Of a DNA stretch of 64,000 nucleotides, positions 1-64,000 are shown piece by piece. The translations under genes and the position numbers were made by a program. Origin of the DNA: Candidatus Latescibacterota bacterium. Its GTDB lineage: Bacteria; Latescibacterota; UBA2968; GCA-2709665. How positions within the stretch are numbered: position 1 is the first letter of the stretch; every line of letters starts with the position of its first letter. The notes beneath the pieces were generated by a model. The model did no database searches, was not told the DNA's origin, and saw nothing but the letters and a program-made list of their open reading frames with translations. The DNA lies in contig CBDDDZ010000002.1 of NCBI GenBank assembly GCA_965226795.1, positions 128,001 through 192,000 of the forward strand. Direction: 5' to 3'.

Positions 1-2
1 CG

Positions 3-125
3 ATCTTCCCGTTCCCCGGGCAGCCCTGTATCCTGTACGTACACTACCTGACAACCCCGCCGATGGACCATCACCATACGCCCGCAGCGGCGATGGCGAC
101 GGACCTGGAGTGCCGGGTAATGTAG
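3..125 (+). CDS. 3' end of an upstream CDS (partial, product unknown)
   Basis: Open frame from the window edge, IFPFPGQPCILYVHYL...DLECRVM, ending TAG at 123-125 just before the next gene. Confidence 0.5.
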   Translation: MFPFPGQPCILYVHYLTTPPMDHHHTPAAAMATDLECRVM

Positions 126-1198
126 AATCCGAGGTGGACGTAAACGTGAAAAAAGCGACGTACCGCGTGGGAATCATCGGCTGTGGGCGCATGGCCGGCA
201 CGATGGACGATGAGAAGCGCAGACAGCCGGGTCGGGTTCCCCAGCCCGGCGTTCTGGCGGGCGCCTACGGCCAGGTGGGCAGCACCGAGGTGGTGGCCGC
301 CGCGGATATCAATGGCGAGAGGCTGGCCGATTTTTCCGCCCGGTGGGGCGTCCACCGACTCTACGCCGATTATCGCGACATGCTGGAGGCGGAAGCGCTG
401 GACATCGTCAGCGTGGCGACGCACGCGCACCTTCACGCCGATATGACGGTGGCGGCCGCCGAAGCGGGCGTGAAGGCGGTCCTGTGCGAGAAAGCGATGG
501 CAACCAGCCTGCCGGAAGCGGACCGCATGATCGAAGCGTGCAAAAAAGCCGGTACCACGCTGTCGGTCCTCTACCACAATCGGTGGGACCCCCTGATGGT
601 CCGGGTAAGGGACCTGGTTGCTGGGGGCACGATCGGGGAGTTGATCAGCATCGCGGGCAATATGGGCCCGGAACTGGTACACGAGGCAACCCACATGTTC
701 GACCTGATGCGGTTTTGGTCCGGTGAGGACGCGGCGTGGGTGTTCGGCCGGTTGGACGGCCGGCGAAAGCCGCATGACGATCCGGGGGGCAGCGGGTATA
801 TCCAGTTTCAGAACGGGATGCACGCCTTCGTGAACGCGGTGGAAGGATCTCCCGTGGGGTTCGAGTTCGATCTGGTGGGAACGAAAGGCAGGATCCGGAT
901 CGGCTACAACGTGGACGAACTCTGGACCGTGGCGGAAGACGTCTATGAAGGACGCGCGCTGGTGGGGCGAAAGATTCCCCAGAATATCGAAGCCAGGAGC
1001 GGTGTTGTAAAGGCGATCGAGGAACTGGTAACGTGTATCGAGGAGGAAAAGGCGCCGTCCTGCTCGGGCGAGGACGGACGAAAGGCGCTGGAAATCGCGC
1101 TGGCTTTCCATGTTTCCCATCGGAAGGGCGGCGCGAAGGTCAAATTGCCGCTGGAGGAGACCACTCTGACGGTGACGAACCCGAAATATTACAGTTGA
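110..1198 (+). CDS. Gfo/Idh/MocA family oxidoreductase
   Basis: Rossmann motif VGIIGCGRMA, LCEKAMA motif, HEATHMFD; true start probably GTG near 146. Confidence 0.92.
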   Translation: MPGNVESEVDVNVKKATYRVGIIGCGRMAGTMDDEKRRQPGRVPQPGVLAGAYGQVGSTEVVAAADINGERLADFSARWGVHRLYADYRDMLEAEALDIVSVATHAHLHADMTVAAAEAGVKAVLCEKAMATSLPEADRMIEACKKAGTTLSVLYHNRWDPLMVRVRDLVAGGTIGELISIAGNMGPELVHEATHMFDLMRFWSGEDAAWVFGRLDGRRKPHDDPGGSGYIQFQNGMHAFVNAVEGSPVGFEFDLVGTKGRIRIGYNVDELWTVAEDVYEGRALVGRKIPQNIEARSGVVKAIEELVTCIEEEKAPSCSGEDGRKALEIALAFHVSHRKGGAKVKLPLEETTLTVTNPKYYS

Positions 1199-1377
1199 TG
1201 AAAACCGGCAATTAGCTATAAGTTGTCAGCTGTCAGCTTGAATCGGTGAGACGTAAGAGGGTAGACGGGAGAGGACCACCCTGAGACCCAGCTATCAGCG
1301 ATTAGCTGTTAGCCATCAGCCAAAACCGGTTAGCGAAACGGACCCGCGAAATCATTCGTCGACGTCGGCGCCATTAC

Positions 1378-1405
1378 GTGGGCGACCACAAGGGTCGCCC
1401 CTACA
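1378..1405 (-). repeat. GTAG-type REP hairpin
   Basis: Reverse complement TGTAGGGGCGACCCTTGTGGTCGCCCAC: GTAG tetranucleotide followed by GGGCGACC..GGTCGCCC stem. Confidence 0.75.
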
Positions 1406-1423
1406 ATTGCATCTTCGGCGCGT

Positions 1424-1450
1424 CGAGGGCAGGATACCCTCGATCCCGGG
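1424..1450 (-). repeat. REP family 1 copy (CYGGGAY-CGAGGGCA-TCC-TGCCCTCG)
   Basis: Variant of the hairpin that flanks the RAYT at 25.8-26.5 kb. Confidence 0.75.
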
Positions 1451-1860
1451 ACCTCTCCCCCCGGCTCCGCGCCTCCGGCGGCGGGGGAACGAAAATAAAA
1501 GGGTAAAACCAAATTCAACATTCACATCTCCCCAAATTCCCTGCCTACGGCGTGTTCCTTTTGAAGCGACCAAAAGGAACCAAAAGTCGCCGCGGGGCGC
1601 GGGGCCTGCCATATGCACCGCGCGAATACCCTTTGAGGGCCTACCGGGGATTTTGCCCTGCCAGCCACGGAAGAACAACGATCCTCTGTGCTGGACGGGA
1701 CTACACGCTGTGCTCTGGGAGTGCTCGCCGGGAACCTCGCGTTTGACAACGGAATGCCTATCTGAGGGCGAGCTATCAGCGGACAGGTAAAGACGGTACA
1801 AATGTTGAACCGAGCGGCGATCCTTATGGGTCTACCTCAGGCCCGTCCGGAGGTGGAGAT

Positions 1861-2053
1861 GGGGGTTTTTCCGTGTTAATCCGTCCAACACCGTTGTATT
1901 GGTACAACGTAACGGCTCGCAGGGCACCCAATTCCCATTTATGCCCGTGAGGTGATTCACGGAAAAACCGGCCCCGCGCCGAGCGGCGCCCTTCTTTTCC
2001 GCCCTTTTTCTTGGGCGAAGCAAGAAAAAGGGCAAGGGAATAGGGGACGTTAG
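1861..2053. repeat. ~200 bp structured dispersed repeat, copy 1
   Basis: Homologous to 15633-15830; long stem GGGGGTTTTTCCGTG/CACGGAAAAACC and hairpin GCCCTTTTTCTTG..CAAGAAAAAGGGC. Confidence 0.8.
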
Positions 2054-2169
2054 TGGGAGGGGGATTCTGTGTCACCGGAGGACATGGCAAAAATGAAGGG
2101 GCTTTTCCAGTGGATTCCCGAATGCGCCTGGCGATCGCATCTTCATGGTTGTTCGAAAGGAGTTACAGG

Positions 2170-4578
2170 ATGATGGGGATTCTGGTCATTATTGGAGGAG
2201 CGCTGCTGCTGCTGATGGCGGCGTCACGGACGCTTGCAGCCGGGCGTCCCGAGATCGACGAGACGCCCGCCCAACCGGGCGAGTGGGGTTTTCGTCCCGC
2301 GGAAGGGAGCGTCTCACAGGTGACGCCCCCGGGGTTTTCCTGGCGGCCGCAGGAGGACGCTGCGAGCTACGACGTTCAGTGCGTGCGGGATAGCAGCTTT
2401 GCAGACGTGGAGTACGAGGCGACGGGGGTGACGTTCAACGTCCACTGCCCACCCCGCACCCTGACGCCGGGTCGCTGGTTCTGGCGATTCCGCTTTACCA
2501 ATCGGGCTGGAGAGACGTCCGAATGGAGCACGGTGAGGATGTTCAGCGTTGCGGAGGACGCGAACGCGCTTCCGCTGCCTTCCCGCAACGACCTCCTGGC
2601 GCGAGTTCCAAAGAGCCATCCACGGCTGTTCGTAAGGCCGGAACAGGTGCCGGAACTGCGACGGCGCGCCAGAACGGACATGGCGGCCAAATACGAGGAA
2701 CTCGTGGCCGCCTCGGAGAAGCTGCTCGAGAATCCGCCGCCCACCGAGGAGCCGCCGCTCTATCCCGAAGGGACGGTGCGGCTCAGTGAGGCGTGGCGGG
2801 CGATCTGGTGGCCGAACCGGGAGTATACCATCGCCGTTCTGAACGGCGCGGCGACACTGGCTTTCACCCGGCTGTTGGGAGGTCGGGAGGAGTACGGCCA
2901 ACTTGCCCGGGAATTGCTGATGGCCTGCGCCGAGTGGGATCCGAAAGGGGCGACGGGATTTCGGTATAACGATGAGGCCGGGATGCCCTACGCGTACTAT
3001 TTCTCCCGGACGTACAGCTATCTCAATGATCTGCTGACGGAAGACGAACGGGAGCGGTGCCGCAGGATGATGACCGTTCGGGGCAGGGAAATGTCCGCGC
3101 ATCTCTGTCCGCGCTTCCTCTGGCGTCCGTACGGGAGCCACGATACCCGGTCCTGGCATTTTCTGGGAGAGGTGGGTATTGCGTTTCTGGACGAGATTCC
3201 CGAGGCCGCGGACTGGGCGTGGTTCGCCGCGAACGTGTTCGCCAACACGTATCCGGTGTGGAGTGACGATGACGGGGGCTGGCACCAGGGCATGGGCTAC
3301 TGGCGGAGTTACATCCAGCGATTCACCTGGTGGGCGGACATTATGCGGGAGGCAATGGGCATCGATGCCTTCAATAAGCCCTATTTTTCAAAGGTCGGCT
3401 ATTATCCGATGTATCTCCAACCGCCGGGTACGCGAGGCGGCGGTTTCGGGGATCTGACGGCCCACCTCGAATCCGGGCAGAATCGCGGCGTTATGGCCCT
3501 TTTTTCTGCAATGGCACGGAATCCGTACTGGCAATGGTACGTTGAGGCGCACGGTGAGTTGCCTTCCGAGCCCGGTTATATCGGCTTTGTCCGGGGCGCG
3601 CTGCCCCGGGTGGAGGCGAAACGGCCGGTTGACCTGCCGACGTCTCGCTGCTTCCGGGGTACCGGCCAGGCCGTTTTCAACACCGATCTGGAGGATGCCC
3701 GCAACAACGTGGAGCTGATCTTCAAGAGCAGCCCGTTAGGATCACACAGCCACGGGTACGAAGCCCAGAATTCGTTCCTGCTCTACGCCTTCGGAGAGCG
3801 GTTGCTGATTCGCACCGGACGCCGCGACATCCACGGCAGCGCGCACCACAGACTATGGATGCACCATACGAAGTCGGTGAATAACATCACCGTCAACGGT
3901 GAGGGGCAGATACCGAACGCCAGCGAGGCAGCGGGCGAGATCCTGGATTTCCACACCTCCGAAACTTTCGACTACGTGGCGGGAGAGGCGGGGGGCGCCT
4001 ACGCGGGCAAACTCGAGAGGTTTACCCGTCGCATTATGTTCGTAAAACCCGATGCGATTCTGATCTTCGACACGCTGGTCGCGCCAGAACCCGCGAGCTT
4101 CGAATGGCGGCTGCACGCGCCCGTGGAGATGGATGTCCTGAACCAGCGGGATGTACGGGTCGTCAACGGTGGCGCGAGTTGCCAGGTATCGTTCCTTTAC
4201 CCCAACGGGCTCGCGTTGAGCCAGACCGACCGGTTCGAACCGCCGCCGCGGGCTCGCATCGAGCTTGTCGAGTATCACCTGACGGCAGTACCCTCCTCGC
4301 CTGCCGGGGAACAGACGTTCGTGACGGTCCTCAGGCCGCATCGGTCCGGCGAGACGCTGAACGGCGAGGCCGAATTGGTGGAGATTGACGGCGGGTATGC
4401 GGTCACCCTTCCCCTGGCCGCCGGCCACGCGGCCGTACTCCTGCAACCGGCAGCGGGCCGGGTCCTGACGGGCGCGGGCCTCAGGACCGACGGCGAGGTC
4501 GGCGCCGCCACGTTCGACGCTCGCGGCGAGGTGAAGGATACCTTTGTGGCGGCCGGAACGCTTATCGAAGCTCTTTGA
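2170..4578 (+). CDS. Secreted DUF4962 / heparinase II/III-like polysaccharide lyase
   Basis: Signal-peptide-like N-terminus MMGILVIIGGALLLLMAAS, HPRLF motif, DGGWHQGMGYW, SHSHGYEAQNSF; ORF track start 2053, ATG 2170 preferred. Confidence 0.8.
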   Translation: MMGILVIIGGALLLLMAASRTLAAGRPEIDETPAQPGEWGFRPAEGSVSQVTPPGFSWRPQEDAASYDVQCVRDSSFADVEYEATGVTFNVHCPPRTLTPGRWFWRFRFTNRAGETSEWSTVRMFSVAEDANALPLPSRNDLLARVPKSHPRLFVRPEQVPELRRRARTDMAAKYEELVAASEKLLENPPPTEEPPLYPEGTVRLSEAWRAIWWPNREYTIAVLNGAATLAFTRLLGGREEYGQLARELLMACAEWDPKGATGFRYNDEAGMPYAYYFSRTYSYLNDLLTEDERERCRRMMTVRGREMSAHLCPRFLWRPYGSHDTRSWHFLGEVGIAFLDEIPEAADWAWFAANVFANTYPVWSDDDGGWHQGMGYWRSYIQRFTWWADIMREAMGIDAFNKPYFSKVGYYPMYLQPPGTRGGGFGDLTAHLESGQNRGVMALFSAMARNPYWQWYVEAHGELPSEPGYIGFVRGALPRVEAKRPVDLPTSRCFRGTGQAVFNTDLEDARNNVELIFKSSPLGSHSHGYEAQNSFLLYAFGERLLIRTGRRDIHGSAHHRLWMHHTKSVNNITVNGEGQIPNASEAAGEILDFHTSETFDYVAGEAGGAYAGKLERFTRRIMFVKPDAILIFDTLVAPEPASFEWRLHAPVEMDVLNQRDVRVVNGGASCQVSFLYPNGLALSQTDRFEPPPRARIELVEYHLTAVPSSPAGEQTFVTVLRPHRSGETLNGEAELVEIDGGYAVTLPLAAGHAAVLLQPAAGRVLTGAGLRTDGEVGAATFDARGEVKDTFVAAGTLIEAL

Positions 4579-4912
4579 CTACCATCGGTTTGAAAGGAAG
4601 CTGCCTTGCGTTTCAGTCGAGATTCTCGGATAATACCTTTGCGTATCCATCGTTTCCGTTCAGGTGCAGGTCGACCTGAATTCGAATAGATAAATCCGCA
4701 CTATCAATTCTTCCTTTACTCCTTTACCTTTTTGAAACACCTTCTTATAACCCGAGCCACCTGCCTCAGTGATCGACCGGCGATGATTTCCATTCTCCTG
4801 TGACTCCATTACCGGTCACAAATGGAGAGCATTCTGCAACCGCAACAAGAAGACCAGACGCAACTGGTTTCGCCGAATGGTTCGTACGAAGTTTGAGCAA
4901 TTTTGCTAAAGG

Positions 4913-5167
4913 ATGCGAATGCCGCTCAACCTGTATCCGGACATCTATGCGTCCGGATCGTTGCCGCAGAATTGGATGCCCGACCGGGGAGGTACCCTCA
5001 AATATCCCGTACGTAACCGGGCAGTGCATCGTGAATTGCGGCGTTTGCGTCGCAGCAGGTGGAGAAAGGTTATCAGGCAGGGAAATCTCGGCGAAGCTCA
5101 TTATTTCGAGCACGAATCCGGCAGCGTTGCCGGTGTCAAATACTATTCAAGGACGACAATGCCATGA
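4913..5167 (+). CDS. Small basic protein, putative RNase-type toxin domain
   Basis: 84 aa, Arg-rich, WRKV..HYFEHESG motif reminiscent of polymorphic toxin tips; ATGA overlap with next gene. Confidence 0.5.
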   Translation: MRMPLNLYPDIYASGSLPQNWMPDRGGTLKYPVRNRAVHRELRRLRRSRWRKVIRQGNLGEAHYFEHESGSVAGVKYYSRTTMP

Positions 5168-5541
5168 AGCAGACCTATCCATTTCGCATTGTGCTTTCAG
5201 ACACGAGCCGTGACACTGGTGTGACAGACCAACTGGAATTCTTCGCACTTCTGAATCTGGGCATGGTGCAATCATTGGCCGCAGGGATTCTCAACGCAAC
5301 AGAAGCAATTCAGCGCTTCTATCATGCGGATAACTGTCTCTACGTCCGAAAGCACCTTCGAAACCGACAGGCCAATGCGGTTATGAGCCACGGGATACAA
5401 CTAACCGATCTTTTCGACAGTTTGCCGGCAGAAGAAGCGCAGCGCGAGTACCTTCACGAACTTGAGATGATGCGATCTCTATGTTTAAAGCTGCTGGAGA
5501 ATGCGCGATCGCCCGACGTTGCCGATCGTGCGACTGTATAG
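5164..5541 (+). CDS. DUF3969-like protein, putative immunity/antitoxin
   Basis: LEFFALLNLGMVQSLAAGILNATEAIQRFY..HGIQLTDL pattern resembles DUF3969; translationally coupled to 4913-5167. Confidence 0.5.
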   Translation: MKQTYPFRIVLSDTSRDTGVTDQLEFFALLNLGMVQSLAAGILNATEAIQRFYHADNCLYVRKHLRNRQANAVMSHGIQLTDLFDSLPAEEAQREYLHELEMMRSLCLKLLENARSPDVADRATV

Positions 5542-5647
5542 GAATCGAACAGGACTCCCACCCGATTCTCGTCATGATGTGAACGAATTTTTCGCATTTC
5601 GATCTCCCCTGACAACCGATGCTTGGGGAATCATTGAGGTGAAAACA

Positions 5648-8600
5648 ATGGCTGAAACAGGACGTCGCAGCGCGCGGAGACGGCGGCAGGAATCGTACGA
5701 TATCGAGATCGTGAACAAGGAGATCCCGACGCTGAAAGATCTCCATCTTGAAACGGACCTGTCGGGCGATGTGCTGGTGGCGGCGCCCGGAGGCCAGGCC
5801 GGAGAGAAGATCGGCGGAGCGATCGCGCAGGCCCTCGGTGGCGGGGCGGAAGTCCGGCCCGCGTCGGAGATCAGCGAGAGGGATTGGGAGGCGGCGCATA
5901 TTGTCGCCGCGGGTAACGTATTCACCAACCGGGCGATCCGGCGTCTGGGGATGAATTTCTACGCCTGGACGGACGAATATTACCCCGGCGGGGACGGGTA
6001 CGAGGTGAGAACTGTCCACAATCCCTTCGGGACGGGCCGGAACGTGGTCCTGCTGGGAGGAAGTACGCCCGACGGGGTGGCGCGTGCGGTGGACCAATTC
6101 ATCAGAATCCTCGAAGCGGAAGGGCCGCGCATCGGACGGATCAACCGGTCGGTATCGCGGCAAAATCCGGATTCGGCGCCAACGGAGGCCGAAGCCCGGA
6201 AGATCATCGATGCCGTGAACGAACAGGTGGCGCTTTCCGGCAGCCAGGGGCCGCTGCGCCGCATGGTGGACCACGCCATGCTGTACTATCTGTCGGGTCA
6301 GGATGTCTGGGGTCGGATTTTCAGGGAGGAATTCCTGCATTTCATCGATCTGGCGCATGAGGCCGGAGACTGGTGCCTGTCCCAGGGGACGCATCTGTAC
6401 TTCTGGATTTACCGCATGCTGACGGCCTGGGACGTGATGGAGGAGGGGGACGTGTTGAGCGACGCGGACCGGCTGAAGATGACAAACGCGATCTACAATA
6501 TCATCCGGTGGACGGCCGAACTGACCCACTTCCGATTCAAGTCCGTGGACGACGTGGTTCAGAACCAGAACCACCAGAGCTTCGCAGCGTTGAGTCTGTT
6601 CACCGGGGCGAGGTATTTCAAGAAGTACTACGGGCTCACGGATTTCGACGAAAAGCTGCCCCTGGCGCATCGGACCTTGGAACTGCATGCCCGGTCGTAC
6701 AAGCCTAACGACAACGCGGGCACCGGGTACGTCTGGATCACGCCAGGGCATCTGATCAAGTACGGCCTGATGACAGACGATCTTGCGTACCTGGAAGACG
6801 GTCATCTTGCCCGCCTGCTGGATAGCGCAGTGCTTACCATCGACAGCCGGGGCGACGACTGCTCGTATGGTGACGTCGGCGCCTACCGGGCAGCCCGGGC
6901 CAGCCGTCCGAGCGGATTGCAGACCGCGGCGGTCGGCGCGTGGTTCTACAACGACGGGCGCTACCGGTGGCTATACGATTGGTTGGAGCAGGGGCAGGAG
7001 TGGCGGGAGTCCTTCCGGCGGGACAGGAACTGGGGGATCGGCGGATGGGAGGTGTACGATGGATTTTTCTTCAAGGACGTGGCGCCGGTGGAACCCACGG
7101 AACTGTTGGGGGTTCGCGCGTCCATGCTGGACGGGGCCGCGCATGAATTTGCAAGGGAACGGGCACGGAATACGGGGCAATACCACGGTGACCCTCTGCC
7201 GGAATCGGATGTTCCCCTCGCGGAGGCGTTCGACAAACTGGCGTTCCGGCGCAGCTTCGACAGGCGCAGTGAGTATCTTCTGATCGACGGGCCGACGGGT
7301 TTTTCTCATTCTCAGGAGGACGGCAATTCGATCATCCGCCTGTGCTGGAACGATCGGATCTGGCTGGCGGACCTGGACTACATCCGCCGGCTGGCGAGGT
7401 ATCACAACACGGTGGTGATCGTGAAGGACGGGACGTGTGTTCCCAAACCGGCCCAGGTGGCGCTCAGGGCGATCGGTGATTTCGAGAAATGGGGCTACAG
7501 CCGGACGGTTTCGCCCGGGGACAATGGAACGGACTGGGCGCGTAATATCTTCTGGCGAAAGGGATCGTATTTTCTGGTGATCGATACGGTAGACGCGCTC
7601 GAGGACGGAGACTTTCTCCTGGACGGGATCTGGCGGGTGCTTGGGCGGACGGAGGAGGAAGAGAACGAGTTGCGCCTCGAGCAGGACGGCGAGCGGTTCC
7701 ACATTGTGAATGCGGACGACTCCGAGAAATCATTGACGGACCGGGAGGCGGACTTCGCGCCGGACTGGGAAAGCAACTGGGAAAATTACGAGCACGCGGA
7801 CGGGACAGTGAGGATGTGGCACCAGACGAAGCGGGTCGCGTTGGACGCCGGTGAACAGACTGCGTATGTGAACTTGCTGTATCCGTCCAATTCGGAGATG
7901 GATCAGGGGTTCGACCTTGAGCGGGTGGGACCGTCCGTTGCGCTGGTCCGGGATAAACGGTCCGACGAGGCGGTGATGGCCGGGGCGGGGGCGTTCATTT
8001 CGGGCGACCTGGAGGTGGAGGCTGAGCTGTTCCGGGTCGACAGAGACGGGTTTGCCCTGGTGGAGGGCACCACGCTATCGTGGGAAGGACCGTTGTTCCG
8101 GAGTTGGGCGCCCGTGTCGGTGGAGATGGATCTGGCCAGCGGTGTGGGGGTTGTCGAGACCCGTACCGAGACCCGGGTGGGCATCCGCGCCGAAGCCGTC
8201 CGTCTGAACGGCGAACGGATTTCCGGTGGCGGCGAGGGCAAGCTGCTCTGGTTCACGCTGTCGGCCGGCCGGCACGACCTTGAGGTCTTGCCCCACGCGC
8301 CCGGGACGTTCGACCGGGCGTTTCGGGAGCCAACGTCCTACCGTGAAGGATCCGTGTCCAAAGACAGGGAGCTTGTCTCCCGAACCGGGCTGGAGCCCGC
8401 ATGGACGTTCGACGCCGGAGCGGGTGTGACGGCGGTGGCCACGGATGGATCGGGCCTGACGCTCGCGGGTACGGTCAACGGGGACGTTCACCTCCTTGGC
8501 GCGGACGGCGCCCGGGCGTGGTCGTTCGAGGCGGAGGGCGAAGTCCGAGCCGTACACCTGGCGGATATCGACGGCGACGGCGCGCCGGAGGCAATCGTCG

Positions 8601-9514
8601 GAACGCGGGATTGCCGGCTGTACGTTCTGGACGCCGGGGGTGAACCGCGCTGGACGCACGAGTTTCCGCCGGGAAGCGGCATGCGCCCGCAACGTCTGAC
8701 GACCATTTCATCGGCCGATCTGGACGGCGACGGCCGGAAGCAGGTGCTGGCCGGCGCCGAGGGATGGCTGTTCCACGCGTTTGAGGCGGACGGGACGCTG
8801 AAGTGGCAGACCGAAACCCACTATCACTGCATCACCGGATGCCTGGCCGTGGATCTGGACGGCGACGGAAAGGACGAGATCCTGGTGGGCACCGAGTATT
8901 ATACGATCAATTGTCTCAATCCCGACGGGACGGCGCGCTGGCGGCAAAGCACGGGCTGTGTCTCGCCGACGATTCTCGCGGCCGATCTGGACGGAGACGG
9001 GGCGATAGAGGTCGTCTATGGAGACTGGCGGGCGGTAAACGCCGCATCGAGCGGGGAGTTGTTTGGCCAGACCGGCCTGGGCGGCAGCGGCAAGTTTGCG
9101 GGGCCGGGGACGTACAGCAGCAGACCTGGCAGGATGGGGGCCCTCTCATGGCGCGTGAACATGGGTGGGGAAGTGGAGGACATCGCCCTTGCGGACGTGA
9201 ACGGAGATGGTCGTCCGGAGGTGATCGCGGCCAGCGACGTGGGCCAACTGGCCTGCATCGCTGGGGATGGCGAGATCCTGTGGCGGCGGGACCTGGTGGA
9301 CAAGATCACGTGGCTGACGACCGCGCAGGGCAATGGAGGGGTGAAAGTCCTGGTGGGTTTCGACACGGGCGAAATCCGGACCTATGACGCGGATGGCGGC
9401 CTGGTCGCGGGGGATCGGGTCGACGGCGAAGTCACGCACCTCCGGGCGGACGGCGACCGGGTCGTGTGCGCCACTTCAAGGGGGTCGGTCACGGCGTTCC
9501 GGGCGGTGGGATAA
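5648..9514 (+). CDS. Large multidomain protein: N-terminal glycoside-hydrolase accessory domain, heparinase II/III-like core, C-terminal FG-GAP/PQQ-like beta-propeller
   Basis: NQNHQ and FSHSQEDGNS motifs, repeated DLDGDG motifs; GAGG RBS before ATG 5648 (ORF track start 5501). Confidence 0.7.
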   Translation: MAETGRRSARRRRQESYDIEIVNKEIPTLKDLHLETDLSGDVLVAAPGGQAGEKIGGAIAQALGGGAEVRPASEISERDWEAAHIVAAGNVFTNRAIRRLGMNFYAWTDEYYPGGDGYEVRTVHNPFGTGRNVVLLGGSTPDGVARAVDQFIRILEAEGPRIGRINRSVSRQNPDSAPTEAEARKIIDAVNEQVALSGSQGPLRRMVDHAMLYYLSGQDVWGRIFREEFLHFIDLAHEAGDWCLSQGTHLYFWIYRMLTAWDVMEEGDVLSDADRLKMTNAIYNIIRWTAELTHFRFKSVDDVVQNQNHQSFAALSLFTGARYFKKYYGLTDFDEKLPLAHRTLELHARSYKPNDNAGTGYVWITPGHLIKYGLMTDDLAYLEDGHLARLLDSAVLTIDSRGDDCSYGDVGAYRAARASRPSGLQTAAVGAWFYNDGRYRWLYDWLEQGQEWRESFRRDRNWGIGGWEVYDGFFFKDVAPVEPTELLGVRASMLDGAAHEFARERARNTGQYHGDPLPESDVPLAEAFDKLAFRRSFDRRSEYLLIDGPTGFSHSQEDGNSIIRLCWNDRIWLADLDYIRRLARYHNTVVIVKDGTCVPKPAQVALRAIGDFEKWGYSRTVSPGDNGTDWARNIFWRKGSYFLVIDTVDALEDGDFLLDGIWRVLGRTEEEENELRLEQDGERFHIVNADDSEKSLTDREADFAPDWESNWENYEHADGTVRMWHQTKRVALDAGEQTAYVNLLYPSNSEMDQGFDLERVGPSVALVRDKRSDEAVMAGAGAFISGDLEVEAELFRVDRDGFALVEGTTLSWEGPLFRSWAPVSVEMDLASGVGVVETRTETRVGIRAEAVRLNGERISGGGEGKLLWFTLSAGRHDLEVLPHAPGTFDRAFREPTSYREGSVSKDRELVSRTGLEPAWTFDAGAGVTAVATDGSGLTLAGTVNGDVHLLGADGARAWSFEAEGEVRAVHLADIDGDGAPEAIVGTRDCRLYVLDAGGEPRWTHEFPPGSGMRPQRLTTISSADLDGDGRKQVLAGAEGWLFHAFEADGTLKWQTETHYHCITGCLAVDLDGDGKDEILVGTEYYTINCLNPDGTARWRQSTGCVSPTILAADLDGDGAIEVVYGDWRAVNAASSGELFGQTGLGGSGKFAGPGTYSSRPGRMGALSWRVNMGGEVEDIALADVNGDGRPEVIAASDVGQLACIAGDGEILWRRDLVDKITWLTTAQGNGGVKVLVGFDTGEIRTYDADGGLVAGDRVDGEVTHLRADGDRVVCATSRGSVTAFRAVG

Positions 9515-9594
9515 GTCCTGATCGGAAATGCTGCCCGGTCGGTGTACCCGTGTAATCAATCTGTGAATTTCTGAAGAATTTCGAGAGAACGTCT

Positions 9595-10189
9595 ATGGCC
9601 GGCCTGAGCGCGGATCAGCTTTCCGCCTATCTTGATGACGGCTTTTTGCTGCTGGAGGATGTGCTGTCACCGGCGGATCTGCAGCCGCTGATCGACGACA
9701 TCACGGCGGGGATCGACCGGAAGGCGCGGGAGGCCGTTTCAGAAGGAAGGCTGTGCGATCCGTTCGAGGGCGCACCCTTTGACCGGCGACTGACGCGTAT
9801 CTCCGACGCAACGGACGATCCGTCGGAGATCGAAAGGGAGGTGACCGGCAAGCCGCCGGTCCGGTCTTCGCCCGCACGGCGTACTCCCGGATTATCCGAA
9901 CGAGGGGATCCTCGCGAGGTGGGTTCCCGAGGGGCGGCCCATCGCCTGTCCGGTGCGGAAGGGCGGTCTGGTGGTGTTCCAGCACAAGACGGCGCACCGG
10001 TCCTTTCCGAATCGGACGGACCGCATCCGCTGGAGCCTGGATGTTCGATACTCGGATCCATCGAAACCCACGGGGCGGGACGAGGTGCCAGGATTCGTCG
10101 CGCGCAGCAGGGCACATCCGGAGCGGGTCGCGAAAACCCACGTGGATTGGTTGCGGCTGATGGACGGCGTGGACGCGTCGCTTTTTTGA
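9595..10189 (+). pseudogene. Phytanoyl-CoA dioxygenase (PhyH) family pseudogene with internal deletion/frameshift
   Basis: N-terminus YLDDGFLLLEDVL in one frame, C-terminus HKTAHRSFPNRTDRIRWSLDVRY in another; central HxD region absent. Confidence 0.75.
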
Positions 10190-10277
10190 GTAGGTCGGAC
10201 TGAAGAAGCGACAGCGTGGCCTCCTGGCTCGGAATAAATCGCCGCTCGATGTTTTCCGGAAACGCAGGTGGGCGCCG

Positions 10278-12098
10278 TTATTCACCCGCATGCGCCAGGG
10301 CCTTGTCGACTTTTTCCGTCCACGGGTCTGCGACGCGGGCTTCGTATCTGCCGTCGTTGAAGTAAGCTGCCTTGGGCATGTTACGGTCTTCCAGGATTGC
10401 CTGCCGGTGTGCCCTCTTGAGACGCGGTCTGAGTTTGCGAAGGCCCGCGGCCTTCTCCCGGGCCTCCGGCCCGGAGGGACCGGCGAGGACTTCGTCTGCA
10501 ACGTGCCAGCCGCGGATGAGGGTTGCGGGAAATTGGAACCAGCGGCGGATGTAGTCGATTCTCAGCCGGACAAGCGGGTCTCGCGTGGCGCTGTACGCGC
10601 GGGCCAGCGTGGCTTCGAGGACGTCCGCGTCGCCGGTCGTGTAACAGTCGACCTGTTGGCGCAGTCCGCCCAGGCCCTGGAACCACCGGCCCCGGCGTGG
10701 GCGCCGCCAGATGGATTCGAGAAGGTCGTAGAACGCGCGGACCTCGCCCGCCGCCCCGCCGAACAGACGCGTGAAGAACTCTTCGAGAAGCTTTTCCGGG
10801 TCCTGGTCGGCGTTCCACCAGAGCCTGGAGGCCAGCCAGATCTGGGGGCCAACGGCAGGCCAGTGGGGATAGGCTTCGGCGTAGAAGCCCTTGACGCCCG
10901 CGCTGTGCTGGAACTTGATGTCGTCGGCCATCAGGCGCGGGAAGTAACGCGGAAGCACCCAGCCCAGGCCGTAATAGTCGTACTTGCAGACGTGGTCGCA
11001 CTGTTTGAGCCAGGCGAGGATGAATTCCCGGTCTTTGTCCCGGTATTCGGAATCCAGGTGCTGTGCGGTGTCCTGGGTGAGGTAAATGGCCGTATTGGGC
11101 TCGAGGCGTTCGATGCGTCTGGGCGTCTCCTCCACGTTATGGTAGGCCAGGCATCCCACAAATTTTCCGGGATGGGATTCCTGCAGCGCACGGGCCACGG
11201 CGTTGAAGTAGGTGAACCACCGGTCGGAGTAGATCGGGCGTTCACGGAATTTCAGACCCGGAACGTCGAGCGCACGGCAGTTGTCGCACAGGCAGAAGTT
11301 CCCGTTGTCATTCATGCCCAGAGAGAAACAGTGCGCCTCCGGGTGCTCGTCGAAATAGGCCCGCGTTTCCCGGATGGTGATATCCACGACGTCCGGGTTG
11401 CTGGTGCATGGTTGCCCGAACAGGCCGTTGCTCACCGTGTCGCTCTCGGGGACGAGGCGCTCTCCATCGATGAGCGCGTAGTACTCCGGATTCGTCTTTC
11501 CGTATCGGGCGACCGGAAAGATCTTGTACAGGGCGTGGTGGAAGCCGGCATAGGGCAGTTCGTGCCTGCGGCTGGAGACGCGGTTGCGGCGTTCCCAGCG
11601 ATGTCCCTCCAGCCCGGCGATTCCGCTGAAGACGCGGAAGAGGAAGTGGGGGGTTCTGGTTTCGTTTACCGGCGCAATTTTCAGAGTGGTTTGCAACGGG
11701 ATGTCTTCGAAGAGTTCGCCGGGCATGAACCAGCGCACGTCGAGGTGGTCTTCCAGCAGGCCGTAAACGCCGTAGGACGTGCCGGCGTCGCTTCCGCCGA
11801 GGATGAAGAGATCCCTGCCCGCCGTGTGGATGCGATACCCCTCCACGCCGGCGTCTCCGGCATCCAGGTTCAGCGACCGGGCGTACGCGGTGGCCCCCAC
11901 GTGGATGGCCGTTCTGCCCCGGGGCGCCGGCTTACCGCCGTCCGTTCCCATCGGGGGCGCCATCCCGGTGATTTTTTCGAGGATGGCCTGCAGGTCCGCG
12001 GCGGCGTCGCGAAGCGTATCTCCGGCGCCATCGGGCACGATGATGGCGGTACGGGACTGGCCCCGGTCCGCCAGAGTGAGCGTTCTAAATTGGCGCAT
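10278..12098 (-). CDS. DUF4838 domain protein with alpha-glucuronidase-like N-terminus
   Basis: GTSYGVYGLLEDHLDVRWFMP, PEYYAL, QPCTSNP, MND..FCLCDNC motifs. Confidence 0.8.
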   Translation of the reverse strand: MRQFRTLTLADRGQSRTAIIVPDGAGDTLRDAAADLQAILEKITGMAPPMGTDGGKPAPRGRTAIHVGATAYARSLNLDAGDAGVEGYRIHTAGRDLFILGGSDAGTSYGVYGLLEDHLDVRWFMPGELFEDIPLQTTLKIAPVNETRTPHFLFRVFSGIAGLEGHRWERRNRVSSRRHELPYAGFHHALYKIFPVARYGKTNPEYYALIDGERLVPESDTVSNGLFGQPCTSNPDVVDITIRETRAYFDEHPEAHCFSLGMNDNGNFCLCDNCRALDVPGLKFRERPIYSDRWFTYFNAVARALQESHPGKFVGCLAYHNVEETPRRIERLEPNTAIYLTQDTAQHLDSEYRDKDREFILAWLKQCDHVCKYDYYGLGWVLPRYFPRLMADDIKFQHSAGVKGFYAEAYPHWPAVGPQIWLASRLWWNADQDPEKLLEEFFTRLFGGAAGEVRAFYDLLESIWRRPRRGRWFQGLGGLRQQVDCYTTGDADVLEATLARAYSATRDPLVRLRIDYIRRWFQFPATLIRGWHVADEVLAGPSGPEAREKAAGLRKLRPRLKRAHRQAILEDRNMPKAAYFNDGRYEARVADPWTEKVDKALAHAGE

Positions 12099-12099
12099 G

Positions 12100-13350
12100 T
12101 CAGTGTCCTCCCTGGTGAGGATGAGGTTCGACCGGTTTCTCCTCGTGAAGAAACCGTGGCGTCAGACGCCGGCTGATCTCCGGATAGATGGCGATGAAGT
12201 GGTCACGCATGGTCGGAAACTGAAACGCCTCGGCGGTTTCGAATTCCGTTTCGAGATCCTGTTTGCGGGGCATGTGGCAGTCGATGCAGTTGGTGTGGAT
12301 CGCGTCCCCGAGTTCGGCGGCCATGCCGCAGGCGTGGATCTCGTGGCACGTGGCGCAACGCCGGGAGAACAGGGCAAGGTCTCCGCGCTCCAGCGCGTGC
12401 GGGTTGTGGCAGGTGATGCAGGTCATCGTTGAGCTCTGTTGGAAGCATTTCGATTTGGTCAGGCGTGGAAGCTGGTTGGTGCTGTGCACGCCGATTTTGT
12501 TCTGTTCTTCGGGGGCGTCGAGTTCCAGGTATTCGTGTAGAGCCGCGCCTGGACGGAAGGAAAAGGGCCGCCGGCGCGGGTTGCCTACGCCGGAATGGCA
12601 TTGGGCGCAGAGATCGATCAATCGTGGGGGTTCGAGCCGTCCCGGGTGCAGAATGTACGGCATTTCCTTCGCATCGGGATGCGTGCGCTGATAGGTCGCG
12701 TGGCCCGCGCCGGGCCCGTGACACCGCTCGCAGGAGATGCCAGGCACGAAACGATCCCTGTTGTATGCGTTACTGGAATAGGATTCCGATTCGAACCAGG
12801 TTGCGTGGCACTCCAGGCATCGGGGGACGACTCCACGGGAGAAGTTCACCTCGCCGTCCGCATAGCCCGGGCTGTTGATCCAACGCTGCTGCTGAGTAAA
12901 GTAGGAGATGGGCAACTGGTAAAGGCGGTCACCCTGCCAGAAGAGATAGGTCTGTCCGATTTTTCCGGAGCCGGTGACAATGTCGATGCGCTCGGTCCGC
13001 CGGTAGGTGCCCTCTCCTTTACCGATAATGGCGGTCTGATAGAATCCGGTTTCGTCGGCGGTGATTTCGAAGCGAAGATTCGGGTTCCGGGTTCGGACGA
13101 TGGCGTGGTCGGGAGAGAAACTGCCCAAAATCGATCCGGAATCGGGCAAACGGGAGGTGAGATGGTGTGCTGTGCGCCGGAACTCCTCGAATCGGTCCCG
13201 GTGGCATTCCGCACATGCCTGGGCGCCAATGTAGCCCGATGAACGGGTTTTGCCCTTCGCCTCCCTGCTGTCCGCCAGGATCCGGGCGGCTAAGAGAGAC
13301 AGCAGCAGCAGAAATACGAGTACGGTTAGCCTGTAGCGGGATCTTGCCAT
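12100..13350 (-). CDS. Exported multiheme c-type cytochrome
   Basis: Signal/anchor helix and seven CxxCH motifs (CAECH, CLECH, CERCH, CAQCH, CITCH, CATCH, CIDCH). Confidence 0.88.
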   Translation of the reverse strand: MARSRYRLTVLVFLLLLSLLAARILADSREAKGKTRSSGYIGAQACAECHRDRFEEFRRTAHHLTSRLPDSGSILGSFSPDHAIVRTRNPNLRFEITADETGFYQTAIIGKGEGTYRRTERIDIVTGSGKIGQTYLFWQGDRLYQLPISYFTQQQRWINSPGYADGEVNFSRGVVPRCLECHATWFESESYSSNAYNRDRFVPGISCERCHGPGAGHATYQRTHPDAKEMPYILHPGRLEPPRLIDLCAQCHSGVGNPRRRPFSFRPGAALHEYLELDAPEEQNKIGVHSTNQLPRLTKSKCFQQSSTMTCITCHNPHALERGDLALFSRRCATCHEIHACGMAAELGDAIHTNCIDCHMPRKQDLETEFETAEAFQFPTMRDHFIAIYPEISRRLTPRFLHEEKPVEPHPHQGGH

Positions 13351-13446
13351 AGCGGTTTCAAATTTCGCATGACAGATGGACCGGCGATAGCGAAATTATG
13401 CGTGCGGAACCGCCGGATGTCAAACGAAAACTCGAAAGGCGGCGCC

Positions 13447-14469
13447 ATGTCGAAGAAGCGGATCGCGATTGTGGGAGCCGGGAACATGGCCCGGACACGC
13501 GGAAGGGCGTTTCTGGATACCGGCCGGGCGGAAATCTGCGCGGTGGCTTCGCGGCGTCGGGAGCGCGCTGAAATCTGCGCGAGTGAGTTGGGTTGCGCCG
13601 TTTTTGACGATGATTTCCGGAAGCTGGCCGATACCCGCCCCGACGCGATCCTGATTGAGGTCCCGCATCGCGTTCAGGACGAGGTGACCATTTGGGCGCT
13701 GAATGCAGGCTACGACCTTCTCGTCGGCGGCTGTCTCGCGTCGAGTATGGAAAATGGGCGCCGCATCGTGGAGATGGCGAACCGGTCTGGGCGGATCGTG
13801 GAGGCCGGGTTTCAGCGCCGATACGACCGGGCCTGGGAGGAGATCCGGCGCCTGGTCGCGGGCGGTGATCTGGGCGAGCCGGTGATGGCCGCGACCATGG
13901 CCCTCTGGAACCCGGATCCGGATGGGTGGTACTATAGCCAGGAGGCCAGCGGGGGCATGCCGCTGACCCACATGAGCTACTGCGATCTGAACGCCGTCCG
14001 CTGGATTCTGGGCAGGCCGACCACCGTATCCGCGATGGCCAATCGGAAGCGGAATACGGCGCCCGGTCACGTTACGGAGGAGACATGCGGGGCCCTGATC
14101 GGATTTGAAAACGGAGCGTTCGCTTCGGCCACAGCCAGCTATATTGGCCCCGATGGGATGCCTGACCCGCAGCCGCGATTTGTCTGTACGGAGGGTGGCA
14201 TCCTGCCCAATGCCGACAGCCCGCCGGGAAAGAATTCCATTACCATCTTTCGGGAGGGCCGCTCGGAGGTTCGGGAATTCGAAAACGAGCCGTCTTCGAC
14301 TGTCCGGCAGGCTGGCGCTTTTCTCGATGCGATAGAGCGTCGCCGCGAATCCCGAAATCCACCCGAGGACGCCCTGCTGGACGTCGAAATTGCCGATGCG
14401 GTCTCCATCTCGGCCAGGGAACACCGGACGGTCTCGCTGGCGGAGATTCGATCGGGAGGATCGGTATGA
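13447..14469 (+). CDS. Gfo/Idh/MocA family oxidoreductase
   Basis: IAIVGAGNMA Rossmann motif, GFQRRYD; ATG 13447 preferred over ORF track start 13369. Confidence 0.88.
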   Translation: MSKKRIAIVGAGNMARTRGRAFLDTGRAEICAVASRRRERAEICASELGCAVFDDDFRKLADTRPDAILIEVPHRVQDEVTIWALNAGYDLLVGGCLASSMENGRRIVEMANRSGRIVEAGFQRRYDRAWEEIRRLVAGGDLGEPVMAATMALWNPDPDGWYYSQEASGGMPLTHMSYCDLNAVRWILGRPTTVSAMANRKRNTAPGHVTEETCGALIGFENGAFASATASYIGPDGMPDPQPRFVCTEGGILPNADSPPGKNSITIFREGRSEVREFENEPSSTVRQAGAFLDAIERRRESRNPPEDALLDVEIADAVSISAREHRTVSLAEIRSGGSV

Positions 14470-15308
14470 CAGTGGTGGAGTTGTGGCCGGGCACGGTTCC
14501 CGGAGATGTCGGTATAGACGGTCAGGAGAAGAGGCGCATCCACGACTCCAGGTTCGTGGGGAACACGCTGCTGATCACCAACGTCACCCGACCTTCCCTG
14601 GCGGTACACCTCCCTCCGGCGGAGAAGAACACGGGCACTGCCATGCTCATCTGCCCGGGAGGAGGGTATTGGGATCTCTATTGGGATCTGGAAGGTGAGG
14701 AGGTTGCGGCCTGGCTGAATTCCCGGGGCGTGGCCGGTATCATTCTGAAATACAGGGTTCCGCGCCGTCCGGGCGATGTGAAAGGGGTTCCGCCGGCCGG
14801 CCCCCTGGCGGACGCCCAGCGTGCGGTCAGTATGGTACGTAGCCATGCGAGCGAATGGTGTATTGATCCCAAACGTATCGGTATGGTAGGTTTCTCCGCG
14901 GGGGGTCACCTGGCGCTGGCGACCGCCACCGGTTTCCAGGACCGAAGCTACCAGCAAATTGACGCAATCGATGCCGTGAGTTGCCGGCCGGACTTTTCCG
15001 TGTTATGTTACTCGGGGTACCTGAAGGATAGGGACCGCGATGAGGTTTTGGAAGGGATTCACATTCCGGCCGATACGCCTCCTGTGTTTCTGACCCACGC
15101 CAGCGACGACAGCGAATCCGAGGTCGCCCACAGCGTGATCATGTACCTGGCGCTACACCGGGCCGGGGTTCCGACAGAATTGCATGTCTACGCAACCGGC
15201 GAGCATGATTATGGTGTACGCCAAAACGGCGAGCTGCCTTCCAGTTGGCCGCAGCTATGCCTCAAGTGGCTACGCAGCAGGGGTCTGCTCTCTGAACCTC
15301 CAGGTTGA
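14466..15308 (+). CDS. Alpha/beta hydrolase (esterase, BD-FAE/xylan esterase-like)
   Basis: CPGGGY oxyanion loop, GFSAGG nucleophile elbow, Asp and His (GEHDYG) of the triad. Confidence 0.88.
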   Translation: MTVVELWPGTVPGDVGIDGQEKRRIHDSRFVGNTLLITNVTRPSLAVHLPPAEKNTGTAMLICPGGGYWDLYWDLEGEEVAAWLNSRGVAGIILKYRVPRRPGDVKGVPPAGPLADAQRAVSMVRSHASEWCIDPKRIGMVGFSAGGHLALATATGFQDRSYQQIDAIDAVSCRPDFSVLCYSGYLKDRDRDEVLEGIHIPADTPPVFLTHASDDSESEVAHSVIMYLALHRAGVPTELHVYATGEHDYGVRQNGELPSSWPQLCLKWLRSRGLLSEPPG

Positions 15309-15632
15309 CTGGCATCGAGTGTTCTGACCCGGAAATAGATTGCCGAAATTCGGCCGACCAGTTGCAGCAACAACAGCTATCAGCCGTCAGCTTGAATCAA
15401 AAACCCAATCCGTTGACGTCAACGTCGTGACCTCTCCCCCCGGCCCCCTCTCCTAAAGGAAAGGGGGTGGAAAACCTATATATCTAGCGGACGCCGGCAA
15501 TGACGAGATTCGGCTCACACGGAGACACGAAGACACAAAGGAAAAGACAGCGATCAGTGTTCGGTTGTTAGCTAAAACCGCGAGGCCATGCGGCGGGCCT
15601 TGCCGGTTTACCCCACCTGGAACCGGTGGTGT

Positions 15633-15830
15633 GGGGGCTTTTCCGCGCTAATCCGTTCAGCAACGTGGTACGGCGTCGCTCCCGAAGGGCCTCAGGGCAA
15701 TGCAATTCTTTAGTTCCTTCGAGGCGATTCGCGGAAAAGCAGCCCCGCGGCGTCTGAGCGGCGCCCTTCTTTTTCGCCCTTTTTCTTGGGCGATGCAAGA
15801 AAAAGGGCATGGGAATAGGGGACGTTAGGG
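15633..15830. repeat. ~200 bp structured dispersed repeat, copy 2
   Basis: Homologous to 1861-2053 with compensatory stem changes. Confidence 0.8.
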
Positions 15831-15984
15831 GGTGGTGAGACGCGGTTGCTTCGACAAACTCGGTGCAGGCAATGCAGCGAGACGGGATGAATCGGCGGAA
15901 GAGTGGAAACATATTTCAGGGACGAGACACCAAATATAGGGCTAATTTGTGAATTGATCGGGATAGCATGGAAAAAGTATACGG

Positions 15985-18816
15985 ATGTTCAGCGAAAAAC
16001 ATCGAATGTTGAGAGCGTTGCACCGTTTGATCGTCGCAACGCTCTTCTTTTCCGTCTCAATAGACGCCGAGGAGACCCACGTCATGAAAACCGGAGAAGG
16101 TACCAGTGCTCCCACACCGTCCAGGACTTTTGCCGTTAGCGGATCGGTCGTCATGCAGGCGGAGGCCGCCGGGATCGATCCCGGTCGAGCAGAGGTCGTA
16201 GCGCAAGGCTCGTTCACCGGTGGGAAAGGCGTCTCGCTCAAGGCTGGTCTGGCCGCCAACGTGGGGTCGCCAGGTACCGAACCGGATCTGGTTTTCAAGG
16301 TGCGGGCTTCCAGGGCCGGGCGGTACGTGATTCGCACGCACGCGGCCACGGACGCCAGGGGCAGCGAGGCGATGCGCGAGGCCGGGACCAAGCATGATTC
16401 GCCGCACCTGATGATCGCTGTCGGCGGTGGCCGCCCCACCAGACGCGTGGTGTTCGTGCCGTGGAGCCGTTCGGAGAGCTGCACGCAGGTGACGGGCAAG
16501 TTCGATCTCAACGGACAGGAGCAGGAGATCCGGATCTGGCTGCCGGAGAACGTGCGCCTCGATTACCTCGATGTCAGCCCTTACACGCCTCCGGAAGTGC
16601 CGGCGGCCGTGACCGCCTACCGGCCGACGGTCGTTCCTCCGGCATCCCGGCCGCGCATCTGGGTGAATGAGCAGTCGCTGCCGAAGGTTCGGGCGAACCT
16701 CACGAAAGGTGAAAACGCGCCGCTTTGGACCCAAGTGAGGGAAATGGCGGCCGAACCATTCGCATTTAGAGTTAAACCGGGTACGGAAGTCAGCTATAAC
16801 CCCGGACTCGAGAAAGCGGCCGTAGCCAGGGCTTTCCTTTACCTGATGAATGGCGAAAAGACGCGCGGCCGGGAAGCGGTAGCGCTGATCCGCGACTACC
16901 TCGCCGCAGTCGAATTCGGAAATCTGCTCGACATTACCCGCGAAATCGGCCGGGCCATCTACTCGGCCGCACAGGTTTACGACTGGTGCTACGAGCTGAT
17001 GACACCCGACGACAGGGACAGCATCCGTGGCGATCTCATGCGCCTCGCCGACGACATGGAAATCGGCTGGCCGCCGTTCAAGCAGATGATCGTCAACGGC
17101 CATGGCAACGAGGCGCAGGTCAACCGCGATCTGCTCTGCATGGCCATCGCGATCTACGACGAGGATCCGGTGCCGTATCGCTACTGCTCCTACCGCATGC
17201 TTGAAGAGCTGGTGCCGATGCGCCGGTTCGAATACCAATCCCCGCGCCACAACCAGGGCGTCAGTTACGGCCCGTACCGGTTCGGCTGGGATATGCACGC
17301 CGCCTGGCTCTTATACCGCATGGCCGGCGAGCGGGTTTTCGATGACAACATCGCGGATGTCTGCAAGTTCTGGCTTTACATGCGCCTGCCGAACGAAGAG
17401 ACCCTGCGGGACGGCGACGGATTTTCCGACGGCAGGCCCGCAAGTCTCGGAGCTACCGCACTGCTCAGCTACGCCTACAGCAACGATCCGGTCATCAAGC
17501 GCGACTTCGAGCGGCAGGGCGGGCTGTCCTCCGATCCGATCCTGGTGCTGCTGCTGAACGACCCGGACCTGGAGGCGGCGACGAATTTTGATTCATTGCC
17601 GCTCACCCTCGATTTTGGCCCGGTCATCGGTTCAATGGTTGCCCGAACCGGCTGGAACATGGGCCGGGGTGTGTCCGACGTGGTGGTGGAAATGAAGGGC
17701 GGGGGGTATCACTTCGGCAATCACCAGCACGCTGACGCCGGCAGTTTCCAGATCTACTACGGCGGGCTGCAGGCGGCTGACCTGGGGCAGTACCATTTCT
17801 ATGGAACGCCCTACGATTTCAACTTCTGCAAGCGTTCGATCTCGCACAGCATGATGCTGGCGGTCGATCCTGACGAGGAGTTCCATCGCAACGCTGCCAA
17901 CGATGGAGGCACCCGTTTCATTCAATCCTGCCCCACTACACCGGAACAGGCACGTACGGATCCGACATTTGCCAACGGGGCCGTCCTGTCGGCCGACTTC
18001 GGCCCGTCTCCACAGCGGCCGTTCTACAGCTACTTCTCGGTCAACCTGACATCGGCGTACAGCAAGAAGATCGTGGACTACGTCCGGACCTTCTGCTTCC
18101 TCAACCTCGACAACGCCCGGACCCCTGCGGTGCTGATCGTCCTGGACAACATGACCACCGCCAGGCCGGAGTTCAGGAAATACTGGCAGGTCAACACCCT
18201 CAGCCCGCCTGAAACCACGGCCGACGGCGTCATCCTGAGAAACAGCAACTCTGAAGTGAGCGGCAAAGTCACTCTCCGAATGCTACGACCGAAGGCGGGT
18301 GAGCGGAACCTGCAGGTCCTGAGCGGCAAGGACGCCAACAGCGTGTTCGGGCAGTTCTTCACACCACCAAAACCCGACCGACCGGAAGCGAACGGCCATC
18401 GCGTGCTGTTCTCGCCCGCCAAAGAGCAGGGCAACGATGTGTTTCTGACGGTCATGTCGATGTCCGATGATAAGGGGCCGGATCTGCCGGTTGATCTTGT
18501 GGAACTTCCTGAGGCCTTCGTTGTCACACTGGCCGACCGGGTGGTGGTCCTGAGCAGGACCGGTAAACTGCTCACGCAGGCGCTGCATGTGGACGTCGGG
18601 GCCGATGAGAGCTGCCAGTTGCTGCTGGCCGGCCTGGCTCCGGGCGCATGGAGTATCCGCGGCCAGGACGGTAAGGTCCGGTTCAACACCCGCGTCGACG
18701 CCAACCGGAACACCGCGTTTTTCGTGGTTCCCGGCGGGGAATATACGGTTCAGCCCGAAGCCATCCCTGGTGCGACCGAGTTCCAGGCCGCACCGGACTT
18801 CATGCCCGCCCTCTGA
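15985..18816 (+). CDS. Secreted heparinase II-like polysaccharide lyase
   Basis: Signal peptide, GHGNEAQVNRDLL, HNQGVSYGPYRF, NHQHADAGSFQIYY motifs. Confidence 0.8.
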   Translation: MFSEKHRMLRALHRLIVATLFFSVSIDAEETHVMKTGEGTSAPTPSRTFAVSGSVVMQAEAAGIDPGRAEVVAQGSFTGGKGVSLKAGLAANVGSPGTEPDLVFKVRASRAGRYVIRTHAATDARGSEAMREAGTKHDSPHLMIAVGGGRPTRRVVFVPWSRSESCTQVTGKFDLNGQEQEIRIWLPENVRLDYLDVSPYTPPEVPAAVTAYRPTVVPPASRPRIWVNEQSLPKVRANLTKGENAPLWTQVREMAAEPFAFRVKPGTEVSYNPGLEKAAVARAFLYLMNGEKTRGREAVALIRDYLAAVEFGNLLDITREIGRAIYSAAQVYDWCYELMTPDDRDSIRGDLMRLADDMEIGWPPFKQMIVNGHGNEAQVNRDLLCMAIAIYDEDPVPYRYCSYRMLEELVPMRRFEYQSPRHNQGVSYGPYRFGWDMHAAWLLYRMAGERVFDDNIADVCKFWLYMRLPNEETLRDGDGFSDGRPASLGATALLSYAYSNDPVIKRDFERQGGLSSDPILVLLLNDPDLEAATNFDSLPLTLDFGPVIGSMVARTGWNMGRGVSDVVVEMKGGGYHFGNHQHADAGSFQIYYGGLQAADLGQYHFYGTPYDFNFCKRSISHSMMLAVDPDEEFHRNAANDGGTRFIQSCPTTPEQARTDPTFANGAVLSADFGPSPQRPFYSYFSVNLTSAYSKKIVDYVRTFCFLNLDNARTPAVLIVLDNMTTARPEFRKYWQVNTLSPPETTADGVILRNSNSEVSGKVTLRMLRPKAGERNLQVLSGKDANSVFGQFFTPPKPDRPEANGHRVLFSPAKEQGNDVFLTVMSMSDDKGPDLPVDLVELPEAFVVTLADRVVVLSRTGKLLTQALHVDVGADESCQLLLAGLAPGAWSIRGQDGKVRFNTRVDANRNTAFFVVPGGEYTVQPEAIPGATEFQAAPDFMPAL

Positions 18817-19280
18817 TAGATTGCGGGCTGAACGCGATCTTGAAAGAAGGGTGATATACAGGTGTTTGTGAATCCGTGGGTATGCGACGTCTGAAAGATG
18901 TCAGGCACCTGCGTCGGTTCCGCTTTTTCGCCCGTCGACTGCCCCGAAACGATGCGGTTGCGATCCCGGCACGATGCGTCAGAACACCACGTTAACGAAG
19001 GAGATGGGGCTGGGGCGGGGGTACCAGAGCCGGCAGCTTCTCCAGGAGTACCAGGGTGAGATCAGGAGAAGGAGCGTACCTGCCGACCACGGCGTTTTGT
19101 GCTCGAAGCTAAGCTATTCGGAAGCGAGGACACGTAGGCATCACGACGCCGGCACAGGTCAGGCTACCTGGCCGCATAGCCAATCGAGCCTCCGCAGCTG
19201 GCTGGAGTTGCTGCAGGTAGGATGATGTCTGAGGGCGCGGGAGTACCGGCATACGAACGAACTTTAAGGGCGAAAGTCAC

Positions 19281-19688
19281 CTATTCAATTTCCCACCAGA
19301 TGGAATTCGCGACGATAGCGTTACGGACTGCCATTTTCTTGCGTCCCTTTATCAGGGAGTGGGCATCGTTTGGGCCCTGAACAGGATCCTCAATCGGATC
19401 GTATATGACTTGCTGCTTCCAGTCCGGAACTATCTGACCCTCTCGTTTGGGATTGCGAGGATTCTTGATCTCGTCACAAACCGAGATTTCAATCACTCGG
19501 TTCTTTCCTTGCGCCACGTGGAAGGATGTTGTCGGATCAGGACGGAACCTCGCCCAGTCACAGGAGAGTTCGATATCACTAAACAGTGAGCCGGGTATCC
19601 CCACCTGGTCTTTCGGAAAGGCATCGCTGCGACACCACCTATATAGTACCTCACCATTTGGAATCACACTACCTGGAGATGGAGGCAT
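19281..19688 (-). CDS. Hypothetical protein, possible ADP-ribosyltransferase/RES-like toxin
   Basis: EVLYR..LSCDW..NDAHSLI pattern (R-S-H layout); last gene of an overlapping triad. Confidence 0.55.
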   Translation of the reverse strand: MPPSPGSVIPNGEVLYRWCRSDAFPKDQVGIPGSLFSDIELSCDWARFRPDPTTSFHVAQGKNRVIEISVCDEIKNPRNPKREGQIVPDWKQQVIYDPIEDPVQGPNDAHSLIKGRKKMAVRNAIVANSIWWEIE

Positions 19689-20265
19689 ATTGAGAGGGTA
19701 CCATGCCGATCAGCTCGTTTCTCGATAAGTTTACTTCGAAATAGCTGCCACCGTATAACACTTCCAGGTCTACCCGTCCATTGTTCGTTATTGTCACGTT
19801 GATTGCATTATCGTCATCCGCATGAAGTTCAACGATTATTCCTCCACTTGGGATAGGGCCCATAACTATCCTCGGAATGACGCTGACTTCTTCACTGATA
19901 ACCCACTTGCTGATGGAGACAAGCAATGCCTGTGAAAGGAAAATCGCAGAGGAGGATGGCTTGACCGCGCCTCCCGATACCCAATCTGATTCGAGATTCT
20001 GCAACCCCCCGAGATAGCTGAATCTGTTGGACACGAGAGAGGCGAAATTTCGAAGCCCAGTTTCCTTCCAGTCGCCTGACCGGCCATGACGAAGGTCATT
20101 GACATCGCCAAAAACGGAAATATCCGAAGTGCAGGGGGTGTCTACCTTCTCGCCGAAACCTGAAACAGGAGTCGCCTCCGGTGTATTAAATGCGCGCACC
20201 TCGTCATCATTAAACACTGATGGCGACTCTTTCACGTAGGGTACTCGGACTGTGTCTAGGTCCAT
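19669..20265 (-). CDS. Hypothetical protein (middle gene of TIGR04255 triad)
   Basis: Overlaps both neighbours; LQNLESDW..P..GPIPSGGIIVE pattern; low-complexity N-terminus. Confidence 0.6.
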   Translation of the reverse strand: MDLDTVRVPYVKESPSVFNDDEVRAFNTPEATPVSGFGEKVDTPCTSDISVFGDVNDLRHGRSGDWKETGLRNFASLVSNRFSYLGGLQNLESDWVSGGAVKPSSSAIFLSQALLVSISKWVISEEVSVIPRIVMGPIPSGGIIVELHADDDNAINVTITNNGRVDLEVLYGGSYFEVNLSRNELIGMVPSQYASISR

Positions 20266-21011
20266 TGTTCAAGAATCTCCGGTGTGAAAATCCTGCTGAA
20301 GTGATCGTACTGGACCATGTGTGCCTTGTCAAACCAGGCGTCACTCGACTGATGTGGGTTGAGACCACGAAGGATGCTCTCGATCCGAAGGACCTGCTTT
20401 CCCCTGGCGTCAGGGGCCGTGTTCACCGCAAAAATGCCGTATCCGCCCAGAGGATCATACCTGTAGGTATAGCGTGAGACCAAATTGTTAAGCCCACATG
20501 GAGTCTTGATTTCCGGCGGCTTGATGCGCATGATTTTGTGGGCATCACTCAGGCTGGCGATGTGCTCTTGCCACTCGATACGATCATGATAGCTGAGGTC
20601 GTAGTATTTGACTGAATCCGTCGTGAAATCGGCGGAAGAAAGGCTTAGTGCATCGAGGGCTACCCTGAATTTGCGATATATAGCGGTGTAACCAGGATAG
20701 TTGCCGACTGGTTCATGGTCCGGACGAATCCAGTTGAGGTAGACTTTATTCACCTGTATTTGGCACATCCAATTGTCGTCGTCGCTGCGCAGGCGAATGA
20801 GGACAGGACCCATATTCTCGGGATTTACTTCCTGAGTGATTTGGAATCCAGACATCGTTTCGTCGACAAGGGGGGGACGGATTTCCACTCTCGGGTATTC
20901 GCCCGATAGGGCTTGCTGGGCGTCAAAGAGGTCCCTTATGGTTAGGCGTTCCCCCGAAAAGGTCACGCCAAAGATAACCTCGGATACTGGTGCCTTGGGG
21001 TATCTCTTCAT
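20256..21011 (-). CDS. TIGR04255 family protein
   Basis: YPKAPVSEVIFGVTF N-terminus, YPGY, LSYHDRI and F..IFTPE C-terminus; ATG 21011 preferred. Confidence 0.75.
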   Translation of the reverse strand: MKRYPKAPVSEVIFGVTFSGERLTIRDLFDAQQALSGEYPRVEIRPPLVDETMSGFQITQEVNPENMGPVLIRLRSDDDNWMCQIQVNKVYLNWIRPDHEPVGNYPGYTAIYRKFRVALDALSLSSADFTTDSVKYYDLSYHDRIEWQEHIASLSDAHKIMRIKPPEIKTPCGLNNLVSRYTYRYDPLGGYGIFAVNTAPDARGKQVLRIESILRGLNPHQSSDAWFDKAHMVQYDHFSRIFTPEILEQWT

Positions 21012-21599
21012 TAGTGTGTGAACGAGATGAAGATCGTGCGATGGTTGGCGGTAAGAGCTGCATGAATCACTGGGCGATTCAGTTGAAGGTGTTACTGAGT
21101 TGCTCCAAGTCAAGATTCCTGTTCTGTACAAAACACAGATCCGACTGATAAAGTCGACTGGGGCGCTCAATCCAGTTACGAACACAGATATGCTTGGCTC
21201 CTCGCACGGAGAGATATTGTCAATTGTTGTGCTCCTACCCGTCCGACGCTAACAGGTAGGCGAAGGTTCCCCAAGTTTAGGTTTAATAAGGGCCCTTTTT
21301 GGAGTCTCTGTCAAGGCAATTTGAGCACGCCAAGTTCGGGCAAGCTATCTTACAATCGACTGCCTGAACTTCGGTTGGGCTCCCAATAGGTTTGGTTGAC
21401 GGTCGGCCCGCATCGGCGGGCAACCCATTATTCGTGGAGGCCATTCAAGGCGCACCCCTTGGTACGTCCGTCACCGGGTGCCATCCAGAAGAAACTCGGG
21501 CGGCGCACTCGGCGGGGTCCTCGGCGAGAGCTCTGACCCCTCCAGATAGCGTCGGATCGAGGCCGGATCGGTCAGGCCGGCGATGATTCTCAGGCAACC

Positions 21600-22724
21600 C
21601 TAATACTCGAGGATATCAACCTTCTGGCGAAACGCTGCCAGGTCAAGGTCCCCTCGGCTGTACGCATCCACATTCTTCTTCTTAACCGTCAGCAAAAGCC
21701 CCCGCGCTCCGGACGATCTCCTCCCCGGTCTCCGCGGAAAGCGCACCTCCACCACGATGTATTCCTCCGGCTTGAGGGTGCGCAGGGAATAACCGTAGTC
21801 TCCCACGACCTCAATCAACTCTTCCTTGAACCGCTCCTCTAAAGGATTTCCCGCCTTGACTGCTCTGCCCGCTCGAATGCGAAAGGGTGCAGTCTTGGGA
21901 GTCTTCCTTAATTTCAAACGATAGGCTGTACGGTACCCGCTTTTCGCGTTCACAAAGAAGAGCGCACCTAATCCTTTCTGGTATATGCCCAGGGTCTTGT
22001 TGTAATTCGAGACAGGATGTTCGGGCTGCTTCAGCGCCTTGTCCAGGATGGTGGCCATGACACCGATCTTTTTCATCATGGACGCATCCGGCTTGTGCTC
22101 ACGAGAGACGATCCGCTTCCGAAATTCCGCCTCGGCGATGCGCTCGCGGCGGTATGCCACGATGTCACTTTTTTTGGCCGTCGCCTCTGAGTAGACCGGT
22201 TCCGACAACTCGGCCTGGAGTCGTTTGTCTGGGACCGCTATCTGGGCGCGGGAACGAGGTTGTTGATGGACCAGGATCGTGATTCGGTCTTCGTCCATTA
22301 ACTGGCGGATCCCATCCGCGTACGTTCCCAGGAACTCCACCAGCCGTTCCTGGACGCCAACGCGCTTTTTTTTTCGCTGCTCCGACACTTCCTTCAGGAA
22401 ATCCTCCTCTTCAAGCTCTTCGGTTACGCCTGCGGGCTTTTCACGTAATCTCCTCACGTCGACATCTACGACCATTCCTGACGAGCGTTTTTCTTCAATA
22501 TGAAATATCACTCCGTAGTTTTCGAAGTACAGTCCCCGTATCTGTGGTTCTCGGTGGATACCGGCCAGGTTGGACGTGGTCTGAGCGTGGAGGCTTTGCA
22601 AGATGCCTTCCATGATTTCCAGGTCCTGCTGCATTCGCTCCCGGTCAATTCCGCCCTCGCTGGCAGAAGCCATATTGAAAATGCAGAAGGCCGTTACAAC
22701 GGCGAAAATGTGATGGGCTTTCAT
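21600..22724 (-). CDS. Exported hypothetical protein with internal duplication
   Basis: Signal peptide; two similar halves (GLYFENYGVIF / GIYQKGLGALF). Confidence 0.7.
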   Translation of the reverse strand: MKAHHIFAVVTAFCIFNMASASEGGIDRERMQQDLEIMEGILQSLHAQTTSNLAGIHREPQIRGLYFENYGVIFHIEEKRSSGMVVDVDVRRLREKPAGVTEELEEEDFLKEVSEQRKKKRVGVQERLVEFLGTYADGIRQLMDEDRITILVHQQPRSRAQIAVPDKRLQAELSEPVYSEATAKKSDIVAYRRERIAEAEFRKRIVSREHKPDASMMKKIGVMATILDKALKQPEHPVSNYNKTLGIYQKGLGALFFVNAKSGYRTAYRLKLRKTPKTAPFRIRAGRAVKAGNPLEERFKEELIEVVGDYGYSLRTLKPEEYIVVEVRFPRRPGRRSSGARGLLLTVKKKNVDAYSRGDLDLAAFRQKVDILEY

Positions 22725-22745
22725 TGTTTATTCTCCCTCTGTAAA

Positions 22746-23456
22746 TCAATCAGCGGTGGAACGTGTGTTCGGATCCGCCTGCGCGTATGTCACCGCCAAC
22801 AGGTGATGCAAAAGGTCTTCGGTCCGCATAAAGCGGCTCTCCGTCGTTCCCTCGATTTCCTGCAGGCCCTGGCCTACCAGCAGCAGATCCCGACGACGCT
22901 GGGATTCCAGATCCAGGGCGAACTGGTCCAGGATGAGACCGAGTTCCAGGCGTTGCTGTTGGTGTCCCTCGTCGATCAGTTCCTGGATCATAGCAAGTGA
23001 CCGCCGTTGCACCTGGATCAACTCTGCCCGTGTGAGCGGCGCCTCGACAACCGCTGTCGCCGGGTCGGGAACTGTCACCCAAGGCAGCCGCAGCTTCACG
23101 TGGATCCGCCCCCGCCCGTCGTAGTCCGCCTCGAAGTTCGATAGGGCCATGACCAGCACGACTCCGGCCAGCGCTAACGACAGGCCCGGCGCATACCAGC
23201 GCAGGGTGCGGCTGGATCGCCAGTCGGGTATGATGCCTTTCCACCACGGGAGTTTCTCCGGCGCGAAGACCAGGCTCGCGGGTGGATCCTCTTCCCTCCA
23301 GGCACGCATCAGACTTCTGGCCCGCCCCAATTTCTCCAGCGCCAGAGTACACGAAGGACAGGTCCCGATGTGGGATTCGATTCCGGCCTTCTTCCCGGCA
23401 TCGACTTCGTCGTATAGAAAGCCGATGAGTTCTTCTCTGGGCAGATCACATTTCAT
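22746..23456 (-). CDS. Zinc-finger (zf-HC2) transmembrane anti-sigma factor
   Basis: HIGTCPSC (HxxxCxxC) motif, single TM helix, directly downstream of ECF sigma. Confidence 0.85.
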   Translation of the reverse strand: MKCDLPREELIGFLYDEVDAGKKAGIESHIGTCPSCTLALEKLGRARSLMRAWREEDPPASLVFAPEKLPWWKGIIPDWRSSRTLRWYAPGLSLALAGVVLVMALSNFEADYDGRGRIHVKLRLPWVTVPDPATAVVEAPLTRAELIQVQRRSLAMIQELIDEGHQQQRLELGLILDQFALDLESQRRRDLLLVGQGLQEIEGTTESRFMRTEDLLHHLLAVTYAQADPNTRSTAD

Positions 23457-24036
23457 AGTCGATCGTCTCCGGGGTGATGTTCCATTGATCCAATAGCTTT
23501 CTGAGATTATCCAGGCCATTATAAAGCCGGGACTTAACCGTGTTGACCGGCAGCTTCATGATGGCGGCGATTTCAGTGAATTTCAGATGCTGGTATTCCT
23601 TCATCACCACAATAATCCGTTGTTCCTGGGGAATACACTGCAACGCCCGGTTGAGAAGATCGCGAAGTTCGCGCTCGTAAATCCTCTTATCTGCTCGTGC
23701 CGAAGCTTTTACCGTCCCGTCTGGCCGCCCATCGGTTCCTTGTTCCAGGCTTTCCAGCGAGATCGTGGGATGACGCCTCCTCCTCCTCAACTCGTCCCGA
23801 CACGTATTGACCGCGATCTGGTAGATCCAGGTGGAGAACTTTTCGGGATCCCGCAGCCGGCGAAGACTGCGGTGGGCCTTGATCAGGACCTTCTGGCACA
23901 GGTCATGCGCTTCCTCGCGGTCTCCGACCTGTCGCAGGATGAAGTTGTATAGCCTGCGATGCCAGCGCCCTGCCAGACCATTGAAGGCATGCGACTCTCC
24001 GTCGCGGAAACGCCTGATCAACTCGGCGTCCGTCAT
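23446..24036 (-). CDS. ECF sigma-70 factor
   Basis: MTDAELIRR..., FSTWIYQIAVN, EIAAIMKLPVNTVKSRL; GGAGG RBS before ATG 24036. Confidence 0.92.
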   Translation of the reverse strand: MTDAELIRRFRDGESHAFNGLAGRWHRRLYNFILRQVGDREEAHDLCQKVLIKAHRSLRRLRDPEKFSTWIYQIAVNTCRDELRRRRRHPTISLESLEQGTDGRPDGTVKASARADKRIYERELRDLLNRALQCIPQEQRIIVVMKEYQHLKFTEIAAIMKLPVNTVKSRLYNGLDNLRKLLDQWNITPETIDYEM

Positions 24037-24477
24037 CTGTCCTCCGGTGCAAATAATCGGGGATTTCTTAACGCGTCTGCTTGTAAGACGACGAAATTGA
24101 CTGAAAAGTTCTACGGCGTCGCAGAAGGCTGTTTTTTTTTGTGCCAGCGTGAGGTCAGGTGGCAGAATAACGAAATCCGCGGAGCTGTGCGGATCACGGG
24201 TATGTGTCAGGATACCGATTGACATTATAAGGGATTTTAATCATGGTTGGGGCGGAGGTCGCATGTGGCACATGGGTCCCGCATGTTTTCGATCTGTAGG
24301 GGAATCCGAAAGGCTGGCGGCAAGGTCGTGGTTAACCTTCCAGGCCTGGAGACGTTCTTACTGCCGTGAGGCAGCATTGTGAAGTGACTATACACGCAGC
24401 TAAACGTCAGGGCGAGTCGCCAGGGCGCCTCTTCGCGTCACGATTTCCGGGAAAAGTATGATAACAGGAGAGTATGG

Positions 24478-25257
24478 ATGAAATCGAAATTACAGCGGGA
24501 ATACGATGAAATGGGCTTCTGTATCGACCACGGTGCCATTGACGGGGGTCTGGCGGCCGAAACGGTCGAGCACGTGCAATGGCTGGTCAAAAAACATCCG
24601 GACACGCGCCCCGAGCGATTGCATCACCAACTCCTTGTGAACGATCCCTTCATGCACCGCCTGGTCTGCGATGATCGCCTGGTGGACATCGCGGCACAGT
24701 TCATCGGCCCCAACGTGGCCATGTTCGGGGCGCACTATATCGCCAAGAAGCCCGAGACCGGGCAGGCCGTGCGGTGGCACCAGGATGGATCCTATTGGCC
24801 CCTGGAGCCGATGGAGGTCACGACGCTGTGGGTCGCGGGTAACGACTCCACCGTGGAGAATGGATGTATGCGCGTCGTGCCGGGGACGCACACCCGACGA
24901 CTGTTGAAGCGCTCCGAGATGGTGGACCTGGATCCGGACAAGTACGTCCTCGGCATCGGGATGCGTCCCGATCAGATTGCCGAGGTCGACGCCTTCGACG
25001 TGGAACTCGAGGCGGGGGATATCTCCATCCATCATCCCAATATCATCCACGGCTCCAACAGCAATACGTCCGATCAGTGGCGGGTGGGGCTCACCCTTCG
25101 CTATATTCCCACCAGCACCCGGGTGACGCGAGACGGGCATCCGTCCATCCTGTGCCGGGGGGCGGTGATCCCCGAGGTGGAAAACCTGTACGCGCCCCGT
25201 CCGAAGTACGTCGAAGGAAAACACATGGCGTTCGCCGGGTGCGAGGCATGGGCTTAG
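24478..25257 (+). CDS. Phytanoyl-CoA dioxygenase (PhyH) family protein
   Basis: WHQDGSYW, NGCMRVVPGTH, IIHGS..N..R iron/2-oxoglutarate motifs. Confidence 0.9.
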   Translation: MKSKLQREYDEMGFCIDHGAIDGGLAAETVEHVQWLVKKHPDTRPERLHHQLLVNDPFMHRLVCDDRLVDIAAQFIGPNVAMFGAHYIAKKPETGQAVRWHQDGSYWPLEPMEVTTLWVAGNDSTVENGCMRVVPGTHTRRLLKRSEMVDLDPDKYVLGIGMRPDQIAEVDAFDVELEAGDISIHHPNIIHGSNSNTSDQWRVGLTLRYIPTSTRVTRDGHPSILCRGAVIPEVENLYAPRPKYVEGKHMAFAGCEAWA

Positions 25258-25280
25258 CCGGTCGGTTGTGTTGTTGTGCG

Positions 25281-25416
25281 AATCCGTAGGCGGGCTTGTG
25301 CGGCAATCCGGAAGATTGGGAATGGAGCGGCCGCCGTGAGCGCCGTTCCTGGGACCGAGGGCATCCTGCCCTCGACGGCTAATGGGCGAGGTCCTTGCGC
25401 CGTCATTTCTGTCCAC
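25281..25416 (+). repeat. Relic duplicate of the RAYT 3' end plus REP
   Basis: Matches 26421-26558 (AATCCGGAAGATTGGGAATGGAGC...CGAGGGCATCCTGCCCTCGACGG...CGTCATTTCTG). Confidence 0.75.
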
Positions 25417-25906
25417 CCTTTTTGACTCCACAAGCGACAACTGGTGCATAACGACGCGATCGGTGGCCATTAGCGCGCCGTCCGCGCAGCTAGGGAGTAT
25501 TTCGACGGGAGCCCGTGAATTCCTCTTAGGATGGGAGTGCACGTGGAGTTCGCTCCGTGCCAAATCAGCGCACTCACCACCTTCTCCGAACTGGTGGTGT
25601 CAGTAATTGTACGGGCCATGCGTGATTAAATAGGGCCAACGGCGTCCTGCCGTCGTCGAGCACAGGATGCTCGAGATCCGGATATTAGCAGGTCACGTTC
25701 TGTTCGAGGGCAGGATGCCCTCGGTCCCAGGGTTCGGACGCCCGGTGTGACGACCCCTTCTCCGATCTGGTGTCAGATGTAATGGAACGCGTCAAATACG
25801 GTAATTCAGGTTCGATGAAGCCCAGTTCAATTCGAGGGCAGGATGCCCTCGGTCCGGGAGTCAGCGGGTCAGGTCTTAATCGAGGGCGAGATGCCCTCGA
25901 CCCCAG
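25349..25906. repeat. Cluster of REP family 1 hairpins upstream of and within the 5' end of RAYT
   Basis: Copies at 25349-25374(+), 25705-25730(-), 25833-25858(-), 25881-25906(-); degenerate copies at ~25633-25679. Confidence 0.85.
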
Positions 25907-26525
25907 GGTTCCCGCGTCAGGTGTGGCACCGGCAAGCCGATATCACCGCACCCACCTTCCGCATTTTGAGGCCGGAGAAGTCCCCCAACACATCTGTTTC
26001 AGACTGGCGGACAGCCTGCCGCAGAACCTGCTCCAACAATGGGAGCGCGAATTGGAGGGACTCCCGGAGGCGGAACGCCGAATACACCGCCGGATCGAGG
26101 ATGCACTTGATCTGGGCCATGGTGCCTGCTGGTTGCGCCGCCCCGAGATCGCCGCCCTGGTACGCGATTCCCTGCAGTACTTTGATGGAAACCTGTATCG
26201 TCTGCATGCGTGGGTCGTTATGCCCAATCATGTCCATGTACTGGTCACACCACTGGGCGATCGCTCCTTGTCAGGCATTGTACACTCCTGGAAATCTTAC
26301 ACGGCCACCCAGGCGAACAAAATGTTGGAGCGAAATGGAAAGTTCTGGTACGAGGACTACTTCGACCGGTTCGTGCGCGACGAAGATCACTTCGCAGCGA
26401 TTGTAAATTACATCCATTTGAACCCGGTCAAGGCGGGGTTGTGCGCCAATCCGGAAGATTGGGAATGGAGCTGTTGTCACAATCGCCGTTCCCGGGATCG
26501 AGGGCATCCTGCCCTCGACGGGTAA
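25770..26525 (+). CDS. rayT: REP-associated tyrosine transposase (RAYT, IS200-like Y1 HUH)
   Basis: HLPH..FRLADSLP, WVVMPNHVHVL (HUH), SWKSYTA, YFDRFVRD, NYIHLNPVKAGL (catalytic Tyr); REP-flanked; true start uncertain. Confidence 0.9.
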   Translation: MSDVMERVKYGNSGSMKPSSIRGQDALGPGVSGSGLNRGRDALDPRVPASGVAPASRYHRTHLPHFEAGEVPQHICFRLADSLPQNLLQQWERELEGLPEAERRIHRRIEDALDLGHGACWLRRPEIAALVRDSLQYFDGNLYRLHAWVVMPNHVHVLVTPLGDRSLSGIVHSWKSYTATQANKMLERNGKFWYEDYFDRFVRDEDHFAAIVNYIHLNPVKAGLCANPEDWEWSCCHNRRSRDRGHPALDG

Positions 26526-26755
26526 TGCGCGAGGCCTTGTTTCGTCATTTCTGGCCACACTCATTGATTCCGCTAGCGCCAGCGGGCAAAATCCATTGGT
26601 AACGGAGGCGATGCGGTATACCCCGTGCTGGCCACAGGCGGGTCGCCTGTACGCACGGAGAGTTCATCCGTCATGGAAAGGATAACGTTCGAACAGATGG
26701 GAATGGCGTAGTAGTTGCAAATGTCGTTCCCGGGACCGAGGGCATCCTGCCCTCG
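26492..26755 (+). repeat. REP family 1 copies downstream of RAYT
   Basis: CCGGGATCGAGGGCATCCTGCCCTCG at 26492-26517 and CCGGGACCGAGGGCATCCTGCCCTCG at 26730-26755. Confidence 0.85.
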
Positions 26756-26865
26756 GCACACATGGCGCGAGGCCTTGGCGTTATGGCGTCGCGCAGTAGC
26801 CTGTGCAATCCAGCGAAACTGACGGGTAGTACCATTCTTCGTCCTAATCACGAAACAAATATCCA

Positions 26866-29800
26866 ATGAAACTCGAAGATCTCCAACCCGACGCGTCGGT
26901 CCGTGGCATCGTTCCTGACGGTGTCGTGACCGTTGTGAACGTGCAATGGCACGGTTCCGGTGCGCTTACCCTGATCTACCGCCCGGCCTCCGGACGGGTC
27001 GCCGAGGAGATTCTCTACCGGCACGACGAGGCGCGCCTCGAAATCGTCGAGCAGGGCCGCCCCTGGAGTTTCGACGGCGACGGCGCGTTGTTCCGTCTCG
27101 TGTCGGAGGCCTACCGCATCCGTCTGGCCCATCTATTCGATCCCGTCCTTGCCGTACACACCTCGCTTGTTGAACCGCTCCCCCACCAGATCACGGCGGT
27201 GTATGAAGCGATGCTGCCCCGCCAGCCACTTCGCTTCCTGCTGGCGGACGACCCCGGCGCTGGCAAGACCATCATGGCAGGATTGTTGATGAAGGAACTC
27301 GTCGCCCGCGGCGACCTCAGGCGATGCCTGGTGGTATGTCCCGGCAGCCTCGCCGAGCAATGGCAGGATGAACTCTACAGGCGTTTCCACCTCCCTTTCG
27401 AGATACTGACGAACGACAAACTCGACGCCGCCCGTACGGGCAATTGGTTCCTCGAAAACGATCTCGCCATCGCACGGTTGGACAAACTCGCCCGCAACGA
27501 GGACCTCCAGGCCAAACTGAGCGCTCCGGACTGCCGCTACGATATGGTGGTCTGCGACGAAGCGCACAAAATGTCGGCGACCTTCTTCGGCGGCGAGGTG
27601 AGATACACCAAACGCTACCGCTTAGGGCAGCTCCTTTCCAATCTCACCCGTCACTTTCTGCTGATGACGGCGACCCCGCACAACGGCAAGGAGGCGGATT
27701 TTCAACTCTTCCTCGCCCTGCTGGACGGCGACCGTTTCGAGGGTCGATTCCGGGATGGCGTGCACCAGGTGGACGTTTCCGATCTCATGCGCCGCATGGT
27801 AAAGGAGAACCTGCTCAGATTCGACGGCCGACCGCTGTTCCCGGAGCGCATTGCGTATTCGGTACCCTACAAACTCACCGACGCCGAAGCCCGGCTGTAC
27901 AGGGAAGTCACGGACTACGTCCGCGAAGAGTTCAATCGCGCCGAGGCGCTGCAAAGCGACACCCGCGCGGGTACCGTCGGCTTTGCGCTCACCATCCTGC
28001 AACGCCGTCTCGCGTCATCACCCGAGGCGATCCACCAGTCGCTGAGGCGGCGGCGCGAGCGCCTGGAAAGCCGCCTACGCGAACTGAGCCTGCAGCAACG
28101 CGGCGCCAGGCAACCGGAAACGATCCCGCAGACCGGTCCATTATTCGATGCCGAGGACGTGGAGGACCTGGACGATGCCCCTTACGAGGAGGTCGAAGCC
28201 GCAGAGGCCGCGGTGCTGGATGAGGCAACAGCGGCCAGTACGATCGCCGAACTCAATGCGGAGATTGCTTCACTCAAATGGCTTGAGGGCCTTGCCGCGG
28301 AGATTCTAAAGAGCGGCGAAGACACGAAGTGGCGCGAACTCTCGAACCTGCTGGCAGAAATCTTTACGCCAGCCGGCCTGGGCGCCAGGGGTGGCGAAAA
28401 GGGCGAACCCTACGGCAGCGGCGCCATCCCGCCGCCCGTCCCGTCACCCAGCCAGAAGCTGGTCCTTTTCACCGAGCACAGGGACACCCTCAACTACCTC
28501 CAACGGCGTATCGCAACGCTGCTCGGCCGGCCCTCTGGCATCGTCACCATTCACGGTAGCATGGGGCGGGAGGATCGCCGCAAGGCCCAGGAGTCGTTCC
28601 TCCACGATCCGCTGGTGCAGGTGCTGCTCGCTACTGACGCGGCCGGGGAGGGCATCAACCTCCAGCGGGCCCATCTGATGGTGAACTACGACCTGCCGTG
28701 GAACCCGAACCGCATCGAACAGCGCTTCGGGCGCATCCACCGCATCGGCCAGACCGAGGTGTGTCATCTGTGGAACCTGGTAGCGGAAGAGACCCGGGAA
28801 GGCGACGTGTACCGGACCCTGTTGGACAAACTGGAGCAGGCCCGAAGCGCCCTCGGCGGCCAGGTCTTCGACGTGCTCGGCAGGCTTCAGTTCGATGGCC
28901 GCCCGCTCCGCGATCTGCTAATCGAGGCGATCCGTTACGGCGAGCAGCCCGAAGTGCGCGCACGACTATCCGAGGCGGTAAGCGAAGCCGTGGACCAGCC
29001 GCACCTGCAGTCCCTGATCGAGGAACAGGCCCTCGCGCAAGATGCGATGGATTCCACTCGTGTCGCACGAGTACGGGAGGAAATGGAGCGCGCCGAAGCC
29101 CGGCGATTGCAGCCGCACTATATCGAGTCGTTCTTCCTCGAAGCGTTCCGTCGCCTGGGGGGTTCGGTGCGGCGGCGCGAAACGGGCAGATACGAAATAA
29201 CGCACGTTCCGGCGCCTGTGCGCAACCGCGACAGGCAGATAGGCGTAGGCGAACCGGTTCTTGCGCGCTATGAACGCATTGCGTTCGACAAGGCATACCT
29301 GGCCCCGCACGGGCAAACGCCCGCGGCCTTCGTGTGTCCGGGACACGCCTTGCTCGACGCCGTTCTCGACCTCACATTGGAACGCCACCGCGACCTCCTG
29401 CAACGTGGCGCCGTGCTCGTGGACGAGCGGGACCCGGGCCTGGAAACGCGCGTGATCTTCTCGCTGGAGCATGCTATTAAGGACGGAAGTGTTTTGGCCA
29501 GTGGCGAGGGCCGTGTCATCTCACGCCGGACGCTTTATGTTGAGATCGATGCAGCCGGCGTGAAGCGCCGTCTCGACTACGCGCCGTACCTTGACTACCG
29601 GCCGCTGGCGGATCACGAACCCAAAGTGGCCGACATCCTTGACCGGCCGGAGTGCGGATGGATCACCCGAAAACTGGAGCAGCAGGCGCGGGAGGAGGCC
29701 ATTGCCAACATCGTGCCGGAACACCTTGGAGAGGTTCGCGACCGGCGCCTTGCTCTGGTTGCGAAAACCCGTGCCGCGGTTAAGGAGCGCCTGACCAAGG

Positions 29801-30438
29801 AAATGGCGTATTGGGATGGACAAGCAGAAAAGCGCAAGCTCCAGGAGAGAGCCGGAAAGGCCGGGGCAAAGCTCAACTCGCGCGAGGCCCAACGGCGCGC
29901 CGACGATCTGCAGGAGCGCCTCCATCAACGCACGGCCCAACTCGACCGGGAGGAGAAAATTTCAGCGCTCCCGCCCGCAGTCGTCGGCGGGCTTGTCGTC
30001 TTACCCATGGGACTTCTGGCAACCATGACCGGAGCCGCCGCACCGCGGCGAACCGTGGACACCCAGAAGTCGGCGGCAAAGGCTCGCGCCATCATCATGG
30101 AAGTGGAACGCGGCCTCGGATTCGAGCCCGTCGACCGGGAGACCGAACATCTCGGTTATGACATTGAGAGCCGGGTGCCGGGCACTGGTAAGCTCCGGTT
30201 CATCGAAGTGAAGGGCCGTCAGTCCGGTGGAGATACGATTACGGTGACGAAGAATGAGATCCTTACGGCGCTGAACAAACCGGACGATTTCATCCTCGGC
30301 ATCGTCGAGTTCCTGGATAGTGGTGAGCATCGAGTACACTACCTGCGCGAGCCCTTCCGAAGGGAGCCGGATTTCGACGTGACGAGCGTCAACTACAAGC
30401 TGAATGACTTGATCAAGCGGGCCGGGAAGCCGGCGTGA
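26866..30438 (+). CDS. SNF2-family helicase with C-terminal DUF3883 (PD-(D/E)XK) nuclease; restriction-like (DUF499/DUF1156) system component
   Basis: DDPGAGKT, DEAH, TATPH, GEGINLQ, QRFGRIHRIGQ; GYDIES..FIEVKG..NE. Confidence 0.93.
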   Translation: MKLEDLQPDASVRGIVPDGVVTVVNVQWHGSGALTLIYRPASGRVAEEILYRHDEARLEIVEQGRPWSFDGDGALFRLVSEAYRIRLAHLFDPVLAVHTSLVEPLPHQITAVYEAMLPRQPLRFLLADDPGAGKTIMAGLLMKELVARGDLRRCLVVCPGSLAEQWQDELYRRFHLPFEILTNDKLDAARTGNWFLENDLAIARLDKLARNEDLQAKLSAPDCRYDMVVCDEAHKMSATFFGGEVRYTKRYRLGQLLSNLTRHFLLMTATPHNGKEADFQLFLALLDGDRFEGRFRDGVHQVDVSDLMRRMVKENLLRFDGRPLFPERIAYSVPYKLTDAEARLYREVTDYVREEFNRAEALQSDTRAGTVGFALTILQRRLASSPEAIHQSLRRRRERLESRLRELSLQQRGARQPETIPQTGPLFDAEDVEDLDDAPYEEVEAAEAAVLDEATAASTIAELNAEIASLKWLEGLAAEILKSGEDTKWRELSNLLAEIFTPAGLGARGGEKGEPYGSGAIPPPVPSPSQKLVLFTEHRDTLNYLQRRIATLLGRPSGIVTIHGSMGREDRRKAQESFLHDPLVQVLLATDAAGEGINLQRAHLMVNYDLPWNPNRIEQRFGRIHRIGQTEVCHLWNLVAEETREGDVYRTLLDKLEQARSALGGQVFDVLGRLQFDGRPLRDLLIEAIRYGEQPEVRARLSEAVSEAVDQPHLQSLIEEQALAQDAMDSTRVARVREEMERAEARRLQPHYIESFFLEAFRRLGGSVRRRETGRYEITHVPAPVRNRDRQIGVGEPVLARYERIAFDKAYLAPHGQTPAAFVCPGHALLDAVLDLTLERHRDLLQRGAVLVDERDPGLETRVIFSLEHAIKDGSVLASGEGRVISRRTLYVEIDAAGVKRRLDYAPYLDYRPLADHEPKVADILDRPECGWITRKLEQQAREEAIANIVPEHLGEVRDRRLALVAKTRAAVKERLTKEMAYWDGQAEKRKLQERAGKAGAKLNSREAQRRADDLQERLHQRTAQLDREEKISALPPAVVGGLVVLPMGLLATMTGAAAPRRTVDTQKSAAKARAIIMEVERGLGFEPVDRETEHLGYDIESRVPGTGKLRFIEVKGRQSGGDTITVTKNEILTALNKPDDFILGIVEFLDSGEHRVHYLREPFRREPDFDVTSVNYKLNDLIKRAGKPA

Positions 30439-30525
30439 CGGGAGGGTAGTCGCCTCACAAAAGTAGATTGTGACGTGTCTATATTGTCTGGAATGTCCGG
30501 CCCGAATTCTTCTTTGGTAGAGAGG

Positions 30526-30819
30526 TCATCCTTGACGGGCTTCGGATAAATCGTTACCAATTCTGACCACTTGTCCGTGTACCAGATCTTCGATCTCGTC
30601 TTCAAAGTTCTCGATGTAGGCTTTCACTTCAATCTCCAAGGCGGCATGCAGCATTTGCCTTGCGCCAGCAGAGAGCAGATCTTCCGAGTTCGGTTTCTCT
30701 TCACTTCTTGCTATCCCTTCTGCCTCGTCCGACGTGTCCAGGGGTAATGGTAACACTCCAGGATACACTCTTGTGTCTCTTTTCATCCGCAGCATTTGAG
30801 TATAAGTCCCTTCAATCAC
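30526..30819 (-). pseudogene. IS256-family transposase N-terminal fragment
   Basis: LLSAGARQMLHAALEIEVKAYI...VVRIG resembles the IS256 N-terminus; no catalytic domain follows. Confidence 0.55.
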
Positions 30820-30829
30820 AGGGATTGCG

Positions 30830-31702
30830 ATGATCTATTATCTTCCGACCGTGCGCAGTACACGCGAGGGGTGGGAAACGCTCGCCAAACTCGCCAAAGT
30901 TGCTCAGGGTCTCTATTCGGATGAACTGCAACTCAACATGTCAAAGTTGGATTTTTTCGACGCCAACATGGCCGCACCCCTTGGCGCGATTCTTTCAAGG
31001 GTCGCTGACGGTTTCAATACCATTCGCATCGTCGATATGCCGGGCCCAGTCGAGACAATACTTCGCAAGAATCTGTTTCTAACTCATTATTGGTACAAAT
31101 CACTGGATGACAACAATAATACAACCATGCCATTTCGCCGGCTGCGCCTGAGTGACGAGGGTGAGTTCGAAGAATATATCCATTGGCAACTTACCGGAAG
31201 AGGCATCCCCAGAATGTCCGATGGCGCAAGCAGGATCTTCAAAAAAAAGGTTTTTGAAGTGTATCAGAATGCCGTATTCCATTCTGAATCAAATCTTGGT
31301 GTCTTCGTCTGTGGCCAGTTTTTCCCGCAACAGAACCGGCTTGATTTTACGGTTGCAGATGCCGGTATCGGAATTCGAGAGAATGTTCGTCGGTATTTCA
31401 ATAATCCTCGTATCAACTCGCTTCCAGCTCTCAAATGGGCACTCGAGCCATATCACACCACGAAAAGTGGGCCGTATCCCGGTGGGTTAGGCCTTGAGTT
31501 TCTACAGAAATTCGCTCGTCTGAATGACGGTAAGATTCAGATTGCCTCCCGTTTCGCATTCTATGAGTTAAGCCGTGGCACGGAAACTTTCGCGAATATG
31601 GCGGTTGACTTTCCCGGGACTGCCGTAACCATTGAAATTAACACTGCAGATGAGAGTATTTATTTCCTGGAGAGTAAAAGAAAAGCCGACAGTCCGTATT
31701 GA
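30830..31702 (+). CDS. STAS-like + HATPase (GHKL) ATP-binding protein
   Basis: LNMSKLDFFD, EVYQNAVFHS (N box), DAGIGI (G1), GGLGL (G2), FPGT. Confidence 0.8.
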   Translation: MIYYLPTVRSTREGWETLAKLAKVAQGLYSDELQLNMSKLDFFDANMAAPLGAILSRVADGFNTIRIVDMPGPVETILRKNLFLTHYWYKSLDDNNNTTMPFRRLRLSDEGEFEEYIHWQLTGRGIPRMSDGASRIFKKKVFEVYQNAVFHSESNLGVFVCGQFFPQQNRLDFTVADAGIGIRENVRRYFNNPRINSLPALKWALEPYHTTKSGPYPGGLGLEFLQKFARLNDGKIQIASRFAFYELSRGTETFANMAVDFPGTAVTIEINTADESIYFLESKRKADSPY

Positions 31703-31721
31703 ATTGGGAAAGAGGACAAGC

Positions 31722-32081
31722 ATGACGCGAGAAATTACAGTTCGAGTATTTGACATCATTGGTGGTCCCCTGTGCGTATCTACCAGCGACGGCCAACGTC
31801 TGTACGACAAGATTGCTCCACTCTTGAGGGCGGGGTCGCCGGTGGTTCTATCCTTCGAACGGATAGAGATTCTCATCTCGGCTTTTCTCAACGCGGCAGT
31901 GGGTCAGCTTTACGGCGAGTTACCCGAGGAAAGCATCCGTGTGTTGCTCTCGTTTCGCGATTTGGCGGATGACGACCGGGAGATGCTGGAACGTGTAATT
32001 GAAAACGCAAAAATGTACTTTAAAACCCCCGATGATTTCGATCGCGTGTGGCGTGAGGAACTAGGCGATGAAGAAGAATAA
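31722..32081 (+). CDS. STAS-like DUF4325 protein
   Basis: DGQRLY..VVLSFERIEILISAFLNAAVGQLY; AGAGGA RBS before ATG 31722. Confidence 0.8.
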   Translation: MTREITVRVFDIIGGPLCVSTSDGQRLYDKIAPLLRAGSPVVLSFERIEILISAFLNAAVGQLYGELPEESIRVLLSFRDLADDDREMLERVIENAKMYFKTPDDFDRVWREELGDEEE

Positions 32082-32622
32082 GGCGTACGACTTGGCTGCA
32101 TATCCGTTCAGCAGAGGCGAGACTTTTTTGCTTGATGCCAACGTCTGGCTCTATTTGTATCCACCGCCATCCGGGAACGGGAGCAAAATCACCGCGCAAT
32201 ATAGTAACGGCTTAAAGTCCATTCGATCTGTAGGTTCGCCGTTGATTATGGACGCTATGGTGTTGAGTGAATACTTGAATACCTATTGTCGCATTGAATG
32301 GAAGGCTCTACACCTGACCCGGTATCCCAATTTCAAATCATTTCGCAAATCGGCGGCCTTCAGTGGGGTCGGCAAAGGTGCGGCATCCTTTGCAACGTCC
32401 ATGCTCAAGCTCTGTGTGCGCCACGATCATCCGTTTGCCACGGCCAATATCAAGCAAGTGCTGGCAGATTTTACAGCGGGAGTGACTGATTTCAATGACG
32501 GATTGCTGGCTGAAACCTGTCGTCACAATGGCTGGAAACTGATTACGAACGACGTCGACTTCAGGACGGGAGGGATAGAAGTGTTAACCGCAAACTCAAG
32601 ACTCCTGGCAGCATGCCAATGA
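32068..32622 (+). CDS. PIN-domain nuclease
   Basis: LLDANVWL, LSEY.N, DFNDGLL, ITNDVDF acidic quartet. Confidence 0.85.
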   Translation: MKKNKAYDLAAYPFSRGETFLLDANVWLYLYPPPSGNGSKITAQYSNGLKSIRSVGSPLIMDAMVLSEYLNTYCRIEWKALHLTRYPNFKSFRKSAAFSGVGKGAASFATSMLKLCVRHDHPFATANIKQVLADFTAGVTDFNDGLLAETCRHNGWKLITNDVDFRTGGIEVLTANSRLLAACQ

Positions 32623-32881
32623 AGGCTTTCACAATACGTGCATCGACCTCACCCTATATCTTAATGCCATCGCCGAGGCAAATCCCCGGCCGAGCGCGTT
32701 CGTCTCCAAACGTCTGACGAACTGAGTCAGGCGTCTTGCGATCTACGCGACGCAGTCGAAGAGAATTCTTGTCTGAGTTCATCTGACATATCCTGAGGAG
32801 AGGTCGAAGTAAGATCTGAATTGCCCGTGAGGATAGCCTGCCTGACACAGGCCGGCTATCCTCGCAGGCGGAGAACAACTG

Positions 32882-33330
32882 ATGGCGACGAACCAGTACC
32901 GCCCCGACTATGCGGTTCCCCCTGGTTGGGTCCTGGCGGAAAGACTTTCGGCCCAGGATATTTCGCGCGCGGAGTTTGCGCGACGATGTGATCGATCGGC
33001 GAAACTCATCAGCGAGATTATCTCGGGGAAAGCCGCCATAGAGCCGCAGACAGCGCTTCAGTTCGAAAGGGTGCTGGGGGTCGATGCGGATATCTGGTTG
33101 GATATTGAGAAGGACTATCAGTTGCACCAGATCCGACAAGCCGGGGCCAGGGAAGCGTAGCCGGTAGCGGCGCCGAAGGCGCATTCGCGAGTTCGGACAT
33201 TTGCCGCTTTGCCGATGAGCAGGGCATAGCTCCAGGTATTGTTGTCGGAAGACTCCAGCACGAGGAGCGTCTGCCGTGGAGAAGCCGACTCAATAGATTA
33301 AAGGTACCGCTGGAATGGTCGGAGGGTTGA
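32882..33330 (+). pseudogene. higA: HigA-type HTH antitoxin / ImmA-IrrE fusion, internally deleted
   Basis: HTH part 32882-33160 (PDYAVPPG..ISEIISGKAAI); detached C-tail FADEQGIAPGIVVGRLQHE..NRLK in another frame ending 33330; metallopeptidase middle missing. Confidence 0.7.
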
Positions 33331-33354
33331 TGTGGAACCAGAAAACCCCCCACG

Positions 33355-34914
33355 ATGGGCGCCGGATCGGAGAACAAAGACATGGATCAGCTAGCCGCCA
33401 AAGACGTGCTTGAACTCGAAGTGTCCGATTTCGGGCCGATCGTTAATGCCAAGATCGATCTGCGCCCGCTGACGGTATTCGTCGGACCGAGCAATACAGG
33501 AAAATCTTATCTGGCGATTCTGATCTATGCGCTGCATGTGTATTTTACGGGTAGATCGACCACTTCGCGGTTCTTCTTGAACTATGAGAGGCTTCTTAAT
33601 CTCGGTCCAAGCTTTGTAGACAGGGAAACTCTCAACGCGCTCAACGAATTTCTGAAGCAAGTGACGAACGGGATAGGAGATATCCGGAGCGAAAAAGAAG
33701 CTGTTCTTCCCATCCCTATTGTCAAGGCAATTTGCTCAATGTTTGAGTTACAGAACGATCAACTCCACAGTGAAATCGAAAGGTGCTTTGGGATCGACAG
33801 TGCCAGCGCACTTATCCGGAAAGGGAACAGGCGATGTGCGCGGATTGTATTACGGAAATCTACTTCAAGGGATTCGGCATCGTTTGAACACGAACTGATT
33901 CTGAAGTCTAATGCACCAGAATTCGTGACGGCGATGCCTAATGTGGAACAACTGAGGGTTAAACTCGACGATAGGAAAGAGTTCGTTGAGTACTACGACC
34001 GCCTGAAGAATACGTTCTTGAGAGCTGATCAAATGGGCCAGGATTCGTATCGACAAGCCTTGGGGCCAATCAATCATTTGCTTGGACTCGCTCTTCCGCA
34101 CCTTGTAGGTTCCCTTTATCGCGCGGCATTCTATCTCCCCGCCGATCGAACCGGCGTGATGAATAGCCATCAGGTGGTAGTGAGTGCGTTGATCCAGAAC
34201 GCTACAACTGCCGGTCTGCGTCCCGATGAAGAAACTCCAATGCTGTCGGGTGTTTTGGGTGATTTTCTGCAAAACTTGCTCGTATTGCCCAGCGCGGCAA
34301 TTCGTCAAAGCACGTCCAGGAAACATCTGGGTGCGCGAATTGAAGATCTGATTCTCGGCGGATCGATTCAGGTCGAAAGATCGGAGTTGATTAGCTACCC
34401 GCACTTCACCTACCAGCCATCGGGATGGAAACATCCGATGCCGTTGATGAATGCCTCTTCCATGGTATCGGAAATCGCACCGGTAGTGATGTTTCTTCGC
34501 CATCTGGTCAGCCCCGGCTGCACGCTCATTATCGAAGAACCCGAGTCACACCTGCACCCTGCCATGCAGGTCGAATTTACCCGTCAGATCGCCGCGCTTG
34601 TTAAGGCGGGAGTCAGGGTAATCGTCACGACGCACAGCGAGTGGGTACTTGAGGAACTCGCCAACATCGTGCGACGCTCCGAACTTCCCGAGTGCCGTCG
34701 AAAGGACATACCCAACGGCGAATTTGCCCTTCGTCCCCAGCAGGTGGGGGCATGGCTGTTCAAGCAGAAGCGTCGACCGAAGGGGTCGATCGTCGAAGAA
34801 ATTCGATTCGATCCGGATGCCGGTGGGCTCGAGAGTGATTTCAGCGAAGTTGCCGAGCAACTTTACAATGAGTGGGCGACGATCGGTAACCGTATTGCAG
34901 GAAGCACCGAGTAA
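33355..34914 (+). CDS. AAA_15/AAA_21-type ABC ATPase
   Basis: GPSNTGKS Walker A, ASSMVSE signature, IIEEPESHLHP, TTHS. Confidence 0.9.
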   Translation: MGAGSENKDMDQLAAKDVLELEVSDFGPIVNAKIDLRPLTVFVGPSNTGKSYLAILIYALHVYFTGRSTTSRFFLNYERLLNLGPSFVDRETLNALNEFLKQVTNGIGDIRSEKEAVLPIPIVKAICSMFELQNDQLHSEIERCFGIDSASALIRKGNRRCARIVLRKSTSRDSASFEHELILKSNAPEFVTAMPNVEQLRVKLDDRKEFVEYYDRLKNTFLRADQMGQDSYRQALGPINHLLGLALPHLVGSLYRAAFYLPADRTGVMNSHQVVVSALIQNATTAGLRPDEETPMLSGVLGDFLQNLLVLPSAAIRQSTSRKHLGARIEDLILGGSIQVERSELISYPHFTYQPSGWKHPMPLMNASSMVSEIAPVVMFLRHLVSPGCTLIIEEPESHLHPAMQVEFTRQIAALVKAGVRVIVTTHSEWVLEELANIVRRSELPECRRKDIPNGEFALRPQQVGAWLFKQKRRPKGSIVEEIRFDPDAGGLESDFSEVAEQLYNEWATIGNRIAGSTE

Positions 34915-35381
34915 TGTGTGGCTTAGTCGAACAGCTGAAAAATGGACTTCCTGAAGGGACCATCGTTAAGAGATGCTCGAAAGAGGGTTGCAAGGTTCCG
35001 TTGAAAAACGCCCCGTCGCCGCATCTGGTTATGGATTTGGATCACCCTTATTTCGACCTGAAGGATAAGACACATTGCGATTTTCTGTTCATCAGTTGCG
35101 ACTGCAATGGTGGTGCCAACTGGGTTGTGCCGCTGGAACTAAAACGCGGCAGTCCGGATGCAACAGAAATGGTATCGCAGCTTCAGGCAGGATCAGGCGT
35201 CGCCCAAGCTAGGATTCCTGAAAAACACAGGGCGCAATTCCTTCCGGTGGATGCCTTCGGAGGTCGTTTGCATATAATACAAAGAGACAAGCTCAGAAAG
35301 GCTCGAATCTCGTTTCGGAGGAAAGAATACGAAATTAGACTCATCCGATGCGGGACTCCCCTGAAAACCGCTCTTCCGTGA
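34914..35381 (+). CDS. Small putative PD-(D/E)XK nuclease coupled to the ATPase
   Basis: [16 protein letters not shown] motif; TAATG overlap with ATPase stop. Confidence 0.6.
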
Positions 35382-35394
35382 GTACAAAATCCTT

Positions 35395-38300
35395 ATGACT
35401 CCTCCACGCAAAAAACTCATCGAAGTCGCCCTTCCGCTTGACGCTATAAATGCTGCATCCGCCCGGGAAAAGTCCATCCGTCACGGCCACCCCTGCACCC
35501 TCCACCTCTGGTGGGCGCGGCGGCCATTGGCGGCAGCGCGGGCGGTGATCTTCGCGCAGATGGTGGATGATCCATCGGGGCACCCGGATCTGTTTCCGAC
35601 CGAGGCTGATCAGGAGAAAGAACGCCAACGCCTGTTTCGCCTTATCGAGGAATTGGTGAAGTGGGAGAACACCACCAACGAGGCCGTTCTGGAACGGGCT
35701 CGGTCTGAGATACGGAAAAGCTGGCGTCGAACCTGCGCCGATAATGCTGACCATCCACGTGCCAGCGAGTTGTTCGACCCGGATAAACTACCGGCATTCC
35801 ACGACCCTTTCGCCGGTGGCGGCTCGTTGCCGCTGGAGGCCCAGCGCCTGGGTCTCGAAGCCTATGCCAGTGACCTCAACCCGGTGGCGGTGCTCATCAA
35901 CAAGGCGATGATCGAGATCCCGCCGAAGTTCGCAGGAAGGCCACCGGTTAATCCTGAAGCGCGGGCGAAGTATTTGGACGCGCGTACATCGCGCACGAAT
36001 GAGCCCTTGCTGGGTGTGCGGGCGTCCCGCCCGCACAATGCTTGGCACAGCCGCGGATATCTTCCGCATCTGGATCAACCTGACATCATTCAGTCCATCA
36101 CGTTTCGCCTTGCTGATTCAGTCCCGGCCGATGTCATTGCCGCATGGAAGAGCGAATTGGCGCTCAAAGGCAGGGAGGCCGCGAGCGATCCCAGATGCGC
36201 GGAGTTGCGTGAGAGAATTGAACGATACGCTGGACAGGGACATGGAGCCTGCTGGCTAAGAGATGAGCGGATAGCGGGTCAAGTCGAAGACGCCCTACTT
36301 CACTTTGACGGCGTACGCTACCGCTTGCTGTCGTGGGTCATCATGCCCAATCACGTGCATGCGCTGATCGAAACGACTCCCGGCTTTCCACTTGAGGCCG
36401 TCGTTCATTCGTGGAAATCGTTTACAGCCAAGCAAGTTAACAAAATACTTGGCCGGAGCGGCCAGGTCTGGGAAGAGGACTACTTCGACCGTTATATCCG
36501 CGATGAAAATCATCTATCAACTGTGGTAGACTACATCGAGCAGAACCCTGTAAAAGCGGGTTTGGTTGACACGGCCAGCGATTGGCGTTGGAGCAGCGCA
36601 TCAAGAAATGGCAGCAATACAAAACTTGGAGGAACTGCAAGGGAAAATGCGGACGGGACGTCCGCGTTCCCAGGATTGTGGACCGGAGCAAAAGGCCTCG
36701 CGGAGGACGTACGCTATTACGGCCGGTGGATGCGCGACGAAGCCGAGAAACGAATCGGACATCTCTATCCTAAGATCGAGGTTACCCCGGAGATGGTACG
36801 GGAACGCCCCGACCTAAAGAAGTACGAGGACCGCAAATTGACGGTGATAGCGTGGCTATGGGCGCGGACGGTGAAAAGCCCGAACCCGGCTTTCGCCGAC
36901 ATCGAAGTGCCGCTGGCGTCGACTTTTGTGTTGTCCACGAGAAGGGGGAAGGAAGCCTATGTCGAGCCGGTGATTGAAGGCCGTGGGTATCGGTTTGCTG
37001 TGAAGGCGGGAACTCCGTCGGATCCCCAGACAGCGAAGGCCGGGACCAAACTATCGCGAGGAGCGAACTTCCGCTGCTTGATGTCCGGAGCCCCAATGTC
37101 GGGGGATTACATCAAGGCCGAGGGAAAGGCCGGGCGAATGGGATCGCGGCTGATGGCGATCGTGGCCGAGGGCGACCGCGGGCGCGTGTACCTTTCGCCC
37201 ACCCAGGAGCACGAAGCGGTTGCAGACGAGGCGAATCCGGAGTGGCGGCCGGAAGTGACCATATCTGGAAGCACGCAGTATCTCGGTATCAAGCCCTATG
37301 GTATGACCCATTTCGACCAACTATTCACCCCCCGCCAACTAGCCGCCCTGACCACCTTCTCCGACTTGGTTACGGAAGCGATGGGGCGAGTCGAGCGGGA
37401 TGCTGCTACCGTCGATCTATCTAAGGACGAGCGACCCCTGCGGGATGGGGGCACTGAGGCCAAGGCGTATGCGGAGGCGGTGGGGGTGTACGTGGCGTTT
37501 GCTATTGATAAGGGAGCGAACTACTGGTCATCCCTATGCGCTTGGCATCAAACACGTGATGGGATCGTCTCCACTTTTGGACGCCAAGCATTGCCGATGG
37601 TTTGGGACTATACCGAGGCGAATCCCCTCAGTAGCTCGTCTGGTAATGTCCTGCTTGGTGTAGAGCAAGCTGCGAAGATGATCGCCTTACTTGGGGCGGG
37701 GGCTTGCGGTTTGGTGTCTCAAGAGGATGCAGCCACTCAATCAACTAGTGTGGACAAAGTCGTTTCCACTGATCCTCCCTACTACGACAACATCCCCTAC
37801 GCTGACCTGTCTGACTTTTTCTACGTCTGGCTACGGCGCTCGCTCAATCCGGTTTTCCCCAGCCTATTCGCTACACTCGCTGTCCCCAAATCCGAAGAAC
37901 TGGTCGCTTTCGCGTACCGCCAGGATGGTAAGGCAGGTGCCGAGGCCTTTTTCCTCAACGGAATGACCGAGGCGATGCGCCGCCTCGCCGAGCAAGGCCA
38001 CCATAGCTTTCCCGTAACCATATATTACGCCTTCAAGCAGTCCGAGACCAAAGGCGACGCTGGTACTTCCAGCACCGGTTGGGAGACCTTTTTGGATGCC
38101 GTCATCCGCGCTGGCTTTGCACTCACCGGCACTTGGCCGATTCGCACCGAATACACCGGGAACCTAAAGAGAAACCACGCGGCCCTTGCCTCCAGCATCG
38201 TCCTTGTCTGTCGCAAGCGTCTTGCGCGCGCGCCTCTGGCCACACGCCGCGAATTCGTCGCTGCGTTGAGAGAAGAGCTTCCTTCCGCTCTGGCTCACCT

Positions 38301-38976
38301 GCAAAGCGGCAATATCGCCCCGGTGGATCTCGCACAGGCCGCTATCGGTCCCGGCATGGCCGTGTTCACACGATACGCCAAAGTTCTCGACACCCAGGGC
38401 AATCCCGTATCGGTGGGCGAGGCATTGGCGCTGATCAATCAGATACTGGACGAGGTGCTGGCCGAACAGGAGGGAGAATTTGACGCCGACACGCGGTGGG
38501 CGCTGGCGTGGTTCGAGCAGCACGGCTTTGGCGAGGGCGAGTACGGCGTGGCGGAAACCCTGGCGAAGGCAAAGAACACCAGCATCGCCGGCATCGTCGA
38601 GGGCGGTATTCTCGCCTCCCGGGGTGGCAGGGTGCGCCTTTTGCGTCCGAACGAGTTGTCCGGCGATTGGGATCCGACGTCCGACACTCGGCTGACCGTG
38701 TGGGAGGCGGTCCACTACCTGGTCCACGCTCTTGAATCTGGCGGCGAATCAGCCGCAGCTACGCTGGTTCATCAACTAGGGGGCCTCGCCGAGACCGCAC
38801 GCGAACTGGCCTATCGACTATACGTGGTCTGCGAACGCAAAAACCGCGCCGAGGAGGCCCGCTCATACAACGGCCTCGTGCAAAGCTGGCCTGAAATCGC
38901 GCGCCTGTCGCGGGAACGAGCTCCGGCGGAGCAGGGCGACATATTTGGGGACAGAAATTCGGGAAGTGTCGCATGA
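35395..38976 (+). CDS. DUF1156 adenine DNA methyltransferase with in-frame RAYT transposase insertion (copy 1)
   Basis: [18 protein letters not shown] (motif I), TDPPYYDN (motif IV); RAYT domain between REPs at 36010-36673. Confidence 0.92.
36010..36673 (+). mobile_element. REP-bounded RAYT cassette inside methyltransferase 1
   Basis: REP2 36010-36035(+) and 36648-36673(-) enclose [37 protein letters not shown]. Confidence 0.85.
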
Positions 38977-38983
38977 CGTAACC

Positions 38984-39124
38984 CTGGGAGCGCGGGCGTC
39001 CCGCCCGCATGTGGGACTTCAATTCTGTCCCGTAGCGCCACGATTGAGCGCCGTTTTGACGATGCCCCACGTCTTGTGGGCATGTCGTTTGGCAAACTTC
39101 TGGAAGCGCGGGCGCCTGCCCTCG
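38984..39124 (+). repeat. REP family 2 copies after methyltransferase 1
   Basis: CTGGGAGCGCGGGCGTCCCGCCCGCA at 38984-39009; degenerate hybrid copy at 39100-39124. Confidence 0.8.
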
Positions 39125-39279
39125 ATAGGGAGCGCGGGATTTACTCCCTATCGATAGCGTCAGCAGCGCCATTGCGTTGTGACAACCAACGGCGCAGATT
39201 CCGGCGCAATGCCCGCAGGCCCGCCGAACTTTCGCTGTCTCGCCGCAATAAATATTCGGCTATCCATTCCATTATCTAA

Positions 39280-41079
39280 CCTGATCAATTCATGAATTGT
39301 CACGGATTGCAGTTTCGGGAAGTAGAAACAGGTTCCGAGTGAATCGAGAAACGGAAGGAAAGACCTGGCTGTGACGGATTTGGAGTTTTCAAGCCGCTTC
39401 AGTGGCACGTGCTGGTAACACGGTAGCGCCGGTGCGTCAGGTTGTCCTTTATGCCCCGGTCAAAAGCACAGAGGTCTCCCTGTGTTTTGGTGATGGCGAT
39501 CAAAACGTGAAGGCGGATTCAACCGGACGATGCGTTATGGAACGGACGATGCCAGATTGTAGAGGATCTTGGCATAGAGGTGTTTGAGTGGAAACGCGGT
39601 TGGCAGATGGAACGTGATTTTGGTTTTCATCTCACAGACGCGTCCGGCCTGCCTGCCGAGCATCCGGCGCAGGCAGGCGACCTTCAAGAGGCGATTTTGC
39701 AGCGTATTATACTGGGCGTTCGTCCACTTGGTGCCGCGCAATCCCATTTCAGCCAAGGTCTGCAACAGGACATAGGCGGCGCTGTGGAGAAAGAGCCGGA
39801 AGTGATTGGCCTCGAAGGTGTGACAAGAGGTGCGATCGGAATGGAGAAAGGTCTTGTGATTCTTGATAAAGCCTTCCATCCTGCCTGCCTGGCCGGCAGA
39901 CAGGCCGCGTCTACAATAGACGGTTTTGTAGATGAATGAAGGGTTGGCGCGTTGCAGGTTGGTGGCCACGAAACGGATATTGTCTCCTTGCGGTGTCACT
40001 TCCGCCTTGCAGATGATGCGGCGTGGCGAAGCCCAGGTGCTGGCCTGATAGTTCCACGCGTTATATAGGCGTACGGTTTTGCCGGAAACGGCATACAGCG
40101 CTTTGGCCTGGTCCATCAAGGGCTGTGCCCTGGGCAGCAACTTGGCATTGCCGCTTTGTCCAAGGGAAAAATACACATTCTGTGTGTCACACAACGCGTG
40201 AACTTCCGGACACGAAAAATGTGAATCGCCACGCAACAGGATCGCCACATTGGGCCAGGCTCGACGCAAGTAGGCGATCACCCGTTTGAGAATCGAAACG
40301 ATCTCTTTCCCCGTGGGCCGCCTGCCTGCAGCAGGCAGGCACGCCAGGACGCAGAATCGTCGTGATCAACCTGCCGGTTTGCCCTTCATAGATATGCAAC
40401 GGTTGGTAGCAATGACTCTTAAATTACGCATTGAATAACGACAACTGCCCAGACCCATACACCTTATCTTCCGTATCGTCGATATCCAACAGGATGGCTT
40501 TGGGCGGTTTCTTATACGAGGCGATAAACACGTCGGCAAAGGCCTTCGCGATCCGATATAAGTCACCTCTGGTGATCCGGTTCTCGAACCGACTCATCGT
40601 GGGTTGACTGGCCAGATCCGCACCGGTCAGCGGCAACCGATCACAGGCCGCCTTGAAGCCGGGGTCCCCGCGTAACGCATTGCAGTCGTTCGCATCCTCA
40701 TACCCACACGCCATCTGAATGACACGCTGACTGACCAGGTCCGCCGTCGGGTGATCCACGTAACTGGGATGCCGACGATCTGTTATGGCCTCAATGATCC
40801 GACGCAAAATGCCGATTTTGGACGCCACCTCCCGCAGCAGCATTACCCCGCTGTCGCCTGTCTGCGTGCGTACACGCACAGGCAGGCTGGTCAGAATACC
40901 CCCATCGAAGGCGGCTTTCACCTGTTTTCCGGAAAGACTTGCGAAAGACATCCTGTGTTGTTTATCTTGAATCTCCACGGTAGTTTCCTCCCGATTCATT
41001 GTGTTAAGGTTATTCGTCTAACCATAATATAATACAATGACTTGGGTACGGAAACTACCTTTTTTGTGAATTATTCAGG
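39280..41079 (-). mobile_element. IS1380-family insertion sequence
   Basis: Imperfect terminal IRs CCTGATCAATTCA / CCTGAATAATTCA, CTAA target duplication at 39276-39279 and 41080-41083. Confidence 0.88.
39535..40999 (-). pseudogene. IS1380 transposase, inactivated
   Basis: FDGG.LTSD.G, GYEDAND, LASQPTMSRFEN, LDIDDT, LLRGDSHF motifs; in-frame TAA at 40424-40426 and a 19 bp palindrome insertion causing a frameshift at ~40320. Confidence 0.88.
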
Positions 41080-41128
41080 CTAATTGAACCCAAACGAAGA
41101 TTGAAAATTAAAAGGCGTTGACTCGAAG

Positions 41129-44100
41129 ATGAATACCTACCGCAAAAAACTCATCGAAGTCGCCCTACCGCTTGACGCGATAAATGTCGCGTCGGCCAAG
41201 GAGAAGTCCATCCGACACGGCCACCCCAGCACCCTTCACCTCTGGTGGGCGCGACGGCCGTTGGCAGCGGCACGGGCGGTGATCTTCGCACAGATGGTGG
41301 ATGATCCATCGGCACATCCCGATCTGTTTCCATCCGAGGCTGACCAGGAGAAAGAACGCCAGAGCCTGTTTCGCCTTATCGAAGAATTGGTGAAGTGGGA
41401 GAACACCACCAACGAGGCGGTACTGGAACGGGCGCGATCGGAGATCCGCAAGTCCTGGCGTCGAACCTGCGCAGAAAACGCAGACCATCCGCGTGCAAGC
41501 GAGTTGTTCAACCCCGACAAGCTGCCGGCATTTCACGACCCTTTCGCCGGCGGCGGCGCATTGCCGCTGGAGGCCCAACGACTGGGGCTCGAAGCCTATG
41601 CCAGTGACCTCAACCCGGTGGCGGTGCTCATCAACAAGGCGATGATCGAGATCCCGCCGAAGTTCGCAGGAAGGCCGCCGGTTAATCCTGAAGCGCGGGC
41701 GAAGTATTTGGACGCGCGTACATCGCGCACGAATGAGCCCTTGCTGGGTGTGCGGGCGTCCCGCCCGCACAAGGCCTGGCACAGCCGCGGATATCTTCCG
41801 CATCTGGATCAACCTGACATCATTCAGTCCATCACGTTTCGCCTTGCTGATTCAGTCCCGGCCGATGTCATTGCCGCATGGAAGAGCGAATTGGCGCTCA
41901 AAGGCAAGGAGGCCACGAGCGATCCCAGATGCGCGGAGTTGCGTGAGAGAATTGAACGATACGCTGGACAGGGACATGGAGCCTGCTGGCTAAGAGATGA
42001 GCGGATAGCGGGTCAAGTCGAAGACGCCCTACTTCACTTTGACGGCGTACGCTACCGCTTGCTGTCGTGGGTCATCATGCCCAATCACGTGCATGCGCTG
42101 ATCGAAACGACTCCCGGTTTTCCACTTGAGGCCGTCGTTCATTCGTGGAAATCGTTTACAGCCAAGCAAGTTAACAAAATACTTGGCCGGAGCGGCCAGG
42201 TCTGGGAAGAGGACTACTTCGACCGTTATATCCGCGATGAAAATCATCTATCAACTGTGGTAGACTACATCGAGCAGAACCCTGTAAAAGCGGGTTTGGT
42301 TGACACGGCCAGCGATTGGCGTTGGAGCAGCGCATCAAGAAATGGCAGCAATACAAAACTTGGAGGAACTGCAAGGGAAAATGCGGACGGGACGTCCGCG
42401 TTCCCAGGATTGTGGACCGGAGCAAAAGGCCTCGCGGAGGACGTACGCTATTACGGCCGGTGGATGCGCGACGAAGCCGAGAAACGAATCGGACATCTCT
42501 ATCCTAAGATCGAAGTCACTGCGGAGATGGTCCGTGAACGGCCCGACCTCAAACCGTACGAGGGTAAAAGGTTGACGGTGATCGCGTGGCTTTGGGCACG
42601 GATGGTGAAGAGTCCAAACCCGGCCTTTGCCGACGTAGACGTGCCGCTGGCCTCCACATTCATGCTATCGACAAAGAAGGGGAAAGAGGCGTATGTAGAG
42701 CCGGTGATCGAGGGGCGCGGTTATCGGTTTACGGTTAACGTGGGGAATCCAAATGATGCGGAATCGACGAGGCGGGGCACCAAGTCGGGTGGAAGCGGTA
42801 GCTCTTTTCTTTGCCTCATGTCAGGGACTCCAATGCCATTCGATTATCTTAGGAGCGAGGCCAAGCAAGGTCGAATGGGTGAGAAACTGATGGCAATAGT
42901 CGCAGAAGGCGACCGCGGCCGGGTTTACATCCCCCCGACCGAAGTGCAAGAAGCGATCGCAAAGCGCGCTACGCCGGCTAATACCCCGGAAACCGACCTA
43001 CCTGAACGGGCACTCGGATTTCGCGTGCAGCAGTACGGTATGACCAAGTGGCGGGATCTCTTTGCAGCACGCCAACTCGTCGCCCTGACCACCTTGTCGG
43101 ACTTGGTCGCAGAGGCAATGGAGCGCGTCAACCGCGATTACTTGGCAGCACAGGTCCCTGACATACCTTCGAGCGGGACAGCCTCGGTCCCAGACAACGA
43201 TACGCCCCTACGCAACGGGGGCGCTGGCGCAATGGCGTATGCTGAGGCGGTGGGGGTGTATCTCGGATTGGCTGTGAGTAAGGAGACGGTTTTTCTCGTA
43301 ACACAGGCTCGCTGGAGAGCAGGCGAGGGCAAATCAGCACCTGGGTTTGGGAGGCAGGCGTTGCCAATGGTCTGGGACTACGCAGACCTGAATCCGTTTG
43401 CAGGAGCTGGTGGCGACTTTCTTGGCGTCATTGAGGGGATTGAGAAAACCCTGCGCAATGCGCCTCCTCCGATCGCTGGGTACACTGATCAAGCGGATGC
43501 GATGAATCAGAAATTAAGTCTCGACAAGGTTGTGTCAACGGACCCACCCTACTACGACAACATTGGCTACGCCGACCTTTCCGATTATTTTTACGTTTGG
43601 CTGCGCCACCCGCTTAAGCCGATCCTTCCCTACCTCTTTACTACGCTCGCCGTACCAAAGGTCGACGAATTGGTCGCCACACCATACCGTCACGGCAGCA
43701 AGGTGAAAGCAGAGAAGTTCTTTCTCGATGGTATGGGCCAGGCGATGTGCCGCTTGGCCGAACAAGCGCACCCCGGCTTTCCGGTCACCATCTACTATGC
43801 CTTCAAGCAGTGCGAGACCAAAGGCAACAGTGGTATTTCCAGTACCGGGTGGGAAACTTTCCTGGCTGCCGTAATCCAGTCAGGCTTCGCAGTCACAGGC
43901 ACATGGCCGATGCGTACGGAGAATTCGACTCGGCTTGTCGGTATGATCACCAACTCACTCGCATCCAGCATAGTCCTCGTCTGCCGCAAGCATTCGGCCA
44001 ATGCACCGCTGGCCACGCGCCGCGAGTTCGTCGCCGCGTTGCGGGGAAAACTTCCAAGCGCTCTAGCCCGACTTCAATCCGGAAACATTGCCCCGGTCGA

Positions 44101-44749
44101 TCTGGCGCAGGCAGCCATCGGACCCGGCATGGCAGTGTTCACGCGCTATACCAAAGTACTCGATGCCCAGGGCAATCCCGTATCCGTAGGTGACGCCTTG
44201 GCGTTAATTAATCAGACACTCGACGAGGTTCTTGCCGAGCAGGAGGGCGAATTCGACGCCGACACGCGGTGGGCGCTGGCGTGGTTCGAGCAGGAAGGCT
44301 TTGGCGAGGGCGAGTACGGCGTGGCGGAAACCCTGGCGAAGGCAAAGAACACCAGCATCGCCGGCATCGTCGAGGGTGGTATTCTCGCCTCCCGGGGTGG
44401 CAGGGTGCGCCTTTTGCGTCCGAACGAGTTGTCCGGTGACTGGGATCCGACGTCCGACACTCGGCTGACCGTGTGGGAGGCGGTCCACTACCTGGTCCAC
44501 GCTCTTGAATCTGGCGGCGAATCCGCCGCCGCCACGCTGGTTAACCAACTCGGCGGTGTCGCCGAGACCGCACGCGAACTGGCCTATCGGCTATATATCG
44601 TTTGCGAGCGCAAGAACCGCAATGAGGAAGCCCGCTCTTACAACGGCCTCGTACAAAGCTGGCCTGAAATTGCACCCCTGTCTCGGGAGCGAGCTCCGGC
44701 GGAGCAGGGCGACATCTTTAGGGACCGAAATCCGAGAAGTGTCGCATGA
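41129..44749 (+). CDS. DUF1156 adenine DNA methyltransferase with in-frame RAYT transposase insertion (copy 2)
   Basis: Same motifs as copy 1; divergent central target-recognition segments. Confidence 0.92.
41744..42407 (+). mobile_element. REP-bounded RAYT cassette inside methyltransferase 2
   Basis: REP2 41744-41769(+) and 42382-42407(-); nearly identical to 36010-36673. Confidence 0.85.
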
Positions 44750-44756
44750 CGTAACC

Positions 44757-44782
44757 CTGGGAGCGCGGGCGTCCCGCCCGCA
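44757..44782 (+). repeat. REP family 2 copy after methyltransferase 2
   Basis: CTGGGAGCGCGGGCGTCCCGCCCGCA, same position relative to the stop codon as 38984-39009. Confidence 0.85.
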
Positions 44783-44955
44783 TGTTGGAACAGCATATGG
44801 CCGCAGTCCTATCGCTATATCTATGCCATTCCAGAGGCGTAGCGGAAGAAATAACAAGATGCGACCGGCAAGCGGCCCCGTCGGCCGAGATTGGGGACTG
44901 TGAGAACTCACTTTATGAGTGTCCGCTGTGACGGCATAAGTAGAGGTCCAACGGA

Positions 44956-46329
44956 ATGAGTTTAGTGCAATATCTACGTCGTTTTCGTGAGACCCGACGC
45001 ATAGCCCGAAGACAGGCTCGTAGCTGGGGGCGCGATTTATCGAGGTCTATCAAGGCCAATCAAGGTCGGCTCGCGCTAATCGTCATTCTGGTGGTCGCTC
45101 TCGGGGCCGTCGCCTGGATGCTGATTGCCTCCTGGAACTGGCTGAGCACAGACTTCTGGACTTGGCTACGAGGGGAGCCGAATCGGATGGAATCAGGTAG
45201 CACGACCGTTCGCAATCTCGGCTTGCTTATCGCTGGCCTAATCGCCCTGCCGCTCGCGATTTGGCGCAGTTGGGTCGCCCATCGCCAAGCCGACACGGCA
45301 CAGCAGAATCTATTGAATGAACGCTACCGACAAGGGGCCGAGATGCTTGATAGCGAGATCCTGTCGGTCCGCTTGGGTGGGATCTACGCGCTACAACGTC
45401 TTGCGGTGGAAAATCCAAAGCAATACCACGTCCAAGTGATGCAGTTATTGTGTGCGTTCGTGCGACACCCCCCAAAAGGTAACAGCGACAAGCAAAAAGA
45501 GGTAATCGGGGATCGAAAGAAACCCGAGTTGCGCAGTGACGTGCAAGACGCCGTGAGCGCAATTAGCGCATGTCATGCTCGACAAAGCAAATTGGAAAAT
45601 AGATTGGGTTTTCGATTAGATCTGCGTGGCGTTAATCTCTCCAGTGCGGACTTGTTTAAGGCAGTGCTAAGCAAAGCGAATTTTTCCGATGCAGACTTGT
45701 CGGGAGCAGGGCTTATCGGCGCGAATCTGGCAGGGGCAGTGTTGACTCGCGCGAATCTGGCAGGGGCGCGGCTGACCGGCGCTAACCTAAATGGCGCCAG
45801 ATTCGAACGTGCGAACCTCTCGGAGACGCGGCTTGAAAGTTCAGATTTAGCTATGGCAGGCCTCGCGAACGCGAACCTCTCTATGGCACGACTATCCAAT
45901 GCAAGCCTGACCGAAGCACATCTCTCAAACGCAAACTTGGCCGGGGCATCGCTTCACGACTCTGATCTATCCAAGACACGGCTCCAGGGAGCGAACTTGG
46001 CCAGAGCATCACTGTATCAGGCTAGCCTGACCGGGGCAATACTCTCACGAACGAATTTCGACGGCGCAGGGCTTGGTGGTGCGAATCTGCTGGGCTCGGA
46101 CTTGTCCAACGCGAATATGTCCAATGCAAATCTGTCGCCGGTTGTTACGACTACACATGAAGTCGGGAAAGAACCGTACCAGGAGAAGTTCCTAACCAAA
46201 TTGACGCAGGCTCAGCTTGATGTCGCCTGCGCCGAGTCGGACACACCACCTAATCTGAGCGGTGCCGTAGATGCTGAATCTGGCAAGCCGCTGGTGTGGC
46301 GTGGCAGACCTTTAAATAGTCATTCGTAG
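44956..46329 (+). CDS. Membrane-anchored pentapeptide repeat protein
   Basis: Two N-terminal hydrophobic helices, VRLGGIYALQRLA, long A(N/D)LxxA repeat tract. Confidence 0.9.
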   Translation: MSLVQYLRRFRETRRIARRQARSWGRDLSRSIKANQGRLALIVILVVALGAVAWMLIASWNWLSTDFWTWLRGEPNRMESGSTTVRNLGLLIAGLIALPLAIWRSWVAHRQADTAQQNLLNERYRQGAEMLDSEILSVRLGGIYALQRLAVENPKQYHVQVMQLLCAFVRHPPKGNSDKQKEVIGDRKKPELRSDVQDAVSAISACHARQSKLENRLGFRLDLRGVNLSSADLFKAVLSKANFSDADLSGAGLIGANLAGAVLTRANLAGARLTGANLNGARFERANLSETRLESSDLAMAGLANANLSMARLSNASLTEAHLSNANLAGASLHDSDLSKTRLQGANLARASLYQASLTGAILSRTNFDGAGLGGANLLGSDLSNANMSNANLSPVVTTTHEVGKEPYQEKFLTKLTQAQLDVACAESDTPPNLSGAVDAESGKPLVWRGRPLNSHS

Positions 46330-46600
46330 ATGTATGAAGACGCCGCGCCCGCGATCTCGATTGGAACCTACAGTGAAATGTATCGACTGTACGCATCTCG
46401 TTCCAACTGGATCATCCGCGTCTGGGAATGGCGAGCTTGGCGACGGGTCCGCCAATTTTGTAGCGCGCCGGTCGCGCCAAAAGGTGCTGTGCGAATAGGG
46501 CGAGTTATTCGGAGGCGGAGCCGACACACTATAAAGTAAATGACTAAGTCGCTATACATTTTTGTACGGAAAATTCACGAGTGAGAAGGGAGACACGATC

Positions 46601-49435
46601 GTGACATCAGATCCAAGTAGCCGCTGGCGTTACCCGGGTGCACGATGGTGGAAGTTTGACTTCCACACCCACACACCTGCGTCAGCGGACTATGGCCGAG
46701 GACCGGACCAAGCTGCTCTACGGCAGATAACTCCTACCGACTGGCTACTAGCATTTATGCGCGCTGGCGTGGATTGTGTGGCGGTAACTGATCATAACTC
46801 GGGCGAGTGGATCGACGGGCTCAAAACGGCACTCCTTGACCTAAAGCACGATCCGCATCCAGACTTTCGGCCCCTTTGTCTGTTTCCAGGAGTTGAGATC
46901 ACTGCCAACGGTGGCATTCACATTCTCGCGATACTCGACACTGACAAGTCCTCTGCGGACGTCGCGTCGCTTCTTGGAGCAGTCGAGTACCACGGTGAGC
47001 GCGGTGAGACTGATGTTGCCGCTAATAAAGCACCTATCGGGGTCGTAAAAGCCATCGTCGATGTCGGCGGTATTCCAATTCTTGCACATGTAGACGAGCC
47101 GGGGGGAGCCTGGAAACTTTCGGGAAACACGCTTAACCCGTTGCTGGAATTCGATGGATTGTTTGCAATGGAAGTTGTCGATTCGACCGCGAAAAAACCT
47201 GAAAAATACCGACAAATGAAGCTCAATTGGGTTGAAATTCTTGGGTCGGACTCACATGACCAAACCGGCAAGACTGGCTCCCGTGTTCTCGGTTGCCATT
47301 ACACGTGGGTAAAGATGGCGGAACCGTCTCTCGAGGGGTTGCGCTTGGCACTCCTGGACGGCGGCGGTTTTTCGATTCGGCGCAGTGATGATTCGCGTCC
47401 TTTTGATCCGTTTGGATTGCCTGAGCACTTCGTTGAAGCTTTCGAAATCGAAGATGCGCAATACATGGGGCGTGGAGATTCGGCGAAACTCAGCTTCAGT
47501 CCGTGGCTCAACGCGCTGGTTGGAGGGAGAGGTACGGGAAAATCAACAGTAATCCATGGTATAAGGCTTGCGTCAAGACGTGAGCAGGAATTGGCAAATT
47601 TCGAAGAGAATTCCGAGCCCCGCTTGATCTTCGATCAATTCAACCGGGTGCCTGGGGACCGCACGGACCGTGGTGGTTTGACAAATTCAACAGAAATCAG
47701 GTTGACTGTGATGCGGAACGACGTTCGGTATCGAGTGCGCTGGCGGCGCGACGGTTCCGGGATAGTAGTAGAGGAGGACGCAGGCGAACAGGGTTGGGGC
47801 CCGTCGAACATTCAAAGTGTTACGCCCGAACGCTTTCCAATCCGGATTTTTAGCCAGGGACAGATTGCAGCAATGGCGGGAGAGAACCAACAGGCATTGT
47901 TGCAGGTGATTGACGACGCTGCGGGTGTGGTCGGGCTACAGCGTCAACTCTATGATGCCAGGAGCGAATTCTATGCGGCGCGGGCGCGGATTCGCGAACT
48001 GGACGGCAAGTTAGTTCGCTGGGATGATCTAAGGGTTGAGAAGGATGACGTGGAGCGAAAACTGAAGCGTTTTGAGGAAGCGCGACATGGGGAAATTCTA
48101 ACCCTTTACCAACGCAGCATTCGGCAGCAAAGGGAGATGGAACGCCAGTTTGAGTCAACGGATGCTGCCGCACAACATATTGAAGATGCAATTAGCGCGG
48201 TACATTCCGAAGATGTGCCGGAAGGATTGTTCGACACGGAATCTGACGAAGATCGCGAAGCCCTGTCAGCCATAGATGCGTTGGCTTCCGCCATAAAGAC
48301 TGCTGCCGAAACCCTATATTGCACCGCAGAGGGACTACGTGCGGTCGTCAAGACACAAAGGAGCGAGTTGTCCAAAAGCGAATGGCAGACGGCTGTGAAT
48401 GAGATCGTCTCTGAGTATGAGCAGTTGGTCGAAACACTTCAATCGGAGGGTGTCTCTGATCCGAGCGAGTACGGCCGCCTTGTGCAGGAGCGACAGCGAC
48501 TGGATAGCGAAATCGAAGTTATGAAGTCGATCAGGAAGGAACGTTGTGGATTGGAAAAGCAATGTCGATCGCTGCTCGAGCGAGTCTTGGAAACTCGGCG
48601 TGCCGTGAGTACAGAGCGCGACGAATTCCTTGAAGACGCTTTGGCGCAGAACAGTTTCGTGCGTATCCGAAACCTATCATACGGCGACGACCCCCGTGTT
48701 ATTGAAGGTGGATTGCGCGAGGCATTGGGCGTTCTCGACGAACGTTTTCAGCTCGACATTTTGGATATGGATGGCGAGTCGCCGGCGAAAGGAATCGTTG
48801 CAGAAATAATGAATGGCTTGCCGAAGGAGCCCTCGGAACGCGGTTCTGAACTGGAAGACCGGATTGACCGTCTAAAAGACCGCTTTCCCGCTGCTTGTAA
48901 GGGTCACGGTGACTTTGGAGGTCGTTTCAACAACTATCTGAAACGTGAATTCGAGAGACGACCTGAATTCCTCGATGGATTGCTGACGTGGTTCCCGGAT
49001 GATTCCTTACGGGTGGAATATAACCGGGTGGGCGATGGAACGGATTTTCGGCCCATTACACAGGCTTCGTCCGGACAGCGGTCGGCGGCGATGCTGGCGT
49101 TCCTACTGGCACACGGCGAGGAACCGCTGGTGCTGGACCAACCGGAGGACGATCTGGACAACCATTTGATCTATGACTTGGTTGTTCGCCAAATCCGTGA
49201 AAACAAACTAAGGCGACAGATCATAGTTGTGACACACAACCCCAACATCGTGGTGAACGGAGATGCGGAGATGTTGCATGCACTTGAATTTGTAAGCGGA
49301 CAGTGCATTGTGGAGCAATCTGGATCATTGCAGCAGGAGGCCATGCGCGAGGAAGTCTGCCGCATAATGGAGGGAGGGCGCGAAGCGTTCGAGCGCCGCT
49401 ATCGCAGACTTGGACCGGAGCCAACCCATGTTTGA
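46601..49435 (+). CDS. PHP phosphoesterase + SMC/ABC-like ATPase fusion (TrlF/Ppl-like defence protein)
   Basis: DFHTHTPAS, VTDHN, GSDSH; GGRGTGKS, coiled coil, SSGQRSAA, DQPEDDLD, VTHN. Confidence 0.88.
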   Translation: MTSDPSSRWRYPGARWWKFDFHTHTPASADYGRGPDQAALRQITPTDWLLAFMRAGVDCVAVTDHNSGEWIDGLKTALLDLKHDPHPDFRPLCLFPGVEITANGGIHILAILDTDKSSADVASLLGAVEYHGERGETDVAANKAPIGVVKAIVDVGGIPILAHVDEPGGAWKLSGNTLNPLLEFDGLFAMEVVDSTAKKPEKYRQMKLNWVEILGSDSHDQTGKTGSRVLGCHYTWVKMAEPSLEGLRLALLDGGGFSIRRSDDSRPFDPFGLPEHFVEAFEIEDAQYMGRGDSAKLSFSPWLNALVGGRGTGKSTVIHGIRLASRREQELANFEENSEPRLIFDQFNRVPGDRTDRGGLTNSTEIRLTVMRNDVRYRVRWRRDGSGIVVEEDAGEQGWGPSNIQSVTPERFPIRIFSQGQIAAMAGENQQALLQVIDDAAGVVGLQRQLYDARSEFYAARARIRELDGKLVRWDDLRVEKDDVERKLKRFEEARHGEILTLYQRSIRQQREMERQFESTDAAAQHIEDAISAVHSEDVPEGLFDTESDEDREALSAIDALASAIKTAAETLYCTAEGLRAVVKTQRSELSKSEWQTAVNEIVSEYEQLVETLQSEGVSDPSEYGRLVQERQRLDSEIEVMKSIRKERCGLEKQCRSLLERVLETRRAVSTERDEFLEDALAQNSFVRIRNLSYGDDPRVIEGGLREALGVLDERFQLDILDMDGESPAKGIVAEIMNGLPKEPSERGSELEDRIDRLKDRFPAACKGHGDFGGRFNNYLKREFERRPEFLDGLLTWFPDDSLRVEYNRVGDGTDFRPITQASSGQRSAAMLAFLLAHGEEPLVLDQPEDDLDNHLIYDLVVRQIRENKLRRQIIVVTHNPNIVVNGDAEMLHALEFVSGQCIVEQSGSLQQEAMREEVCRIMEGGREAFERRYRRLGPEPTHV

Positions 49436-50675
49436 TAGCCAGAAGGAACTGCTTGACAAGATTCGACTGGGCGAAGATACGTTCCTGGAATGCAAGGAGG
49501 TCCGGTTTTCGGGAAAGCGTGTCACCGGCCCTCATCGCGACTCCATGGCTGCTTTTGCAAACAGTCAAGGGGGAGTTTTAGTGTTAGGCGTGGAAGACGA
49601 ATCAAGGGAGATCCTTGGTATTTCACTTGACCGTCTCGAATTGGTAGAGAGCTTCGTTCATGAGCTTTGCCAGGACTCTATTGACCCACCCTTGGCGCCT
49701 ACAATACGGCGCCTGCGGCTACCGACGACTACCGGTGAGGAGGTAGCTGTCATTAAAATTGATGTACCACGCAGTCTATTCGTCCATCGAAGCCCGGGCG
49801 GTTTCAAGCATCGAGTCGGCAGCGCCAAACGTGTAACGTCTGCCGAATTCCTGGCCCGCCTCTTTCAACACCGTAGCCAAACCGGGGTTATTCGGTTCGA
49901 CGAACAGACCGTGACGCAGGCCGAATTGGAAGATTTGGACCCGCATCTGTGGGAAAGGTTCCTCACGCCCCGTTCGGGAAATCAGCGAGAGGACTTTCTG
50001 TCCCAATTGGGTATGGCACGTACTGAGAATGACAGCTCTATCCGGCCAACGGTAGCAGGTGTCCTAATGGCTAGTCATGATTCGCGGGAATGGTTGCCTA
50101 ATGCATACATTCAAGCTGTCGCCTACCGGGGAGACCAAATCCGACTGGAAACATCCGGCGACCCCTATCAACTTGATGCCGCAGATATATATGGTCCACT
50201 GGATGCCCAGGTAGCGCAAGCCTGTAGATTCGTGATGAAGAACATGAGGACAGCAGCAGATAAAGAATTAGGGCGCCGCGACCTACCTCAATTCGATATG
50301 ACGGCAGTTTTTGAGGCATTGGTCAATGCAGTAGCTCATCGCGATTACTCCATTCATGGGTCGAAGATCAGACTCAGGTTATTTTCCAATAGGCTGGAAT
50401 TGTATTCACCGGGGACGCTACCTAACACGCTGACGATTGACAGCCTTCCATACCGGCAGTCTGCCCGTAATGAGACAGTATGCAGCCTGCTTGCACGATC
50501 TACGGTGCCAGATAATGCGCCCTGGCTCGAAACGGACCGCAATACACTTATGGATTGGCGTGGAGAGGGCGTGCGTATCATCCTCGATAATAGTGAGATG
50601 CTGTCCGGTCGTCGCCCCGAGTACACTCTGATCGACGAACGTGAGTTGCAGCTTGTTATCTGGGCGGCAACTTAG
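49428..50675 (+). CDS. AlbA_2/Schlafen domain + HATPase_c_4 (RecG C-terminal-like) protein
   Basis: GEDTFLECKE, AAFANSQGG.LVLGV.D, EALVNAVAHRDYS, SPGTLPN; overlaps upstream stop. Confidence 0.85.
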   Translation: MFDSQKELLDKIRLGEDTFLECKEVRFSGKRVTGPHRDSMAAFANSQGGVLVLGVEDESREILGISLDRLELVESFVHELCQDSIDPPLAPTIRRLRLPTTTGEEVAVIKIDVPRSLFVHRSPGGFKHRVGSAKRVTSAEFLARLFQHRSQTGVIRFDEQTVTQAELEDLDPHLWERFLTPRSGNQREDFLSQLGMARTENDSSIRPTVAGVLMASHDSREWLPNAYIQAVAYRGDQIRLETSGDPYQLDAADIYGPLDAQVAQACRFVMKNMRTAADKELGRRDLPQFDMTAVFEALVNAVAHRDYSIHGSKIRLRLFSNRLELYSPGTLPNTLTIDSLPYRQSARNETVCSLLARSTVPDNAPWLETDRNTLMDWRGEGVRIILDNSEMLSGRRPEYTLIDERELQLVIWAAT

Positions 50676-50718
50676 ATTTTCGCCGATTGGCTAGCCGGGA
50701 TACTCGGGAAATGTGCCA

Positions 50719-51156
50719 ATGAAAATCTCCACCATCGGCTTCACACGAAAGCCTGCTCGCCTTTTCTTCGACCTGCTGCGTGAGTCGGGTGTCAGTCGCG
50801 TCGTTGACGTAAGGCTCAATAATGGGTCGCAATTGGCCGGTTTTGCGAAGAAGGAAGACCTCGCGTTTTTCTTGGGCGAGCTTTGCGGCATGGAGTACGT
50901 CCACCTGCCGGTGCTGGCCCCGACGAAGGAGTTGCTGGACGACTACAGGAAACGGCGTTGCGATTGGGTAGCTTACGAGGACCGATTCATCGCGCTGATG
51001 CGTGACCGGCGGATCGAGGAGACGGTTCCGAAAGAGATTGTCGCCGACGGATGCCTGTTGTGCAGCGAGGATAAGCCGCACCGTTGCCACCGACGGCTTG
51101 TCGCCGAGTACCTGAAACAACATTGGAGCGACGTGGAAATCGTGCATATCAGATAG
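50719..51156 (+). CDS. DUF488 family protein
   Basis: ISTIGFT, VVDVRLNN.SQLAGFAKK, LLCSEDKPHRCHRRLVAEYL. Confidence 0.85.
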   Translation: MKISTIGFTRKPARLFFDLLRESGVSRVVDVRLNNGSQLAGFAKKEDLAFFLGELCGMEYVHLPVLAPTKELLDDYRKRRCDWVAYEDRFIALMRDRRIEETVPKEIVADGCLLCSEDKPHRCHRRLVAEYLKQHWSDVEIVHIR

Positions 51157-51362
51157 AAAGCGCGACATGTATAGACCCGCGTCGGAAACGTTCATCACAA
51201 CGATCGTGGACCGTATCGTGAGAGGCTTTCAGCCTTCGCGGATTGTCCTTTTTGGTTCCCATGCGCTTGGCACGGCACAGGAATTGTGCCCGTGATGATT
51301 TCTACCATCGACTTCCGAAAAAACCGGCCCGCCGTTTCTTCGAAAACTCGGAGGCTTGATCC

Positions 51363-52538
51363 ATGCGAATTGAGCAGATTGAGATCAGGAATTACCGGCC
51401 CTTTCGTCACGCCGTGCTTGACAATCTGCCGCCCATGGCCGTAGTTGTCGGTGCCAACGGCTCGGGCAAGTCAACGCTCTTTGATGTGTTTAGCTTTCTC
51501 AAGGACGCGCTGGTCCAAAACGTCGCCATGGCGGTGGCGCGGCGCGGCGGGTTCCGCGAGTTGATTAGTCGGGGAGAGAATGGGCCGATTGAGGTCACCA
51601 TCAAATTCCGCGAGAGCGGCGGGCGGCTGGCCACCTATCTTTTGCAGGTGGTCGAGGACCATGGGCGCGTAGTCGTGGACCGCGAGATTCTGCGCTATCG
51701 TCGGGGCCAGTACGGAAAGCCCTGGCATTTTGTGGACTTCTCGTGTGGAGTGGGAACGGCGATCACGAATGAGTCCGTTTATGGTCAGGAAGGGGCTGTC
51801 GAGGAGCGGGAAGAATACGAGCTTGACGATCCAAGCATCTTGGCGATCAAGGGGCTGGGTCAATTCCGCGAATTCCGTGTTGTCTCGGAGTTCCGTAGTC
51901 TGATCGAGAACTGGCACGTCTCGGACTTCCACATCGCCGACGCCCGGCCAAGTGCCGAAGCCGGTTACGCCGAACATTTGTCTAACCGTGGCGATAATGT
52001 CGCTCAAGTCGCTCATTACCTCTATGAGCATTACCGCGAGTGCTTTGACCGAGTGCTGGAGGCCATGAGCCAGCGTGTTCCGGGCGTTAGCGGTGTTGAA
52101 GCCAAACCGACGGAGGACGGACGTCTCGTCCTACGCTTTCAGGATGGCAGCTTCAAGGATCCATTTATCGCCCGTTACGTCTCCGACGGCACGATCAAGA
52201 TGTTTGCCTACCTCGTGTTGCTTTATGACCCCAAGCCCCATCCGTTGCTTGCAATCGAAGAACCTGAAAACCAACTCTACCCCGAATTGTTAATAGAGTT
52301 GGCTGAGGAGTTTCGCGACTACGCCCGGCGCGGCGGCCAAGTGTTTGTTTCAACCCACTCGCCCGATTTTCTGAACGGGGTGGAAATCGGAGAGATTTTC
52401 TATCTGGTCAAGAAAGATGGCTTCACTACCGTACGTAGAGCGTCCAACGTCAAGTTGCTACGCGACCTCGTCGTTGAAGGCGACCTGCCAGGTTCGCTCT
52501 GGAAGCAAAGGCTCTTTGAGGGAGTCGGACCACGATGA
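51363..52538 (+). CDS. AAA_21-type ATPase
   Basis: GANGSGKS, VSDGTIK, IEEPENQLYP, STHS. Confidence 0.9.
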   Translation: MRIEQIEIRNYRPFRHAVLDNLPPMAVVVGANGSGKSTLFDVFSFLKDALVQNVAMAVARRGGFRELISRGENGPIEVTIKFRESGGRLATYLLQVVEDHGRVVVDREILRYRRGQYGKPWHFVDFSCGVGTAITNESVYGQEGAVEEREEYELDDPSILAIKGLGQFREFRVVSEFRSLIENWHVSDFHIADARPSAEAGYAEHLSNRGDNVAQVAHYLYEHYRECFDRVLEAMSQRVPGVSGVEAKPTEDGRLVLRFQDGSFKDPFIARYVSDGTIKMFAYLVLLYDPKPHPLLAIEEPENQLYPELLIELAEEFRDYARRGGQVFVSTHSPDFLNGVEIGEIFYLVKKDGFTTVRRASNVKLLRDLVVEGDLPGSLWKQRLFEGVGPR

Positions 52539-53087
52539 AGCGCATTGTTTTCCTATTGGAAGAGTTCTCAATGGAGGGCATGCTGGACGTCTTGCTGCCG
52601 AGGTTGTTTCCCGGACTGTCCTTTCAGTGCGTACCTCATGAAGGCAAACAGGACTTGGAGAAGAGCATACCTCGAAAGTTGAAGGCTTGGCATGAGCCGG
52701 GGGTGCTTTTCTGTGTGATCCGGGACAACGATAGCGGAGATTGCCGGGCACTGAAAGAAAAGCTTGTCGTGCTGTGCAAGTCGGGGGGCAGAGACGATAC
52801 GCTGGTCCGTATCGCCTGCCAGGAGTTGGAGGCCTGATATTTGGGAGAGCCGGACGGCGCTGGCGGAGGCGTTTGGAAATGAGAAGCTGCGGGGAATCGA
52901 AAATAAGGCACGCTTTCGTGACCCGGATGCGGTCATCAAGCCATCTGCGAAAATCCGCGATCTCGTTCCCGAATTCCAAAAGGTATCGGGCGCTCGCCGA
53001 ATTGCCCGGTATCTGACCCGTGACAGGAATAGGTCGGCGAGCTTTCGGGCTTTTCTCGGGGGAATCGAGAACCTGTGGCGCAATTAG
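52535..53087 (+). pseudogene. DUF4276 (TOPRIM-like) partner of the ATPase, disrupted
   Basis: FLLEE.S, HEGKQDLE, RDND.GDC, ELEA then TGA at 52835-52837 where W is expected, plus frameshift at ~52855; C-terminus NRSASF ends 53087. Confidence 0.8.
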
Positions 53088-53138
53088 TCGCGCTGCGGGT
53101 AGGGTCGCCCGTTCGGCTATCTATAAAGGAATAAGACC

Positions 53139-56100
53139 ATGGCCATTACAAATCAAGAACGCGTCGGCAAGGCGCTCGAACTCCTCAAGGCCGGGCTCGG
53201 CCCGTTTGTCGGGCGCGAGGTCCAGGACAGAATCGAGGTCGGTGGCGTACACATGGACGTGATCCGGCGCTTCGTCGATGATCCGCACCTGACGGACAAG
53301 CCCATAGAGAAGTGGGATGCCTCCGCACTCCTCAAGCTGATGTGGGATACGTGGAACGACGTATTCCGCAACACGTTGGGCCATGCCGAGCGCAGCCTCG
53401 TCAGCGAGATTCGCAGCCAGCGCAACAAGTGGGCGCACCAGGACAGATTCTCCGGCGACGACGCCGACCGCACGCTCGACTCTATCGCCCGCCTGCTGAT
53501 GGCAGTCTCCGCGCCGGAGGCGGACGAGGTCAACCGCATGAAGATGGAGTTGCGCCGTCTGATCTTTGAGGAGCAGGCGCGCAACGAGCACCGCCGAGGT
53601 GCCGGCGCCACCGTCGAAAGCCAGGTCGCCCCCGGCCTGAAGCCCTGGCGCGAGGTGGCAACGCCGCACACCGACGTGGCGACTGGCGGGTATCAGCAGG
53701 CGGAGTTCGCGGCGGATTTGTGGCAGGTTCATCTCGGAGAGGGCTCGGACGAGTACCGTGACCCGCGGGAGTTCTTCCGTCGGACGTACCTTACCGAAAG
53801 CCTGAGACGTCTGCTGGATGGCGCGGCGAGGAGGCTGGCCGGCAAGGGAAGTGACCCGGTGGTGCAGTTGCAGACCAACTTCGGCGGGGGCAAGACGCAC
53901 TCCATGCTGGCGCTTTACCACCTGTTTTCAGGCATTGCACCGGGAAAGCTCGAGGGTATGGACGAGGTGCTGGCGGGAGCGGCAGTCGATACGCCCTCGG
54001 CCGTACGGCGCGTGGTGCTTGTTGGCAACCGCATCTCCCCTGGCAATCCGGTGGAAAAACCGGACGGGACCGTGGTGCGCACTTTGTGGGGCGAACTCGC
54101 CTACCAGCTTGGCGGGCGAGATGCGTTTGAGCGGGTCCGCGCCGACGACGAACAGGCGACGAATCCCGGTGATGCGTTGCGCGAGCTATTCAACGAGTAC
54201 GGACCTTGCGTGGTGCTAATCGATGAGTGGGTGTCGTACGCGCGACAGCTCCACGATGAGGGAGATCTGCCCGGCGGCAGTTTTGAGACGCAGTTCACCT
54301 TTGCGCAGGCGCTAACCGAATCGGCGAAACTTACGGGCAACTGCCTGCTGGTGATTTCGCTTCCGGCTTCGGACACATCCGATTCGAGTTCGCCGCACGC
54401 AGAGGCTGACGATGCCGAGGTGGGCGGCATCCGGGGCCGCAGCGCCCTGGAACGCTTACGCAATGTACTCGGGCGGGTGGATTCGCCCTGGCGACCGGCA
54501 AGCGCAGAGGAGAGTTTCGAGATCGTGCGGCGGCGGCTGTTCGAACCGCTCGCGGGGACGGACGCCTTCAAACAACGCGATTTAACTGTGCAGGCTTTTG
54601 GGGAACTTTACCGCTCTCAACAGGTGGAGTTTCCCGTCGATTGTCGCACCATGGAATACCAGCGCCGCGTTCAGGCCGCATACCCGATTCATCCGGAGAT
54701 CTTTGACCGGCTCTACACGGACTGGTCCTCGCTTGCCAGGTTCCAGCGCACCCGCGGCGTGTTGCGACTGATGGCTTCGGTGATCCACAGCCTGTGGGAG
54801 AGTGGAGACCGCAATCCGATGATTCTTCCGTCCACCATCCCCATTGACGATCAGCGGGTGCAGAATGAGTTGACACGGTATTTGCCTGAAAACTGGACGC
54901 CCGTCATCGAAAAGGATGTTGACGGTCCCGGCGCCTTACCCCTCAGGATCGACGCCGAGGCGCCGAACCTCGGCAAACTCTCTGCGGCACGGCGGGTGGC
55001 GCGCACCGTTTATCTCGGTTCCGCGCCGACCACGGCAGCGGCCCACCGGGGTATCGATGATGCCCGGGTCAAGCTCGGCTGCGTGATGCCGGGGGAATCG
55101 CCTGCCATATTCGGCGATGCGCTGCGCAGGCTGGCGGCGGCGGCGACCTATCTCTACCAGGACGGTGCCCGGGTGTGGTATGCGACGCAGCCCACCGTCA
55201 CCAAGCTCGCCGAAGACCGCGCCGAGCAGTTGAGGGGGCAGCCCGACGAGGTGGCGGCGGAACTGGAAAAGCGACTCAAAACGGACCTGCGCGCGGCGGG
55301 AGACTTCGAGCGAATTCACCCGCTGCCCCGTTCAGGGGCGGACGTGCCCGACGACCTCGATGCACGGCTCGTGGTGCTTTCGGCGGAGCAGCCCTATTGG
55401 AAAGAGCCGGACAACGCGGCCCAGGTTGCCGCAAAAGACATCCTGGAGATGCGCGGCAACACGCCGAGGCTCTACCGGAATACGCTGGTCTTCCTTGCGG
55501 TGGACAGGGTGCGATGGCAGGACCTGGACGAAGCCCTGCGCAGGTACCTGGCGTGGGAGTCGATCCTCGAGGACAGGGTCGCACTCAACCTGGATCCGCA
55601 CCAGGCCCGCCAGGCCGAAAACCAGAAGAATGCGGCTAACGACACGGTCACGGCTCGCCTTCCGGAGGCATATCAGTGGCTGCTGGCGCCGGAGCAGTCT
55701 AACCCACAGTCGGCGCTGTCATGGAACGCGATCCGACTGACGGCCTCCGGCGGGCTCGCAGAACGGGCTTCCAGGCGACTGCGCAACGACGAGATGCTGG
55801 TTTCCACGCTCGGCGCCACGATTCTTCGGAAACACCTCGACGACGTGCCGCTCTGGCGCGGCGATCACGTAGAAGTCCGGCAACTCGTCCAGGACTTCGG
55901 GCAGTTCCTGTACCTTCCGCGGCTCGCGGGCCCGGACGTACTTATACGCGCGATTCAGGATGGCGTATCCCTGTTGTCCTGGAAAACCGACAGCTTCGCC
56001 TTTGCCGAGAGTTACGACCGTAGAGAAACGCTATCGGGGGCTGCGGGCAGCTGGAACGTCAATGTACCGCCAGAGAGCACGGCAATACTTGTGAAGCCGT

Positions 56101-56462
56101 TGATTGCCGGGGAGCAGTTGGAACGAGAGAAGCCGCGAGAACCGGGAGTAGAGACGCCCGGCGATCCTGAGGAAGAAATTCGACGTGACGACACACCACC
56201 TCCGACGCCGGAGCCACCCGAGGTGAAACCTCGCCGGTACCATGGCGCGGTGACGCTGGACGCCCAAAGGGTGGGCCGCGACGCCAGCCAGATCGCCGAC
56301 GAGGTAATCGCGCATCTTTCAGGGATCGTAGGCGCGGATGTGACGGTTACGCTGGAGATTCACGCGGAGATACCGGATGGGGCTCCGGAAACTGTCGTGC
56401 GGACGGTCACCGAGAACAGCCAGACGCTGAAATTCGAGAGCCACGGGTTCGAGGAGTCGTAG
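53139..56462 (+). CDS. Swt1-like HEPN + DUF499 AAA+ ATPase; restriction-like system component
   Basis: RNKWAHQ (RxxxxH HEPN), PWREVATPH, AEFAADL, TNFGGGKTHS, LIDE, YPIHPE, FQRTRGVLRL. Confidence 0.92.
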   Translation: MAITNQERVGKALELLKAGLGPFVGREVQDRIEVGGVHMDVIRRFVDDPHLTDKPIEKWDASALLKLMWDTWNDVFRNTLGHAERSLVSEIRSQRNKWAHQDRFSGDDADRTLDSIARLLMAVSAPEADEVNRMKMELRRLIFEEQARNEHRRGAGATVESQVAPGLKPWREVATPHTDVATGGYQQAEFAADLWQVHLGEGSDEYRDPREFFRRTYLTESLRRLLDGAARRLAGKGSDPVVQLQTNFGGGKTHSMLALYHLFSGIAPGKLEGMDEVLAGAAVDTPSAVRRVVLVGNRISPGNPVEKPDGTVVRTLWGELAYQLGGRDAFERVRADDEQATNPGDALRELFNEYGPCVVLIDEWVSYARQLHDEGDLPGGSFETQFTFAQALTESAKLTGNCLLVISLPASDTSDSSSPHAEADDAEVGGIRGRSALERLRNVLGRVDSPWRPASAEESFEIVRRRLFEPLAGTDAFKQRDLTVQAFGELYRSQQVEFPVDCRTMEYQRRVQAAYPIHPEIFDRLYTDWSSLARFQRTRGVLRLMASVIHSLWESGDRNPMILPSTIPIDDQRVQNELTRYLPENWTPVIEKDVDGPGALPLRIDAEAPNLGKLSAARRVARTVYLGSAPTTAAAHRGIDDARVKLGCVMPGESPAIFGDALRRLAAAATYLYQDGARVWYATQPTVTKLAEDRAEQLRGQPDEVAAELEKRLKTDLRAAGDFERIHPLPRSGADVPDDLDARLVVLSAEQPYWKEPDNAAQVAAKDILEMRGNTPRLYRNTLVFLAVDRVRWQDLDEALRRYLAWESILEDRVALNLDPHQARQAENQKNAANDTVTARLPEAYQWLLAPEQSNPQSALSWNAIRLTASGGLAERASRRLRNDEMLVSTLGATILRKHLDDVPLWRGDHVEVRQLVQDFGQFLYLPRLAGPDVLIRAIQDGVSLLSWKTDSFAFAESYDRRETLSGAAGSWNVNVPPESTAILVKPLIAGEQLEREKPREPGVETPGDPEEEIRRDDTPPPTPEPPEVKPRRYHGAVTLDAQRVGRDASQIADEVIAHLSGIVGADVTVTLEIHAEIPDGAPETVVRTVTENSQTLKFESHGFEES

Positions 56463-56476
56463 CGACGGCCCCACAA

Positions 56477-56497
56477 TGCGGGCGCGACGCCCGCGCA
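56477..56497 (-). repeat. Degenerate REP family 2 copy
   Basis: TGCGGGCGCGACGCCCGCGCA just after the DUF499 stop. Confidence 0.65.
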
Positions 56498-56579
56498 TAT
56501 GTGAGTGTTGGAACCCAGCCAATTCGACCTGATAAGGGAACGCACGTGGAGTTCGCCCCAGGCCAAATCGTATGCCTAG

Positions 56580-58207
56580 GAGTCTGCGCCGCAGGAGTTT
56601 TTACAAAGGGCGAGATGTGTGTGTGTTGGGTTCGGTGTTATGTTGGGAGTGGTATGATGAGTTTCGGGCGCGGTCATCGTGGCAGTCAGGCGTGTTGAGG
56701 GCGAGATATTAGGGATCGTGGCTTCCCCGAGTCCACAAGGACAGGACGCCCTAACTCATGCCTCAACACATCGTCAACGCTGCCATCCGCTTGGCGTTCA
56801 ACGCCAGGCAGACCAGGTACCACTCGGCACGCACCTTTTCCAGACCCCGGAAGCTGAAGCGTCGGAAGCCCAATATCTCCTTGATCCATCCGTTGGGCGC
56901 CTCCGAGAGCCACTTGCGCTTCGCATACAGGCCCCGACCTTCCGGGCTCGCCAGTTTTTCGCCCATGCGATGCGTCGCCGGAAGCGTCTCCGAATCGACG
57001 TCCACCCTTTCCTTGCCCTCCCGCCCCAGCGCCACGTAACCATCGATGCCACGTTCCTCAAGCGTGGCCAGGTCCTCCTCGTTGCAGTAGCCCGCGTCCG
57101 CCAGAACCGCACCGGGCTTGACCCCGAATGTCTCTTCCACCCCGTCGAGTAAGGGAAGCATGAGGCCCTGGTCGGTGGCCGCTGACCCCAGATGCGAAGC
57201 CACGATGATCTGACGCTCGGCGTCCACCACCGTCTGGGCGTTGTAGCACTGCTGGAAACCCTCCGCGCTCGTCTTCATGATCCGAGACTCGGGGTCCGTG
57301 AAGTTGCTCTGAGCTTTCGGGTCGGGCTCGCCATAGGCTCTTTTGTACGGCCGCCCGCCCTTCGGGTTGCGATCCTGACCGGGCTTGCGCCCGCGCGCAT
57401 CGTCGACGGCTCGTTGCGATGCTTTTAGACGCTCCCGAGCCGCCCTGATCGCCGCCAGACGAACCTGCCTGCGCTGCAACTCGACCGGCAACTCGTCGCC
57501 ACGAACATCCGCGCCGTAACGCGCGTCCTCCTCGGCATCAATCGACACAGCCCCCGCCAGCAACGCCTCGATCTCTTTCTCCAGACGAGCCTGTTCCTTC
57601 AACATCCGCTCGTAACTCATGGCCTTGCGCTTGCTCGCCTTCGCTCGTACCTTCGTGCCGTCTAAAGATAGCGTCCCGAAATGTACCAGACCCATCTCCC
57701 GCGCCACACCAACCACCTCCACGAACAAACGCCCGAAATCTTTTAGGTGACGACGACGAAACTCGCAGATCGTCCGGTGTTGTGGAAAATTGCCTGCCGC
57801 CAACATACGAAACGCCACGTCCTCCTCCAGCTTCCGAGCGATCGCACGAGACGAATGCACACCCGTCGCGTACCCATATATCAATACCTTCAACATCATC
57901 GATGGCTCATAAGGTGCGTTGCGACGCCCATCGCCTTCATACGGCGCGTAGAATGATCCCAGATCCAGTGAATCCACCAGATCGCTCACCTGATGCGACA
58001 GATGACCTTCAGGCACCCACTCCCGAAGATCGGGCGCCAACAGCAATATCTGGTCCGGGTGATACGCACGAAAGGTCGTCGGCATCGATAGCTCCCTCCG
58101 TTGACACAACGCACAACCTCTTTACTGCTTGACATTTCTAAACTGCACGACCCATTATACCTACCATTACCTGTCCATTGAAATGAATTTTCCTGCGGCG
58201 CAGACTC
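56580..58207 (-). mobile_element. IS1182-family insertion sequence
   Basis: Perfect 17 bp IR GAGTCTGCGCCGCAGGA, flanked by CTAG at 56576-56579 and 58208-58211. Confidence 0.9.
56763..58109 (-). CDS. IS1182 transposase (apparently intact)
   Basis: LLLAPDLREWVP, SSRAIARK, LDGTKV, NFTDPES, YNAQ, ADAGY, GFRRFSFRG. Confidence 0.92.
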   Translation of the reverse strand: MCQRRELSMPTTFRAYHPDQILLLAPDLREWVPEGHLSHQVSDLVDSLDLGSFYAPYEGDGRRNAPYEPSMMLKVLIYGYATGVHSSRAIARKLEEDVAFRMLAAGNFPQHRTICEFRRRHLKDFGRLFVEVVGVAREMGLVHFGTLSLDGTKVRAKASKRKAMSYERMLKEQARLEKEIEALLAGAVSIDAEEDARYGADVRGDELPVELQRRQVRLAAIRAARERLKASQRAVDDARGRKPGQDRNPKGGRPYKRAYGEPDPKAQSNFTDPESRIMKTSAEGFQQCYNAQTVVDAERQIIVASHLGSAATDQGLMLPLLDGVEETFGVKPGAVLADAGYCNEEDLATLEERGIDGYVALGREGKERVDVDSETLPATHRMGEKLASPEGRGLYAKRKWLSEAPNGWIKEILGFRRFSFRGLEKVRAEWYLVCLALNAKRMAALTMC

Positions 58208-58238
58208 CTAGTGTCCAATCCGTCTCTTAAAGGCGCGG

Positions 58239-58427
58239 TTGTCAAGCATTGGATCTGTGCAAACTCACTGGACGGATATGAAGACGATACTTGAAGTAGT
58301 GGCTGAGTCCGATTCCACTTTTGTGGACCGTAGTGATGCCTGGAGTGAGCAAGACCAGGAAGATCTAACGTCGGCTTCCTTACATTACGCAGAGACACTC
58401 TACCCGGAGGAGGAGGATCTTGTTTAG
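58239..58427 (+). CDS. Small acidic protein, putative antitoxin
   Basis: Acidic 62 aa ORF overlapping the start of the MazF-like gene; start uncertain. Confidence 0.45.
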   Translation: MSSIGSVQTHWTDMKTILEVVAESDSTFVDRSDAWSEQDQEDLTSASLHYAETLYPEEEDLV

Positions 58428-58713
58428 TCCGAGTGATGTGGTGGTACTTGACTTTCCTGGGGTGACGGGCGTTAAACGCCGACCAACGGTGGTCGTTTCC
58501 TCCCCGGCTTATCATACTTCACGGCCCGATTTGGTCGTTGGCCTGATTACTGGCCAAACCGTGGCAGTTGGACCTACGGACTATGTATTTCAGGATTGGT
58601 CGCAGGCGGGCTTGAGGATTCCCTCGGTTTTTCGCAGTTTTTTCGTCACGCTGCCCCGTACTACCCATCCTGCGCGTGTCGGTCATCTGTCTGACCACGA
58701 TTGGAAGGGGTAA
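58420..58713 (+). CDS. PemK/MazF-family toxin, C-terminal helix probably frameshifted
   Basis: DVVVLDFPG...KRRPTVVVS, GLITG, AGLRIPS; shifted frame continues VSGCVRTALE to 58760. Confidence 0.75.
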   Translation: MFSPSDVVVLDFPGVTGVKRRPTVVVSSPAYHTSRPDLVVGLITGQTVAVGPTDYVFQDWSQAGLRIPSVFRSFFVTLPRTTHPARVGHLSDHDWKG

Positions 58714-58783
58714 GTGGGTGTGTTAGAACTGCCTTGGAGCCACTGGCTTCCACTCCGTGATCGGCTCCCGACAGGCACAACAA

Positions 58784-58865
58784 TGCGGGCGGGACGCCCG
58801 CGCCCCCAGGAAGTGTTCGGGCGGTACCGAGCGATAGTCGAGGGCAGGATGCCCTCGGTCCCAGG
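58784..58865 (-). repeat. Adjacent REP family 2 and family 1 copies at island edge
   Basis: TGCGGGCGGGACGCCCGCGCCCCCAG at 58784-58809 and CGAGGGCAGGATGCCCTCGGTCCCAGG at 58839-58865. Confidence 0.85.
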
Positions 58866-59106
58866 ATCCCCACGTTGGGTGTGACGGCTTTGGGCCAATA
58901 TCACCGCCCCCCAGGGAGTTCACGCGAAACGAGTAGGTCGAGTCGTTGAATGAACCAATACGAATACCCACCGAATTTTGATCCAACTCAGCGGTTCGCG
59001 CAAAACGGCCGGTTTTGAATTTGCGTTGACGCCCGGCGTGCGCGGACCTGGGCGACTCATTGTTGCGCTCGAGGAGGTATTCGAGCCGAACGGAGGAGGT
59101 TGAACC

Positions 59107-62100
59107 ATGGCATTCTCACATGCGATTCACGAGACGGATCTGAGGAAAGGTGTCTGTATTTCTGCGCCGGCGGCGGGTCCCTACCAGGATGCGGCCGGGC
59201 GTCTGAAGGTGACGCTGGAGGACACGCTATCGGGCCAAGTGGAGGTGCTGCCGGACGGGGAGTTGGATGCGGGGGGGCGACACGTGATCGCGCTGGGGAA
59301 TATGATGGACAGCGCGTTCCTGCGCACGCTCTACTTCCGGGCCTACGATCTGACCGACCGGGTGTGGCCGGGTCCCGGGGGGTGGGTAGTGCGTACGGCG
59401 CCTCATTCGTTGGCCGGCGTGGGGCACGTTGTCGTGGCGGGCGTGAGCAGCGCGGAGGACATACACGGTGCGGCAGGGGCGCTGGCCGGTGCGATAGCGG
59501 AAAATGGTGCTATACTGCCGTTCCACTACGAGGTGCATCCGGGGCGGTGGTCGGACCATTACGTAACGCCGGCGAACGAGTTGATGTCAAAAAGTAATCG
59601 GGACATCGAGCAGGAATCCATTGGCGGGGGATCGGGCGACTGGACCTATATGATGGTTGTGGCCGATATCGGGATGCTCGCGGTGCAGACGGGAAATGAA
59701 GCGTTGATGTCGATGTTCTGCCATCAAATCTGCCACTTCGCCCGCACGCGCTGGTTCGAGCGGAAGCTGGAGGACCCCACGTTGATCCACGGGTTCATCC
59801 GGGTGCTGCTGCTGCCGTTCTCAATTCTCGAAAACCACCCCTCGCTTCCCTCCGCACAGCGGGAGGAGACACTGGAGGCGCTGCTGGGACTCTTCAGATC
59901 CGCGGAAGGGGCCGGCAATACCGGGCTTCTGAACTGCGTGGGCGTGGACCGGGTGCGCCAGAACCATCAGACCCGTTCCGCGTTGGACCTCTTTTACGGC
60001 GGCCGGTATTTCCACCAGGTGCATGGACTTGCGGAGGGCTTGGCGTGGATGAAGTTGGCCGAGGTTTTCTTCGCGCCGCAGATGGAGTCCAACAAGCCCG
60101 TTTGTGACTCATGGGGACATCAGTGGGGGGCCTCTCTGTTCAATACGGCGGACTACGCGCTGGCCTCGGGTAAGACCGGCTACTTTTCAAGCGTCCCGTA
60201 CCTGGAGGGCGTGGACCGGGCGCTTGTCGCGCATAGCAACCTGGAACGCGGGCCGGAACAATACTGCCGTATGGCCGCGGCGGTAACGGGCAACGACGAG
60301 TACCTGCAGCTTTGTGAATCCATCGACGAAGACGCGGTGGCGGAACGGACCATTCGGGGGGCTGAGGAGCCCCTGCGGACATGGGTGACGGGACGGCGGG
60401 CGGCGGCGCCCGAACGTTTGGGTCGGGTCGGCGTGGCCCCCCTTTCGCGGTTGTTCTACGATTCGATCGAAGACTATACCACGTTTGCGCCGGAGAATGG
60501 CGTGTATCTGCGGAATCTGCCCTATGAACGGACGTTCGACAAGGTGTACTTCCGATCCGGATGGACGGATCAGGACGATTACCTGCTTCTGGACGGGATC
60601 TCGGGAGGCTCGCATTCGTATCAGGATGGCAACTGTATCGTGCGTTACACGAGCCGGGGCGCGTCGTGGTTCAAGAGTTCCGGTGGCAATGCGCCGGCAA
60701 CCGTTCGGGATTACACGGGCGTGAGTGTTTCGGTAGACGGCGCCGGACCGGGGTGCGAGTCCAGGTACGCGGCGCTGCGGTATCTTGAAGAAGGCGAGTC
60801 GCTTTCCGTAGCCGGCACGTCGATGACCTATCCCGAGCAGGGGGACTGGTATCGGCATATCGTGTCCAGCCGCGACGGATGGTTTCTGGTCGTCGACGAG
60901 GTCTGGCCCGCTGTGTCAGGAGAGTTTCTGGTGGAGTGCCGGTGGCACCTTCCGGGTGACGCGACCCTGTCCGGTGGGCTGTTGCGTTCGGTTCAGGGCG
61001 ATGCGCAATTGAGCATGCGCCACGTGGGAAGCGGTCGCCAGGAATTGGTGGCATCGGACTATTGGTGCGTAGAGGACCACTCGCGGTGGATACAGCGATC
61101 GGTGGCAACGCTCCAGCCGGGCACAGGGATCCGGTTCGGAACGCTTTTCTGGTCTGACCCGGTCAGTGGTGGCAGGGATTTCAGTCTGGTCGAGGAGAAA
61201 GCCGGCTTTCGGATTGAGGGGGGCGGCGAGCCCGTCGCGGTTGTACTCGCGGAGACAATTGAGACCCCGGTGGTCACGGCCTCCGTTGCGACGCTGCCCA
61301 CAGCCGGCCGAAATGTCGATGCGTCCGATTCCACGCCATTCCGGATTGCCGGCGGCGAAGCGGGGCCTGTATGGCGTACACGGTGTGTAAATGCCGTGAC
61401 GGCACTGGACATCGGGATGGACAGAGGGTTCGGCGGCGACGGCGGCGGGGTGACCGCGTTCAATCCCGACGGAGGCGTACTCTGGAAACGAGAGATCGAA
61501 GGCGGCGTCCGGGCGCTCGCGGCCCTGAGTGACGGCGGCGCCGCAGCGGGCGGCGACGGGGAGACCGTGCACCGGCTGGATGCTTCCGGAGACACGGTCT
61601 GGTCCTATCGGATCCGGTGGCAGCCAATGAACTGGGATAGCTGGTCCAGGAAGAACTGCGTGGTACTGAGCCTGGCGACCGGCGATATTGACGGGGATGG
61701 CCGGGAGGAGATTCTGGTAGGATGTGCGGACCGGCACGTCTACGCTTTCGAAGCCGAGGGCAACCTGTTGTGGCGTTCCCCCTGCCAATGGGGTCCGCCG
61801 GTTTGTCTGGAAACCGCGCGCCTGACGGAGGGTACGGAGCAGCAGACGCTCGCCGGCCTGGCGGACCCGGCCATTCACGCGCACACCCTGGTTTTCGGGA
61901 AGGACGGGAAGCTCTCGCGGACCCTGCAGCGCCCGGACATCGTGAGTTGGTCGATTCCTTCGTGGTCCCGCTGCCTGCGGGTGGCGGACGTGGACGGGGA
62001 CGGCCGGGACGAGGTGATCAGCGGGGTGGATACGAACCACCGGCAGTTGATCGTGTACGGGCGGGACGGCGAGGTGGTCTGGGACGCGGACCTGGGAGGC

Positions 62101-62421
62101 GCCGTGCTCGCGGCGGAGGTCATTGACGGACACGTGTTTGCGGGCGCGTCGAACGGCTTTGTGCAGTGTTTCAACGCGGCAGGCAGCCGGTTGTGGCGCC
62201 GGTTTCTGGCCGCGCCGGTGGCCGGCCTGGCGCCGAATGAGAATGGCGGGTGTCTGGCGGTCCTGCGCGACGGGACAGTGGTTCGCCTGGACGGTTCGGG
62301 CGAGGTCGAGACCATCAACGCCGGCAAAACGGACGCCACTGCGGTGCAGTGGGCATCTCGATGGCCGGGGCGGGGCCTACTGATGGGCGGGACGGACGGT
62401 TCGCTCGAGTTCTACCGGTAG
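59107..62421 (+). CDS. Large heparinase-like / FG-GAP-PQQ beta-propeller protein
   Basis: RQNHQ, YLLLDGISGGSHSYQDGN, DIDGDG repeats; same architecture as 5648-9514; GGAGG RBS. Confidence 0.7.
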   Translation: MAFSHAIHETDLRKGVCISAPAAGPYQDAAGRLKVTLEDTLSGQVEVLPDGELDAGGRHVIALGNMMDSAFLRTLYFRAYDLTDRVWPGPGGWVVRTAPHSLAGVGHVVVAGVSSAEDIHGAAGALAGAIAENGAILPFHYEVHPGRWSDHYVTPANELMSKSNRDIEQESIGGGSGDWTYMMVVADIGMLAVQTGNEALMSMFCHQICHFARTRWFERKLEDPTLIHGFIRVLLLPFSILENHPSLPSAQREETLEALLGLFRSAEGAGNTGLLNCVGVDRVRQNHQTRSALDLFYGGRYFHQVHGLAEGLAWMKLAEVFFAPQMESNKPVCDSWGHQWGASLFNTADYALASGKTGYFSSVPYLEGVDRALVAHSNLERGPEQYCRMAAAVTGNDEYLQLCESIDEDAVAERTIRGAEEPLRTWVTGRRAAAPERLGRVGVAPLSRLFYDSIEDYTTFAPENGVYLRNLPYERTFDKVYFRSGWTDQDDYLLLDGISGGSHSYQDGNCIVRYTSRGASWFKSSGGNAPATVRDYTGVSVSVDGAGPGCESRYAALRYLEEGESLSVAGTSMTYPEQGDWYRHIVSSRDGWFLVVDEVWPAVSGEFLVECRWHLPGDATLSGGLLRSVQGDAQLSMRHVGSGRQELVASDYWCVEDHSRWIQRSVATLQPGTGIRFGTLFWSDPVSGGRDFSLVEEKAGFRIEGGGEPVAVVLAETIETPVVTASVATLPTAGRNVDASDSTPFRIAGGEAGPVWRTRCVNAVTALDIGMDRGFGGDGGGVTAFNPDGGVLWKREIEGGVRALAALSDGGAAAGGDGETVHRLDASGDTVWSYRIRWQPMNWDSWSRKNCVVLSLATGDIDGDGREEILVGCADRHVYAFEAEGNLLWRSPCQWGPPVCLETARLTEGTEQQTLAGLADPAIHAHTLVFGKDGKLSRTLQRPDIVSWSIPSWSRCLRVADVDGDGRDEVISGVDTNHRQLIVYGRDGEVVWDADLGGAVLAAEVIDGHVFAGASNGFVQCFNAAGSRLWRRFLAAPVAGLAPNENGGCLAVLRDGTVVRLDGSGEVETINAGKTDATAVQWASRWPGRGLLMGGTDGSLEFYR

Positions 62422-62557
62422 GCGTCCGCGACCGGAACAGCGATGGAACGCGAGACCCGCATCGGACAACGTGGTCAAGAGTCGGTGCAGGTACAGGGGT
62501 TGGATTTGTGCGCCTTTACAAATGGAATGGTTTCAGGTTCGTAGAGAGGATATCGAC

Positions 62558-64000
62558 ATGACGTTCTGCAAACCGATTCACGAGACGGATCTGACTTTGG
62601 GCGTCTGCATATCGGCGCCGGAGACAGGGCCGTATCGGGCTGCGGCGGAAGGATTGAAGGCCGTCCTGGAAGGGACGGTCCCGGGTAGCGTGGAGATTCT
62701 GCCGGACGCCCGTCTCGACGCGGGCGGACGCCACGTGATCGCACTGGGCAATATGATGGACAGCGCGTTCCTGAGAACGCTGTATTTCCGGGCGTACGAT
62801 CTGACGGACCGGGTCTGGCCGGGTCCCGGCGGATGGGCGATCCGTACTACACCGCACTCCCTGGAGGACGTGGGGCACGTGATCGTGGTTGGGGTGAGCG
62901 AGGCGGATGACGTTTCCCAGGCGGCGGATGCGCTGTGCAGTACGATCGGGGCCGAGGGAACCGCGCTACCGTATCAGCATCGGGTGAACCTGGGGAAATG
63001 GGCGGATCTGTACATGAAACCGGCGCAAGAGCGGCTGAACGTGGGCGACGAAGCGCTGGAGCGGGAGTTCACGAGCGGTCCGGGAGACTGGACCTACATG
63101 TGGGCCATATCGGAGATCGGGATGCTGGCCGTGCAGACCGGCATGGAGGCTCTGATACAGATGTTCTGCCGGCAGGTCTGCAACTTTGCGCGCACGCGGT
63201 GGTTCGAACGCCACCTGCCGGACCCGCCCCAGATCCACGGGTTCCTGAGGACCATGCTGCTTCCGTTCACCGTTTTGGATAACCATCCCGGCCTTCCCGG
63301 CGATCAGCGAGAGGAGACGCTCGAGGCGTTTCTGGGGCTATACCGGTCCACGGAGGGCGCCGGAAATCGCGGATTCCTGAGCCACGTGGGGGTGGACGGG
63401 GTGCGGCAGAACCATCAGACGATGTCGGGGCTGGATCTGTTTTATGGGGGCCGGTATTTCCACCAGGTGCATCAATTGGCGGAGGGTCGGGCATGGATGA
63501 AGCTGTCCGACGTGTTTTTCGAGCCTCAGATGACGTCGAACAAGCCGGTCTGCGATTCGTGGGGGCACCAGTGGGCGTTTTCGCTCTTCAATACCGCCGA
63601 TTATGCGCTGGCTTCGGGAAAGATGGACTATTTCTCCAGCAAACCGTATCTGGAAGGCGTGGACCGGGCGTTGATCGCGCACAGCAACCTCGAAGGCGGG
63701 CCGCAGCAGTATATGTTGATGGCCGCGGCGGTGACGGGGAACGACGAATACCTCCAGCACTGCGGGACCCGGGATGACGACACCCTGGCGGAGAAGGCCG
63801 TGCGGCAAAACGTGGAACCGTTCCGTACCTGGGTGACGGGACGGAACGCCGCAGAGCCGGAGCGGATGGGGCGTGTTGGGGTGGCTCCGCTCTCGCAACT
63901 GTTCTACGATTCTATTGAGGATATCGGAGGATTCGCCCCCGAGGGGGTGTACCTGCGTGACGTGCCATTCGAACAGGCGTTCGACAAGGTGTATTTCCGT
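62558..64000 (+). CDS. Tandem paralogue of 59107-62421 (runs off window end)
   Basis: MTFCKPIHETDL..HVIALGNMMDSAFLRTLYFRAYDLTDRVWPGPGGW nearly identical to the upstream gene; AGAGGA RBS. Confidence 0.85.
   Translation, partial: MTFCKPIHETDLTLGVCISAPETGPYRAAAEGLKAVLEGTVPGSVEILPDARLDAGGRHVIALGNMMDSAFLRTLYFRAYDLTDRVWPGPGGWAIRTTPHSLEDVGHVIVVGVSEADDVSQAADALCSTIGAEGTALPYQHRVNLGKWADLYMKPAQERLNVGDEALEREFTSGPGDWTYMWAISEIGMLAVQTGMEALIQMFCRQVCNFARTRWFERHLPDPPQIHGFLRTMLLPFTVLDNHPGLPGDQREETLEAFLGLYRSTEGAGNRGFLSHVGVDGVRQNHQTMSGLDLFYGGRYFHQVHQLAEGRAWMKLSDVFFEPQMTSNKPVCDSWGHQWAFSLFNTADYALASGKMDYFSSKPYLEGVDRALIAHSNLEGGPQQYMLMAAAVTGNDEYLQHCGTRDDDTLAEKAVRQNVEPFRTWVTGRNAAEPERMGRVGVAPLSQLFYDSIEDIGGFAPEGVYLRDVPFEQAFDKVYFR

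Follow-up and report, generated by a model that had tools for sequence, protein, structure and literature searches.

An in-frame RAYT transposase domain in the HmaB methyltransferase of a Latescibacterota Hma defence operon

A RAYT (TnpA_REP) transposase domain is embedded in frame, together with REP hairpins that bound it, in the DUF1156 methyltransferase HmaB of a Candidatus Latescibacterota bacterium, in a 64,000-nucleotide stretch of DNA referred to here as the window. The reading that we favour, with modest confidence, is that the RAYT in HmaB is a mobile, unspliced REPtron that sits in the frame of its host gene and spreads by recombination; an earlier note on this DNA had offered a selfish REP-RAYT element as one of its two readings, and the evidence favours it. 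RAYTs are present in roughly a quarter of bacterial species and are regarded as domesticated genes that do not jump, and we know of no explanation of REP movement in vivo.

The host gene, the RAYT and the REP hairpins

Copy 1 of hmaB (Table 1) is a single uninterrupted frame in which Pfam places DUF1156 at residues 12-82 and Y1_Tnp at 309-384, and it matches the PADLOC HmaB profile with 1523 bits, the match being broken in two around the insert. The DUF1156 head, methyltransferase motifs I (residues 137-143) and IV (residues 793-796) and an operon with an HmaA helicase-nuclease and an HmaC ATPase are all present; these sequence features identify the host as HmaB, encoded in a defence operon of the Hma (Type-1 BREX-related) type, with methylation as its predicted function. 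The alignment in which both motifs are invariant comprises 43 filled and 28 empty proteins. PMC12839542 names the Hma system Type-1 BR and describes the methylase as of the N6 type. A sequence search found no solved structure related to HmaB.

Table 1. Features of the hmaB region and its operon in the window.
Feature	Position	Strand	Basis
Free-standing RAYT of the insert's family, 48% identical, REP-flanked, directly upstream of hmaA	25770..26525	+	
hmaA, SNF2 helicase-nuclease	26866..30438	+	Pfam; PADLOC HmaA 1648 bits
hmaB copy 1, DUF1156 N6-methyltransferase with in-frame RAYT at site A, 1193 aa	35395..38976	+	PADLOC
Methyltransferase motif I, 5' of insert	35803..35823	+	Invariant in 71/71 aligned proteins
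Tract common to hmaB copies 1 and 2, 6 mismatches in 926 bases	35854..36779	+	
Segment without counterpart in empty alleles, 238 codons instead of a 14-codon loop	35965..36678	+	
Decayed outer REP copy, 16/26 against inner left REP	35974..35999	+	
Left REP hairpin, translated; foot with two substitutions rare in the family	36010..36035	+	
RAYT core (HUH 36352-36360, catalytic Tyr 36532-36534)	36040..36600	+	NF047646; 4ER8 best match
Right REP hairpin, inverted, translated	36648..36673	-	
Methyltransferase motif IV	37771..37782	+	Invariant in 71/71 aligned proteins
REP copy directly after hmaB copy 1 stop codon	38984..39009	+	
hmaB copy 2, same insert (REPs 41744-41769 and 42382-42407), other variable segments	41129..44749	+	ORF, Pfam, REP search
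REP copy after hmaB copy 2	44757-44782		
hmaC, DUF499-type ATPase	53139..56462	+	HmaC 1106 bits

The earlier note had described an intact RAYT in frame in a DUF1156 methyltransferase, and this description stands. The HUH motif begins at residue 317 (H320, H322), the catalytic tyrosine is Y380, and the core passes the curated RAYT model NF047646 with 92.8 bits (cut-off 80). HUH and Y-x-x-x-NP motifs, the class-2 signature according to PMC6006769, are both present, and sequence and fold comparisons alike give E. coli TnpA_REP (4ER8) as the closest solved structure. The note put the RAYT at about 220 amino acids; the segment that differs from same-genus empty alleles is longer, at 238 codons, and also includes an outer decayed repeat. 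Over the site-A segment as a whole, filled and same-genus empty alleles have 261 and 37 residues respectively. An IS200/IS605 identity was rejected, NF033573 scoring 29.9 bits against a cut-off of 55 and the tyrosine motif not being of the Y-x-x-x-Q form. The absence of an intein was borne out, with no intein model from Pfam or NCBIfam and with junctions that are REP-coded and differ between alleles. A group I intron or IStron was rejected (the Rfam search gave one chance-level match, outside the insert), as was an internal start making a free RAYT, there being no Met in residues 173-245.

Structure prediction, proposed earlier as a check, gave a confident RAYT fold and left the methylase core unresolved. 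In the alignment-based AlphaFold model of the full protein (pTM 0.31) the methylase core is poorly modelled and only the RAYT domain (pLDDT about 67-90) and helical parts are resolved, the linkers falling below 50; a single-sequence model (pLDDT 38) was not usable. The RAYT is likely a separately folded domain on flexible linkers that stays in HmaB unspliced. Contigs X19 and X21 from RNA libraries span the insert, which is evidence neither of transcription nor against splicing.

The two REPs had been recognised as inverted and translated without a stop, and this is confirmed: the arms are inverted copies at 21 of 26 bases, a score reached by 0 of 2000 shuffles, and each forms a 7-9 bp hairpin with no stop in any of six frames. 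The GT[AG]G foot 5' of the hairpin is absent, the consensus of 256 hairpins has another foot, and the feet of both window REPs deviate from that family consensus; PMC6006769 lists subclasses with atypical repeats. The genome contains 10, 16 and 18 copies of the family at up to 3, 5 and 6 mismatches (raw counts). With a consensus built from overlapping loci, two intact hairpins were found in 20 of 22 fused loci (one of which is not hmaB) versus 52 of 143 free loci, and there are paired changes on both stem arms. At G000:C5:3050007-3052778, far from the Hma locus, four near-perfect REPs lie about 120 bases apart with one inverted partner.

Filled, empty and REP-only alleles

Alignment against homologues, the check suggested for finding empty-site alleles, shows that hmaB occurs in both states within the window's genus, being filled in G000 (twice), G008 and G010 and empty in the five genomes G001, G002, G004, G005 and G013. 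Across 168 genomes of the phylum, searched with the host N-terminus only, a RAYT is present in 9 of 54 hmaB-like matches and absent from the other 45 (38 were inspected and 16 classed by frame length), and several of the hmaB frames are truncated. These counts and the same-genus empty alleles rule against an ancient constitutive domain, the condition under which the note's reading was to fall. In the top 120 homologues, a ranking that favours inserts, the RAYT lies at the window's site (site A) in 44, at a second HmaB loop (site B) in 43, at both in three and at neither in 30; the homologue, genus and phylum data sets partly overlap and are not independent. Neither a target-site duplication nor a precise empty site was found against same-genus empty alleles, and the filled allele is a replacement of loop codons and not a simple insertion.

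Several alleles have REP doublets and no RAYT in the same loops, as expected once the RAYT gene has been lost: P0090 and P0092 at site A, and P0040, P0052, P0054, P0082, P0088, G140 and G117a at site B (junction classes and REP-only remnants were judged by eye, with no scripted count). Other in-frame inserts that are not RAYTs occupy these loops in P0046 and P0105 (site A) and in G167 and G103b (site B), so that the loops appear to be general landing sites. A more distant hmaB-like gene, L236 (G117:C198), carries a RAYT and tandem REP arrays near residue 528.

Arrival, spread and competing explanations

In a tree of 173 RAYT rows the inserts at site A, site B and a third HmaB site (P0141) are interleaved with free genes and with inserts in other hosts. 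AU tests on 31 rows, picked after the 173-row tree had been seen, reject monophyly of the site-A inserts (p 1.6e-5) and of the site-B inserts (p 5e-50). The state changes 20 times at site A and 19 times at site B on the host tree; 20 changes is fewer than the shuffle mean of 37.6, and this clustering implies that much of the inheritance is vertical. The REP reading frame also differs between junctions. The other reading in the note, a single domesticated methylase-HUH fusion, is disfavoured by the several sites, the several RAYT clades and the repeated loss.

The free RAYT of the window has site-B inserts as its nearest relatives, and the site-B insert of G016 groups with it (dS 0.49 versus 0.87 between the two hmaA genes); G016 has no RAYT within about 15 kb upstream of hmaA. 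Five genomes of the genus have a free RAYT immediately 5' of hmaA (25770-26525 in the window; L113, L115, L116 and L117), and in G004 and G005 a lone REP remains at this position.

The host scan covered the 150 closest representatives of the core, 45 of them (at least 300 aa) analysed by Pfam and 15 by PADLOC. It gave 19 recognisable internal hosts, five with host sequence on one side only: HmaB (7), MmeI-type enzymes (4), type III methylases (2), a type IIG enzyme (1), PriA (2) and one each of a DinG-like, a WYL and a creatininase protein. In P0193 and P0237 the RAYT family is in frame in PriA, the replication-restart helicase, between the 3' binding domain and the motor. In 43 of 80 GTDB loci the core is followed by a stop within 10 codons, most with a nearby ATG (by eye), and the idea that the cassette always lacks its own start or stop was rejected on these loci.

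The insert appears to have spread recently between hmaB alleles. The tract common to the two window copies consists of the insert and about 100 bases on each side, whereas the rest of the two genes is 76% alike, and dS between them is 0.015 for the insert and 0.47 for the host N-terminus. Between the window and G008 it is 0.11 for the insert, 1.16 for the host N-terminus and 0.20 for hmaA, and copy 1 has positions 36002-36536 in common with G008 (seven mismatches), a stretch that begins 8 bases ahead of the left REP. Across seven alleles the inserts are within 4% of each other and the host parts 3-17% apart. In sequencing runs of other studies the insert differs at 3 of 548 (X10), 1 of 590 (X8) and 6 of 717 (X18) positions, and most of the host pieces listed from those runs are about 3-10% different. 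At site B no sweep was seen (0 of 10 close pairs). As a control, 6 of 15 near-identical tracts (435 pairs, 97-98% identity, one genus) span site A between empty alleles, so that exchange there needs no RAYT, and window copies 1 and 2 have a further 97-98% tract near 38495-38695 with no insert in it. Spread of the insert by recombination is thus seen as a pattern, with the RAYT as its possible driver.

Three other explanations were weighed. The RAYT could be a recruited accessory domain that nicks single-stranded invader DNA through its methylase tether, or that promotes recombination shuffling the hmaB target-recognition segments. We regard this as unlikely. In its favour, defence methyltransferases, from four families, make up 14 of the 19 identified internal hosts; host benefit accounts for this bias no less well than mobility does, and the choice of the HmaB insert as query inflates it. 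The host is hmaB in each of the 10 fully fused GTDB loci, three more RAYTs lie outside hmaB within Hma loci, and the free RAYTs before hmaA also fit recruitment. So does strong purifying selection on the inserts, which supports the mobile reading too: dN/dS is 0.07-0.10 in diverged site-A pairs, similar to hmaA and the hmaB N-terminus. It also counts for the mobile reading that in 93 inserts the two catalytic histidines and the tyrosine are conserved in 93, 92 and 92 cases, all three in 91 (the exceptions are P0003 at site B and P0087). Alleles of hmaB from one genus (L233-L256) have scaffold blocks that are 90-97% alike and several variable blocks at 45-75%, a pattern that suggests a mosaic with frequent exchange of specificity, and one hypervariable segment adjoins site B. 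Recruitment, however, sits poorly with the 45 of 54 hmaB alleles that have no RAYT, the repeated loss that leaves REP doublets, the inconstant position of the insert and the presence of non-defence hosts such as PriA and creatininase. Free RAYTs outside Hma loci neighbour mixed housekeeping genes (120 ORFs), which counts against recruitment and on which a family-wide link to defence islands was rejected.

Also improbable is that this is an ordinary RAYT with the usual host-useful role on genomic REPs, which landed in hmaB by accident a few times and is a passenger of background recombination. The exchange of the same region between empty alleles speaks for this, as do the similar dN/dS of free RAYTs (0.10-0.14 for most pairs) and the account of RAYTs as conserved and non-jumping genes in 10.1101/2021.07.10.451892. 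It requires many separate arrivals, however, since both main sites are polyphyletic, a third site is in use, some alleles are double-filled and other genes also serve as hosts; and with a free member of the family already in the genome two more copies look redundant.

An assembly chimera or collapsed repeat, which the 926-base near-identical tract and the lack of a listed Logan piece bridging the outer left junction with 31 bases on both sides might suggest, is highly improbable given that 90 of the 120 best-ranking homologous proteins, drawn from many assemblies, contain an insert, that the separate assemblies G008, G010 and G016 have this junction type too, that the two copies differ at six positions, and that contigs X1 (0 differences; possibly from the source sample itself) and X19 (12 differences) cross the right junction. 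The artefact that the note had named as a way to be wrong is in this manner largely set aside.

Mechanism and relation to known elements

Under the favoured reading of a mobile in-frame REPtron, RAYT-REP units would move among free positions and genes through HUH cleavage and strand transfer near REPs. Units with no stop before the right REP would be translated past it, and those that landed in tolerant loops would be the only ones to last; free relatives usually stop directly after the core, so that fusion requires a stop-less variant. Once in hmaB, the insert would pass from allele to allele through homologous recombination in the conserved sequence on either side, possibly aided by RAYT nicks, and alleles that lose the RAYT would retain in-frame REP doublets, which then decay. 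Genes for defence methyltransferases would suit such an element, being often exchanged and recombined.

TnpA_REP is reported in PMC3333891 to bind its own hairpin, to cut single-stranded DNA at CT on either side and up to more than 400 nt away, and to perform strand transfer, and its authors consider the carrying of flanking genes possible; this chemistry could move a REP-RAYT-REP unit. The earlier suggestion that the element survives since the methylase cannot be lost found no support. According to PMC11232893 hmaB adjoins only 85.3% of hmaA homologues and HmaB overexpression is without effect on T4 infection. Truncated hmaB frames also occur in the phylum, and in the related system MANTIS a methylase knockout is tolerated. 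Loss of the methylase is harmless in MANTIS, but a methylase that still targets and does not methylate is toxic, and by analogy the in-frame inserts that last would be those that spare methylation. Against a mobile insert, a HUH enzyme that nicks next to the REP of its own element would break the filled allele, and ordinary gene conversion would then favour loss.

A stronger proposal, which we put forward tentatively and consider rather doubtful, is that this RAYT lineage has turned into a splice-less homing element specialised for the DNA methyltransferases of defence systems (HmaB, MmeI, type IIG and type III), which would nick its own translated hairpins while tethered to its host and so drive one-way copying of itself and adjacent specificity segments between alleles. 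A patchy distribution and an insert history unlike that of the host are both seen, as for homing elements; the single conserved and precise insertion site typical of these is absent, loop codons being replaced at several sites and in several frames. If true, this would represent HUH-driven homing and direct evidence of RAYT self-mobilisation.

The insert resembles the RAYT/TnpA_REP REPtron (class 2 TnpA_Y1; 4ER8; PMC6006769, PMC3333891, PMC8266576) in its HUH and Y-x-x-x-NP core, its fold and the genome-scattered hairpin repeats that flank it, and differs in being lodged in a host gene and lacking a separate start and stop, in REPs whose foot is not GT[AG]G, in the three RAYT copies of the genome and in its signs of movement. 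In these respects the insert departs from a stand-alone, single-copy, non-mobile RAYT gene. PMC8266576 reports no evidence of tnpA_REP mobility, 10.1101/2021.07.10.451892 terms RAYTs non-jumping, and PMC5581495 leaves room for a degree of horizontal transfer in its Group 1. The HmaB described in PMC11232893 and PMC12839542 has the same DUF1156 head, motifs I and IV, and operon with helicase-nuclease, DUF499 ATPase and cargo genes in between; the window differs in the 224 additional residues at site A and in its two hmaB copies. The terms HUH, transposase and RAYT are absent from the main text of PMC12839542.

The nearest analogue of HmaB-RAYT appears to be ShiLan, which together with lone LAGLIDADG inserts in actinophage methylases (PMC11855218, PMC9957025) shows a patchy, stop-free methylase insert of about 200 aa that moves between diverged alleles, has no splicing machinery and is predicted to loop out. 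ShiLan, an unspliced homing insert, conceals an out-of-frame HNH and is inserted precisely between two codons, whereas the window insert is an in-frame HUH enzyme for single-stranded DNA that brings hairpins of its own and is found at several sites of chromosomal defence genes, where it replaces loop codons. Intragenic REPs and the Rickettsia palindromic elements (PMC3733652) are likewise in-frame translated palindromes in loops, often of DNA-processing proteins, but are short and non-autonomous, while the HmaB insert brings a whole transposase. IStrons (10.1101/2023.11.20.567912) are also transposase-bearing elements that are harmless within a gene, but splice out as group I introns, and no intron was found in the HmaB insert. 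The HmaB insert represents a further, unspliced way for an element to hide in a gene.

Searches of open-access main texts turned up no account of a RAYT within a methylase. The proposed search for proteins with both DUF1156 and Y1_Tnp found that Pfam labels already pair the two domains, so that the architecture is visible in databases; the 2018 survey (PMC6006769) dropped long proteins as fusions or annotation errors, and surveys that filter out long fusions miss such inserts. Since alleles of a single gene may be filled, empty, double-filled or reduced to REPs, they provide a ready donor-recipient pair for tests of RAYT self-mobility.

Among the remaining features of the operon, the earlier note had included neither the second filled hmaB (41129-44749) nor the free RAYT (25770-26525). 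Copy 2 lies 5.7 kb downstream of copy 1, and its insert is 99% identical. The tandem hmaB genes (35395-44749) lie in one Hma operon, differ in their variable segments and are each followed by the same REP; they may possibly represent two specificities. A broken IS1380-like transposase lies between them on the minus strand (39535-40999). The cargo between the hma genes (30830-34914 and 44956-52538) comprises an HATPase-STAS-PIN trio, an AAA ATPase pair, a pentapeptide protein, a TrlF/Ppl-like PHP-ATPase, an AlbA protein, a DUF488 protein and an HEC-01-like ATPase.
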